A stretch of 64,000 nt of DNA, taken from contig CAWJBB010000068.1 in assembly GCA_963840855.1 (NCBI GenBank), positions 55,678-119,677 of the forward strand. The letters run 5' to 3'. A program made the position numbers and the translations under genes. The notes beneath the pieces are model-generated. The model saw only the letters and a program-made list of their open reading frames with translations, had not been told where the DNA came from and made no database searches. Every line of letters begins with the position of its first letter. Within the stretch, counting starts at the first letter, position 1. This DNA is from an uncultured delta proteobacterium. Its GTDB lineage: Bacteria > Desulfobacterota > Binatia > UBA9968. This document shows positions 1 through 64,000 of the stretch, one piece after another.

Positions 1-62
1 ACGGTTATTTCCACGATCGCTGATCGCCCACGAGGGCATGAAATTATCATTGTAACAATCGC

Positions 63-1049
63 ATGGTAAACACCGTCACAGTGTTCACTGGAAATCTGCT
101 CGCGATACTTTTCATGCTCGCTTGCGCGGCCTTCGAAGCCCAAGCACAAATGCACCGTATTGGCGTCTTGGTGCCCGAAATGGGCCGGGCGCAGTCCCAA
201 GCGCAAAAAGGACTGATCGAGGAACTGCAACAGTTAGGCTACCAACCACGGAAAAACGTCAGTTTTGAAATCCGCAATGCCAAGGGCAACCGAAATGCGC
301 TTCAACCCGCGGCCAATGAACTCGCCGCGAGTAAAATCAATTTAATTTTTACCACCGGAACCAGAGCCACGCTGGCGGCAAGCGCGGCCACGCGCGATAT
401 TCCCATCGTTTTCGTTCATCCGGGCGACCCCATCGCGTTGGGTCTCTTGAAAGGTTCCGGAGAATCCAGAGGCAACGTCATGGGTGTCGCCGCCTTCGCG
501 GCGCAAACGACGGACATCCGGCTCGCGCTTCTGAAAGAAATCTTTCCCGCGCTGCAAAAACTCCACATCTATTTTGACTCCAACAGCAGTTATGCAGCGG
601 AGAATTTGGCTCTAGTGGAATCCGCCGCCAAAAAGCTGGCTCTACATGTCGTTAACCACGGCGTAAAATCAGTGGACGAGTTGAAAGCGAGCGTCAGCGC
701 GACTCCGAGCGAGCAGGGCGCGGCAATTTTTCACATACCGGATGACCTGGTTGAAAGCGAGGTGGATTTCATCTTTGAAACGGCGCGGCAAAAGAAACTG
801 CCGACGATGTTCAACGAGGAGGCTTGGGCCATCGCCGGGGCGATGGCCGCCCACGGGCCCAACTATTTTCAGATGGGCCGCCAGGCCGGCCGTCTCGCGG
901 ACGGAATTCTCAAAGGACAAACGCGCGGTTCCGTGCCGGTCCAGCGTGCCGCTAAATTCGATCTGACGCTCAATTATCGGACGGCCAACATTATCGGATT
1001 GCGCCTTTCTCAGGAGATCTTGAAAAAAGCCGACAAGGTCATTCGCTGA
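63..1049 (+). CDS. Periplasmic substrate-binding protein (ABC_sub_bind / Trp-Tyr-binding type)
   Basis: Signal peptide (AFEAQA), RIGVL start, IPIVF..DP, GPNYFQMGRQAG, FDLTLNYRTA..IGL..ADKVI C-terminus typical of this family. Confidence 0.9.
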   Translation: MVNTVTVFTGNLLAILFMLACAAFEAQAQMHRIGVLVPEMGRAQSQAQKGLIEELQQLGYQPRKNVSFEIRNAKGNRNALQPAANELAASKINLIFTTGTRATLAASAATRDIPIVFVHPGDPIALGLLKGSGESRGNVMGVAAFAAQTTDIRLALLKEIFPALQKLHIYFDSNSSYAAENLALVESAAKKLALHVVNHGVKSVDELKASVSATPSEQGAAIFHIPDDLVESEVDFIFETARQKKLPTMFNEEAWAIAGAMAAHGPNYFQMGRQAGRLADGILKGQTRGSVPVQRAAKFDLTLNYRTANIIGLRLSQEILKKADKVIR

Positions 1050-1061
1050 CCGAGCCAACTC

Positions 1062-3728
1062 ATGGAGCCCGTCGCCGATACCATCAGAACCATTCCCATA
1101 TTCTCCGGGCTTTCCCGCGAGGATACCGCGAAGGTTCTCGGCAAAATGGAAGAGACTTCGTTTGCCGCCGGGACAACGATTGTTTCCCAAGGCGATCAGG
1201 GCGATGCGTTTTATCTGATTCAGTCCGGCGCGGTGCAGGTGATGTTGGAAAGCGACGCCGGCAAGTCGGAAGTCATCGCGGTGCTCGGGGCGAAGGACTG
1301 GTTCGGAGAAATGGCGCTGTTTACCGGCGAGCCACGTTCAGCGACGATCTTGGCGGTAAAGCCGACGATTCTCTGGCGCCTCAACCGCGAGGCCTGGGAT
1401 GATCTCATCGACAAACATCCGACCTGGCTCTTGCAGCTCTGCGCGACCCTGAGCAAACGACTGTCTCACCTGGATCGGCAATATTCCACGGGACGCGAAG
1501 CATTCAACTCGTTGGCGGGAGAGTTCTACAGCTCGCGGCCGCCCGAGCAGCAACAGTTTTTCCGCCGCGCCTGTCTGCTGAGCGATATCGACAGTTCCAC
1601 GGTAGAGCGGTTACTCGGCACGGCCGGGGCGAAATCATACCTGGCGGATCTCGAAAAGAACCGGTTCCGTCTGGTCCGCCGTCTGGACGGAACAAAATAC
1701 GAGCTGCACAGCTACTTCAAAGATTTCCTGCGGGAAAAGCTGCTCGAAACCGATGGCAAAGAAACCAAACTCAAGCTCGACCGGCAAATCAGCGCCGAGT
1801 ATGCGGCGCTGGGCGATTGGCGGCAAGCGGTTTACCATTTGTTGGAAGCCGGCGACTCGCCCAAAGCGGCCGAGCTTCTGATTGCGCAAAAGGAGCCGTT
1901 GCTGAGCGACGCTGTTGGGTTTGTCAAGGCGGCCATCGACTCCTTGCCCAGGGATCAACTTTATTCCGACCCGCGCCTGGTTCACTTGCACGCGACGGCG
2001 CTGGCCCAACTGGGCGACCCGGCGGGAGCCGTGCGCATTTACAGAGAAGTTCTTTCTCAACGATCTCGAGAAATTGCCGGGGCCGAGGCCATCACTCGCC
2101 ATATCCGCATGGCGGAAACTCTGGCGCGGCGAAAGGAATTTGGCCAGGCGCTTAGCGTTTTGCGCAGTGCCCTCGACATGGCCGGTCATGAGAGCGTGAC
2201 ATCGTCCGGCGACGTCTCGAGACTTTACCTCGACGCGAACCATCAGACGGCGACAAACCCGTTGGGCGCAGCTGGGGTCGTGGCATCGCCGTTCCGTTAC
2301 CGGCTAGGAAAATATTCCGGCTCAGTCGAAATAGGATCGGTCAGCAAATGGTTCGGCGCCATTCTCGGCTTGGGCCTATGGGGATATCTCTGGTTTGGCA
2401 AACCAGACATCGGCCTTGATGACAGCGGCACGAAACTACTCGGATTGTTGTCCCTAACGTTGATCTATTGGGTTTTCTGGGTGTTGCCCGATTACGGTGT
2501 AGCGTTCATCTTCGCCCTGGGACTGATACTTACCGGATTGGCATCGGGGGAAACCGTCCTGGGAGGCTTCGCCAGCACCACTTGGTTTATGACCCTGGGT
2601 GTGCTCGGCCTGGGAGCGGCGATCACCGGCTCAGGTCTATTTTATCGCCTCTCCCTGCACCTGGTGCGGTTTTTCCCTTTGAGTTTTTATTGGCAGGTCG
2701 TCGGCATGGGCCTCATGGGCGTCGTCGTCATGGCATTGATCCCGCAACAGACCGCAAGAACAGTCGTCATCAGCCAGATGCTGGTGAACCTTTCCGAGAG
2801 CCTTGGCTATAAAACCCCTTCCAGGGCATCCACCGGTTTGTTCGCCGCAAGTTTTCTTGGACTGGGCCAGCTCGGTTTTCTTTTTCTTACGGGTTCCACC
2901 ACCAGTTTGATCGCCTGGGGCCTGCTGCCCGCGGATGTGCGCAGCCAACTCACCTGGGGATATTGGTTTCTCGCCGCCCTTCCGCCCGCATCGATCGTCC
3001 TCATCATGGTGCTGGCCGCCATCGTTCTTATCTTCCGGCCCGAGTCGGAGCCGAAGATTTCTTATAAAATGGTGCAAACCCAACTGGATGTTCTGGGGCC
3101 GCTGTCCGCCAAGGAATGGATCAGTCTGGGAGTGCTCTGCTTCACAGTTACAGGGTGGCTTACGGTCTCTTATCACGGCATCGACGGCGCTTGGATCGCG
3201 TTGATTGCCTTTTGCGTTTTGGTCAATACCGGTGTCTTGGGCTGGCAAAATTTGAAAAAGGCGATTGATTGGGAATTACTCCTCTATATGGGCGTAACGT
3301 TGAGCATCCCCACGCTCTTAACTCAGGCCAGAATCGACCAATGGCTGGTGGAACTGATGACTCCGGCAATCGAACCTTTTATGAATCATCCCGCTTCGTT
3401 TTTCCTCGTTATCGCCCTGCTTACCTACGCGCTCAAATTGTTCTTTACTAGTTTCCTTACCGTGGTAACGCTCTCCGTCGCGTTGGTGCCATTGTCGGTC
3501 GATGTCGGCATGAGTCCCTGGATCATCGCCATGATCATTCTGATGGCATCGGAAGTCTGGTTTTTCCCGTTTCAGGTGGACTGGCACACGATGGCGTACT
3601 CCACCACCGAGAAAAAAGGTTTCAGCTATCCGCTCATGTGCCGCGTCAATCCCATCTACGCCCTCGCCTACATCACCGCCCTCATCGCAGCGATCCCGTA
3701 TTGGAGATACCTCGGCCTGATGGACTAG
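1062..3728 (+). CDS. Fusion: cNMP-binding domain + MalT-like winged-helix/TPR region + DASS/SLC13 anion transporter
   Basis: aa ~10-130 IPIFSGL..QGDQGDAFYLIQSGAV..FGEMALFTGEPRSAT (cNMP). aa ~150-280 QQQFFRRACLL..YELHSYFKDFL..AVYHLLEAGD (MalT WHD/arm). aa ~430-888 polytopic, with GGFASTTW, IPQQTAR, FLTGS, LGPLSAKE, AIDW (DASS). Confidence 0.85.
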   Translation: MEPVADTIRTIPIFSGLSREDTAKVLGKMEETSFAAGTTIVSQGDQGDAFYLIQSGAVQVMLESDAGKSEVIAVLGAKDWFGEMALFTGEPRSATILAVKPTILWRLNREAWDDLIDKHPTWLLQLCATLSKRLSHLDRQYSTGREAFNSLAGEFYSSRPPEQQQFFRRACLLSDIDSSTVERLLGTAGAKSYLADLEKNRFRLVRRLDGTKYELHSYFKDFLREKLLETDGKETKLKLDRQISAEYAALGDWRQAVYHLLEAGDSPKAAELLIAQKEPLLSDAVGFVKAAIDSLPRDQLYSDPRLVHLHATALAQLGDPAGAVRIYREVLSQRSREIAGAEAITRHIRMAETLARRKEFGQALSVLRSALDMAGHESVTSSGDVSRLYLDANHQTATNPLGAAGVVASPFRYRLGKYSGSVEIGSVSKWFGAILGLGLWGYLWFGKPDIGLDDSGTKLLGLLSLTLIYWVFWVLPDYGVAFIFALGLILTGLASGETVLGGFASTTWFMTLGVLGLGAAITGSGLFYRLSLHLVRFFPLSFYWQVVGMGLMGVVVMALIPQQTARTVVISQMLVNLSESLGYKTPSRASTGLFAASFLGLGQLGFLFLTGSTTSLIAWGLLPADVRSQLTWGYWFLAALPPASIVLIMVLAAIVLIFRPESEPKISYKMVQTQLDVLGPLSAKEWISLGVLCFTVTGWLTVSYHGIDGAWIALIAFCVLVNTGVLGWQNLKKAIDWELLLYMGVTLSIPTLLTQARIDQWLVELMTPAIEPFMNHPASFFLVIALLTYALKLFFTSFLTVVTLSVALVPLSVDVGMSPWIIAMIILMASEVWFFPFQVDWHTMAYSTTEKKGFSYPLMCRVNPIYALAYITALIAAIPYWRYLGLMD

Positions 3729-3848
3729 GCGCGACCGGAATACGCGCCCGTTCCCGAGGGATAAACTCTTTCGTTGTTCGCGCTCGTAGTTCGACCGTTT
3801 GACTTTGCTCACGACCCTCAGACTTGATCAAGCTGCCAAGCAAAGACT

Positions 3849-5669
3849 CTACTTGTGGCGTTGCACGTAGGGCTCCATCGTCGCTTCCACAGCAGTGTCT
3901 TCTTCGCGGTAGAACGCCGCTGAAGTGTAAACCAGGAGTGGCGCTTCTCGGCCTTGCACCTTGACTCGTTGTAACGGCTTCAACGGCACCCCCTCCGGTA
4001 GTTCTGCGGCGGTAAACTCGCTGATGAGCATCGGCACCCCCATCTCTTTTGTGAGCGCTTCAAGCCGGGAAGCGAGATTGACAACATCGCCAATCGCTGT
4101 GAAATCGGAGCGCAGCTCAGATCCAATACTTCCCACTACCGCATCTCCGGAGTTGATGCCGACGCCGATCTTTAAAGCCCGGCCCATAAGCTCCGCCCAT
4201 TTGGGGTCGAGGTTTTCCACCATTTCGACCATTTCGAGACCTGTCTTTACGGCTCTCAGGGCGTCATCGCCGTGAGATTTGGGCGATCCGAATACCGCCA
4301 TCATCCCGTCGCCGATAAATTTGTCCACCGTCCCACCATGCTTGAAGACGATCTCGGTAGTTTTCGCAAAGTATTCACTGAGGAACGACACGACCTGTTC
4401 AGGCTCGATTTGCTCCGAAATGCTGGTAAAGCCTCGGACATCCGAGAAAAGCACGGTAATATGCCGGCGCTTGCCACCGAGCGCGAGACCTTCGCGGTCT
4501 TCCAAAATCTCTTCGACGATATCGCGGGAAACGTATCTGCTGAATTGCGCGCGGTAACGAAGGCGTTCTCTTTGCTCCCTGACATAATTATTCAGAGTCA
4601 ATCCGCCATGGCTCAGCACGATTCCGAGGAGCGCCGGTGTCATGGGAAGCCAGAGCCGGTACTTTGAAAAAGCGATTATGCAACCCAAGACGAACAACGC
4701 GGCCAAGGCGATTACGACGGCGAAAGCCTTGACGGGTTTGAGCTGGATCGATGGCCAGATAGTAAACCCGCATAACAGGATAAAAATGAGCGCATGTTGC
4801 CAATCCGCGAGAGGGATAATTGGATTGCCGGCGTAGAACGTTTCAATCAAGTTGGCCTGGATCTCCACTCCAGCCATCGGCTGGGTGGCGGAAAAAGGCG
4901 TGCCAAAAACATCGTGCAGGCTGGGCGCGAAGGAGCCTATGAGAACGATCTTATCGCGAAACACGGCAGGGTCGATTTCATCCCGCAAGATTCGGTAGTA
5001 GGGCACGGTTGGATAGGTGCGCGGCGGGCCGCGAAAATTGATCAAGAGTGGCTCCAGACCGATCGTCATGTCCGGCGTCCTTTTGGATGTCATCGCCGCT
5101 TGCTGTATCAGATGAGCAAAGCTAGGGTAGACCTTATCTTGAAAGGACAACGCAGGCCGAGCGCTGCGAACAAGGCCGTCTTGGTCGGTGACCAGATTCA
5201 CCGGACCGTAGCCGAGCGCGTCCTCGCGAATCAAAGGAATCGGCAGGTTCATGGTCTTTTTGGGCCCGAAGTCACTCGCCACTTCGGTGAGCTCGCAGGC
5301 AAGAACTACGTTGCCGGCTTGTTTGATCGCTGCCGCGAGCTCGCGGTCCTCGCGCGGATCGGATTTGGGCTCCGTGAACAAAATATCGAGACCGATTATC
5401 CGGGCCTGGCTGCTTGAAAGCTTTCTGACCAGTGTGGCGTGAAGGTCGCGCGGCCATGGCCATGGTAAGTTGAGTTCGTCGAAAGAGTCCTGATCGATGC
5501 TCACAACCACAATGGGCGCTTCGGGGAGCATCGTTCCGCGCATTTGGAATCGCAGGTCCAGGCTGTGCAGCTCGATTTTAGCCAACAAACCAAGCTGGTA
5601 AGCGGTATAAATCAGCCCGGCCAGGCTCACTCCGATGATTACCGGCAGAAAATGCGCTTTAAGTTTCAT
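3849..5669 (-). CDS. CHASE2-domain class III adenylate/guanylate cyclase
   Basis: IVVVSIDQDS, WPWPR, D.DG.VR, GVEIQAN (CHASE2); three TM helices; LFSDVRGFT, DKFIGDGMMAVFG, FTAIGDVVNLASRLE (Lys/Thr specificity residues fit ATP). Start placed at ATG 5669 (ORF track 5738). Confidence 0.92.
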   Translation of the reverse strand: MKLKAHFLPVIIGVSLAGLIYTAYQLGLLAKIELHSLDLRFQMRGTMLPEAPIVVVSIDQDSFDELNLPWPWPRDLHATLVRKLSSSQARIIGLDILFTEPKSDPREDRELAAAIKQAGNVVLACELTEVASDFGPKKTMNLPIPLIREDALGYGPVNLVTDQDGLVRSARPALSFQDKVYPSFAHLIQQAAMTSKRTPDMTIGLEPLLINFRGPPRTYPTVPYYRILRDEIDPAVFRDKIVLIGSFAPSLHDVFGTPFSATQPMAGVEIQANLIETFYAGNPIIPLADWQHALIFILLCGFTIWPSIQLKPVKAFAVVIALAALFVLGCIIAFSKYRLWLPMTPALLGIVLSHGGLTLNNYVREQRERLRYRAQFSRYVSRDIVEEILEDREGLALGGKRRHITVLFSDVRGFTSISEQIEPEQVVSFLSEYFAKTTEIVFKHGGTVDKFIGDGMMAVFGSPKSHGDDALRAVKTGLEMVEMVENLDPKWAELMGRALKIGVGINSGDAVVGSIGSELRSDFTAIGDVVNLASRLEALTKEMGVPMLISEFTAAELPEGVPLKPLQRVKVQGREAPLLVYTSAAFYREEDTAVEATMEPYVQRHK

Positions 5670-6113
5670 GGGGCTCTGGTGGATCCGTGCAATCAGCGCT
5701 AAGCGACTGTTGATAGTCTGTCCTGTCGCATAATTCAATGCCCCTTCCAGTCAGATAAACTGGATTGACAGGTGAATCAATAACTCCTTGGCACTTGTTG
5801 GCGGTTTACGATTTCTCGTTAACCCCAACTCGGTTGAACGCGCGCCTGTTTCTATTTCCCGGACGAATCCGGCGCTCTTCTATGCGCCCTGCGATGAACG
5901 ACAAAACCTCGTAGTGGGTCCGACCAAATTTGTCTACGCTTCCGCTCATCAGTATCTTTACCGGGTTCGTATTCCCTCCCTTATGACCCCAGGAGTCACC
6001 AATAGTGAAGCCCTTTCTTAACGCCCTACTTTACGCCACCGATTGGCATGCTTACTGCACCTGCGCCGGGGAACATTCAATCCCTGAGCCGGCGTCAACG
6101 CCGGTGTGGCGAC

Positions 6114-6566
6114 ATGAAAACTTTACCGAAGACAATTTTTGTCAGTCTGCTGTTTCTTACCTCATGTTCCACAGGTATGGTGGGTTCCTCATCGACGCTC
6201 CGAGCGGATCCGGAAATTTTTTGGGTGGGCGAATTAGAGGTTAGGCTCTATCAAGATCGCGAAAAAATGACTCGCGAGCTGCCGCCGTCCTTGGCGTTGC
6301 CAGGCGCCTTGAGGATAGGCGGCAAGCAGCTCCAAATTTTCGGCTACTATGACGAACAAAACAAACGGATTTTTTCAGTAAATGACGCCCGCGTTCTGCT
6401 GCACGAAATTAAGCATTATTTGGAACCGCATTGGCGGCATGAAATTGGCGCTAACTACCTCGATGCGTTGGGGCAGGGTATCCAATCCGCCTGTGTCGAT
6501 TGTGCCGCTCCGACGCCAGAGAAGAGCTCGGTAGTCAATCCCATCCTCGTCGGCCAATCCCGTTAA
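6114..6566 (+). CDS. Hypothetical lipoprotein with HExxH and CxxC motifs
   Basis: MKTLPKTIFVSLLFLTSC lipobox-like signal; LLHEIKH; CVDC near the C-terminus. Confidence 0.6.
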   Translation: MKTLPKTIFVSLLFLTSCSTGMVGSSSTLRADPEIFWVGELEVRLYQDREKMTRELPPSLALPGALRIGGKQLQIFGYYDEQNKRIFSVNDARVLLHEIKHYLEPHWRHEIGANYLDALGQGIQSACVDCAAPTPEKSSVVNPILVGQSR

Positions 6567-6616
6567 GTGAGCGGCGCGATCAACGCCGCAGAGCCAGCTC
6601 AAGACTTCCTGAGAAT

Positions 6617-8270
6617 TTAGAACCGCCACGCCACACTCGTCGTGACCACATGCCGCTTGTATTGGAATGCGGCCAAGTTCGATTGGTTTCTATCGTAGAG
6701 ATACTCCAGCGCAACGTTGAGTGAGCAACTGCCGTTCGCGCCGCAAAAGGAAGAAGATTTCAAAAAGTCGGGAACGAAGTCTCTGGCGATGCCTATCTGA
6801 TGGACCGGTTCTCGGTCTCGCCGCTTCACCGTGTTGGGCGCAGTTGCCGGCTGCAGACTATTTTTATTCCGATAGAAACGCCAGTGGAAATCGAGATCGT
6901 AACGTAAGCGGAGTTCCCACCACGGCAAGCTGTATTGAAAGCCCGTCACGAGACGCTGGCCCTGATAACTCCAGTTGTCTCCCTCAGCGAACTCCGCATC
7001 GAACTGGTAGCCTAGCCTGGCGAAGTGCCGCCCCCCGTCAAAAAGCAGGACGTGAGCCAGACCCATCATATAGTTATTGGCATCGCGGACTTCACTGCGC
7101 ACGACCCTGTCATCGTCATAGAAATCCTTCCACTGAAATGTATATTGCAAGGTAGTTATGTTCCCTGCATTGGCCGCTAGGGTCAAATATGAGCTGACGA
7201 TGCCGCGCTGGGTAAACGGGGCATTACCCAATGAAATAAAATCGTACGTGACCTGGAGGCCGGCCTCATAAGGCAGCGCGCCAAAAGCGCTCTGCGTCGC
7301 GCCGCGCCGCGCGATGCTTAAGGTCGGGGTATGACTTTGCGTGTTAAACTCGGTCAGGTGATTGTAATAGGATTGCAGAAACCTGTAGGAGATATCTCCC
7401 TCCCAGTCGGGGTTCTTCAGCCATGTATAGCCGAGATTGACAGTGGCTAATTCGCCTTCGCTCTTGCGCCGTGGATTAGTTTCCCGGATGACTCGTCGTC
7501 GTAATGTCGCTGTTCGGATCGGGAACCACGGGCACGTTAGTGTCGTAATACACTCCCAGCCGCAGCTCGCCGCGGAAAAATTTTTCTTCACTCTCCGCCT
7601 TCTGCAGGATTTCCCCGAAGCGCTGCAACGGCGCCACCAGAGGAGATACCGGCTGAAGACGCAGAGCCTGATCAATCTCGGCTCGCGCCTCGCCGGCATA
7701 GCCGAGGGCGGCAACCGCCAAGCCGGTATAAAAATGCGCGAGCTGCGCGAAATTATCGTCGCTGGGGACATTGGCCCTAAGGAGGGTCAGGGCATCGCGG
7801 TAATTTTTTTTACGGTACTCGATGAAGCCGAGATAATAGCCGATGTTGGGGCGGCGGGGGTCAGCCTGATACGCCTGGCGAAGCAGGGGTTCCGCCTGTT
7901 CATACTCTTTCTGCGCAAAATGCAAGACCCCCAGCTGGAACGCGACGTCCGCATCGGCGGGTTGGATCGCTCTGGCCTTTTCGAGCGCTGCGCGGGCATC
8001 ACCGGGCCGATCCAGAGCGCTATAAACAAGGCCCTGATAATAGAGAGCGTCGACGCTCTGCGGATTCAAACGGAGCGCCTCCTGCAACTCCTTCAAGGCC
8101 GCATCATATCGCTTCTCGTTGTAAGCAAGAACCGCCCGATCGACGAAAACCGCTGCCTCGAGTTCCCCGGATTTCGGCGCTTGAGCGCCGGCAGTAGAAG
8201 GCGGAAAAATACTTAACAACCCAAACAGTACGGCAACCAGGACTTTTAGAGCGAAGAAGCGACACGCCAT
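6617..8270 (-). CDS. TPR + outer-membrane beta-barrel protein (DUF560/Slam-like); frameshift near 7480-7500
   Basis: Signal peptide and TPR repeats (ORF 7476-8567 from M at 8270), YYDTNV barrel start; alternating beta-strands ending in C-terminal WRF (ORF 6617-7771). Confidence 0.75.
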
Positions 8271-8475
8271 TTTATCCTCTAGGTAACATCGATTCTCACA
8301 AATTTCCGGATTATCGCTGCTCATCCCTAAACTGTCAAGCAAATTAGTCAATGATGTTATAAACTTAGCAAAGCCCTTGACAATCATTTTTAACCCGGTA
8401 TAGCTGTTGCACTCGATAATTTTGATCGAGTGGCCGTGTGATTTTATGTCGACTGGTCTCAATTGGAGGACTTTG

Positions 8476-19066: not shown

Positions 19067-19564
19067 CTATTGCGCAGGCCTGCGCACATTTTCGAGATAG
19101 CTTTGGCCGCGCCGCAAAAGCGCGAATACCAGCGGCGCGATCACAGCAGCTATCAAGGCTTCCATAATTATATACCGCACTGCCCCGGTCCAAAACCCCT
19201 CCGTGGTCAGAAAAATCGCCCACGCCACGACGAGTGCAGCGCCTTTCACCAGAGCCGCCAGTAACACCACCAGTGTGCTCGCAACGGGATTGTGCATCCA
19301 TATCGATCGCGAACTCAGATAAACCGTGAGAAAGACCACCGACATGGCAAAAGCGTTGAGCCCCAAAATGGGGCTGGAAACGACGTCCAGCGAGTAGCCC
19401 AGCGCGAATGATCCCAACACCGCCCCCGCCGTTGGCTGATGCAATCCCCAATAGACGCAAAGTATCAACACCAGGTCGGGAACGACGGGAAAGAGTTGTA
19501 AAAAAGTCGACTGTAATAGAACCATCAACAGCCCGATCGAGAAGATTAGCAGCGAGAATCTCAT
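19067..19564 (-). CDS. mreD: MreD
   Basis: Hydrophobic 165 aa with PDLVLIL; lies between mreC and mrdA. Confidence 0.88.
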   Translation of the reverse strand: MRFSLLIFSIGLLMVLLQSTFLQLFPVVPDLVLILCVYWGLHQPTAGAVLGSFALGYSLDVVSSPILGLNAFAMSVVFLTVYLSSRSIWMHNPVASTLVVLLAALVKGAALVVAWAIFLTTEGFWTGAVRYIIMEALIAAVIAPLVFALLRRGQSYLENVRRPAQ

Positions 19565-19598
19565 CTGTTCGCAGGCTCTGTCGAAGAATCGGGGAGAG

Positions 19599-20432
19599 TC
19601 ACTTTCGCTCCTGGACTTGCTGAGCGCTCACTACGAGCACGTGTTCCGTGCGCTCGAGGGTGACCGCCGGCATGACGCCAATCTGCTGAAAAAGTCCGAC
19701 AGTCTGCTTGCGGACCGTAGTTACCGTGGCCACCATCATCCCTCTGGGATAGACGCCGTCCAGTCCAGAAGTGACGAGGCGGTCGCCGACTTGAACATCC
19801 TCGCTATGCTTGACGTATTTCATGATCGGACCGTTCTCCAGCGAACCGGACACGATGCCTCGCGCGCGGGTGCGTTGCACGACCACGTCCACGCCGCTGT
19901 TGGGATCGATAATCAGCAGCACCTTGGCAGTGCGCGGGGCAAGCTCGATGACCCGACCCAATGCGCCTAATGGCGTCACCACCGCCATACCCGTGCGGAT
20001 GCCATCGGCGCTGCCCTTGTCCAACAGACAGCTCTTGAACCACGGACTGGCACTCGCGGCTATGATCGACGCCGTGATGCCGCTGCCCGGCACCTGAGAG
20101 CGAAACTCCAATAACTGTTGTAGGCGCCGGTTGGTCGCGTCCGATTCCATAAGACGATTACGTTCTTTTTCAAGTTCGATGAGTTTCTGCCGGAGTCGTT
20201 CATTCTCAACTTTGTAGCCCTCCAGCGTAAGGTAGCTTTCCCGGAACCCCTTGATCCAACCGGTGGCGGTTTGGAACATGACCTGAAGCGGCCGCAATAC
20301 CCAAAGCAGCGTCGGACCTACCGGATCGCTTTTTAAGTACCCACGCGCCGCCGCGGTGAGAATGTAAATGGATAGGAAAACGCAAAGGCAGGAGCTAACG
20401 GGAACTTGGTACTTGCGCAGAAATACGAACAT
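19599..20432 (-). CDS. mreC: MreC
   Basis: TM plus coiled coil (ENERLR), DKGS.DGI, GDRLVTSGLDG.YP. Confidence 0.95.
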   Translation of the reverse strand: MFVFLRKYQVPVSSCLCVFLSIYILTAAARGYLKSDPVGPTLLWVLRPLQVMFQTATGWIKGFRESYLTLEGYKVENERLRQKLIELEKERNRLMESDATNRRLQQLLEFRSQVPGSGITASIIAASASPWFKSCLLDKGSADGIRTGMAVVTPLGALGRVIELAPRTAKVLLIIDPNSGVDVVVQRTRARGIVSGSLENGPIMKYVKHSEDVQVGDRLVTSGLDGVYPRGMMVATVTTVRKQTVGLFQQIGVMPAVTLERTEHVLVVSAQQVQERK

Positions 20433-20480
20433 GAGGGCTCGGTCGCCAAAAAAGGCGGGAGACTCAGGGACTACGCGTGA

Positions 20481-21680
<1,200 letters not shown>

Positions 21681-21711
21681 CTACACTGCGTGCCCGAAAG
21701 GTCCCTAACTC

Positions 21712-23622
21712 ATGCTCGACTTTTTAAGGAAACGTAAAAGATCTTGGATCATCACGTTTCTCCTCGGCATCATCATCGTGGTTTTTGTCGCTTTTTACGG
21801 CGGCACTCAATTTCAGGACTCAGGAGTTCTCCATGTCGGCACGGTCAACGGCGAGATCATCACTCAGCGCGAATTCGCCCAGCGCTATCAACGGGAAGTG
21901 AACCGTTACCGCGATCTTTTCAAGGGTTCACTGACCCCCGATATGCTCAAGAGCCTGAATCTCGAGGCCATGCTTATCGACGATCTCGTCAACAAGAAGT
22001 TGGCGCTGCAGGAAGCGCGCAAACTAGGAATTACGATCACCGATGATGAGTTGGCGCTCGCCATCGCCAAGGCGCCCGAATTTCAGATCAGCGGCAGCTT
22101 CAACAAAGGTCGCTACCTGCAACTTCTTGGCGCCAACAAAATCAGCCCGGCGGAATTCGAAGACGAGCAGAGAGAGCAATTGATGCTGCAAAGACTGTAC
22201 GAGGTGGTGACGGACGCGGTGCGAATTACCGACGCCCAGCTGCAAGAACGTTACCGTTTCGCGCACGAGAAGATCAATCTTCACTTTATCCGGTTGCCGC
22301 TCAGCGATTTCACGGCGTCGGTCAAGCTCACAGACGACGAAATTAATAATTTCTATCAACGCAACCAGGAGATGCTTAAGGAACCGCCAAAGGTTCAAGT
22401 CGAGTATCTCGCCTATCCCTTCGACAAATTCACCGCGGCGGTAAGAATTACGGACCAAGAGATAGAAGATTACTATAAGGCCAACCGGGATACGAAGTTT
22501 CGCAAACCCAGGCAGGCCAAGGTGAAATATATTTCGCTTCGTCTTGCGCCCGACGCCGCGGCCAAAGAAAAGGAAGCCGTCAATGCGCGCGCCGCGCGCA
22601 TTGTCGCCGACGCCCGCGGAGGAAAAGATTTCAATCAGATCATTAAGGAGGTTTCCGCCGATCCGGCCAGTGCCAGCGGCGGCGACGCCGGCTGGGTCGT
22701 GCAGGGACAGCTGCCACCGCAACTGGAAAAAGCCGTCTTCAGCCTTGCCAAAGGCCAGGTCAGCGACGCGGTGGACGCGCCCGGCGGTCTGCAAATCGTC
22801 AAGGTCGAAGACTTCAAGGATGAAAAAACCGAAAGCGTGAAGGAAGCCGGCGCTGAGATCACGAAGACGTTAACCGGAGAAAAAGCGAAACGGGCCGCCG
22901 CCGCGGCCGCCGACAGCGATCGCGAGAAAGCATTGTCGGGGGTGGATTTTGCCAAGCTGGCGGGGGAGAGCTCCAATAGCGTCAATGTGACGCGCCTGTT
23001 TGCCAACGGCGAAGTGCTCCCGGAAATCGGGCAAAACCAGGAGTTTTACAAGAACGCCTTTGCCTTGGACGCCAAAGGAATCAGCCCCATCGTAGAAGGC
23101 AACGCAGCGTATTATTTGCTGCGGCTGAAACAGAAAAAAGAAGCGGCGGTGCCGCCGTTGGCAGAGATCAGGCCAAAAATCGAACAGAACATTGCCGGTA
23201 GCAAAGCCCAGGACTTGCTTGCGCAAAAAGCAAATACCCTCTTGGAACAACTCAGGAAGGAGAAAAACATCGCGCGCCTCGCCGAGCAAAACGGCTTGAA
23301 ACTGGACGAAACGGGATTGTTTGCGCGCGGCGCCGGACAGTTGCCGAAGATCGGTGAATTGCAAGATTTGATGACGCGTGGAATTCCTGTATCCGCGCAA
23401 AGCCCCATTGCCGATAAGGTTTACAAGCAAAAGGATGCTGCGTATATCATCGCCTTCAAATCTAGCGAACCGGCCGATATAACGCGCTTCGAACAAGAAA
23501 AAGATACGCTCAAAAAGCAAGCCCTCTCGGAAGCCCAACAGCGCGTGGTAAAAAAATTCATCGATGGACTTAAAGCAAAGGCCGATATCAGGATGCAAAA
23601 CCTTGGCGTCGGAGAAAGCTAG
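21712..23622 (+). CDS. ppiD: PpiD-like periplasmic chaperone/parvulin PPIase
   Basis: N-terminal TM anchor, SurA-N (VNGEIIT), rotamase S.D..S...GGD.GW. Confidence 0.85.
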   Translation: MLDFLRKRKRSWIITFLLGIIIVVFVAFYGGTQFQDSGVLHVGTVNGEIITQREFAQRYQREVNRYRDLFKGSLTPDMLKSLNLEAMLIDDLVNKKLALQEARKLGITITDDELALAIAKAPEFQISGSFNKGRYLQLLGANKISPAEFEDEQREQLMLQRLYEVVTDAVRITDAQLQERYRFAHEKINLHFIRLPLSDFTASVKLTDDEINNFYQRNQEMLKEPPKVQVEYLAYPFDKFTAAVRITDQEIEDYYKANRDTKFRKPRQAKVKYISLRLAPDAAAKEKEAVNARAARIVADARGGKDFNQIIKEVSADPASASGGDAGWVVQGQLPPQLEKAVFSLAKGQVSDAVDAPGGLQIVKVEDFKDEKTESVKEAGAEITKTLTGEKAKRAAAAAADSDREKALSGVDFAKLAGESSNSVNVTRLFANGEVLPEIGQNQEFYKNAFALDAKGISPIVEGNAAYYLLRLKQKKEAAVPPLAEIRPKIEQNIAGSKAQDLLAQKANTLLEQLRKEKNIARLAEQNGLKLDETGLFARGAGQLPKIGELQDLMTRGIPVSAQSPIADKVYKQKDAAYIIAFKSSEPADITRFEQEKDTLKKQALSEAQQRVVKKFIDGLKAKADIRMQNLGVGES

Positions 23623-23643
23623 TCCGAGGCGCGAGGAATAACG

Positions 23644-24249
23644 TTGGAGGTCGTTCTTGTCCGACATGGCGCCACCGACTGGAATCTTCAGGGCCGTTGC
23701 CAAGGTTCCTCGGATCGAGCGCTCAGCGAAGCCGGTGAACGCCAGGCCGAGGAAGTTGCTGCTAACCTTAGCCAGGAGAAGTTGAGCGGCGTCTATTCGA
23801 GCGGCTTGATTCGCGCCAGGCGCACCGCGCAATTCATCAGCCGGCCGCACGGCCTGCCAGTGCGGATCGAAAACGACGTGCGCGAGCTCGATCACGGCGC
23901 CCTCGAGGGGCTGACGTTCAACGAAATCAAAGAGCAATATCCCGACTTCATCCAGAGGTGGCGCACCGAGCCGGCTGAACTTCAGGTGCCGGGGGGCGAG
24001 AGATTAATAGATGTTCAACGACGCGCCTGGGAAGGTTTAAACCGCATCGTGGACCGTCACGAGAAACGTGAAACGGTGGTCGTCGTGAGCCACAACTTTC
24101 CGATCCTCGGAATTATCTGTCACGTCACCGGCACGCATTTGAATAGCTACCGCTCTTTCCACCTCGAACCATGCGGCCACACCCGGCTGCAATTGGACGC
24201 CGGCGCGTGGCGGTTAACGCATATCAACGACAAGATTTACGCGCCGTAA
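23644..24249 (+). CDS. Histidine phosphatase family protein (CobC/PspA-like)
   Basis: LVRHGATDWN, YSS.L.RA, ELDHG.LEG, PGGE, VVSH. Confidence 0.9.
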   Translation: MEVVLVRHGATDWNLQGRCQGSSDRALSEAGERQAEEVAANLSQEKLSGVYSSGLIRARRTAQFISRPHGLPVRIENDVRELDHGALEGLTFNEIKEQYPDFIQRWRTEPAELQVPGGERLIDVQRRAWEGLNRIVDRHEKRETVVVVSHNFPILGIICHVTGTHLNSYRSFHLEPCGHTRLQLDAGAWRLTHINDKIYAP

Positions 24250-24270
24250 ACCGCGCCGGGCGTTTAAGCA

Positions 24271-24360
24271 GTTTGGAGTTCCAGGTCTTGAGTCTCGAGT
24301 TCCGATTCGCCACCTAACACCCGAAACCTGAAACTGCAACACGAGACCCGAGACTCTAGA
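24271..24360. repeat. 7-mer tandem-array hairpin between convergent genes
   Basis: tttggag ttccagg tcttgag tctcgag / acccgaa acctgaa..acccgag actctag. Confidence 0.65.
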
Positions 24361-25900
24361 CGCTGGACCGCTTCGCCAGTGACGCGACAGCAAAAAACAG
24401 CGCTGCGAGCATCAGATAACCCGCGGCAAACTCGGGCGCCGCAAGAAAACCAAATCGATTGACAACCCCGGCCGGCGTAAGATCGTAGGCATGGATCACG
24501 CCGATGGCGGACAACGCTGATGCGGCGAGCGACCACAGGCCGGCCCGTTCAAAACGTCTTTCGATAAGCGCCACACCGATGGCTGCGAGAATCATAGAAG
24601 TAAAAATAAACCCACGCTCCAACGAGATCATGCCGTGAATTGCCAGGCTCTCCTGGTTGAATCTGGGCAGACCGACTTCATACAGTGATTTACCCGCCGC
24701 CCTGACGCCGGTCTCGACCATCAATAGTCCCCAGCCGGCCAATGCGGGGACGATGCCTAGCGCCACCGCCGGGGCGTGTTCTTTTGGCGTCTCTTGAAAG
24801 GACTGAGCGACAATGATGATGCCGATGTAGAGGAGAATGCCGATCCCGGCTTCAAGGGGTATGAGGCCGAGCACAACCTGGATCGTGCCTGTGAGGCAAA
24901 GAAAACTGATGAAGATGCCATTGAGCGCGGAATAGCCGGAGCGCGCGCCGAGCCGTTTCCAGCCTGGGTGACCGATGTAGATGGTCGTGGGAAAGACGCT
25001 GCCAAAGCAAGCCGCCACGACGGAGCCGATGCCGTTGGCCATGAGCGATGGAAATGTCTCAAATCGATCGCCCGCGGCCTCGGCGCTTTCGATGTTTTGC
25101 AACGACCCGACGACATTGAAAATCCCCATGGGGAAAATCACCGAGAAATAATTGAGAAACGCCGGATGCATCATCGCTTCCCAGAGCGACCCCACTGCAA
25201 AGCTAGGCGCTGAAAACGTAACGTCTACGACAAGAGCTTTCCCGTTCATCGTGCCAAGCAACCAAGCGAGGATCGTACCAACCGCGACGGCCACCATTCC
25301 TCCAGGCAAACCAAGAGGTAGTTTCTGATGGGAAAAATAAGCGACGAAGATCAACGCCATCGGCACCAACGCAACCAACGGCTGGGCAAAAATCTTGAAT
25401 GTAAAATCCATGGCGATGAAAGTAATCGCGATGCCCGCTAAGGCGGAAAGCAGCGCCGCTCTTGGCGTCACCCGGCGCACGCTCTCGGCTATGAACGCGC
25501 AAATGATTTCGATGACACCGTTGAGAAAGCACGCGACCAGCCCGACTTTCCAAGCCCACACCGGATCCTTGGTCTCGAGATAGATCGGCAACATGATGAA
25601 AAAAACGAAGGCGAAGAGACTCACGGTATTGATGCCGTAGGGCAACGCAGTCACATCGTCCCGGCCCGTCGCGCGCGCGAGCCGGCGCGCCTGCCAGGCA
25701 TAGAAAACATTGCCGGCCAGGATCGAGATCGCCGCGCCCGGGAGGATCTTGCCGAAAATGAAACTGTCCGGCAGATGAATCAGTTCGCGGCAGAGACCGA
25801 CGATGAGAATGAGCTGAATCAAGTTGTCGATCATCAGACCGAAGAACCCGTCCAAATCCTTGCGCACGAACCAGGGTGGGTTGGATAATGATTGTGACAT
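24356..25900 (-). CDS. NCS2/AzgA-like permease
   Basis: DLDGFFGL..DNL, TALPYGINT, ESAEAAGD, TTIYIGHPGWK. Confidence 0.85.
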   Translation of the reverse strand: MSQSLSNPPWFVRKDLDGFFGLMIDNLIQLILIVGLCRELIHLPDSFIFGKILPGAAISILAGNVFYAWQARRLARATGRDDVTALPYGINTVSLFAFVFFIMLPIYLETKDPVWAWKVGLVACFLNGVIEIICAFIAESVRRVTPRAALLSALAGIAITFIAMDFTFKIFAQPLVALVPMALIFVAYFSHQKLPLGLPGGMVAVAVGTILAWLLGTMNGKALVVDVTFSAPSFAVGSLWEAMMHPAFLNYFSVIFPMGIFNVVGSLQNIESAEAAGDRFETFPSLMANGIGSVVAACFGSVFPTTIYIGHPGWKRLGARSGYSALNGIFISFLCLTGTIQVVLGLIPLEAGIGILLYIGIIIVAQSFQETPKEHAPAVALGIVPALAGWGLLMVETGVRAAGKSLYEVGLPRFNQESLAIHGMISLERGFIFTSMILAAIGVALIERRFERAGLWSLAASALSAIGVIHAYDLTPAGVVNRFGFLAAPEFAAGYLMLAALFFAVASLAKRSSV

Positions 25901-26023
25901 GAGATGAGTTTCCTGTTTTGAAATTTCGCCGAATGTAGCTGTCACGGCTTTATTCTGTCAATCGGAATGACCGCTAACGAAATGAATCAGGAGGCAAGGC
26001 AGCACCGTCGCCAACGGGGCGTA

Positions 26024-29000
26024 TTACACGTCTCGATCAGACATGACTGGAAGCCCGGGCTCATACGTCGCCGTGAACACGGTGTCCGCCAGCCACTTCT
26101 GAAACGCGGGGTTCTCGCTAAATTGTTTGAACAGTTCGGTGTGGTCCGACAACAGGCCGACGAGTACTTTCTTCAAGGCGATGTCGTGTTCGATCCGAGC
26201 GTTTTGCTTGTCTGAGTTTTTCATGGCGTTCTGGTAGGCTTTATCTGCGGCGACCTTCGCAGGAATTTCCTCGGTGATAACCTTGCTGATTTTGTCCGCG
26301 TCCTTCCAGTCGATGTTCCCAAATTGATCATTGAACGCCTTGAGGATATTGCTCAGCCGGTCAAGCTCCGGTTCGGGTTTGTGCCCTCCGCCGATTGTCG
26401 GAACAGGCCCGATCTCTGCGTCGGCATCCGGTAATTGGATCTGGATTGCAGCCTGCTTTTCGACACGGTAACTATCCATGTCAATGGTTTCGAGAATGCC
26501 TTTTGAGAGATCTTGCTCCTCTGGCGCCGGCAATTTCGGGATAAGAAAGTTGAGGAAGATAGAGCGTTTCTCCCACTCCGCGTTCGTGTACGGCAAAATT
26601 GACGAGAGAAAGCCGTAGGTGCGGACGAATGCCTTGGCTTTTCCCTTGAAGTCTACTTGACCGTCCTCATCGAGCTCCTCTTTATAGGTGGCCACACAGC
26701 CATCGAGAATCGGGTCGAGCTTGTCACGGTCGGCTCCGCCCAAATAGAGCCCCACTAATTGATCGACCTGTTCCTGCGCGTACACCTGATAACCATCCAG
26801 GGCGGCTTTCAAATCGTGGAGTTTGTTAGGATCCGTCTCCTCGCTGAGGATTGTCGTGCGATAATAGTCCGTGAAGGCGTCCTGAATCGTATCGGTGTCA
26901 TTCATGAAATCTAAGACGAACGTGTCATACTTCTGCGGTCGCGCGCGGTTCAGCCGCGATAACGTCTGCACCGCCTTGATCCCGCTCAGGACTTTATCGA
27001 CGTACATCGTATGCAAGAGCGGCTCGTCGTAACCGGTTTGAAATTTGTCCGCGCATATTAGAAACCGGTAAGGGTCTTCTTGGATCTTGTCAGCAATTTT
27101 GTTACTTGGGAATCCGTTCAGCGACGCCTCCGTGACTTTCACACCGCCATAATCATGCTCGCCCGAAAAGGCGACGATCGCCCGGGTAGGGCTCTTCCGC
27201 TCCTTCAGATAGTCGCGAATGGTGTGAAAATACTGGATGGCGCGCTGTACACCGCTACACACGACCATCGCCCGAGCCTGCCCGCCGATCTTATTCAAAC
27301 CGATCACCTGCTCGTGGAAATGATCCGCCATGATCTCGGCCTTAAGTCGGATGGCGTGGTCATGGCTCTCGACATATCGGCGCAGCTTCTTTTTTGCTCG
27401 TTTGGTGTCGAATTCTGGATCGGCCTCGACCGTCTTCACAAGTCGATAGTAACTCTCGACCGGAGTGTAGCTCTTCAAAACGTCGAGGATGAAGCCTTCC
27501 TGAATCGCCTGCTTCATCGTGTAGCTATGGAACGGCCGGTGTTTTACCTTTCCGACCTCGTTGTAAGCTTCACCAAAGATTTCCAGCGTCTTATTCTTGG
27601 GAGTGGCGGTAAACGCGAAGTAGCTAGCATTGGGCAGCATCTTCCGCGCTTCCATGATCCGGTTAATCTGATCCTCAAGCGTCTCCTCGTCTTCGTCACC
27701 GCCCTCTTCGGAAAGGGCGATGTTCAGTTTCGCGGCTGCCCGGCCACCCTGGCTGGAATGAGCTTCGTCGATGATGATCGCGAATTTCCGCCCACGGTGC
27801 TCATCCCCAATTTCGTCAAGAATGACCGGAAACTTTTGGATGGTCGTAATAATGATCTTCTTGCCGCTCTCAATAAACTTCCGGAGATCACCCGAGTGCG
27901 CGGCATGGCCGACCGTGGCGCTTACCTGGCTATACTGCTTAATGGTGTCGCGGATTTGCTTATCGAGGATGCGCCGATCCGTGATAACGATGATCGAGTC
28001 GAAGAGCGGCACTTCCTCTTTTTTGAGGTCAATGAGCTGGTGCGCCAGCCAGGCGATGGAGTTCGATTTTCCGCTACCAGGCGGAATGCTGGATAAGATA
28101 GCGATGGCCAACGCCCTCTTCGGCGCTTGCGGCAAGCAACTTCCTGACAACGTCAAGCTGATGGTAGCGCGGAAAGATCTGCTCGCGCTTCTTCCTACCG
28201 GTTTTTGGGTCCTTGCTCTCGACTATCTGAGCATAGTTCTCAATAATGTTGGTGAGACCTCGTCTCGTTAGCGCCTGCTTCCAGAGGTAATCAGTTTTTA
28301 GACCCTCCGGATTGGGCGGATTTCCCGCACCGTTGTTCCAGCCTTTGTTAAACGGGAGAAACCATGAAGCCTTCCCTTTGAGTTGCGTGCAGAACTGGAC
28401 TTCGTGATCGTCAACAGCGAAGTGAAGGATACATCGGCCGAACTGGAATAACAGTTCCCGCTGATCGCGGTCGCGTTTGTACTGCTCCACCGCATCCGCA
28501 AACGGTCTGTTTCGTTAGACTGTTTTTTAATTCGAACGTGGCGATCGGTAGACCATTGATGAAAAGACAGAGATCGAGGGCAAGTTGTGTCTCATCTCTG
28601 CTGTATCTGAGCTGCCGAGATACGTTGAAGCGGTTCTGAGCGAAGAGTTTTCTTGCCTTATCATTTCCCGGAGACGGAGTGCCGTAGAAAAGATCAACAT
28701 GGTGCGCTCCGTGCTTGATACCGCGCCGGAGCACGTCGATCACGCCTCGTTTTGTAATCTCGCCTTGGAGCCGAGCTAGAAAAGTTCGCCGTGTGGGACT
28801 GTCATGCTCAAGATCGAGTGCCTGAACCAGCGGTCGCTGGGTCTCGAAGATAAAGTTACCAAGCTGCGGCAGGTCTACTGCATACTCGCGGTCGTAGGAT
28901 TTGGCATCGCCGAGAATCCAACCGCCCCTGCCGAAACCTGCCTCTGAATCGGCCGCCTCTTCCGGTTTAAGCGGCAGTTGCTCCGGGTCTGCCAGTCATC

Positions 29001-29050
29001 GCGGCAATGATTAGGCTTTCGAGGCCCTTTTCGCTTGTGTCGGTGGTCAC
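26024..29050 (-). CDS. hsdR: Type I restriction enzyme R subunit; several frameshifts in the N-terminal third
   Basis: GTG start MTTDTSEKGLE, INGLPIATFELKN, HSAGSGKS (split by a frameshift), DEAHSSQ, FTATP, QTGYDEP, QTLSRLNR. Confidence 0.9.
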
Positions 29051-29152
29051 GCCAGCCATTTCATCAAGTACACATCAAATACCGCGGCCTAATATAAGTC
29101 ATTGATATTTCTTGCTTTACCGCGCTGCTAGTCATACCTTAGCCTCGTTTCA

Positions 29153-29260
29153 TCAAGTACGAACTTCTCGACGAGGGTCAGCCCAGATCGGAACACAGCG
29201 CATCAGCTTAGGTTCGCGCACCAGGCTCACAGGATACTCGGCAGATCGGTCGGTGGTCAT
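29153..29260 (-). pseudogene. 35-aa remnant, probably an internally deleted AlbA/Schlafen-ATPase-type accessory gene
   Basis: ATGA-coupled to the hsdS stop; MTTDRSAEYPVSLVRE joined directly to PKLMRCVPIWA. Confidence 0.45.
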
Positions 29261-30707
29261 GCCTCGTTCGCGTCTGGGAAAGTATCGGTGGCCGAGCCCC
29301 CGTTGTCTTCTTCGCCCTCGCTTAGCATTTCCGTGTCATCGAGTTGCTCAGCTCTTCGATTTCCTCCGGCAACTTTGCAGCCGCCTCGCGCACGTCGAGC
29401 TGTCCCGTCACCACATCCGCCACTAAGCGCGTCCGATATTCGCGGATCAACGCGATCTCACGCTCAGTGCGAGCGATGGCGGTGTCGAAAGTCACTAACT
29501 CGGAATCGAGAAAATCGCACATTGCGTCCTGCTCTGCCTTCGAAGGGACAAGCACTGTGAGGGCCTTGATATCGCTAATGTTGATTCGCTTGAAAGTTGA
29601 GCCGACGAGAAGGAGTTCTAACTGATGCACCATGAATCGGCTATGGAGCAAATAGTTTAGAAAGCGCTGATTCTGAGACTGCGAGCGGATTAGGCACACG
29701 TCCTGTCCCATCGCAAAATCAATGTCGGTCTCTATGATCGCGCAGGCACCGACGCTCGTATTTCGGCAATAAATGAGATCACCGCGCTTTGGCTTGCGGT
29801 TACCTTCAATCAGAAGACGATACCATTCCGGTTTTGTCTTCTTACATCGACGGAGATCTAACGTGAAAGGTTGAACTTCGACGACGCTCGCCAAGGGGAT
29901 TCCGTCTTCAACAAAAGGAACGGTCAAGTGCTTGCAGTCAGTGACAGTCCAATAACGACGAAGAGCCGCAACTTCCCAATGCTCCGGGATCTCGCCGAGC
30001 CAAGGGATACCGCAGGGCTTAAAGCGGACGTTCGGGTCGAGACCGCGGGTCACGGCCCGGTGGATAATGGCCTGCTTCTGCTCGTTCAACAGCGCGATCA
30101 GCTTCTTCTTCGCCCGGATGTAGCGCTCGATCCGGCGGTTGGCGTGGTCGAGAAAGCGGACGATGGCGGATTTGTTCGTCGGGAGCGTGGAGCCGGGGAG
30201 ACCATGCTGATTTGAACTGGTCCCGAATGACAGCCTGTTGCCGGTCCTTGACGATTCCGCGCGAGTACGCGTCCACCTCGGACATGTAGACGTCAGTGCG
30301 AAACAAGTAGCTGTAGTACTCGTGTCGCGACTTCGCGCAAAAGGACGCTGCGACGACATACGCGGGGCTGACCAGGCCATCAACCGGTGCGACCCCTACA
30401 GCTCCCTGCCACATCCGCATCATGTTGTAGGCCAAGATCGCCCGGTAGACACGCGCGTATTGATAACTCTTCCGCAAGTCGCACATGACCTGCTTGCGCA
30501 GGGAGTTCTCGAAGTCGCGGGACACGAATACCCGTGTCTTCAGCGATGACCGTCGAGGATCGGCAGATCGCGCAAAGCCTGTGTTGCGTTTCGCTGCGCG
30601 AACAGACTGCCGTTCCGAACATATCTGCCAATGCACCGGAATCCTCCCCAACCAGGGTAGGCCAGAGTTTCTTGTATTCAGGAATAAGGCTTGAGATCGT
30701 CGATCAT
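29257..30707 (-). CDS. hsdS: Type I RM specificity subunit; frameshifted
   Basis: SGLPWLG.IP.HW; two TRDs; KKKLIALLNEQKQAIIHRAVTRGLDP spacer; EYRTRLVADVVTGQLDVR. Confidence 0.88.
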
Positions 30708-31580
30708 CGACCGACCTCTGCATCCTGGATGGCTTTTAGGGTGCGGCCATCTTTTGTTTTCCATTCTATGCGGCCATTCGCAGAACGACCAAGAACGACA
30801 CCCGCTGCGGTTGACGGTGACGCGAAGACATAGTCCTGTGTGACTGTGTAGAACGCCCCGCTATCAGCGAACACGCCTTGCTCGATCAAAGAGCGGCGCA
30901 ACTCGCTTAGGTACGCATGAATCGACGCGACTTCAGTCTTGACTGCTTGGGAGCCTTCTCGCACTACGAAACCTGTCGCGGTCTCATACCCTCTCGCAGT
31001 AACTCCCTTGGACTCAAGAACAAACTCGTTTGTCATCGGTTTGGGTAAGGGTGCCGCCTCGAAGAATCCATAACCTAGCACCGGCACGCAAAGGAGGACA
31101 TCGGCCAGAAAACCCTCGACCTCAGCAGTATCAGACTCGGACAGCGACGGCGCCTGCGGCGCGTTCCCATTATCTAGTGTGCAGCGTTTGGCGGCTTTTG
31201 CGAATTCGATAAGCCGAGATTCTAGAAATTGAACATGCGCTTTGTTGAGGTTTTGGTCTTTGCTAGTGAACGCAACGGCATGAGTCCAGAAATCCTTGTT
31301 CTTAGCGTGCTGGTCAAGGCGTGGCCCGATCGGATCGCCCTCTCCAACATAGACACGCGGTCAACTGCGACTGTCTCATCGGGACCAACGAGAAAATACA
31401 CACCGGCGCGTTGGAGCTCTGTGCGTGCTCCGAGTCTCAACGAAAGAGCGTACGTGGGATAACAAGCCCTGCTCCCGGTCCAATTCGATTTTTCGATGAC
31501 CTTGACTCCGTCAGGGTCACCCCCCGGAAGAAAAAGCCTTCACCGAAAACGCCTTTGGGGCGTTCCCAACTGCTGTTCAT
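30704..31580 (-). CDS. GIY-YIG / DUF4357 putative nuclease; frameshifted
   Basis: GDPDGVKVIEKSNWTG, GVYFLVG, YVGEGD across frames; C-terminal QDYVFASPSTAAGVVLGRSANGRIEWK; ATGA overlaps with both hsdM and hsdS. Confidence 0.8.
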
Positions 31581-33740
31581 CGCACATCACCGCCCGTGAT
31601 TTCGGTTAAGAGTCCTTCCGTTTCTTTTTCCAACGCCAGGATGTCGGCGCGAATCTCCTCAAGCGATCCGGAGCGGCTGCGGTTTGTAGAAGTGGCGAGT
31701 GAAGGAGATTTCGTAGCCGACCTCGGTCTTGCTTTCATCGATCCACGCGTCGGGCGTGTAGGGCAACACTTCGCGGCGGATGAATGCTTCGATACCGCCT
31801 TCTTCGAGCAGCGGTACTTGCTCGGTATCGCGCAGTTCGGAGTCGGGCTCGTATTCGACAACTGCGGGCTTGCCGTCGACCGTGGCCGTGAATAGCCCGC
31901 GACAGTGGATCAGGCTCCACCTTGCCGGGTTTGTGGACTCTCGCAATCACCTCGCTTGCGTCTTCGTCACGCTCAGCAAGTACGGTCTGAAGGAGCTTCT
32001 TTCGTTTCGTGCTGAGTTTCACCCCGTGCTTGTCAGTGTCGCGCTCAACTGCGGCATAGAAGGCGTTGAAGTCAGTGTGAGGCCCTGACCCAATCGTTTC
32101 AGCTACACGATCCACGACGTTGGCGATTGGCTCCTCATCCGCCTCTATGCAGGCAGCTCCTCATCGCGGAAGGCGACGCCAGAGCTCGATGTCGTCACCG
32201 AGATCGACCTTCAGGCGCAGCGGCCGCTCGACCGTGACCTTCCAATAGCCGAAAGCTTCGTTCGGAAAGATCTTCGACTGCTCGGTTTCTTGAAAGGCGA
32301 GGAAATGTATCGCAGATGCGTTGGATATCGTCGTCCGACAGTTCGCAGTTTTTCTTGCCGAGGTTTTTGCGCAGCGGCTTGAACCATTGGGTTGCGTCGA
32401 TGAGTTGCACCTTGCCCTTGCGATGCTGCGCTTTGCGGTTGCTGATCACCCAGATGTAAGTCGCGATGCCGGTGTTGTAGAACATATTGAGCGGCAGAGC
32501 GACGATGGCTTCCAGCCAGTCTTTCTCGATAATCCAGCGACGGATGTTGCTCTCGCCCTGGCCGGCATCGCCGGTGAAGAGCGACGAGCCATTGTGGACT
32601 TCGGCGATGCGGCTGCCGAGCGGCGTGCCGTGCTTCATCTTCGACAGCATGTTCGCCAGGAAGAGCATTTGCCCGTCACTCGAACGGGTGATGAGGGAAT
32701 ATTCGGGGTCGCCGGCGTGCTCGATGATGAAACGAGGGTCCTTGATACCATCCTTGCCGCCCATGCGTTCGAGATCGCTCTTCCAGCTTTTGCCGTAGGG
32801 CGGGTTGGAAAGCATAAAGTCGAACTCGCGCGAGGGAAAGGCGTCGTTGGAAAGCGTGGAATGCTCGGGGCCGCCAACGATGTTGTCCGCCGCCTCGCCT
32901 TCGCCTTTCAGCAGCAGATCGGCCTTGCAGATCGCATAGGTCTCGGCATTGATCTCTTGACCGTAAAGGTGCGTGGCGACTTCCTTGCCGTGTTCCTTCG
33001 CGAGCTGCTGGAGGGTCTCCTCGCCCACGGTTAGCATGCCGCCGGTGCCGCAGGCACCGTCGTAAAGCAGATAAGTGCCTGACTCGATTCGATCGGCGAT
33101 AGGCAGGAATATCAGCTTCGCCATGAGCCGCACCGCATCGCGCGGCGTCCAGTGCTCCCCGGCTTCTTCGTTGTTTTCCTCGTTGAAGCTTCGAACGAGT
33201 TCCTCGAAAATCGATCCCATCGCATGGTTATCGAGGCCAGGATGCTTCAGTGAGCCGTCGTTATTGAGCGACAGGGTTGGGGCTCAGGTTGATTGAAGGA
33301 TCAAGAAACTTCTCGATGAGTGTGCCGAGTGCATCGGCCTTAGAGAGGCGCGGTATCTGGTTGCGAAACTCGAAGTTGTCGAAGATCTCCTGGACGTTGG
33401 GCGAATAGCCATCGAGATAGGCTTCGAAGTCGGCCTTGAGCTGCTGCTGGCTCGCGCGGGCGCGAAGGTCGCGAAGCGTAAACTTCGACGTGTTGTAGAA
33501 AGACTGGCCGGCTGCCTGCCGAAGCGCTTGATCCTGGTTTGTGATCCCGGCCTTGTCGAGCCTGGTCTTCATATCCAGCACGGCCTGCTTGGTTGGCTCC
33601 AAGACCGCGTCAAGACGCCGCAAAACCGTCATCGGCAGGATCACATCGCGATACTTGCCCCGCACGTAGAGATCGCGGAGCACATCGTCCGCAATACCCC
33701 AGATGAAATTCGTAATCCAGTTCAGGTCACCGTTACTCAT
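31577..33740 (-). CDS. hsdM: Type I RM m6A methyltransferase; frameshifted
   Basis: FIWGIADDVLRD, EAGEHWTPR, YDGACGTGGML, SNPPY, GYEISFTRHFY..LEEIRADILALE. Confidence 0.92.
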
Positions 33741-33899
33741 GTACAAATCAACCTCGGAATTTCCGCGGATTCTATTCGATTTGCCAGCCGGGGGGCAAGC
33801 AGGCTTTGTGTAGTTTAGTGATAGTTGTTAGTGTTTAGTGATAGTGGTAGAGGATAGAGGTTTTTTGCTACGAGCGCGATAAGGGATACGGATAAAAAA

Positions 33900-35064
33900 A
33901 GGTGGAGATAAGATTAAGTGGGAAGTTAGATATATAAGCTAAATAAGTTGAGGTAAGAATAATAGGAAAATAGGAGATTTTTTTAGTTTTATGGGGTAAA
34001 TTATAGCAAGAAGATAAACTTCTAAAGGTTTGAGAGGGTTTTATTGAAGGCGGGAGACGATAAGAGTAACTAGGTATAAGTAGTAGGTAGAGACAAAGAA
34101 ATCGCTTTTTTAGTAGCTATTATGTATAAGAAGAGAGGAACGAGCGGACTTTCCCAGCGTTGAATTCGTGCGGATGTCTTCAAACATGCTCAGTAATTTT
34201 TAGCTGTGTAGCTAGCCTAGTTAGAGAGATTTAAGAAACAAGAGTAAAATAGAATTTGAGATAGATTTCGAAGAATAGGTAATAGGTAAGAATAAGATGG
34301 AGAGATGAGTAATAAGTTTAGATGATGTTGCTTGAAAAAAGATTTAGATAGAGAAGGGGCTGTGAGTATGCTCTAGGTGCATAGTACGAACGTAATCAGA
34401 AGCCTGCGCAAACGTCCGTTTCCGTCCAGGAAGGGATGAATGGTTTCAAATTGCGCATGAGTGAGCCCGGCTTTGACCAGGATGGCGTTGACACTGGGTA
34501 GTTATGCAGAAACTTTTCCAGAGCCCCTTGACGGCATCACTTCATCCACGGGAGGTGGCACATAAAAAGCATTTCCCGGTCTAGTGCCGCCAATCCAATT
34601 CTGCGAGCGGCGGAATTCTCCCGGTTCTTTTTCACTTCTCGGGTCTCTTTCATGAGTATGGCGTGTATCTCCTTGAACAGGCGCAAGCTCAACGGGAGCT
34701 CATTCCGTAGACGCTCCAATCCGTGATACATTGAGGCGACGTAATGTGAAACCTCCTGAACATCTGACAACGGCACGCTGGAGCTCTTTGTTTCGACAGG
34801 AGCAAATCCGAAAGCGATGATTGTGTGCCTTCGATTTGGAGGAAAACACCGCTTCCTTGCGCAAGTACGTATACAGAAAGATTGTGGATCGGGCAGCAAA
34901 GCGAGGCGCTTTCAAGACGCCCTAAAGACTCGATTGCCTGATCTTGGAGTTTGTGAAGCTCAAGATCGTATTGGATCGGCGGATCAGGGTAAAGGCGCAG
35001 GATAGAAAGAGGCAAAACCCTCGGGTTACCGCTGCTTGATCCATTTACCAGCGAGACCGGTCAT
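33900..35064 (-). CDS. Fic family protein; heavily corrupted sequence, 3' end approximate
   Basis: Minus strand [16 protein letters not shown] near 34413-34460; fragments [41 protein letters not shown]. Confidence 0.75.
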
Positions 35065-35068
35065 ATCA

Positions 35069-35151
35069 TTATTAAGCGATACGTTACTCATTTTGAGGTT
35101 ATTAAACGATAAGGATGTTTCGTTTAATAAGCACTGAGCTTATTTAACGAT
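35069..35151. promoter_or_regulatory. Four-copy operator-like array TTATTAAACGAT upstream of fic
   Basis: Copies at 35069-80, 35099-110, 35120-130 (inverted) and 35140-151. Confidence 0.65.
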
Positions 35152-35232
35152 CCCTATCGGCGCGGCCTTCCAAGGCCATGATCTTCCCCAACTTGAAAGT
35201 TCCGAGCACCGAGGCTAAGACTAAATCACCCG

Positions 35233-35851
35233 ATGGCAACACTGCTTTACCAAGATCTCGGGAGAATGGAGTATCAGGCGGCGGTCGCGCTGCAAGAGAA
35301 GCTTGTTGTGCTGCGGCAGCAAGAGCTCGCCGGTGACACCTTGCTCTTCGTCGAGCACCCGCATGTCTATACTTTGGGTCGCGGCGGCAAAGCGGCGAAT
35401 GTGCTCGCGCCGAAAGACGTCCCGGTCTATCGCACCAGCCGGGGCGGCGACGTGACCTATCATGGCCCCGGGCAACTAGTCGTTTATCCGATCATCGACC
35501 TAAGATCGAAGCTGCGCAAAGATGTGCATCGGTACGTAAGAAATTTGGAACAGAGCGCAATCTTAACCTTGGCGGATTTCGGCATTGCCGCGGTGCGCCG
35601 CCCGCCGTACACCGGGATTTGGATCGACGACAGAAAAATCGCCGCCATCGGCGTCGCCGTGCGCCGCTGTGTGACGTATCATGGCCTTGCCTTGAACGTA
35701 AATTCAGACCTGTCTTACTTTCAGCGCATCGTCCCCTGTGGGCTTGCCTGGGCCGACGTGACCTCGATGGCTAAGGAACTTGGTCGTGCGCAGAATCATG
35801 GCGGAGGTTAGAAAACGATTTCTCCACCATTTCGCTGAACTGTTCGGCTAA
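35233..35851 (+). CDS. lipB: Octanoyltransferase LipB; frameshift near the C-terminus
   Basis: EHPHVYTLG, RGGDVTYHGPGQLV.YP, KIAAIG, HGLALN, IVPCG. Confidence 0.95.
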
Positions 35852-35921
35852 TGCGGATATTAAGCGAAGAGGCAGATCGACGATCGCGCGCTCATCGACG
35901 AGTCTCGATGAACAGTTCGGC

Positions 35922-35957
35922 GATTTGAACGCTTTGAACGGCTTGAACGATTTGAAC
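35922..35957 (+). repeat. 4 x 9-mer gntttgaac immediately before lipA
   Basis: gatttgaac gctttgaac ggcttgaac gatttgaac. Confidence 0.8.
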
Positions 35958-35958
35958 C

Positions 35959-36807
35959 ATGCCTCGCAGACATCCCGACTGGATTAAAGTCAAAGCCCCC
36001 GGAGATCCCAATTATCTCCGGTTGAAACGGCTGATGCGGGAGAAAAACCTCCATACGGTTTGCGAAGAGGCGCGCTGCCCGAACATCGGCGAGTGCTGGG
36101 GCAATAAAACCGCGACGTTTTTAATTCTCGGCGACACCTGCACCCGCGGCTGCCGCTTTTGCGCCATCGACAAGGGCAAACCACTGGCCCTCGACCCCGA
36201 AGAGCCGCGCAACGTCGGGCTGGTCGTGAAAGACCTCGCTCTCGATCATATCGTCGTCACGTCGGTGAACCGCGACGATCTGCCGGACGGCGGCGCGGCT
36301 CATTTTGCCAAGACCGTCTTCTGGATCAAGACACTGAATCCTGGCATTCGCGTCGAGCTGCTGATTCCCGATTTCGAAGGCAACCGCGATGCTTTGAAAA
36401 CCGTCGTTGAGTCCGGAATCGAAATTCTTAACCACAACATAGAAACCGTCCCGCGCCTGTATGGCAAGGTCCGCCCGGGTCACAGCTACGAGTGCTCTTT
36501 GATTATTCTGAAAGAAGCGAAAAGATTGCGCGACGACATGCTCACCAAATCCGGCTTCATGCTCGGCGTCGGTGAAACCTCCGACGAAGTCATGTCGACT
36601 CTTGGCGACTTGCGTGCGCACGGCGTCGACATCGTTACCATTGGGCAATATTTGCAACCATCCAATCGCCAACTCAAAGTCGAACGCTACGTGACTCCGG
36701 ACGAATTTCGAGAATTCAAATCGAAAGCAGACAAACTCGGCTTCCGCCACGTCGAATCCGGCCCCCTGGTTCGCAGCTCCTATCACGCCTGGAGCCATGT
36801 CAATTGA
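35959..36807 (+). CDS. lipA: Lipoyl synthase
   Basis: CEEARCPNIGEC, CTRGCRFC, RSSY. Confidence 0.98.
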   Translation: MPRRHPDWIKVKAPGDPNYLRLKRLMREKNLHTVCEEARCPNIGECWGNKTATFLILGDTCTRGCRFCAIDKGKPLALDPEEPRNVGLVVKDLALDHIVVTSVNRDDLPDGGAAHFAKTVFWIKTLNPGIRVELLIPDFEGNRDALKTVVESGIEILNHNIETVPRLYGKVRPGHSYECSLIILKEAKRLRDDMLTKSGFMLGVGETSDEVMSTLGDLRAHGVDIVTIGQYLQPSNRQLKVERYVTPDEFREFKSKADKLGFRHVESGPLVRSSYHAWSHVN

Positions 36808-36875
36808 AGTCGAGGATAGAGGATCGATGTTGGAGGATAGAATTTTACGATCTTCGATCTTCCATCCGCTATCTC
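36806..36875. repeat. 7-mer tandem-array hairpin (ggataga / cgatctt)
   Basis: ggataga ggatcga tgttgga ggataga ... cgatctt cgatctt ccatccg ctatctc. Confidence 0.7.
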
Positions 36876-36920
36876 AGCTGATCAAGACGAGTCGATGTAA
36901 ATCCCAAGAGGAGGAGTACC

Positions 36921-37286
36921 ATGAAAGTATTACGCATGCGTTCGTGGAATTTTCATGCGGAGAATCTCGACGATATGGCGCGTTTTTATCAGGCCGCGCT
37001 GGGCGCGGAAATCACCGCCCAACAGACCATTGCGGGAGTCAAAGTCATCCGCTTGCGCGCCGGAGAGACCGGACTCGGTTTCTTTGATGCCGCGGAAAAA
37101 CGCGCGCCAGGCGTGCCGCATCATACCTTTGACATCGAAGGGCCTGACGATCCGCAGGAGCTTATCAAGCAGCTCGAGAGCAAGGGCATCAAGAGCGACG
37201 GCATGCGTGTGCACGGCCAAGGTCCCGGCTACTCGGTTTATGTTATCGATCCCAGCGGCAATCGGCTGGAACTTTCCAAGGATTAA
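36921..37286 (+). CDS. VOC/glyoxalase family protein
   Basis: FY..ALG, HHTF, SVYVIDPSGNRLEL; SD gaggag. Confidence 0.88.
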   Translation: MKVLRMRSWNFHAENLDDMARFYQAALGAEITAQQTIAGVKVIRLRAGETGLGFFDAAEKRAPGVPHHTFDIEGPDDPQELIKQLESKGIKSDGMRVHGQGPGYSVYVIDPSGNRLELSKD

Positions 37287-37289
37287 CCG

Positions 37290-37387
37290 GTTCAAGGTTC
37301 AACGTTCAAGGTTCAAAGTTAGGGCCTGCGCATACGCGGTTGATAATTGGTCGGAATACCTTGAACATTGAACTTTGAACTTTGAAC
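37290..37387. repeat. 7-mer hairpin element (GTTCAAN)4..(NTTGAAC)4; inverted near-copy at 53848-53946
   Basis: Direct comparison of the two loci, including the spacer. Confidence 0.85.
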
Positions 37388-37427
37388 GACACACGAAGTG
37401 TGATCCCCGCCGCGCGGAATCCGCCGC

Positions 37428-37457
37428 TTGACATGGCCGGCACGCATTAGATAGCGT
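37428..37457 (+). promoter_or_regulatory. Putative sigma70 promoter
   Basis: TTGACA-N18-TAGCGT, 11 nt before the ATG. Confidence 0.5.
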
Positions 37458-37468
37458 GCCCGCATACT

Positions 37469-38653
37469 ATGCCTGGACGCCCCTTTCTCCAAATTCCCGG
37501 TCCGAGCATCGTGCCGGAGCGCGTCGTTCGGGCGATGTCTCAGCCTCTGATCGATCATCGAGGGCCGGAATTTGCCGTTCTCCTGCGCGAAGTCTTAATT
37601 GGACTCAAAGTCCTCTTTCAAACCAGCAAAGGTCATGTGCTCCTTTTCCCCGGCTCCGGTACTGGAGGATGGGAGTGCTGTATTGTCAATACGCTTTCGC
37701 CCGGGGACCAGGTGTTGGGTTGTGTGAATGGTCACTTCAGCGATTTGTTTTGCCGCACAGCAACGTCCCATGGTATCGAAGTCCAGCGATTGGAAGTCGA
37801 ATACGGCGCCGGAGTGCCGGCGGACGCAATCGAGGAGCGCCTGCGTCGGGACCTGGACCGCCAAATCAAGGCGGTTCTAGTGGTCCAAACGGAAACCTCC
37901 ACAGGGGTGACCAGCAGCTTGGCAGCCGTACGTAAAGCCATCGACGCTGCGGGGCACCCGGCACTGCTGCTGGCCGATGTGGTTAGCTCCCTGGGCTGCA
38001 CGGACTTGCGCTTCGATGAGTGGAAACTCGACGTCGCCCTCACTGCGTCGCAAAAAGGGCTTATGCTGCCGCCGGGCATGGCGCTTCTAGCCGTGAGCGA
38101 AAAAGCGCTCATGGCGAACCGATCAGCCAAGTGCGCGCGCTCGTTCTGGGATTGGCAGGCGGTTTTGGAAAGCAATGCCGAGGGTCATTACCCTTACACC
38201 CCTGCGACCGCCTTATTATTCGGTCTAAGCGAGAGCCTTAAAATGCTCTTTGAAGAAGGACTGGAAAATGTCTTCAAGCGCCACGCGCGGCTGGCCGGCG
38301 CCTGCCGCAAAGCGATCGAAGCGATGACTCTGAAACTGTTCGCGCAAAACGCCGCGAACTATTCCAGCACGCTGACCGCTGTGGCGATGCCCCAAGGGCT
38401 GGACTCCGACGCGTTCATTGATCATACGCTGAAGCTTGTCAATCTCCCCCTCGGCAAGGGTCTGGGCAAAGCAAAAGGAAAACTCTTCCGCATCGGACAC
38501 CTCGGGAGTTTCAACGAGCTGGAACTGCTGGCTGTCTTGGGCGGAGTCGAGATGGCGCTGAAAAGTTTCGGCGTGACGTTACCGCTCGGCGCCGGCCTCG
38601 CGGCCGCTGAAACTTATCTCTTGGAAACCACAAATTATCGTTTGCCCTTATGA
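37469..38653 (+). CDS. Class V aminotransferase (serine/alanine-glyoxylate aminotransferase-like)
   Basis: FLQIPGP, DHRGPEF, GSGTGGWE, ETSTGV, SQKGLMLPPG, FRIGHLG. Confidence 0.92.
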   Translation: MPGRPFLQIPGPSIVPERVVRAMSQPLIDHRGPEFAVLLREVLIGLKVLFQTSKGHVLLFPGSGTGGWECCIVNTLSPGDQVLGCVNGHFSDLFCRTATSHGIEVQRLEVEYGAGVPADAIEERLRRDLDRQIKAVLVVQTETSTGVTSSLAAVRKAIDAAGHPALLLADVVSSLGCTDLRFDEWKLDVALTASQKGLMLPPGMALLAVSEKALMANRSAKCARSFWDWQAVLESNAEGHYPYTPATALLFGLSESLKMLFEEGLENVFKRHARLAGACRKAIEAMTLKLFAQNAANYSSTLTAVAMPQGLDSDAFIDHTLKLVNLPLGKGLGKAKGKLFRIGHLGSFNELELLAVLGGVEMALKSFGVTLPLGAGLAAAETYLLETTNYRLPL

Positions 38654-39462
38654 AAATCGATCCCAAAAAGTGTGTTGCCTGCGGCAATTGCTTGCCGGTC
38701 TGTCCGATGGGCGCGATTTACATCGACCCATCGGCGAACCGGGCGCGCATCAACGCGGACGAATGCGTGGAATGCTTTACTTGCCACCGCGGCATGTCGA
38801 AGGAGCACCTGAATCCCGTTTTTGTGCGCGCGATCCGAAGGACGGCCCAGTTCTTTCGCTTTCGCTTCGACCCGGAGCCCGACATCTGTCCCACCGACGC
38901 CATCGTGCCGGAAGAGCTGAGCTGGCCGCGGGTCGTGCGCCGGGCGTTCTCCGATCCTCAGGTGCCGCATGAATCCACCGGCATCCACGGGCGCGGCACC
39001 GCGGAGGTCAAGACCAACGATGTCACTGGTAGAGTGAAGGAAGGCGAAGCCGGATTCGTCATCGAGTTCGGCCGGCCGGGCGTCGGTGCGCGCTTTCGCG
39101 ACATCGAGCGGATCACCCGCGCCTTGGCCGAGTTGGGCGTCGAATTTGAAAGCAACAATCCCGTCACCTCGCTCATGAGCGACCCGGCGCGCGGTGTGAT
39201 CCGCGCAGAGATCCTCAACGAGAAGATTCTTTCGGCCATCGTCGAGATCAAAGCCAAACTGGATAAGGTGCCTTCGGTCTTGGCGAAAGTGAAAGAACTT
39301 TCCCGCCAAGTGGAGACGGTGATCAGCGTCGGCGTCTCGACCCGCTGCGACAGCGCGGGGGAAGAGCCGCTGCAGGACATCCTGGAGCGGGAAGGCTATC
39401 CCACTTATCGAGGGAAAACTAATTTGGGATTGGGACAAGCCACAATGCAAAATTTAAAATGA
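38650..39462 (+). CDS. 4Fe-4S dicluster protein with uncharacterised C-terminal domain
   Basis: CVACGNCLPVCP and CVECFTC...ICP; GRGTAEVKTNDVTGR. Confidence 0.8.
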   Translation: MKIDPKKCVACGNCLPVCPMGAIYIDPSANRARINADECVECFTCHRGMSKEHLNPVFVRAIRRTAQFFRFRFDPEPDICPTDAIVPEELSWPRVVRRAFSDPQVPHESTGIHGRGTAEVKTNDVTGRVKEGEAGFVIEFGRPGVGARFRDIERITRALAELGVEFESNNPVTSLMSDPARGVIRAEILNEKILSAIVEIKAKLDKVPSVLAKVKELSRQVETVISVGVSTRCDSAGEEPLQDILEREGYPTYRGKTNLGLGQATMQNLK

Positions 39463-39550
39463 AAATTGAAAGTGCAAGGCAAAGAGCGGAGAATGCTGTC
39501 TCACAGCACTATCAGTCATTTTATATTTTGCAATTTCCAATTTGCATTCC
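39444..39550. repeat. 7-mer hairpin element (aatgcaa / catttt family)
   Basis: aatgcaa aatttaa aatgaaa attgaaa ... catttta tattttg caatttc caatttg. Confidence 0.75.
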
Positions 39551-39557
39551 ATAAACG

Positions 39558-40262
39558 ATGACTAACACGCTGCACCGCTACAGCGAGCACTACGCATTCG
39601 AGAGGCCGCCGAACCCAGAGCCGGTTGAGGATGACTTCATCGTTTTCGCCATGGCGAGCCGCGGCATCAACGATGACGACCTTGTCGAGAAGTATCGCGC
39701 CTTCTTGCGCCTGGCGCTGAAGTATCATCCGGTAAACCTCGGCGACGCCACCAAAGGCGGCATGCTCCGCCCGCGACAGGATTTGAATCCGAAAGCCCAC
39801 TGGCGGCGCGATCATCGACCCAATCCTGAAGCGGTGATCGCGGGCATCGAGGGGCACACCACGGTGGCGGCGGTCTTTGACGATTATCAGGACATGAAAG
39901 CGTTTGTCGACGCCGTACGCGGAGCCAAGCTCGGCATTTCGGTCAACATTAGCGCGCCCATCGACCAAGCGGCGCGTTGCTGCCGCGAGAACGGAATCAC
40001 ACGTCACAGCGTCGAGTACTCCCTGGGCTTTTGCGGGCGAGTCGACCGCTTGCCGGACGCCACAGTCCTCGAGCTCACGACGATGTGCGGGCATGGCATG
40101 GTCTCAGCCAACTTCGCCAAAAAAATGATCGATTGGGTCAAGGAGAACCGGCGCAGCGCCGCGGCGGCGGCACGCACGATGGCGCGCTTCTGTAGCTGCG
40201 GCGTTTTCAACATCAGTAGAGCGGAAAGCATCCTGAACGAGGCACGGACAAAGAACCGCTAA
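39558..40262 (+). CDS. Hypothetical Cys-motif protein, likely partner of the Fe-S protein
   Basis: MTNTLHR, HSVEYSLG, TMCGHGMVS, CSCGVFN. Confidence 0.75.
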   Translation: MTNTLHRYSEHYAFERPPNPEPVEDDFIVFAMASRGINDDDLVEKYRAFLRLALKYHPVNLGDATKGGMLRPRQDLNPKAHWRRDHRPNPEAVIAGIEGHTTVAAVFDDYQDMKAFVDAVRGAKLGISVNISAPIDQAARCCRENGITRHSVEYSLGFCGRVDRLPDATVLELTTMCGHGMVSANFAKKMIDWVKENRRSAAAAARTMARFCSCGVFNISRAESILNEARTKNR

Positions 40263-40394
40263 GACCGCCTCCTGTCACCCCTAACCTCGCTTCACGACCG
40301 GTCGCCGACTTGGCTAATCTCTTGGTTATTGGTTTGCCGCAGGGATACCAACGCGCGGCCGCATATAATTCCCTCCCGTCGCCCGCAGTTTAAC

Positions 40395-41927
40395 TCAGCT
40401 GGGACCGGAACCAAGCCTGGCTTCCTGCCCGGTCGCACTCCGGCGCCTCCACAACCAGCGAAGCACTGGGCTCAGGTACGCCAGCAAAGCAGCACCCATG
40501 AACAAGGCGGAGATCGGTCGTGACACGAAAATGACCGGACTGCCTCCGGAAAGCATTAGGGCCTGCCTCAGGGAGTTTTCCGACAGCTTTCCCAGGACCA
40601 GGGCCAGGATCAAGGGCACAATCGGATACTTGAGCTTGATCATGACGTAGGCCAGCAGGGCGAAACCAAGCATCATCCAGACGTCGAAAAGGCTGTTATT
40701 GACGCTGAAGGCCCCGACGGTTGCGAAAACAACGATGAGGCCCATCATGATCGAGTAGGGGATGCGCAGCATCACTACAAAGATCGGGATCAGAAAGATG
40801 TTCATGACCAGCAACAGAAAATTGCCGACATACATACTGGCGATGAGTCCCCACACAAGGTTTGCATGCTGCGTGAAAAGCAGAGGACCGGGGCGAATGC
40901 CCCACATCATGAAGCCTGCCAACATGACGGCCGTGGTGGCGGATCCGGGAATCCCCAGCGCCAGCAAGGGAGCAAAGCCGCTAATGGAGGCCGCGTTGTT
41001 CGCGGATTCCGGTGCAGCCACCCCTTCGATCGCTCCTCGCCCGAATCGCTCGGGATGTTTGGCGTACCGCTTCTCCGTCAGGTAGGCGATGAACGATGCG
41101 GTCGTGATGCCTCCCGCGGGGATCATTCCGATCACGAATCCAATGACGCTGCCCCGCACGATCGCCCAGCGCGAGGCAACCCAGTCCTCCCAGGTCAGAA
41201 ACATATCGCGCAGTCGCAGTTTGCCTTTGATCGTCTCTCGCTCGTCTTGGAGTTGCTCGATGCTATTGAACACCTCGGCGAGGCCGAACATCCCGCAGAT
41301 GAGAACGATGAAATCGAAGCCCCCGAGCAATTGCGGGACGCCAAAGGCAAACCGCGGCATTCCGCTCACCACGTCGAGGCCAACGGTCGTTAGGAGCAAG
41401 CCAAGCATCGTGGAGATGATGACCTTGAACGGGTTCTCCCCACCGAACACCGTCAGGAGGCCGAAAGCCATCAACGTGAGGGCGAAAAATTCGGCGGGCC
41501 CGAAGCGGAGGGCAAAGTTCGCTAGGGCCGGAGCAAAGGCCATCAGCAGGACTATGGAACCGGTTCCCGCAATCCATGAGCCGATGGCGGCCACCGACAG
41601 GGCGGCACCCGCTCGACCCTGCAAGGCCATCTGATAGCCGTCGAGGCACGTCATCACCGTCGAGGATTCTCCGGGCACGTTGATCAGGACCGAGGTTATA
41701 GTACCCCCGTAAGCAACCCCGTAGTAGATCCCCGCGAACATGATAATGGCCGAGGTTGGATTAATCGTGAAGGTCAGAGGAAGCAGGAGCGCAATGGCGG
41801 TCGGCGCGCCAATGCCGGGCAGGACGCCGATCAGCTGCCCCAAGAACACGCCGAAGCCGCAATACAGAATGTTCTGGAAGGTGAGGGCGACGGCAAATCC
41901 GTTATAGAGATTGTGAAAGAGTTCCAT
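40395..41927 (-). CDS. tctA: Tripartite tricarboxylate transporter TctA
   Basis: IGVLPGIG, YGGTITSVLINVPGE, GVAAPESANNA. Confidence 0.95.
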   Translation of the reverse strand: MELFHNLYNGFAVALTFQNILYCGFGVFLGQLIGVLPGIGAPTAIALLLPLTFTINPTSAIIMFAGIYYGVAYGGTITSVLINVPGESSTVMTCLDGYQMALQGRAGAALSVAAIGSWIAGTGSIVLLMAFAPALANFALRFGPAEFFALTLMAFGLLTVFGGENPFKVIISTMLGLLLTTVGLDVVSGMPRFAFGVPQLLGGFDFIVLICGMFGLAEVFNSIEQLQDERETIKGKLRLRDMFLTWEDWVASRWAIVRGSVIGFVIGMIPAGGITTASFIAYLTEKRYAKHPERFGRGAIEGVAAPESANNAASISGFAPLLALGIPGSATTAVMLAGFMMWGIRPGPLLFTQHANLVWGLIASMYVGNFLLLVMNIFLIPIFVVMLRIPYSIMMGLIVVFATVGAFSVNNSLFDVWMMLGFALLAYVMIKLKYPIVPLILALVLGKLSENSLRQALMLSGGSPVIFVSRPISALFMGAALLAYLSPVLRWLWRRRSATGQEARLGSGPS

Positions 41928-42017
41928 GCGTGTTGCCCTGTACCTGCACCCGATTTACTGTTCCATCGGATGGTGGCGTTTCACCTTCTGATGCCATGGC
42001 AGCACGCAGGTAATCTC

Positions 42018-42465
42018 TTACCACCCTACCAGGCCGGTCGGGAGCGGGATGGCCAGCCAGTGACCGAACAGAAAATGGATGCTCACCGCTGTCCCGATCG
42101 CTGCAACCCCGCACGTAATCCACCGATGTCCTCCTATCAATCGCATCGTGGCGCAGATGAAGAGACCAAATCCGACAGAAAAACCCAGAAGCGGGAAAAA
42201 GAGAAAGGTGGTCACAATAACCACTAGGACCTTGACTGCCATCCGGGTTCTCGGCTGGAAGAATGATTCCCTCGTGTTGGCCACACGAAGCTCCTGCGCG
42301 GTCACGACGGTAGCGCAGGCGGCGAGCACGTAGCCAATCCACGTAGGCAAAAACCCGGGGCCCGGACCATAGTCCGAATCGATACGGGAGTTGGCGCGAA
42401 AAGAAGATCACCGCAATACCCAGCGCCAGCACGGCGAATCCGCCGAAGACTCTCGCATGCCACAT
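42018..42465 (-). CDS. tctB: TctB; frameshifted
   Basis: YGPGPGFLP across frames, four TM segments, IPLPTG; lies between tctC and tctA. Confidence 0.8.
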
Positions 42466-42545
42466 GCTAATCCCACGAAGAAGAGACCTCACCCACGTTT
42501 CGGTTTGCGGGTGCGGGGGAGGCGTTGATGATTTTCTCTGTCTGC

Positions 42546-43548
42546 TTACTTGAGCAGCCCCAACTCAGTCAGGAGGGTCTTGAACTGCTGCTCACTCTGG
42601 GCCACAAAGGTCGGAAAACTCTTTGCTGCCCATCCAGGAGGGGCTGAGCAGGTATTTCTCCAAGTATTTTTCCTTCCACGCGGGGCTTTCGGCCATGCGC
42701 TTCATGACGTTCTCATAATAGGCTGCCGCCGCCGCAGAGATTCCAGGGGGCGCGGCGATGCCCCGGAACATCCTGAACGTGACGTCCAACCCCTTTTCCT
42801 TGAATGTAGGGACGTCCGAAAACTTGGAAAGGCGGCCTTCCCGAGCAACGATGAGAGGCCGCACGAGCTTGCCCTCCCACTGTGAGAAAAACTCGCCGGG
42901 ATTGGCCCAACTCAATTCCGTGTGCCCGCCGAGCAGTGATGTGATCACCTCCCCGCCGCTGTTGTACGGAATGTACCGGAGTTTGATCCCCGCAGCCCGC
43001 TCAAATATACGGTTGCACATCTGGTCTTCCTGCCCGGTTGCTGTGCCCCCGATGGTTACCGCTCCGGGACGCTGCTTCGCCGCCGCCACAACGTCCTCGA
43101 TGCTCTTGAAAGGAGAGTCCGCTTTCACGACGATCAAATTCTCATCGATCGCCAACCCGGCAATCAAGGTCAGATCATGGTACGTTGCCGCCCCCTTTCC
43201 CGCCGCCAAGGGCGCCGCTACCTGCCCGGAGATGAAAGTGACCAGCATGTGCTCGTTTCCCGGCGACTGGGCGACCGCCGTTGTTCCCACGGTGCTACTG
43301 CCACCGGGCTGGTTAACCACGATAAGCGGCGTGGGGTTTAGATTTGCTCCCTGAACAACGCTCGCCATGGACCTCGCGAACACATCGCTGCCCCCACCCG
43401 CGGCGTATGGAACAATGAACTGAATTGGCTTCGTAGGTTTCCATTGTTCTGCGGCCTTCCCCAGACCTCCGGGGACGAGCATCGCCAGAAGGACCAGTAC
43501 AAGCAGTTGAACCGGTCGAACTATGCAGCCACTCTTACTCGCGCTCAT
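42546..43548 (-). CDS. tctC: TctC/Bug substrate-binding protein; frameshift near the C-terminus
   Basis: IVPYAAGGGSDVFAR, NQPGG, PYNSGG, VPTFKE.G, ends TELGLLK. Confidence 0.92.
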
Positions 43549-43953
43549 GTTTGACCTCCCGTCTATTTGACATGCTCACCATTCGATAACCGTCCGCTCT
43601 TCAGTCATCTCGAAGTCAATGCTAGGAATTTGTCTTTGAGGTCCGGCCACTCTCCCGCGCAATCACCCCGTGCTCTGCGTTTTAAGAGCTGCGAGCAGCC
43701 GATCCAAAGGGTGACCTAACTTAGGAGGTTCGGCCTTTGGCGCGGAGGTTATCCAATCAGGTACCGTTATGTCAACTTGGGATTTTACGGTAGCGATGAG
43801 TAGGTTGAGTTCTTCGAGGTCGGTCAGCGTCGATTTGCTCTATCAATAGGCTTGATAAAATCGAGGCCACGCGGCGCTACATAGGCGTATTTGGGACGTT
43901 GCACGGAGAGCGAGGAGCGATAAACGACTTAGGCGACGTTAATTCAACCGGCC

Positions 43954-45328
43954 TTAGCCGGTTGCGACCCGGGCGGTAAGCCATCGCGCCGTGCGCAGCA
44001 GCCGCGCGTCGCAGGCGCGGGCCCAGAGCTGGAGCTATAGGTACGCCGCCGCGCGGGCCGACGAGCTGGACACCTATGGGTAACCCGTTTTTGGCTTGCA
44101 TGAGCGGCAAGCTGATGGCGGGCATACCGCACAACGTCCAAAGCGTGCAGAAGGAAGGATCGCCGGTGGCGTCGAGTCCTTTCGGCGCCGGGCCAGGAGC
44201 GGCCGGTGTGATAATTGCGTCATAGCGTTGTTCGAAAAGTTCAACCAAGCTTTTGTGAATCGGATCGATCCGCGCCAGCGCCCGTTGATAATCAATCGCC
44301 CGCACTTCCAGTCCCTGCTCGATCTGCTTGCGCAGCTTTTCCGAGAGACGATCTCGCCCCGTATTATATTCACGCTCCAGATTCAAAGCCATTTCGGCGC
44401 TCATGATCGTCTGGTGCTGCTCCCACGCTTCGGTGGCCGACGGAAATAGCTCGACCTCTTCCAGCCGGTCACCCAGATGTTCGACTAGCTCCGCGAAGCC
44501 TTCCTTGGTGTCGCCGTCAGCGCGCTCCCACATGGGCGTCTTGACCAGCGCGAACATCGGCTCAAGCGGCGGCTCTTCGCCGGCGACTTGGGTGAAAGGG
44601 ATGCGCGCCCGCGGCCTGGTGTCAGGGTCATGCTCGTCATAGCCGATAAGTTGCTCGGCAAGCAGCGCGATGTCATCCACGGCGCGCGCAAACAGGCCGA
44701 CATGATCCAGGGTGCGGGACAATGCGGAGACACCGTGGCGGGAAATGAGACCATGAGTCGGCTTGAAACCAACAACGCCGCAATAAGCCGCGGGACGAAT
44801 CGTGGAGCCGTTGGTCTGGCTGCCAAGCGCGAGGGAAACCATGCCCGAAGCAACCGCCGCAGCGGAGCCGCTGGACGAGCCGCCCGGTGTGTGTTCGGGG
44901 TTGTGCGGGTTACGGGTTTTTCCAGGAAAAAAATAGGCGAATTCCGTGGTCACGGTCTTACCCATGATCACGGCGCCCGCCGCGCGCAGCAGTGAAACCG
45001 CCGTAGCATCGCGCGACGGCGTGCGCCCCTTGTGCAAAACTGAGCCGTTCTCCGTCGGCATGTCGGCGGTGTCGAAGATGTCTTTGATGCCTACGGGAAC
45101 GCCGTGCAGCGGACCCATCGGCTGACCGGAAAGACGTAGCTCATCGGCGGCGCGCGCTTGCGCCAGAGCATGATCCGGAGCGAGAAACGCCCACGCCTCA
45201 ACTTGCGCGTCGACTTCGCGAATGCGCGCGAGGAAAGCTTCCACCAGTTGCTGCGAGCTGATCACGCCTTCGCGGATCAGCCTTGCTGCCTCGGTCGCGG
45301 AAAGCAAATGAAGATCAGTTAGATCCAT
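43954..45328 (-). CDS. Amidase signature family protein; C-terminus disturbed by a noisy duplication
   Basis: GVPVGIKD, PGGSSSGSAAAV, GSQTNGSTIRPA; probable true end DARLLRTARWLTARVATG at 43954. Confidence 0.92.
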
Positions 45329-45357
45329 GATGGTAAAGGAGTCGTTATCGTAATTTT

Positions 45358-45453
45358 AATGCAAAGTGAAAAGTGCAAAATGCAAAAGTTAAAGTGGCTG
45401 AGAGTCCGGAGACTTCATTTTTCTATTTGCACTTTGCATTCTGCAATTTGCAA
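45358..45453. repeat. 7-mer hairpin element (aatgcaa family, related to 39444-39550)
   Basis: aatgcaa agtgaaa agtgcaa aatgcaa / ctatttg cactttg cattctg caatttg. Confidence 0.8.
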
Positions 45454-47535
45454 TCAGTTTCCGTAGAGAAACTCCGGCAACCACAGCGTCATGCCCGGCC
45501 AGACGTACATAAAGACCAGACAGATGCACACGATAATCATATAGGGCATCATGCCGGCGAAAATTTGATTGAGAGTGACATGGGGCGGTGCGACGCCCTT
45601 TAAGTAGAATGCCGACATCGCCACGGGCGGGGATAGAAACGCCGCCTGCAGGTTCACCGCAACCATGGTGCCGAATAGGACTGGGTCCACTTGAAAGTGG
45701 CTCAACAGCGGAATGAAGATCGGGCAGAAGATTACGATGATCTCAGTCCACTCGAGCGGCCAGCCGAGCAGGAAAATGATCAATTGCGAGATGATCAGAA
45801 AGCCAACTGGCGACAGGTTCATCCCCAACACCCAGCGTTCGATAAGTCCTTGGCCGCCATGCAACGCGAAGACGCCGGAGAACAGCGCCGAGCCGACAAA
45901 GAGCCAACACACCATCGCTGTGGTCTTCGCTGTCAGGAATACCGATTCCTTGAGGTTCTGCCGTAGCTCGGGCGACTTCGGCAGGGCCCACAGCAGAGGT
46001 ATCACGGTTCCCGCGAACACGCCGCTGAGACTTCCTGACACGAGCAACGTCACGAAACCGCCGCGAGGCCAGCCGAGCGCAAGACCGACGATCGCCCCGG
46101 CCAGGCTCGACCACCAGACACGGCTTGGGTATTTCATCATGACCGCCAAATAGAGCGCTCCGAGTGCCCCGATCGCGGCCGACTCGGTGGCGGTGGTAAT
46201 CCCGAACAGGATCACCGCGAGAACTACGACGGTGAGCACCCCCAGCGGCACTACAGAAACCACTAACTCCTTCAAAATCTCCAGCTGGTCGCCATCCATG
46301 CGCCAGTAGTAGACGGCAAGCAAGATCGCACCGACGGCAGCAAACGCCCAGAACCAAGCATAGAAGTGCTCAGGGATCTTCCCCGCCGCCGATACGCTCG
46401 TCGGTTCGGTCAGTGAGCCCATCTGCTCGGGCGGCGCGTCGGCAGGCTGGGACGGCTCCGTCGACTCAACAGTCGTCTCCGCAGTGCCGAGCTCCTGCGG
46501 TTTCTCCTCCGGTGCAGCGAGCCCCTGTGCTGAACTTGTCGAAGCATCCTTAGATGTCTCCAGCTCGGTCGAGGAAGGCGGCGCCGTTGGAACGGTCTGG
46601 AGCGCGGGCACCGCTGCGCTCGTCGCTGCCGCAGGCGCGTTGTAGATCGTAACGTACCACCAGGCCGTGCCGAATGTGGCAACCGTCAGCGCCAGGGGTA
46701 CCATGGCCGCGAGCAGGTTCTTCCAGATCAGGCCGTAGCCCACGGGCTGACCGTCCGCGGTCTTCCCGCCCCGCAGCAGTCCTGGTCGGAACGCGGCAGC
46801 AATGATACCGCTGAGAACCCGCCGAGACCGGCCTCGCTCCAGTCGCTGCAGCCATTCCGGCACCTCGGTGCGGTACAGGCCTTCCGGTAACTTCGGCGCG
46901 ATCTTCGGGTTAATGATCGCCCAGCCGAGGATGTAGACAAGATAGAGAAAAGTAAGAAAGAAGCCCGGCAGCATCGCTGCCGCATACAGCTTCACGATCG
47001 ACTGCCCGGCCACAGCCGCGTACACGATCAACATCACCGAAGGAGGGATCAAAATACCGAGAGTACCGCCGGCGGCTATCGCGCCGGAGGCGAGCCGCAC
47101 ATCATATCCGGCATTCAACATCGGACGCAACGCAATCACGCCCATCAGCACCACCACGGCGCCGACAATGCCGGAGGCGATCCCCCAGAACGCGCAGACT
47201 AGCAGCGTCGTCACGGCGAGCGAAGCGGGCACCCGCCGAAACGCAAGCTGGACGCTATGGAACATCCGGTCGACCAGCGCCGCGCGTTCCATGATGTAAC
47301 CCATGAAGACAAACAGCGGCACAGACAGCAGCGTGTCATTGACCATGACGCCGTAAGTCCGCTGCACCATCAGATCGAAAACCCGGTTATCGTACCAGTG
47401 CTGACCCGGGATCCAGAAAGCCAAGAAGCCAAAGACCATTCCTAGCCCCATGAGCGTAAACGCGGTGGGAAAACCCATCATGATCGCGATCACGATGAGC
47501 CCGAGCATGGTCAGGCCGAGGATCGGATCGCTCAT
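45454..47535 (-). CDS. dctM: TRAP transporter large subunit with a long internal insertion
   Basis: GGTLGILIPPS, TATESAAIG, FLSPP; Pro/Ala/Thr/Glu-rich insert. Confidence 0.92.
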   Translation of the reverse strand: MSDPILGLTMLGLIVIAIMMGFPTAFTLMGLGMVFGFLAFWIPGQHWYDNRVFDLMVQRTYGVMVNDTLLSVPLFVFMGYIMERAALVDRMFHSVQLAFRRVPASLAVTTLLVCAFWGIASGIVGAVVVLMGVIALRPMLNAGYDVRLASGAIAAGGTLGILIPPSVMLIVYAAVAGQSIVKLYAAAMLPGFFLTFLYLVYILGWAIINPKIAPKLPEGLYRTEVPEWLQRLERGRSRRVLSGIIAAAFRPGLLRGGKTADGQPVGYGLIWKNLLAAMVPLALTVATFGTAWWYVTIYNAPAAATSAAVPALQTVPTAPPSSTELETSKDASTSSAQGLAAPEEKPQELGTAETTVESTEPSQPADAPPEQMGSLTEPTSVSAAGKIPEHFYAWFWAFAAVGAILLAVYYWRMDGDQLEILKELVVSVVPLGVLTVVVLAVILFGITTATESAAIGALGALYLAVMMKYPSRVWWSSLAGAIVGLALGWPRGGFVTLLVSGSLSGVFAGTVIPLLWALPKSPELRQNLKESVFLTAKTTAMVCWLFVGSALFSGVFALHGGQGLIERWVLGMNLSPVGFLIISQLIIFLLGWPLEWTEIIVIFCPIFIPLLSHFQVDPVLFGTMVAVNLQAAFLSPPVAMSAFYLKGVAPPHVTLNQIFAGMMPYMIIVCICLVFMYVWPGMTLWLPEFLYGN

Positions 47536-48209
47536 GATTTTTTGTGATCCTCGACATCCACGGCACTGCGATGACGCGCCGCTTCGTCAATAGCATGGGC
47601 CGACCCCATAGCGGTACGACGCGACTCTTCGTCGATGAATTCGCTATGCGAGAGCTGGGTTTCGATGACATCGATTTCCTCGACGTCCTCGAGCCGCGCG
47701 GGCCACGCGCCGGTTTGCAGGCACAGGATGCAGCGGAAGATCTCGGCTATCCCCTGGAGCATCACCAGCGCTCCCGCGATGGGAATCACCGATTTGAAGT
47801 GATAAATGGGCGGCCCCTCCGCGGTCACCGTCGAGTGCTCCCCGATGCGCCACGATTCCTCAGCGTAGCCGTAACCAGCGTAACTCAGCGCCAGGATGCC
47901 TGGAATGAAAAAAAGAAAATAGAGCGCGAGATCGAGAGCCGCTTGTCGGCGCGGTGAGAGCCGCCCGTACACGAAGTCGGCGCGGACATGCCCGCCGAGC
48001 GCGAGTGTGTAAGCACCGCACATCATGAATAGCGTACCGTAGAGCATGTTGTTCAAATCGAAAATCCAGGCCGTTGGCGCATTGAGGATGTAGCGCTTGA
48101 AGACCTCTACGGAAATCACGAAGGTCGCTGCGACGATCAGCCAGGCGAAGGCCTTGCCCGACCAATAACTGACATCATCGATGGTGCGAATCAGATCCTG
48201 AGAGTTCAT
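47532..48209 (-). CDS. dctQ: TRAP transporter small subunit
   Basis: EVFKRY.LNAPT.W, GHVRAD. Confidence 0.9.
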   Translation of the reverse strand: MNSQDLIRTIDDVSYWSGKAFAWLIVAATFVISVEVFKRYILNAPTAWIFDLNNMLYGTLFMMCGAYTLALGGHVRADFVYGRLSPRRQAALDLALYFLFFIPGILALSYAGYGYAEESWRIGEHSTVTAEGPPIYHFKSVIPIAGALVMLQGIAEIFRCILCLQTGAWPARLEDVEEIDVIETQLSHSEFIDEESRRTAMGSAHAIDEAARHRSAVDVEDHKKS

Positions 48210-48240
48210 GGATTAGACAGGCTCACCACAGGTTGCTGCA

Positions 48241-48281
48241 CAAAAGACGCCAGCCATCCGCCACATGGCGGATGGCTGGCG
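48241..48281 (-). terminator. 16-bp inverted repeat between dctP and dctQ (attenuating terminator or mRNA stabiliser)
   Basis: cgccagccatccgcca / tggcggatggctggcg, followed by tctttt on the minus strand. Confidence 0.7.
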
Positions 48282-48307
48282 GGATGGCGAGGAAGGGTCA
48301 CGGAGAG

Positions 48308-49487
48308 CTAGCTCTTCTTCGGCTCGGGTTTGGCCGCCGGGGCCGCGGGCTTGCCGAAGTAATGGTTATAGGCCATGCGCGGGCTGATTTGGGTATCGAG
48401 GTACCACTTAACCGTCCGCTCGGCGAACTGGCGCTGCGAGGCCTCGATCTCTTTAAACAGCGGGTTCTCCGCCGACTTCTTCGCCGCGGCTTGGTCGTAC
48501 ACCACGAGCTGCCGCTGCAGCACCGAGTCGGGAGTCCTGTAGAACCTCACTTTGTCCTTGGTCTGCATCTCGATGTAATCCTTCGAGTAGCGGTCGATCG
48601 CCTTCCAAGACATGTCCTGGGAGGCCGCCTCCACCGCGTACTCGATGAGCGCCTTCATCTTCGCCGGCAGGGCATCGTACTTGGTCTTGTTGAACGTGAT
48701 CTCGAACTGCTCGGCGCCCTGATGGTAGCTCTGCAGCATGCACACCTTGGAGACGTCGGGGAAGCCAAGGATGCGGTCCGAGCGACGCGTTGTTGAACTC
48801 CGCGGCATCGAGGAGGCCCCGGTCCATCGCCGGCACGATCTCGCCGCCCGGGAGCGCGTTCACCGCCGCGCCCAACCCCGTAAACACGTCGATCGAGAGG
48901 CCCACGGTGCGGAACTTGAGCCCCTTAAAATCGTCGGCCTTGGTGACCGGCTTTTTGAACCAGCCGAGCGGCTGAGTTGGCATCGGGCCGTAGGGAAACG
49001 ACACGACGTTGGCGCCGATGGAGGCGTAAAGTTTGTTGAGCAACTCCTTCCCGCCGCCGTACTTGTGCCAGGCGAGCATCGTGTTGGCATCCATGCCGTA
49101 GCTCGGCCCCGACCCCCAGAGTGCGACCGCCGTCTGCTTGCCGTAGTGGTATACGACCACGCCGTGACCACCGTCGAGGGTTCCCTTGGAAACCGCATCC
49201 AGAAGGCCGAAGGCGGGCACCACCGCGCCCGCGGGCAACACCTCGATCTTCAAGTCTCCGCCGGTCATGTCGTTGACCTTCTTTGCGAAGTCGTTGGCAT
49301 ACTCATGGAAGATGTCTTTCTGCGGCCACGTGCTTTGCCAGCGCATCGCGATCGGCCCCGTCTGCCCGCGAGCGATCATCGGGAAACCCAGAACCGCCGC
49401 GCCACTTGCGGCCACAGCCGTTTTGAGAACGTTACGTCGCGTGATCTTTTCGGATTGTTTTCCTTCGGCTTTGTTTTGCTCGATCAT
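48308..49487 (-). CDS. dctP: TRAP substrate-binding protein, TakP-like, Tat-exported; frameshift near 48785
   Basis: TRRNVLK Tat motif, WQSTWP, GLKFRT.GL, LPGGEIVPAMDRG.LDAAEF. Confidence 0.9.
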
Positions 49488-49580
49488 GGTCCGTATCCTT
49501 TCTTTATTGTTTATTGGCACGCACAGTCGCGGCAACCGACTATATACACGCTTGGGCTGATTAACGTCAATTGCTTTTAA

Positions 49581-49666
49581 GAAGCCAGAATTCAGGGTCA
49601 GTATCCAGAAGTTGCCGGGCCCAACAGTCCGGCTTCCGGATACTGAATTCTGGGTTCCCTGGCTGA
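49581..49666. repeat. Degenerate 7-mer hairpin (ccagaat / attctgg family)
   Basis: aagccag aattcag..tatccag / ttccgga tactgaa ttctggg. Confidence 0.55.
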
Positions 49667-49673
49667 CAGCCAG

Positions 49674-49703
49674 TTGACACCTGCTTGGACAGTCCGCTAC
49701 GCT
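49674..49703 (+). promoter_or_regulatory. Putative sigma70 promoter for glcDFE
   Basis: TTGACA-N18-TACGCT, 10 nt before the ATG. Confidence 0.55.
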
Positions 49704-49713
49704 CCTTCACACC

Positions 49714-51150
49714 ATGGCTGGGATTGAACTAATCAACGAACTGCGCGCCATCGTCGGCGCGCGCTTCGTTCTCACCGAAAAGGAAGACACCATCGTCTAC
49801 GAGCAAGATGGCTCGATCTTTCAAGTCATGCCGGAGATCGTCGTCGTGCCCGCCGATACCGAACAAGTGTCGGCGGTCATCAAAGCGGCCAGGCGCGCGA
49901 ACGTTCCCATTATTCCCCGTGGCTCGGGAACCGGCCTCGCCGGCGGCGCCGTTCCCGCGGAGGGCGGCATCGTCCTCTCGCTTGCGCGATTGGATCGCAT
50001 TCTGAAAGTCGACCTGCAGAGCCGCATCGCCATCGTCGAGCCCGGCGTGATCAATGCCGATGTTACCAAAGCGGTGGCTAAAGATGGATTTTTTTATGCG
50101 CCGGACCCGAGCAGCCAGGCTGCCTGCTCAATTGGCGGCAACGTCGCCAACAATTCCGGCGGGCCGCATACGCTCGCCTACGGAGTCACGACCAATCACG
50201 TGCTCGGCATCGAAGTGGTACTTGATGACGGAGAGATATTCTGGCTCGGCGGCGAAGTCCCGGATACCCCTGGCTACGATCTCTGCGGTGTCTTCGTCGG
50301 TTCCGAGGGCACGATGGGCATCGTCACCAAAGTCGCCGTTCGTCTGATGCGAGTCCGAGAGTCGGTGCGCACGCTATTGGCCATCTTTGATCAAATGGAC
50401 CACGCCACCCAGACCGTCGTTGATATTACTTCTGCCGGCATTATTCCGGCGGCGCTGGAAATCATGGACCGCACGACTATTGAGGCGATCGAAAAGGGCG
50501 CACCGGTCGGTTTGCCGCTGGATGCCGAAGCCGTTCTCATCGTCGAGGTCGATGGCTTGCGCGAATCCACCGGGCGCTCAGTTTTGCTCGCCCAGGGTAT
50601 TTGCCAACGAAACCACGCCAGAGACACCAAAGTCGCCCAGGACGAAAACGAAAGACAGTCTCTCTGGAAAGCGCGAAAGGGCGCCTTTGGCGCCATGGGC
50701 GCGCTGGCGCCGAACTATTACGTCCAAGACGGCGTGGTGCCGCGCAGCAAACTGCCGGAAATGATGCGGCGCATCGCCGCGATCGGCAAACAGTTTAACC
50801 TCCGCATCGCCAATGTATTTCATGCCGGCGACGGCAACTTGCACCCCAATATTCTTTTCGACATGCGCGCGCCGGGCGAGTTGGACCGCGTCGTCGAAGC
50901 CGGCGCCGCGACATTACGCGCCTGTATCGAGCTCGGCGGCAGCATCACCGGCGAGCATGGCGTGGGCTTGGAGAAAAAAGCCTATATCGGTCTGTTATTC
51001 AATGAAGCGGACCTGGAAGCGATGAGCCGTGTGCGCAAATCTTTTGATCCCGATGGCCGGTTTAATCCGGCAAAACTCTTCCCCACGCCGGCAAGCTGCG
51101 GCGAGGTGCGTCTTCAGCCTGCGTCGATTCCGGCGGGGTTATGGATCTAA
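49714..51150 (+). CDS. glcD: Glycolate oxidase FAD subunit GlcD
   Basis: PRGSGTGLAGGA, YAPDPSS, GSEGTMG, HAGDGNLHP, GEHGVG. Confidence 0.93.
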   Translation: MAGIELINELRAIVGARFVLTEKEDTIVYEQDGSIFQVMPEIVVVPADTEQVSAVIKAARRANVPIIPRGSGTGLAGGAVPAEGGIVLSLARLDRILKVDLQSRIAIVEPGVINADVTKAVAKDGFFYAPDPSSQAACSIGGNVANNSGGPHTLAYGVTTNHVLGIEVVLDDGEIFWLGGEVPDTPGYDLCGVFVGSEGTMGIVTKVAVRLMRVRESVRTLLAIFDQMDHATQTVVDITSAGIIPAALEIMDRTTIEAIEKGAPVGLPLDAEAVLIVEVDGLRESTGRSVLLAQGICQRNHARDTKVAQDENERQSLWKARKGAFGAMGALAPNYYVQDGVVPRSKLPEMMRRIAAIGKQFNLRIANVFHAGDGNLHPNILFDMRAPGELDRVVEAGAATLRACIELGGSITGEHGVGLEKKAYIGLLFNEADLEAMSRVRKSFDPDGRFNPAKLFPTPASCGEVRLQPASIPAGLWI

Positions 51151-51154
51151 ACTT

Positions 51155-51222
51155 GGTCTAGAGTCTTGGGTCTAGCGTCTCGGGTTTAAAACGCTAGACT
51201 CGGGACCCCTGGACCCGAGACG
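51155..51222. repeat. 7-mer hairpin (ggtctag / gacccga family)
   Basis: ggtctag agtcttg ggtctag cgtctcg / ctagact cgggacc..gacccga. Confidence 0.65.
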
Positions 51223-51237
51223 AAGGAATACGCGCTT

Positions 51238-52542
51238 TTGGAAACACTGCATCAAACCATTGGGAGTACAGACCCACCCAAGATACCGAGCCTCGATCTC
51301 CCCGAACTCTATAACTGCGTCCATTGCGGTCTTTGCTTGAACCAGTGCCCGACTTATCGCGCGCTTCGGTTGGAGCCGGAATCGCCGCGCGGGCGGATTC
51401 ATCTCGTGAAAGCCGCCGCCGAAGGGCGTATCGAGCTTAACGAGCGCTTCAAAGAGCATATCTATCTATGTTTACTTTGTCGCGCCTGCGAGACGGCCTG
51501 TCCGTCGGGGGTACAGTATGGCCGCATCGCAGAGGCCGCGCGGGAACACCTCGGCCCGCCGGGCTCAAAGCTCGCCCGCGCGGTCCAGAACTTCGTCTTC
51601 ACGCGCTTGCTGCCTCATCCAAAGCGGCTTAGAGTTTTAGCCAGCCTGCTGCGATTTTATCAACGGAGCGGACTCCAGAAGCTGGTTCGTCCGCTGCTGC
51701 CGGTAAAGCTCGGCGACATGGACGCCATGTTGCCGTCCATTCCGAAGAAATTCTTCGAGCCTAAAGCGATCACACTCGCCGCCGTCGGCGCGCGCCGAGC
51801 CCAAGTCGCCATGCTCGACGGCTGCGTCATGCCGCTTCTTTTCGGCGAGGTAAACGCCGCGACGGTGCGCGTCCTGCGGCGCAACGGCTGCGACATCGTA
51901 TTTCCTGAGGATCAGACCTGTTGCGGCGCACTGAACATTCATAATGGCGAACAGAACGCCGCCAAGGAGATGGCACGGCGCAACATCGATGCCTTTCTGG
52001 CGGCCAACGTCGATGCCATCATCGTCAACGCCGCCGGTTGCGGCGCGGCGATGAAGGAATATAGCTACTTGTTGCGCGACGATCCCAGCTACGGCGATAA
52101 AGCAAAACGCTTCAGCACGCTGGTAAAAGACGCCGGCGAATTTCTCGCTGGACTCGGGCTTAAAGGAAAACTGGGACGGCTGGAAACGACGGTAACCTAC
52201 CAAGACCCCTGCCATCTCGCCCACGGCCAGCGCGTCCGCGACCAGCCCCGCAAGTTGTTGCGAGCAATTCCGGGGCTAGAACTCAAAGAAATGACAGGCG
52301 CCGACCACTGCTGCGGCAGCGCCGGTATCTACAACATTACTCACCCCGACATGTCGCGCCGTTTGCTTCAAGAAAAAATGCAAGCCATCGCGGCGACGAA
52401 AGCAGGCGCCGTCGTAGCGCCCAATCCCGGCTGCATGCTGCAGCTTCGATATGGCGCGCGCGAGTTTGGACCGAATCTCACCGTGTATCACTTGATGGAT
52501 CTGCTCGACCGCTCCTATAGTCAAGCTGACGCAGCGGAATGA
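51238..52542 (+). CDS. glcF: Glycolate oxidase Fe-S subunit GlcF
   Basis: CVHCGLCLNQCPT, CLLCRACETACP, two CCG domains. Confidence 0.92.
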   Translation: METLHQTIGSTDPPKIPSLDLPELYNCVHCGLCLNQCPTYRALRLEPESPRGRIHLVKAAAEGRIELNERFKEHIYLCLLCRACETACPSGVQYGRIAEAAREHLGPPGSKLARAVQNFVFTRLLPHPKRLRVLASLLRFYQRSGLQKLVRPLLPVKLGDMDAMLPSIPKKFFEPKAITLAAVGARRAQVAMLDGCVMPLLFGEVNAATVRVLRRNGCDIVFPEDQTCCGALNIHNGEQNAAKEMARRNIDAFLAANVDAIIVNAAGCGAAMKEYSYLLRDDPSYGDKAKRFSTLVKDAGEFLAGLGLKGKLGRLETTVTYQDPCHLAHGQRVRDQPRKLLRAIPGLELKEMTGADHCCGSAGIYNITHPDMSRRLLQEKMQAIAATKAGAVVAPNPGCMLQLRYGAREFGPNLTVYHLMDLLDRSYSQADAAE

Positions 52543-52543
52543 A

Positions 52544-53836
52544 ATGAACATCACCGCCGAGCGCCTCGCGCAAAGACTCGAATCCGAGCTGGGCGCGAAT
52601 CTGGTGAGCCACGAATCCGGTGTGTTAACGGCCCATGCAGTCGATGGTAAAACGCCGGCGCTGGTTTGCTCGCCCGCAGCGCCGGAGCAAGTGGCGACGG
52701 TTCTGCTTATCTGCGCGGAAGCGAAAGCTGCGGTAAGCCCGTGGGGCGGCGGCACCATGATCAGCGTCGGCAATCTGCCGCGTGAAACCTGCGTCGCCAT
52801 AGAATTGACCGGAATGAATCGCGCCATTGAGCATGACCACGCCAATCTTACCGTCACGGTTCAGAGCGGGATCACGCTGGCCGCGCTGCGGGAAATTCTC
52901 TCGCGCCGGCAACAATTTTTGCCCTTCGATGCGCCGCGCCCAGCGCAGACAACCATCGGTGGCACCGTTGCCGTGAACATAAACGGGCCGCGGCGCGGTT
53001 GCTACGGCGGCATCCGCGACTTGGTCATCGGCATGAAAGTCGCGCTCATCACCGGCGAGCAGATTAAAGCCGGCGGCAAAGTCGTCAAAAATGTCGCGGG
53101 CTATGACATGTGCAAGCTTTTCACCGGCTCCCTGGGCACCCTCGGTGTCATAACCGAAGTCACTGTCCGAGTTGCGCCTATTGCGGAAACCACAGCGACC
53201 ATCATTGCGTCGGGGAGTTTCGATGAAGTTGTGGAATTCGTGGGTCAGCTGTCGCAGTCGCCCTTGCTCCCCGCGGCTGTGGTGCTCATGAATTCCCACC
53301 GCCAGTACGGCTCCGGCAATCCATGGCAGGCCGCCATCTGGTGTGACGGACTCCAAGAAACCGTCGCGCGGCACTTGTCGGACGCTGCAACCCTGGCACA
53401 GCAACTTGGACTTGGCACGGCGATCCTGCGCGGCGGCGGTCACGACGAATTTTGGGATGGGGTCCGGGATTTTCCCCTTGAAGCTGGACGCTGCGTCTAT
53501 CGCGCCACGGTGCCGCGGGCGGCGGTGGGCAGTTTCATCGAAGCGGTGCGCCAGACGACCGACTCAGTTCCAGCTCTTATCAGCGACATGGTCGTAGGAA
53601 CCGTTTGGCTTTCTTGGCCGGCTCACGTCCAAGCCACCGCCATGTGGCCCCAACTCATCTCGCTCGCGGCCGCGAACCGCGGCCACGCCGTCATGTTTTC
53701 CGCGCCCTATCAATTAAAAGCAGATCTTGACGTCTGGGGACCGCCGCCGGCGACGTTCTCGCTTATGCGCGAAATCAAGCATCGGTTCGATCCCCACGGC
53801 TTGCTCAATCCCGGCCGCTTTCTGGCGGGCATCTAG
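52544..53836 (+). CDS. glcE: Glycolate oxidase subunit GlcE
   Basis: GGKVVKNVAGYDMCKL..GSLGTLG, FDP.G.LNPG. Confidence 0.9.
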   Translation: MNITAERLAQRLESELGANLVSHESGVLTAHAVDGKTPALVCSPAAPEQVATVLLICAEAKAAVSPWGGGTMISVGNLPRETCVAIELTGMNRAIEHDHANLTVTVQSGITLAALREILSRRQQFLPFDAPRPAQTTIGGTVAVNINGPRRGCYGGIRDLVIGMKVALITGEQIKAGGKVVKNVAGYDMCKLFTGSLGTLGVITEVTVRVAPIAETTATIIASGSFDEVVEFVGQLSQSPLLPAAVVLMNSHRQYGSGNPWQAAIWCDGLQETVARHLSDAATLAQQLGLGTAILRGGGHDEFWDGVRDFPLEAGRCVYRATVPRAAVGSFIEAVRQTTDSVPALISDMVVGTVWLSWPAHVQATAMWPQLISLAAANRGHAVMFSAPYQLKADLDVWGPPPATFSLMREIKHRFDPHGLLNPGRFLAGI

Positions 53837-53847
53837 GCGAACTGCCC

Positions 53848-53946
53848 GTTCAAAGTTCAAGGTTCAATGTTCAACGTATTCCGGTCCTTAATTGAACCGC
53901 ATGACCGCTATCCCTAACTTTGAACCTTGAACGTTGAACATTGAAC
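53848..53946. repeat. 7-mer hairpin element, reverse-complement near-copy of 37290-37387
   Basis: gttcaaa gttcaag gttcaat gttcaac gtattcc..ccctaac tttgaac cttgaac gttgaac attgaac. Confidence 0.85.
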
Positions 53947-53950
53947 CAAT

Positions 53951-54454
53951 TTAGAAGAGGCGAATAACCCAATTGCTCATCCAGTTGTCCACGCCGAAGC
54001 CGGCGCTGCCGCGCGCGGCGAAATAAACCGCCGCCGCCAAAAATACCACATTATCGCGCAGGCCCACCTCGTGGGCATGGTAGGCTTGCCGGTCGAAGCT
54101 GTGAAAATAGTTTTGCGCCTGCTCATCTTTGAGCGCGTTTTTCACCGCCGGCGCCATCGTCGGCAACACCTTGAGCCAATAAGCATGAAGAAAAAACGTC
54201 GGAATCAAAAAGACCACGATCATCAGGGCACAGATGGGCGTCTGGATCCCCGCTGCGACTCCGAAGCCCCCCACAACCATTAAAAAAGTCGCCATGAAAC
54301 CGAAAAAAGTCGCGCCTTTGGGGAAAAGAATGCGGGCCGTCTCTACCGGATTGGGCCAGCGGCGCACGTTGCTCAGGCCGCTGATTAACATGCGCCAACC
54401 CAGGACCGCTCTGAGCATAGCCTCGGCAAAAATTACTAGGTTTGAATGTTCCAA
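53951..54454 (-). CDS. DoxX-family membrane protein
   Basis: LR..LG..M..SG, multiple TM segments, FL.PT...H.W. Confidence 0.7.
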   Translation of the reverse strand: MEHSNLVIFAEAMLRAVLGWRMLISGLSNVRRWPNPVETARILFPKGATFFGFMATFLMVVGGFGVAAGIQTPICALMIVVFLIPTFFLHAYWLKVLPTMAPAVKNALKDEQAQNYFHSFDRQAYHAHEVGLRDNVVFLAAAVYFAARGSAGFGVDNWMSNWVIRLF

Positions 54455-54684
54455 TTGGTCCTCCGCCGCGCTGTGTCAGTTAAATGACGGGACTATAGTC
54501 AGCAATCCTGTAGCGGTCAACGGTGAGAGAAAACAGGCTTAGGTGCCTTAGGGGTGAAGATTTTCGCTGGAATGCCATGATTTCGTTTGTCTACCTTGCG
54601 TAAATTTCATAAAATGGCAACTTATAAAACTTCAGCAATGTGGCACGAGGGTTGCTGATATGAGCTATCTTCCAGGAGGTCAAA

Positions 54685-55914
54685 ATGCAACGTGCTGCTC
54701 AATGGCTTCTCGCGTTCCTGCTCGCGCTGGCGGTTATCCTTCCCGCCCAAATCAGAGCACAGGCAAACCCAACCAACCAGGAACTGTTTCCTCTATTGCC
54801 CGGCCTCGAGCATCGGGTTGAATTTTGGAAGAAAATCTTCACGGAGTACAGCATTTCACAGCTGGTCTTCTTTGATGCCGTGGAAATGACCACTATTTAC
54901 GAAGTCCAAGATGTCGGCGAGAACAGCCGGACGAACGACTTTATCAATTCAGAGCGAACCCGCATTGCCGACGCTCATGGGGTCGATATCGACCGCGTCA
55001 AGGCACAAAGGGGTATTCGAGAAAGAACTGAAGCGGGAATCAAGCGCTCGGGGCGGCACATCGAGTACATTAAACGAGTTTTCCGCGAACGGGGCTTGCC
55101 CGAAGAACTGGGCTACCTCCCCCTGGTGGAATCATCCTTCGATATCACCGCGCGCTCCAGCGCCGGCGCCATGGGCATGTGGCAATTCATGCGTGCCACC
55201 GGGAGAGAGTATATGCGCGTTGATCGCCACGTCGACGAAAGGATCGATCCCATCGAATCTACCCGCGCGGCGGCATCGTACCTGAGTCAAGCCCATGGAT
55301 CCTTGGGCAATTGGCCCCTCGCCATCACTTCCTATAACTACGGTCAGGCGGGCGTCGCTCGCGCCGTGGCGCAAATCGGTTCCGAAAATCTTGTCGACTT
55401 GATCAACGATTATTCTCATCCTTACTGGGGCTATGCTCCCAAGAATTTTTACGCGGAGTTTTTGGTCGCCGTAGAGATCGGTAAGAATTATCAACAATAT
55501 TTTCCCGGTCTCGAGCTCGATGCTCCGGCAAATTTTCGCGAGGTCGAAGTCAAAAGCGGCTCGTCTGTGACCGCTCTCGCGAGCGCCGCGGGGCTCTCGC
55601 TGGAACAGTTCCTGGCATGGAACCCAGCCGTCAGCAGGAACGCGCGCATCATTCCAGCGGGTTACCAGATGAAATTACCCTCAGAGGGCAGCACGCCGCC
55701 AGTCGTCCAGGCAGCGCGGGCTAAACGCACGGAGATACAACCGCAGCGCGAGGTAAAAACTCAAGTTGTCCGCCACCGCGTTAAACGGGGCGAGACCATC
55801 GTTCAGATCGCGCGGCGCTATGGGGCGTCGGCGGAGCGCATCCTCGAGGCCAATGGCATGCGCCGCGCCAATTTTCTCCAGGTCGGAGCCCTGCTGCTGA
55901 TTCCCCGCAAGTAG
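54685..55914 (+). CDS. Lytic transglycosylase with LysM domains (MltD-like)
   Basis: LPLVESSF, SAGAMGMWQFM, AITSYNYG, C-terminal HRVKRGET LysM. Confidence 0.92.
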   Translation: MQRAAQWLLAFLLALAVILPAQIRAQANPTNQELFPLLPGLEHRVEFWKKIFTEYSISQLVFFDAVEMTTIYEVQDVGENSRTNDFINSERTRIADAHGVDIDRVKAQRGIRERTEAGIKRSGRHIEYIKRVFRERGLPEELGYLPLVESSFDITARSSAGAMGMWQFMRATGREYMRVDRHVDERIDPIESTRAAASYLSQAHGSLGNWPLAITSYNYGQAGVARAVAQIGSENLVDLINDYSHPYWGYAPKNFYAEFLVAVEIGKNYQQYFPGLELDAPANFREVEVKSGSSVTALASAAGLSLEQFLAWNPAVSRNARIIPAGYQMKLPSEGSTPPVVQAARAKRTEIQPQREVKTQVVRHRVKRGETIVQIARRYGASAERILEANGMRRANFLQVGALLLIPRK

Positions 55915-56059
55915 ACTCAGCGATCCGCGGCACGAGTTTCATTCCACGGCAAGATCGGGGCAACGAGCAATTGTCAAGATCTTGCCTCCTTACACGGCCG
56001 ACCTTTACTCATTGCCTCAGGCTTACCACACGGATCGGAAGTCATCATTCAGCAGCCTG

Positions 56060-56389
56060 GGTAGTGGTTCAATTAGAAGTCCCGCCCGTATCAGGAAAAC
56101 AAGAAAGATTTCTCGACAAGCAGCGTGAATTGTCATCCCGAACGACAGACTGTGTGAAAAGTCCGTTCATGGTTCCCTTCGACGTCGCTCAGGGCAGGCT
56201 GGTTCACCACGAACGGATGTCAGACATTACAAATCAAACATTTAGCCGTTCGCCCTGACCCCTCGACAGGCTCGGGACTAAAGGCTGTCGAGGGGCCAGT
56301 CCTGAGGCCCCTCGAAGGATCGAAGGGCTCTTAAGGGTTTTCACACAGGCTGACGAAGAGAGGGATCTTGCGCAAACTGAACCACTACC
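56060..56389. mobile_element. IS1-like MITE with 8-bp TSD, carrying a nested second MITE (56146-56352)
   Basis: TIRs GGTAGTGGTTCA / TGAACCACTACC; TSD GCAGCCTG at 56052-59 and 56390-97; inner TIRs CAGACTGTGTGAAAA / TTTTCACACAGGCTG. Confidence 0.85.
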
Positions 56390-56403
56390 GCAGCCTGCGA
56401 ACG

Positions 56404-56433
56404 TTGACAAGTTTTTAATCCACCGTCTATAGT
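56404..56433 (+). promoter_or_regulatory. Putative sigma70 promoter (leaderless mRNA)
   Basis: TTGACA-N18-TATAGT, 7 nt before ATG 56441. Confidence 0.65.
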
Positions 56434-56440
56434 CGGCGCC

Positions 56441-57436
56441 ATGACGCTCTCGGTGGGACAAAAGGCCGCTCGGAAAAGTTTGTTTCACGTCAAAAACGTT
56501 GTTTTCGCGCTGTTTCTCGCGCTGTCGCTTTTCGCTAAGACGTCGGCGCAAGAGACGCGCAAGGTCCGCCTCGCCTACTCCGCCTTCAGCATTTCGTTCT
56601 TAAACATCTTCCTCGCCCGCGACGCCGGGCTGTTCAAAAAGCATGGCCTCGAACCGGAATTGATCCAGATGGCGGGCCCATTGCCCATCGCGGCGCTAGC
56701 CGCGGGTGAGATCGATTACTTGACCGGTTATACCACGGGCATCATCGCGACCGGCCAGGGCGCGCCGCTCAGAGGGATCATGGTTTCGCTTCGCAAACCA
56801 CCTTTTTACCTGGTGGCCGAACCAAGCATACAGAAACCCGGCGATCTCACAGGGAAACGAATCGGCGTGGACCGCATCGGCAGTCTGCAACATCTGGTGG
56901 CGCGGCTACTATTGAAGACCAAGGGGGTCGATGGCGAAAAAGTTCTATTCACGCAAACGGGCTCGGTGTCCAATACCGTCACGAGCCTCGCGCAGGGCGC
57001 GGTTTCGGCCGCCGTGCTATCGGGCCCACACAACGTGATCATGACGCAGAAGGGATTCCGGCAAATCGGCGCGGCCGATGAGCTGGCAGTGCAATTTCCC
57101 ACCAGCGGTCTGGTAGTGAACGAGACGAAGCTAAAAACCGACGCCAGCCGCGTCAAGAGCGTCATTCGCGTCATGCTCGACGCCAACACTTTCAGCCTCC
57201 GAGAGAAAAACTGGGTGATAAATTACGTGCGGGAGAAATGGAAGATCGACCAAAAGTCCGCCGCAACAGTCTACGAGCAATGGCGCTCTATCATGACGCC
57301 GGACGGCAAGATCCCCGTCAAGGACATGCAGGAGTATTTTGATCTTGCCTACGCTCAAAAACAGATTTCCGCGCCGGTCAATGTCGCGGCGGTGACCGAC
57401 TACACGCTGCTCGATCAGGTATTGGCAGGTAAATAA
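56441..57436 (+). CDS. NMT1/SsuA-type substrate-binding protein
   Basis: Signal peptide, GLFKKHGLE.ELI, ALAAGEID, DL.GKRIGV. Confidence 0.88.
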   Translation: MTLSVGQKAARKSLFHVKNVVFALFLALSLFAKTSAQETRKVRLAYSAFSISFLNIFLARDAGLFKKHGLEPELIQMAGPLPIAALAAGEIDYLTGYTTGIIATGQGAPLRGIMVSLRKPPFYLVAEPSIQKPGDLTGKRIGVDRIGSLQHLVARLLLKTKGVDGEKVLFTQTGSVSNTVTSLAQGAVSAAVLSGPHNVIMTQKGFRQIGAADELAVQFPTSGLVVNETKLKTDASRVKSVIRVMLDANTFSLREKNWVINYVREKWKIDQKSAATVYEQWRSIMTPDGKIPVKDMQEYFDLAYAQKQISAPVNVAAVTDYTLLDQVLAGK

Positions 57437-57457
57437 AGTTCGGAGTCTAGAGTCTAG

Positions 57458-57588
57458 CAGAGTGCTGAAAAAGGGTTCGGAATGCTTCGAGAACCTCAGC
57501 ATGAACGGAAAATCTTCAATGATATCAAAACCCCTCCGTTCGTCCTGAGCCCCGTCGAAGGACTCCCACAGAGTTTTTCAGCAGCTTG
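57458..57588. mobile_element. MITE related to the inner element, inserted into a 7-mer hairpin
   Basis: TIRs ..GCTGAAAAA / TTTTTCAGC..; internal cttcga..ctcag..gaacgg / ccgttc..ctgag..tcgaag; flanks gagtcta gagtcta / gacccga gacacca gactctg. Confidence 0.7.
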
Positions 57589-57654
57589 GTAAGGTTAACT
57601 CAGGACCCGAGACACCAGACTCTGGACCATAACAGCGACCGAAGGGAGCAAAAT

Positions 57655-58323
57655 ATGGACGGCAAAGCACTGGTTGATTCGGTAAGAAAAGAGATCATTG
57701 AACCCGGCATTCAGCGCCTCATGGACACGCCCTATTTCACGGAGCTGCGCCAGGGCAAGCTATCCGTCAAGCGCATGCAAGGGTGGGCAATCCAGCACTA
57801 TCTACATAATAAAGCGATCCTCAGATCCTTCGCGTTGGGCATGGTCAAGAACGCCCAGGACCCGGCGATGTTCGATTACTTCACTTACCAATTTACCGAG
57901 GAACAATCCCATCCCGATCTGGCGAAACGTTTCGGCCTGGCTCTAGGCCTCAAGGAAGAAGATTTTACCGAAGCCACGCAAATTTTCGAATGTCAGATTC
58001 ACTCAGCGCGCACGGTCTATAACACCTTGATGGGCATTCCGCCCCAGAACCGCGCCTCGGCGCTCACCAGTGAAAGCATGGTCTGCCGCTACTCTGAGGA
58101 ATTTTTGAACGCCGGACGTAAGCACTACGGGCTCAGCGACCACGATCTGGTATTTTTCACTACCCACATGGTGGCTGACGTCGAACACACCGCGCAATCG
58201 GCTGATCTCATCGCCCGCATGGTCAAGACGCCGCGCGAAGAACGCCTGGTGCGCGAGAGCGCGCGATATATGGTCCGTATTAAACTCGGCAAGTTCGACG
58301 GCATTTATCGGGAATACGCGTAG
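57655..58323 (+). CDS. Heme-oxygenase-like dimetal protein (TenA/PqqC/CADD superfamily)
   Basis: EEQSHPDL, TSE, FFTTHMVADVEH. Confidence 0.8.
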   Translation: MDGKALVDSVRKEIIEPGIQRLMDTPYFTELRQGKLSVKRMQGWAIQHYLHNKAILRSFALGMVKNAQDPAMFDYFTYQFTEEQSHPDLAKRFGLALGLKEEDFTEATQIFECQIHSARTVYNTLMGIPPQNRASALTSESMVCRYSEEFLNAGRKHYGLSDHDLVFFTTHMVADVEHTAQSADLIARMVKTPREERLVRESARYMVRIKLGKFDGIYREYA

Positions 58324-58371
58324 ACGCCGTTCAAGATTCAAAAATTCGGATTCGAAGACACGGGCGCGAAA

Positions 58372-60528
58372 TTACTTTTTCAGCTGTTGCTCCGCAGCCT
58401 GAGCATACATTTGTTCGGCGTACTGTTTCACCATGCGACGCGCGCTAAAACGGGGCATGGTCGTACGAATCGCCGCCTTCACCATCTGGAGCCAGCGCCG
58501 CGGGACTTTGCTGGCGTCGCGATCATAAAATGTTGGGACGATCTCGTCTTCAAGGAGCCGGTAGAGTGCTTCCGCGTCGGCTGCGTCATCGGCAGCGGGA
58601 TCGCCCGCCGAAACGCCTCCGTCAATCAACCAGCCGTTAGATCCGGTATGCCCTTCCGCCCACCAACCGTCCCCAGTGCTCAGGTGAAGCACGCCATTGA
58701 TAGAAGCTTTCATGCCGCTGGTGCCACTCGCTTCGAAAGGCTTACGCGGGGTGTTCAACCAAACATCGCACCCTTGAACCAAAAAGTGCGCAACATGGAC
58801 GTCATAATCCTCGACGAAGGCGATACGCCCGCCGAAAGATGGGTCCTGGGCGTGGCTGAAAGTGTTTCGCAGGTGACCTTTACCGGGGTGATCCGATGGA
58901 TGGGCTTTTCCCGCAAATACAATCTGCACAGGACGTCGAAACGCCGTCAGGATGCGGGCCAGTCTTTCAGGGTTATGAAAAATCAGGTCGGGACGCTTGT
59001 AATCGGTATATCGCCGAGCGAATCCAATAGTGAGGGCCGCTGGATCCAGCAACGTCCCCATCGCCACGACATGGGCCACGGTCACCTGTTTTTGCGTCCA
59101 CAACTCGCGGATGCGCTCTCGAACGAAAGCAATGAGATAACTCCGCAGGGCCTCGCGGACTGCCCACAGCTCCTCGTCCGGAATCATCGAAACGCGATCC
59201 CAGAAATCCACCGCATCCTGGTGCTCCTTCCAGTCTGCGCCAAAATAGCGGTCGAAGAGATTGGCCATGTCCGGCGCGATCCAAGTGGGAACATGGACCC
59301 CATTAGTCACGCTTCTTATCGGGCGCTCACCCTCTGGAATGCCCGGCCAGAGCTGTGACCACATCGCCCGCGTGACTCGACCATGGACTTGACTGACGCC
59401 ATTGGTCGCGCCCGCGCTACGGATAGCCAGAGCCGTCATGTTGAACATTGACCCGAGGCCGTTGTCATACTGCCCAAGTTTCAATAACTCGTCGCGCTGT
59501 GGTCCAACGTTTTCCCACCACCCCGCGAGGTAAGAATTCACAAGATCAACGGGAAAAACATCGTGGCCGGCGGCTACCGGCGTGTGTGTTGTAAAGACTG
59601 TCGACCGTCGTACTTGGTCGAGCGCCGCTTCGAAGCTCTCTCCGCCTTCGATCAGCTCTTTGATTCTCTCCAGCGGCGCGAACGCTGTGTGGCCCTCGTT
59701 GAGGTGCCACACCATAGGTTGATAGCCCAGCGCGCGCAGCGCCCGAACGCCGCCGACACCCAAAATGATCTCTTGCTGAAGTCTTGTCTCGCGATCTCCA
59801 CCGTAAAGCCGCGCGGAAAGTTCGCGGTCCGCCGCTGCGTTCTCCTCAACCGCCGTGTCCAGGAGATAAATCTTCGCTCGGCCAAGCCGAACACACCAGA
59901 CCGAAACATGAACGGCCCGGTTGGCTAAGGGCACAGACACGATACAGGGATTTCCCCCTTGAGTGACAACCTGTTCCACAGGCGCGTGATCCCAATCGAG
60001 CTGCTCATAGAGCTCTTCCTGCCATCCTTCCGGGGACATCTTCTGATGAAAGTATCCCTGCGGATACATAAATCCTACGCCGATTAGCGGCAGCCCCAGA
60101 TCGCTCGCTTCCTTGCAGTGATCACCGGCCAAGACCCCAAGGCCGCCGGCGTAGATCGGCAACGTATGGTGCAGGGCAAATTCAGCAGAAATGTAGGCTA
60201 GCGGACGGTCCGGCAGATGAGCGAAAGTTCGAGCCCACCAGGATTCCTTCGCGGTCAGAGCGCGATCCAGACCCACCATCGCGGTGTCGTAAAGAGCAAC
60301 GAACGCCGGCTCTCGAGCGGCCCGCTTAAGATGCTCGTACGGCAACGTTTGTAGCATGCGGACGGGATTGTGCGAAGTCAATCGCCAAAGCGGGTAATCG
60401 AGACGTCTAAAGACCTCGCGCGCTTCCCAATGCCAAGTCCACCAGAGGTTAAACGCCAGTTGCCACAGCCCGCTGATCCGCTTCGGCAACGGAGGAGCAT
60501 CGTTCACCATCGTAGGTGTTGTAATCAC
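58372..60528 (-). CDS. glgP: Alpha-glucan (glycogen) phosphorylase
   Basis: LAFNLWWTW, YAGGLGVLAGD, HLNEGH, EASGTSGMKA. Confidence 0.95.
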   Translation of the reverse strand: MITTPTMVNDAPPLPKRISGLWQLAFNLWWTWHWEAREVFRRLDYPLWRLTSHNPVRMLQTLPYEHLKRAAREPAFVALYDTAMVGLDRALTAKESWWARTFAHLPDRPLAYISAEFALHHTLPIYAGGLGVLAGDHCKEASDLGLPLIGVGFMYPQGYFHQKMSPEGWQEELYEQLDWDHAPVEQVVTQGGNPCIVSVPLANRAVHVSVWCVRLGRAKIYLLDTAVEENAAADRELSARLYGGDRETRLQQEIILGVGGVRALRALGYQPMVWHLNEGHTAFAPLERIKELIEGGESFEAALDQVRRSTVFTTHTPVAAGHDVFPVDLVNSYLAGWWENVGPQRDELLKLGQYDNGLGSMFNMTALAIRSAGATNGVSQVHGRVTRAMWSQLWPGIPEGERPIRSVTNGVHVPTWIAPDMANLFDRYFGADWKEHQDAVDFWDRVSMIPDEELWAVREALRSYLIAFVRERIRELWTQKQVTVAHVVAMGTLLDPAALTIGFARRYTDYKRPDLIFHNPERLARILTAFRRPVQIVFAGKAHPSDHPGKGHLRNTFSHAQDPSFGGRIAFVEDYDVHVAHFLVQGCDVWLNTPRKPFEASGTSGMKASINGVLHLSTGDGWWAEGHTGSNGWLIDGGVSAGDPAADDAADAEALYRLLEDEIVPTFYDRDASKVPRRWLQMVKAAIRTTMPRFSARRMVKQYAEQMYAQAAEQQLKK

Positions 60529-60576
60529 ATGAACCTCAGTGCAACAACTGCGGGTACCGCCAGTGAGCCAGCCCGC

Positions 60577-61263
60577 TTAGTGTCCTTTCAATGCCGTCGC
60601 TTCGATCTCCAATAGACATTTATCTCCGGCGAATCCATCGACAAAACTGAACTCGACTGCCGCAGCCTGCCGCGGACTCCCTTCAGCCAGCGCCCGTTTT
60701 ATCACCGCCATGTCGTAACCACGCTGCAATAAAACCGAAAGTTTCATGACTTTGTTCCAGTCTGTTTGCGCGCGCGCGATGGCGTGGTCGTAAGTTTTCA
60801 GCACTTCGGAAGCCTGTTGTTCGAAAGCGGCGGCTTCAGAGGTAAAACCCGAGAAGAAAATCACTCCATCAAAATCAAGAAAATAGAGATAATTGCGCGC
60901 TGGCTCGAAGTCGACCGGCTTTCTTGCCGCCGCCGCATCGAGGGGCCGCATGGCGAGCAGTTCCAATCCCGCCGCGGCCTCCGAATCGAACCATTCCTGA
61001 GAAATGAAACTGGAACTCGCCGCCCGCTTGTCACCCGTGAGTATCTTGGACCGAGCGGCGGTCGCTAGAGTTCGAGCGTTCTTATCTCGCCCCCAGACCC
61101 TTACGCGCACGGCGTTCTCCAGGGACATACCGTGAGTCTTCAACTCTCCCTCGAAACGCTGGAAGAGCTCGTTGGTCGCGTCCCCTGCCGACGCTCCCTG
61201 ACGGCCTTCTCCGCTCAGTTGGACGAATTCACGCCCTAGCCATGTAAAGATTTGCTTCTCCAT
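60577..61263 (-). CDS. Tandem RidA/YjgF-like domain protein
   Basis: Two repeated ~110-aa units; FFSG, LLEIEATA C-terminus. Confidence 0.6.
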   Translation of the reverse strand: MEKQIFTWLGREFVQLSGEGRQGASAGDATNELFQRFEGELKTHGMSLENAVRVRVWGRDKNARTLATAARSKILTGDKRAASSSFISQEWFDSEAAAGLELLAMRPLDAAAARKPVDFEPARNYLYFLDFDGVIFFSGFTSEAAAFEQQASEVLKTYDHAIARAQTDWNKVMKLSVLLQRGYDMAVIKRALAEGSPRQAAAVEFSFVDGFAGDKCLLEIEATALKGH

Positions 61264-61395
61264 TGTGCCCACACTGTACTCCAGGGCGAGCATGAAATGA
61301 AAGCGCTGAAAGCGGCATTGGTTTCCCTTCACTTGCCGTTATGGCATAAGGGGCTGGGCTATCAGCAGCCTACCCACGACGAAGGAGAAGTAACG

Positions 61396-61815
61396 ATGCC
61401 GACGTTCGCCGAAATGTTCCGTCGCTTGATCTCCGCAGAGGGCCGAAGCCGCGCGGCAAAAACCGTAGAAGTGTTCGGCTGGTTGATTTTGGTCGAAGGC
61501 ACGTCGTTGGTGCTCTTTCCGAGCCTCGCGGTGTGGGTATTGCGCCTTCCTCCGCTGGTCGAGCAAGCTGAAAACTATTTTCGCCTCGTTGGTTTATTGG
61601 TCAGCGGTCTCGGCATGCTCTACGTCGCCGCCGGGCGCCTCAACGCCGAAGGATTTGTCTTCGCCTCGCTGCTCGATCGTCCGCTGGTGCCCGTTGCGAT
61701 GGCGATTCTTTGGTATTTGAATATCATTCCCGGACCCTTGGCGTTGATTTTTACGATTCAAGACTTCGGCAGTTTTCTTTGGACCCTTTCGACATGGCGA
61801 AGCGAGACTCGTTAG
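61396..61815 (+). CDS. Hypothetical membrane protein
   Basis: SD gaaggag; four hydrophobic segments. Confidence 0.7.
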   Translation: MPTFAEMFRRLISAEGRSRAAKTVEVFGWLILVEGTSLVLFPSLAVWVLRLPPLVEQAENYFRLVGLLVSGLGMLYVAAGRLNAEGFVFASLLDRPLVPVAMAILWYLNIIPGPLALIFTIQDFGSFLWTLSTWRSETR

Positions 61816-61914
61816 GCTTAGTTTCGCTAACTCGATGGTCTCGATATCTACTTTCGCCGGAGAATGATTGACAAAATAACGTCTGCTTCTATTCTGGAGC
61901 AGGGAGGAAATGAG

Positions 61915-62274
61915 ATGAATGAAGGACAGACTTTAGGGCGCAGGCAGAAACTCAGAAGGATGGAAGTCTTGCGGGCTGCCGACAAAGAGGTGCGACCGCA
62001 GGAGTGGTTCGAAGGCAAAGTTCCCGAGAAAGATGAGAATAGAGAAGATAGAGGGCAGGCTACTCGGGATCTTTTCGACTTGGGCTTGCTTGAAAAAGAT
62101 GGCCTTTTTCCGCGACCACGCCACCCGAATCCTTACTGTTTGACTCCGCAAGGACGGACCTTTCTAAAAGACGTGATGGCGAAGATTGGCAAAGGCAACA
62201 GTATTGATTGGAAACGCGTTAGGGAGATTGAATTCCCCATACTAGAGCGTCCTCTCCTTGCAGAAGATGTATAG
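61915..62274 (+). CDS. Hypothetical protein, possible winged helix
   Basis: SD gggagg; L.DLGLL..Y.LTPQGR.FL pattern. Confidence 0.55.
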   Translation: MNEGQTLGRRQKLRRMEVLRAADKEVRPQEWFEGKVPEKDENREDRGQATRDLFDLGLLEKDGLFPRPRHPNPYCLTPQGRTFLKDVMAKIGKGNSIDWKRVREIEFPILERPLLAEDV

Positions 62275-62325
62275 GCGCGGGCGCGTTTGGGATAAAGTTT
62301 CGACACCGCCAAGAGGACAAAGCAT

Positions 62326-63232
62326 ATGGATAAGCCAATAATCGGTTTTATCGGCCTCGGCATCATGGGCAAGCCCATGGCGCGGAATCTTATTGAAGGC
62401 GGGTTATCCGCTGGTCGTTCATAATCGCAGCCGCGCCGCGGTTGAAGAATTAGCTAAAGAAGGCGCCAAAGCCGCCGCGACTTCCATGGAAGTTGCCGGG
62501 CAGAGCGAAGTTCTAATCACTATGCTTCCCGATTCGCCGGACGTGGAACTGGTGTACGCCGGGGAGAACGGCGTGTTTGCCGGAGTGAAGTCGGGAACAC
62601 TGTTAATCGACATGTCGAGCATCTCGCCGGTCGCCGCGCGCAAGCTTGCCGCCGACGCCGACAAGCGCGGCTGTGAGATGGTCGATGCGCCGGTAAGCGG
62701 CGGCGAAGCGGGCGCCATCGGCGCCACATTATCGATCATGATCGGTGGAAAAGCGTCCGCCGTGGAACGCGCTATGCCGATTTTCCAAGCCCTCGGCAAA
62801 AATATCGTCCACGTCGGCGACGCCGGCGCTGGGCAAGTGACAAAGGCAGCGAATCAAATGGTTGTCGGCACCACCATCGCGATCGTCGGCGAAGCCTTGG
62901 TGCTTGCCGCGAAAGCGGGGGTCGATCCGGCGAAAGTCAGGCAGGCTCTGCTCGGCGGCTTCGCCCAGTCGAAGATTCTCGAGGCTCACGGTCAAAAAAT
63001 GCTCGACCGCAATTTCAAACCCGGCTTTCGCATCCGCTTGCATGAAAAGGACATGAAGATCGCGTTAGCCACGGGCAGTGAATATGGCGTCCCGCTGATG
63101 GTCACCGGCGTCGTCGGCCAGATGATGACCGCCATGAAAGGCATGGGCAACGGCGACCTGGATCATGCGGGGCTGGTGAAGTTCGTCGAGGAGTTGGCGA
63201 AGATAGAGATAAGCTCAGAACGAGCGGCCTGA
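62326..63232 (+). CDS. garR: 2-hydroxy-3-oxopropionate (tartronate semialdehyde) reductase; frameshift near 62390
   Basis: IGFIGLGIMGKPMARN, DAPVSGG, GAGQVTKAANQ, FKPGFRI.LH.KD. Confidence 0.9.
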
Positions 63233-63251
63233 AAAGGGATCGATGACATGC

Positions 63252-63278
63252 CCTCGGCCTCTATCGAGGAGTTTTTTC
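63252..63278 (+). terminator. Probable terminator after garR
   Basis: cctcg-loop-cgagg followed by agtttttt. Confidence 0.5.
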
Positions 63279-63443
63279 AGAGCTTTTGCGAGCGCCGCCT
63301 CTCGAGTGCCGAGACTCTTCCGCATCCTCTGGGCCTTCGCAACATCCAGCCGGTGGTTTTTTCTTTGCACGTTTGATTTCATTCCCGATCATCCGGAAGA
63401 GTCTGCAGCTTAGTAACAAATCGCTTCTGTATTGTCAATTTTT

Positions 63444-63711
63444 GGTAGTGGTTCAATTGGAACTCGCTCCGTCTCCGGAATGCAGGAAGATTTCTCGCTC
63501 CGCTCGAAATGACGAATAGGGTGAATTGTCATCCTGAACGACAGGCTGTGTGAAAACTCATTAGGAGCCCTTCGACTAAGCTCAGGGCGAACGGATAACT
63601 GTCTGATTTGTCATGTTTGACATCCGTTCGTGGTGCGCCCAGTCAAACCATGAACGGAGTTTTCACACAGTCTGGCGAAAGAGAGGGATCTGCGCAAACT
63701 AAACCACTGCT
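63444..63711. mobile_element. Second IS1-like MITE copy with the inner MITE (63542-63674) in opposite orientation
   Basis: GGTAGTGGTTCAATT .. AACTAAACCACTGCT; TSD CAATTTTT / CAATTTCT; inner segment is the reverse complement of that in the 56.1 kb copy. Confidence 0.8.
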
Positions 63712-63766
63712 CAATTTCTCCACAAATCGACTCGTGAGCTTCGTTCCGGTCCCGTTCAATCGATCC

Positions 63767-63796
63767 TTGACAAAGCCGAACCGACTCAACTAGCGT
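63767..63796 (+). promoter_or_regulatory. Putative sigma70 promoter
   Basis: TTGACA-N18-TAGCGT. Confidence 0.5.
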
Positions 63797-63859
63797 GTCA
63801 CCATACATGAGTACACAAAATCTGTAAGCGATCGAAGTCATCCGCCTCGTGAGGGGCCT

Positions 63860-64000
63860 ATGTCTGGAACAACAAAAAAACTGGTCGATGCCGACACCCA
63901 TGTTTCCGAGTCCGAAGGGATGTGGGAGCATATCGACCGCGAGTTGTACCATCGTAGACCGGTGCTGATTTCCGTGCCGGAGAACACGCTCTATGGCGAC
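63860..64000 (+). CDS. Amidohydrolase family protein (5' part, runs off the window)
   Basis: SD gagggg; MSGTTKKLVDADTHVSE (D.D.H metal motif). Confidence 0.8.
   Translation, partial: MSGTTKKLVDADTHVSESEGMWEHIDRELYHRRPVLISVPENTLYGD

Follow-up and report, generated by a model that had tools for sequence, protein, structure and literature searches.

Post-synthesis regulation of bacterial secondary transporters is poorly understood, and the locus considered here raises the question of whether a second messenger might act directly on such a carrier. The window, a stretch of 64,000 nucleotides from an uncultured member of the Binatia, contains a gene whose single frame runs uninterrupted from its ATG start and joins a cyclic-nucleotide (cNMP) domain, a MalT-type middle block and a DASS membrane domain (Table 1). 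The preliminary description had reported this reading frame, which we found intact. Below, we ask whether the gene is authentic, what each of its parts most likely does and which signals could reach it.

Table 1. Features of the fusion gene and its neighbours (positions are those of the window)
Feature	Positions	Strand	Content or basis
Fusion gene, 888 aa	1062..3728	+	cNMP domain, MalT-type WHD-arm-TPR module, tether, DASS carrier
Cyclic-nucleotide-binding domain, aa 1-140	1062..1481	+	Pfam cNMP_binding aa 32-119; model fold matches
Phosphate-binding cassette, aa 81-95, F-G-E-M-A-L ... P-R-S-A-T	1302..1346	+	Residue invariance
Long helix after the barrel, aa 121-158, at the CRP C-helix position	1422..1535	+	DSSP of the AlphaFold2 model
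MalT-type winged-helix and arm module, aa 144-328	1491..2045	+	NCBIfam, phmmer, AlphaFold2 fold match
TPR-like helical hairpins, aa ~300-381	1959..2204	+	Sub-threshold TPR hits; helices in the model
Tether to TM1, aa 382-430, of low conservation and predicted disorder	2205..2351	+	pLDDT, identity
DASS membrane domain, aa 431-888, predicted exchanger branch	2352..3725	+	Profile against PDB; model; Foldseek
Hairpin-1 tip, P561-Q-Q-T-A-R566	2742..2759	+	Invariance; LaINDY alignment
K792 and hairpin-2 tip, T796-S-F-L-T800	3435..3461	+	Family alignment; LaINDY alignment
Partner solute-binding protein (SBP), PF04392 ABC_sub_bind, 328 aa, hydrophobic N-terminal leader	63..1049	+	Pfam E 2.4e-50
Convergent CHASE2-class III nucleotidyl cyclase, 629 aa	3849..5738	-	CHASE2 2.7e-59, Guanylate_cyc 2.1e-24

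An unusual architecture of this kind could stem from a chimeric contig or from the read-through of separate genes. The window's genome (G000) is a metagenome-assembled genome (MAG) with 8.27% contamination, and several other genes of the window appear split. Nevertheless, all 120 homologues listed cover the query over its full length (100%), being 884-897 aa long; a class-level survey found matches in 19 of the 25 other genomes of the same family, again as full-length copies; and independent soil metagenome contigs span both the SBP/fusion and the cNMP/WHD junctions. The fusion is widespread, and an assembly artefact, including the chimeric read that the preliminary description had allowed for, is already refuted by these homologues, genomes and contigs. 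In the phylum-level surveys (301 and 251 genomes, both from the same even sample), the sole match was the centre genome. Relatives with only 30-34% overall identity (P0139, P0236) still have the whole architecture, as does a form of about 800 aa. The most conserved parts of the protein are the cNMP and DASS domains, with median identities of 72% and 78%, respectively, which points to purifying selection on both.

Contigs from two metatranscriptome studies fall inside the gene, at 1961-2191, 2207-2357, 2871-3027 and 3519-3723 (X15) and at 2010-2156 and 2406-2554 (X16); the word shares are small (0.09-0.12), and contigs from RNA libraries are no proof of transcription. A scan of positions 1-6200 for promoters and terminators returned sites no more numerous than in shuffled sequences.

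The N-terminal domain passes the Pfam threshold of its family (PF00027; E 2.8e-25; 88.6 bits against a cut-off of 27.5). Its phosphate-binding cassette had been described as an intact pocket, and family alignment agrees: within FGEMAL...PRSA (aa 81-94), which holds the Gly-Glu pair and the Arg-(Ser/Thr)-Ala motif, residues G82, E83, R92 and A94 show no variation across 38 of 38 family members. The cassette Arg is missing from one relative, L028. An AlphaFold2 model of aa 1-430 (pLDDT 80.4) places a beta-barrel here, with matches to cyclic-nucleotide-binding (CNB) folds at an overall Z of 16-20 (2pqq, 20.2; HCN4, 18.2; CNGA1, 18.1; the CNBD of SLC9C1, 17.4). The list of CNB folds includes binders of other ligands, namely NtcA with 2-oxoglutarate and PycTIR with cUMP. 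In sequence, the closest matches are the regulatory domains of PKA and PKG (E 1e-28).

The middle block had been likened to the WHD-arm-TPR part of MalT-type STAND regulators without their ATPase and HTH, and the comparisons that we made uphold this likeness. NCBIfam PRK04841 aligned aa 149-312 with MalT 253-417 (E 5.9e-13; 47.8 bits, far lower than the whole-protein cut-off of 537 bits, as expected of a fragment), phmmer against PDB gave MalT 8bob as the sole significant match (E 4e-5), and the AlphaFold2 model superposed on 8bob_D with Z 15.3 and an rmsd of 2.9 Å over 162 residues (144-328 onto MalT 247-417). According to the available text of PMC10427625, the WHD of MalT comprises residues 249-336 and the arm residues 337-423. 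The match thus begins at MalT residue 247-253, past the HD, and the NBD-HD ATPase core is absent; likewise, Pfam and NCBIfam revealed no ATPase family (AAA_16, NB-ARC or other P-loop) and no HTH family in the fusion frame. PF25873, which we take to be a MalT-type winged-helix family, is carried by 117 of the 120 homologues listed. Outside the family, the nearest relatives of the block are STAND regulators of this kind, the 45 scanned including 21 of BTAD type, three of GerE type and one of cyclase type. We also considered a CRP/FNR origin of the winged helix but did not adopt it. The top Foldseek matches of aa 1 to ~230 are CRP-family chains, but they superpose poorly (rmsd 10-13 Å over ~230 columns); the winged helix itself (aa 161-215) matches MalT and not CRP in sequence, and the sequence matches of aa 139-443 are all STAND.

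Helical hairpins extend from aa 217 to 381 in the model, and TPR matches at aa 305-374 all lie under the Pfam cut-offs. This TPR-like stretch is lacking from the relatives of about 800 aa, which are without aa 298-402 (BLASTP with the 800-aa form). The tether that follows has a pLDDT below 50 for aa 381-430 and a median identity of only 23% for aa 401-430. Since it is disordered, the route by which a signal would reach the carrier is absent from the models.

As claimed earlier, the membrane domain is a full DASS domain: Na_sulph_symp (PF00939) matches aa 449-886 with E 1.2e-32 and 113.9 bits (cut-off 27), covering profile positions 23-471 of 472. The closest sequence and fold matches of aa 431-888 are LaINDY of Lactobacillus and the plastid exchangers DiT1/DiT2.1 (TC 2.A.47), as judged by profile against PDB (DiT1, 4.1e-33; DiT2.1, 5.3e-33; LaINDY, 1.1e-28; VcINDY, 1.6e-13) and by Foldseek (AtDiT2.1, TM 0.87/0.85 and rmsd 3.3 Å; NaCT, 0.82; VcINDY, 0.75-0.83). 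The model (pLDDT 82.3, pTM 0.78) shows a two-domain elevator fold with two helical hairpins, and TRAP SiaQM is also among its fold matches (E 1e-7).

In LaINDY, basic Arg159 and His392 replace Na1 and Na2, as stated in the available text of PMC7553777. The fusion shares with LaINDY and DiT1/DiT2.1 the P-x-x-x-A-R motif of hairpin 1 and a basic residue at Na2: P561 and R566 are invariant in 38 of 38 members, R566 being aligned with Arg159, and position 792, aligned with His392, is Lys in 36 and Arg in two. The relatives of about 800 aa lack the equivalent of R566. By profile scores and surrogate residues, the carrier is assigned to the predicted Na+-independent exchanger branch, an assignment that the preliminary description did not make; a Na+-coupled, VcINDY-like symporter was set aside on the same two grounds. 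The fusion also differs from LaINDY in having Gly where the latter has the salt-bridge partner Glu146. The same text describes Ser-Asn-Thr-type motifs at both hairpin tips of DASS proteins as binding carboxylates (PMC7553777), and it had been suggested that the fusion carries QQT instead. The alignment confirms it, with Q562-Q563-T564 (T or S at 564) set against SNS in LaINDY, STT in DiT2.1 and SVS in DiT1. The second tip, which escaped the preliminary description, is changed as well, reading S-F-L where the known carriers have SGT or SQT, and both altered tips are conserved in the family. The narrower NCBIfam model TIGR00785 ('dass') scored 126.1, below its cut-off of 198.6; since, in addition, both substrate-contacting tips are unlike those of every characterised DASS protein, transport itself is a prediction.

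When shorter relatives of the DASS half that stand alone were sought, almost all matches were fragments of the same family. Four matches of 462-475 aa lie on long contigs (P0276, P0277, P0290, P0291) and could be split or frameshifted genes.

The most conserved neighbour of the fusion, which also went unmentioned in the preliminary description, is a dedicated predicted periplasmic SBP whose gene ends 12 nt before the fusion ATG. In 22 of 30 loci, the gene immediately preceding the fusion is an orthologue of this one. The protein shares 43-70% identity with fusion-adjacent SBPs elsewhere vs at most 33.8% with the 56 paralogues of its own genome, and in a quick tree, 21 fusion-adjacent SBPs form one clade apart from these paralogues (SH-aLRT 99). 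Hence, a dedicated SBP gene is conserved beside this carrier gene. To our knowledge, PF04392 binding proteins are otherwise known only from ABC importers.

Genes of cyclic-nucleotide turnover surround the locus. The convergent CHASE2-cyclase is also found in L008, at 95% identity, and in the window's sub-clade, the SBP-fusion pair comes last in an operon of a histidine kinase, a REC-cyclase and a phosphodiesterase-like gene. Across the 7.1 Mb of G000, class III cyclases are matched 19 times, and two of these matches flank the fusion within about 2.5 kb. A cyclase or phosphodiesterase-type (MBL/PDE) gene adjoins the fusion in 14 of 31 loci (like the other locus counts, this one overstates independence since related genomes share ancestry) and does so in at least four arrangements: the REC-cyclase operon, a HAMP-cyclase with an MBL gene (L013), an SCO4226-cyclase (L029) and a class-II cAMP phosphodiesterase, PF02112 (L050). 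By our arithmetic, such neighbours are far commoner than the ~3% that a count of 19 cyclases per 7.1 Mb would predict. The REC-cyclase operon lies upstream in only four of 19 systematically sampled loci, so that a cyclase neighbour is lacking for most of the family. The MBL protein remained far under the cut-offs of both the RNase Z model (88.8 against 293) and the cyclic-nucleotide phosphodiesterase model (45.6 against 400). A 5'-nucleotidase gene diverges from the SBP-fusion pair in seven of 12 loci scanned. The base-specifying position is Lys in the CHASE2-cyclase and in the cyclase of L029, Arg in the REC-cyclase and Glu in that of L013; given this variety, the messenger may be either cAMP or cGMP. 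Overall, the recurring cyclase and phosphodiesterase neighbours lend strong contextual support to the regulation of the carrier by a cyclic nucleotide.

Taken together, the gene product is probably a nutrient carrier, predicted to be switched directly by a second messenger. The best explanation as a whole, to which we give a probability of roughly 0.55, is a dimeric, Na+-independent DASS-type anion carrier whose activity a cyclic nucleotide would control from the cytoplasmic side. The REC-cyclase of the operon found in the window's sub-clade would be phosphorylated by the dCache histidine kinase of that operon, the CHASE2-cyclase converges from the other side, and the RNase-Z-like metallo-beta-lactamase protein would be the likely phosphodiesterase. 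Once cAMP (or cGMP) has bound to the N-terminal domain, the long helix and, with it, the WHD-arm(-TPR) module may dock differently on the carrier's cytoplasmic face, so that the elevator movement of the transport domain is allowed or blocked; the module is connected to TM1 of the scaffold domain by the tether of about 50 residues predicted to be disordered. The changes in both hairpin tips (QQT for SNS and SFL for SGT) suggest that the cargo is an anion other than a classical C4-dicarboxylate, and it would probably be delivered by the dedicated SBP.

Other readings of this locus have to be weighed. It may be supposed that the protein is an ordinary carrier whose N-terminal domain is no cyclic-nucleotide switch and either binds another small molecule or serves dimerisation or stability only. 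Such a reading, which we consider unlikely, would suit the 15 of 19 systematically sampled loci without a cyclase in the upstream DNA examined, the degenerate cassette of L028 and the other ligands of some CNB folds, NtcA and PycTIR among them, as well as of several CRP/FNR-type domains. It sits poorly, however, with the invariance of those cassette residues that hold the cyclic phosphate, with the PKA and PKG domains as closest matches and with the excess of turnover genes nearby. A little less probable still is a transceptor or sensor, which had been put forward as an alternative and in which the DASS domain would bind an external or internal anion without any longer transporting it, while the cNMP-WHD-TPR part recruits a partner and reports the status of anion and cyclic nucleotide. 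Hairpin tips unlike those of all characterised carriers, TPR-like helices that could bind proteins and the position of the gene within a signalling operon in the window's sub-clade would suit a sensor. Yet Pfam and NCBIfam revealed no kinase, HTH, GGDEF or comparable output domain in the frame, the TPR stretch is dispensable, and a working carrier accords with the completeness of the DASS fold, the invariance of the basic surrogate residues and a conservation that peaks in the membrane domain; the transceptor thus found no support.

It is also conceivable, though in our opinion very improbable, that the protein performs a cNMP-gated efflux or exchange of the nucleotide itself or of a related anionic metabolite, giving feedback on the messenger pool, with the periplasmic 5'-nucleotidase acting on what is exported. 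The exchanger-type signature and the divergent 5'-nucleotidase gene would agree with this. The dedicated periplasmic SBP, however, points to uptake, the DASS entries examined offer no precedent, and the link to the nucleotidase is one of adjacency only.

Returning to the preferred reading of a carrier gated by a cyclic nucleotide, we might ask how it compares with known systems. LaINDY and DiT1/DiT2.1 have no cytoplasmic regulatory domain, whereas the fusion has one, and we know of no SBP partner for these exchangers. SthK, a bacterial cyclic-nucleotide-gated K+ channel, and SLC9C1, the sperm Na+/H+ exchanger, also possess a cytoplasmic CNB domain, and these superpose on that of the fusion with Z 16-17. 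However, their domain is C-terminal and attached via a C-linker or a voltage-sensor module, while that of the fusion is N-terminal and attached via a STAND-derived WHD-arm and a disordered tether to an elevator-type anion carrier. The WHD and arm of MalT/STAND proteins (AAA_16-WHD-arm-TPR_MalT with a BTAD or LuxR effector) correspond to aa 144-328 of the fusion, which lacks the NBD/HD ATPase, the long sensor superhelix and the DNA-binding effector and, therefore, cannot act as a nucleotide-driven oligomerisation switch. MFS carriers with 'plug-on' CNBD, PAS or UspA domains exist, as the available text of PMC10710835 relates; it presents CNBD-transporter fusions as known solely through the browsing of genomes and the UspA fusions as all lacking experimental characterisation, and in it DASS occurs only as a name match in the reference list. 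The idea of a fused cytoplasmic sensor is the same there, but the carrier superfamily and the linker differ from those of the cNMP-DASS fusion.

With respect to the SBP, TRAP, TTT and TAXI-GltS likewise combine an elevator-type carrier (DASS/TRAP fold) with a dedicated SBP gene immediately upstream. The fusion locus differs from them in its PF04392-type SBP, in the lack of a Q-type small subunit and in a signature of exchangers rather than of Na+-coupled carriers. The cited part of PMC12344293 names only TRAP and TT as SBP-dependent secondary transporters known before TAXI-GltS. It is tempting, but decidedly tentative, to suppose that the SBP-fusion pair represents a fourth kind: a DASS exchanger-type elevator fed by a PF04392 SBP and gated post-translationally from inside by cAMP or cGMP, the product of a cyclase that is encoded in the same operon and controlled by a two-component system.

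Our literature search, mostly outside subscription journals, found no paper on a cNMP-DASS fusion, and second-messenger control of this kind is not known to have been studied in the DASS family. The fusion family, which numbers several hundred members, is a compact system in which to test the predicted direct action of a second messenger on an elevator-type carrier; the proteins that make, probably degrade and read the signal are encoded by neighbouring genes. Having a STAND WHD-arm module outside any ATPase, it is also of interest for the way in which these modules pass on conformational changes. If the SBP really feeds the carrier, binding-protein dependence would extend to the DASS family itself, and this would help to test the proposal of PMC12344293 according to which SBP coupling is made possible by the elevator mechanism. 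Were the fourth-kind reading true, the locus would encode a complete outside-in circuit, leading from environmental sensing to the direct switching of nutrient uptake, with the STAND WHD-arm as the coupling element. Finally, members of the family are frequent among uncultured bacteria of soil (MAGs of Binatia and Methylomirabilota type) and may for this reason matter for the uptake of carbon or nitrogen in soil.

The fusion is a single 888-aa open reading frame with an ATG start (window 1062-3728, + strand), and between its two Pfam domains, cNMP_binding and Na_sulph_symp, Pfam returned only sub-threshold TPR matches (aa 305-374). Locally, aa 149-312 match MalT residues 253-417 in NCBIfam (E 5.9e-13), and MalT (8bob, residues 268-410; E 4e-5) was the sole match of aa 139-443 among PDB sequences. 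Because these matches fall on the limits of the MalT WHD and arm (NBD 1-181, HD 182-248, WHD 249-336 and arm 337-423 in the available text of PMC10427625), the middle block comprises WHD and arm, with no counterpart of the ATPase. The preliminary description had seen one ORF joining a cNMP pocket, a MalT-like block and a DASS domain, and the Pfam, NCBIfam and PDB matches bear out all of its descriptive statements. The DASS subfamily model TIGR00785 (NCBIfam) was not reached (126 bits vs a cut-off of 198.6). Among the eight cNMP-domain matches in the window's own genome (G000, a MAG with 8.27% contamination), that of the fusion scores highest.

Coordinates of the fusion's parts, its substrate-site residues and its genomic neighbours
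Feature	Position	Strand	Remarks
cNMP_binding	aa 32-119		Pfam, E 2.8e-25
Na_sulph_symp	aa 449-886		Pfam, E 1.2e-32; profile positions 23-471/472
Beta-barrel	aa 30-108		model of aa 1-430
38-residue helix	aa 121-158		model of aa 1-430
Winged helix	aa 161-215		model of aa 1-430; three helices and a beta-hairpin
Helical hairpins	up to residue 381		model of aa 1-430
Tether	aa 381-430		model of aa 1-430; pLDDT < 50
LaINDY P-S-N-S-A-R (154-159)	P561-Q-Q-T-A-R566		P561 and R566 invariant (38/38)
LaINDY His392	K792		K 36/38, R 2/38
LaINDY A-S-G-T (396-399)	T796-S-F-L799		conserved within the fusion family
LaINDY T-G-A-A-P (208-212)	T610-G-S-T-T614		G611 and T613 invariant
LaINDY Glu146	G553		invariant
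NtrC-type response regulator	L024 1161-2504	+	
PF04392 SBP	L024 4896-5918	+	
dCache-HAMP-GAF histidine kinase	L024 6068-8485	+	
Second PF04392 SBP	L024 8959-10011	+	
REC-class III cyclase	L024 10008-11117	+	4-nt overlap with second SBP gene
Metallo-beta-lactamase-fold protein (MBL)	L024 11123-12055	+	
Third PF04392 SBP (window SBP)	L024 12063-13049 = window 63-1049	+	
CHASE2-cyclase	window 3849-5738		convergent with fusion
5'-nucleotidase loci	L036, L037, L038, L040, L045, L046, L048		5_nucleotid_C, plus Metallophos in two
~800-aa sister family	L026, L027, L031, L032		cNMP + WHD-arm + DASS; atlas cluster of 802 aa

An exhaustive search with aa 139-443 against 1.84 billion representatives gave 1459 matches at E <= 1e-3, 53 of them at E <= 1e-10. 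The best were fragments or divergent full-length members of the fusion family; three homologues (P0128, P0139, P0236), 25-33% identical in the middle block, each carry cNMP and DASS domains. Next in rank came proteins of ~1050-1130 aa, matching at about residues 250-480. Domains were scanned in 45 of the 150 matches listed: seven were fusion-family members, 21 had a BTAD C-terminus, three a GerE/LuxR one and one a cyclase domain there, while 13 showed TPR/AAA_16 alone or no domain; an N-terminal AAA_16 or AAA_22 was found in nine. These relatives identify the middle block as a WHD-arm(-TPR) portion of a STAND protein of the MalT/AfsR type.

The fusion was modelled in two parts, aa 1-430 (alignment A4, 14 sequences; mean pLDDT 80.4) and aa 427-888 (alignment A2, 14 sequences; mean pLDDT 82.3, pTM 0.78). 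In an all-against-representatives structural search with the former (50 rows), the predicted barrel resembles genuine CNB domains (2pqq, Z 20.2; HCN4, 18.2; CNGA1, 18.1; SLC9C1 CNBD, 17.4; SthK, 16.1), and the sole non-CNB entry was MalT 8bob_D (Z 15.3, rmsd 2.9 A, 162 residues), onto whose residues 247-417 model residues 144-328 superpose. With aa 1-~230, Foldseek ranked CRP-family regulators first, yet with an rmsd of 10-13 A. The carrier model matched AtDiT2.1 (TM 0.87/0.85, rmsd 3.3 A), NaCT (TM 0.82) and VcINDY (TM 0.75-0.83), with TRAP SiaQM also among the fold matches (E 1e-7).

A profile search of PDB sequences with A2 returned DiT1 (4.1e-33), DiT2.1 (5.3e-33), LaINDY (1.1e-28), VcINDY (1.6e-13) and human SLC13A1 (1.2e-10). 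According to the available text of PMC7553777, LaINDY Arg159 (Na1 site) and His392 (Na2 site) permanently stand in for Na+, and exchangers conserve them while cotransporters lack them; the substrate site is lined by Pro154-Arg159, Thr208-Pro212, Ala396-Thr399 and Asn442-Pro444, and the scaffold domain consists of TM1-4 and TM7-9. When LaINDY residues were mapped through the A2 profile alignment and compared across 38 family members, the charge-compensation hallmark of exchangers was found to be retained in the fusion. Basic residues at both surrogate positions imply that the substrate is an anion and that Na+ coupling is absent. The substrate-contacting residues differ from those of LaINDY: the change from SNT to QQT proposed earlier is correct for tip 1, and tip 2, which had gone unmentioned, is changed as well.

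Of 8000 proteins scored in a word-indexed search, 549 reached E <= 1e-3; the 120 matches listed all cover 100% of the query (65-91% identity, 884-897 aa) and are annotated as 'anion transporter' or 'SLC13 family permease', nothing more. Fifteen fusion loci from GTDB species genomes lie in MAGs that carry the label Candidatus Binatia (nine) or delta-proteobacteria (six). At class level, 43 of 301 sampled genomes and 21 of 119 genera had a match at E <= 1e-60, including 19 of the 25 other genomes of the family to which G000 belongs; an even sample at phylum level gave no match apart from G000. In a protein atlas, the fusion and its ~800-aa sister form (see below) appear as a cluster of 887 aa (144 members, most commonly Candidatus Binatota) and another of 802 aa (228 members, most commonly Candidatus Methylomirabilota). 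Contigs from independent soil metagenome runs span two junctions, that between SBP and fusion (X1, 518-1477) and that between cNMP domain and WHD (X1, 1448-1753; X5, 1305-1543 and 1593-1973). The chimeric read considered in the preliminary description is contradicted by these contigs and by full-length homologues in many genomes.

Across family alignment A1, median identity to the window protein was highest in DASS (78%) and the cNMP domain (72%), followed by WHD plus arm (52%), the TPR stretch (44%) and aa 401-430 (23%). Sensor and carrier are the constrained parts; the variability of the tether is in keeping with its low pLDDT. Other families of the class carry a ~800-aa form, also with an N-terminal cNMP domain, which is 33% identical to aa 1-297 and 37% identical to aa 403-887 of the fusion, so that the TPR-like stretch (aa 298-402) is the sole part absent. 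Its hairpin tip reads P-D-V-T-S-G, without Arg at the Na1 position, and no PF04392 neighbour was found among the ORFs scanned. One relative (L028 3491-6004) has a degenerate phosphate-binding cassette lacking the Arg and perhaps no longer binds a nucleotide. Among relatives devoid of the regulatory N-terminus, the closest one seen is a stand-alone 492-aa DASS paralogue (G303:C15:32844-34220), 31% identical to aa 430-886.

As the window begins within the operon, upstream DNA was added (L024 = G000:C68:43678-56800). Only 12 nt separate the window SBP gene from the fusion. The MBL protein is RNase-Z-like (88.8 bits vs a cut-off of 293) and weakly matches the NCBIfam cyclic-nucleotide-degrading phosphodiesterase model (E 5.4e-12; 45.6 bits, cut-off 400). 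Class III cyclases were matched 19 times in the 7.1 Mb of G000. Elsewhere in the window (40395-49535, - strand), a TTT system (TctA, TctC), an amidase and a TRAP system (DctP, DctQ, DctM) are adjacent, so both classical SBP-dependent secondary transporter families are already present in the organism. A 401-aa ORF (8407-9612, + strand) without Pfam matches has a long tail of low complexity, rich in Pro and Thr, and G+C climbs to 0.68 in this stretch. Apparently truncated or split genes (14035-15123, 17621-19060, 32195-33746), namely an M17 aminopeptidase with a partial catalytic domain, a PBP2 with a partial transpeptidase domain and HsdM in two ORFs, could reflect frameshifts or assembly errors.

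In a first set of 11 informative loci, window included, the order HK / REC / SBP / REC-cyclase / (MBL) / SBP / fusion recurs in L008, L009, L012, L018 and L020; L010 is cut at the SBP, MBL and HAMP-cyclase genes adjoin the fusion in another arrangement in L013, and an ornithine-cyclodeaminase-family gene lies directly upstream in L016, L017 and L019. The second, systematic set comprised 19 loci from 18 genomes matching in the class survey (G721, the L020 genome, and truncated G843 excluded). Here, 15 loci have an SBP orthologue (43-62% identical) whose gene stops shortly ahead of the fusion, and the REC-cyclase lies upstream in four of the 19, three of the loci having < 2.6 kb of upstream DNA. 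The divergent upstream gene encodes a class-II cAMP phosphodiesterase in L050 (PF02112, 59.2 bits, cut-off 23.7) and an MBL orthologue in L049, and a divergent 5'-nucleotidase gene adjoins the SBP-fusion pair in seven loci (49/60 ORFs scanned). A BPD_transp_1 permease gene accompanies the nucleotidase gene in the majority clade, and molybdenum hydroxylase genes occur in four of the seven loci. At L029, a divergent paralogue, the convergent gene encodes an SCO4226-cyclase. In total, an SBP lies directly upstream in 22/30 loci, and 14/31 loci have a cyclase or MBL/PDE gene in the flank that was examined, counts of non-independent events, as the genomes are related; the varied arrangements of cNMP-turnover genes are the stronger argument. 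Directly downstream of the fusion in L009 (10880-13270), a 796-aa protein combines a pyridine-nucleotide-disulphide oxidoreductase, two cNMP-binding domains and 4Fe-4S motifs, and is by its predicted domains another unusual cNMP receptor.

Which nucleotide is sensed may be judged from the cyclases: the residue three positions ahead of their conserved Gly-Asp distinguishes adenylyl cyclases (Lys) from guanylyl cyclases (Glu). It is Lys in the CHASE2-cyclase and the L029 cyclase, and Glu in the L013 HAMP-cyclase (6295-7341), which would be guanylyl-cyclase-like by this rule. In 6/6 orthologues of the REC-cyclase it is Arg, preceded by Glu; the closest match of its catalytic domain is CyaB (3r5g, E 4.2e-35), and Cya2 (2w01) matches too. 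Our leading guess at the ligand is cAMP, ahead of cGMP.

PF04392 binding proteins are greatly expanded in G000, with 114 matching stretches, often arranged in tandem (e.g., contig C6 1216-14967); 57 of them reach 250 aa or more, and the window SBP shares 24-34% identity (median 29.2%) with the 56 others of this length. In a quick maximum-likelihood tree of 82 sequences (partial L041 excluded), 21 fusion-adjacent SBPs fall on one side of a branch (SH-aLRT 99), with the 56 paralogues and five non-adjacent operon SBPs on the other. Judging from this tree, the window SBP is a dedicated orthologue of the fusion-adjacent SBPs. BPD_transp_2, the usual ABC permease partner of PF04392 SBPs, has only 12 matches in G000 and none on the window's contig; with so few permeases for so many SBPs, most of the latter look like orphans without a dedicated ABC partner. 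Solved relatives of the window SBP are 3lkv, 6hni and 3lft, two of them presumably aromatic-amino-acid binders. A second conserved SBP lineage in the signalling operon (L024 8959-10011 and 4896-5918; L008, L009, L033, L047) sits before the REC-cyclase or kinase and groups apart from the fusion-adjacent SBPs, which suggests SBP-assisted sensing by the dCache kinase.

From the observed parts, their order, conservation and context, we infer the following scheme. The kinase and REC-cyclase (or CHASE2-cyclase) would raise cNMP, the MBL protein would lower it, and cNMP would bind the phosphate-binding cassette of the fusion. By analogy with CRP-type proteins, the long helix after the barrel might then re-orient the winged-helix module. 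The N-terminus of DASS carriers is cytoplasmic, as known from VcINDY; the flexible tether to scaffold helix TM1 would keep the WHD-arm(-TPR) module near the membrane, where it could dock on or leave the cytoplasmic face of the dimer, blocking or freeing the elevator movement. Anionic cargo would be delivered by the partner SBP.

Our literature search found no paper on a cNMP-DASS fusion. In its available text, a review of transporter regulation mentions CNBD fusions for MFS only, from genome browsing (PMC10710835), and the accessible part of a TAXI-GltS study (PMC12344293) supports the plausibility of SBP coupling to elevator carriers, no more. Overall, the fusion is a real, conserved and unstudied family, whose function we infer. 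It shares traits of DASS carriers, of CNB-regulated membrane transport and of SBP-assisted elevator carriers; it also has an unusual STAND-derived module, the putative coupling element.
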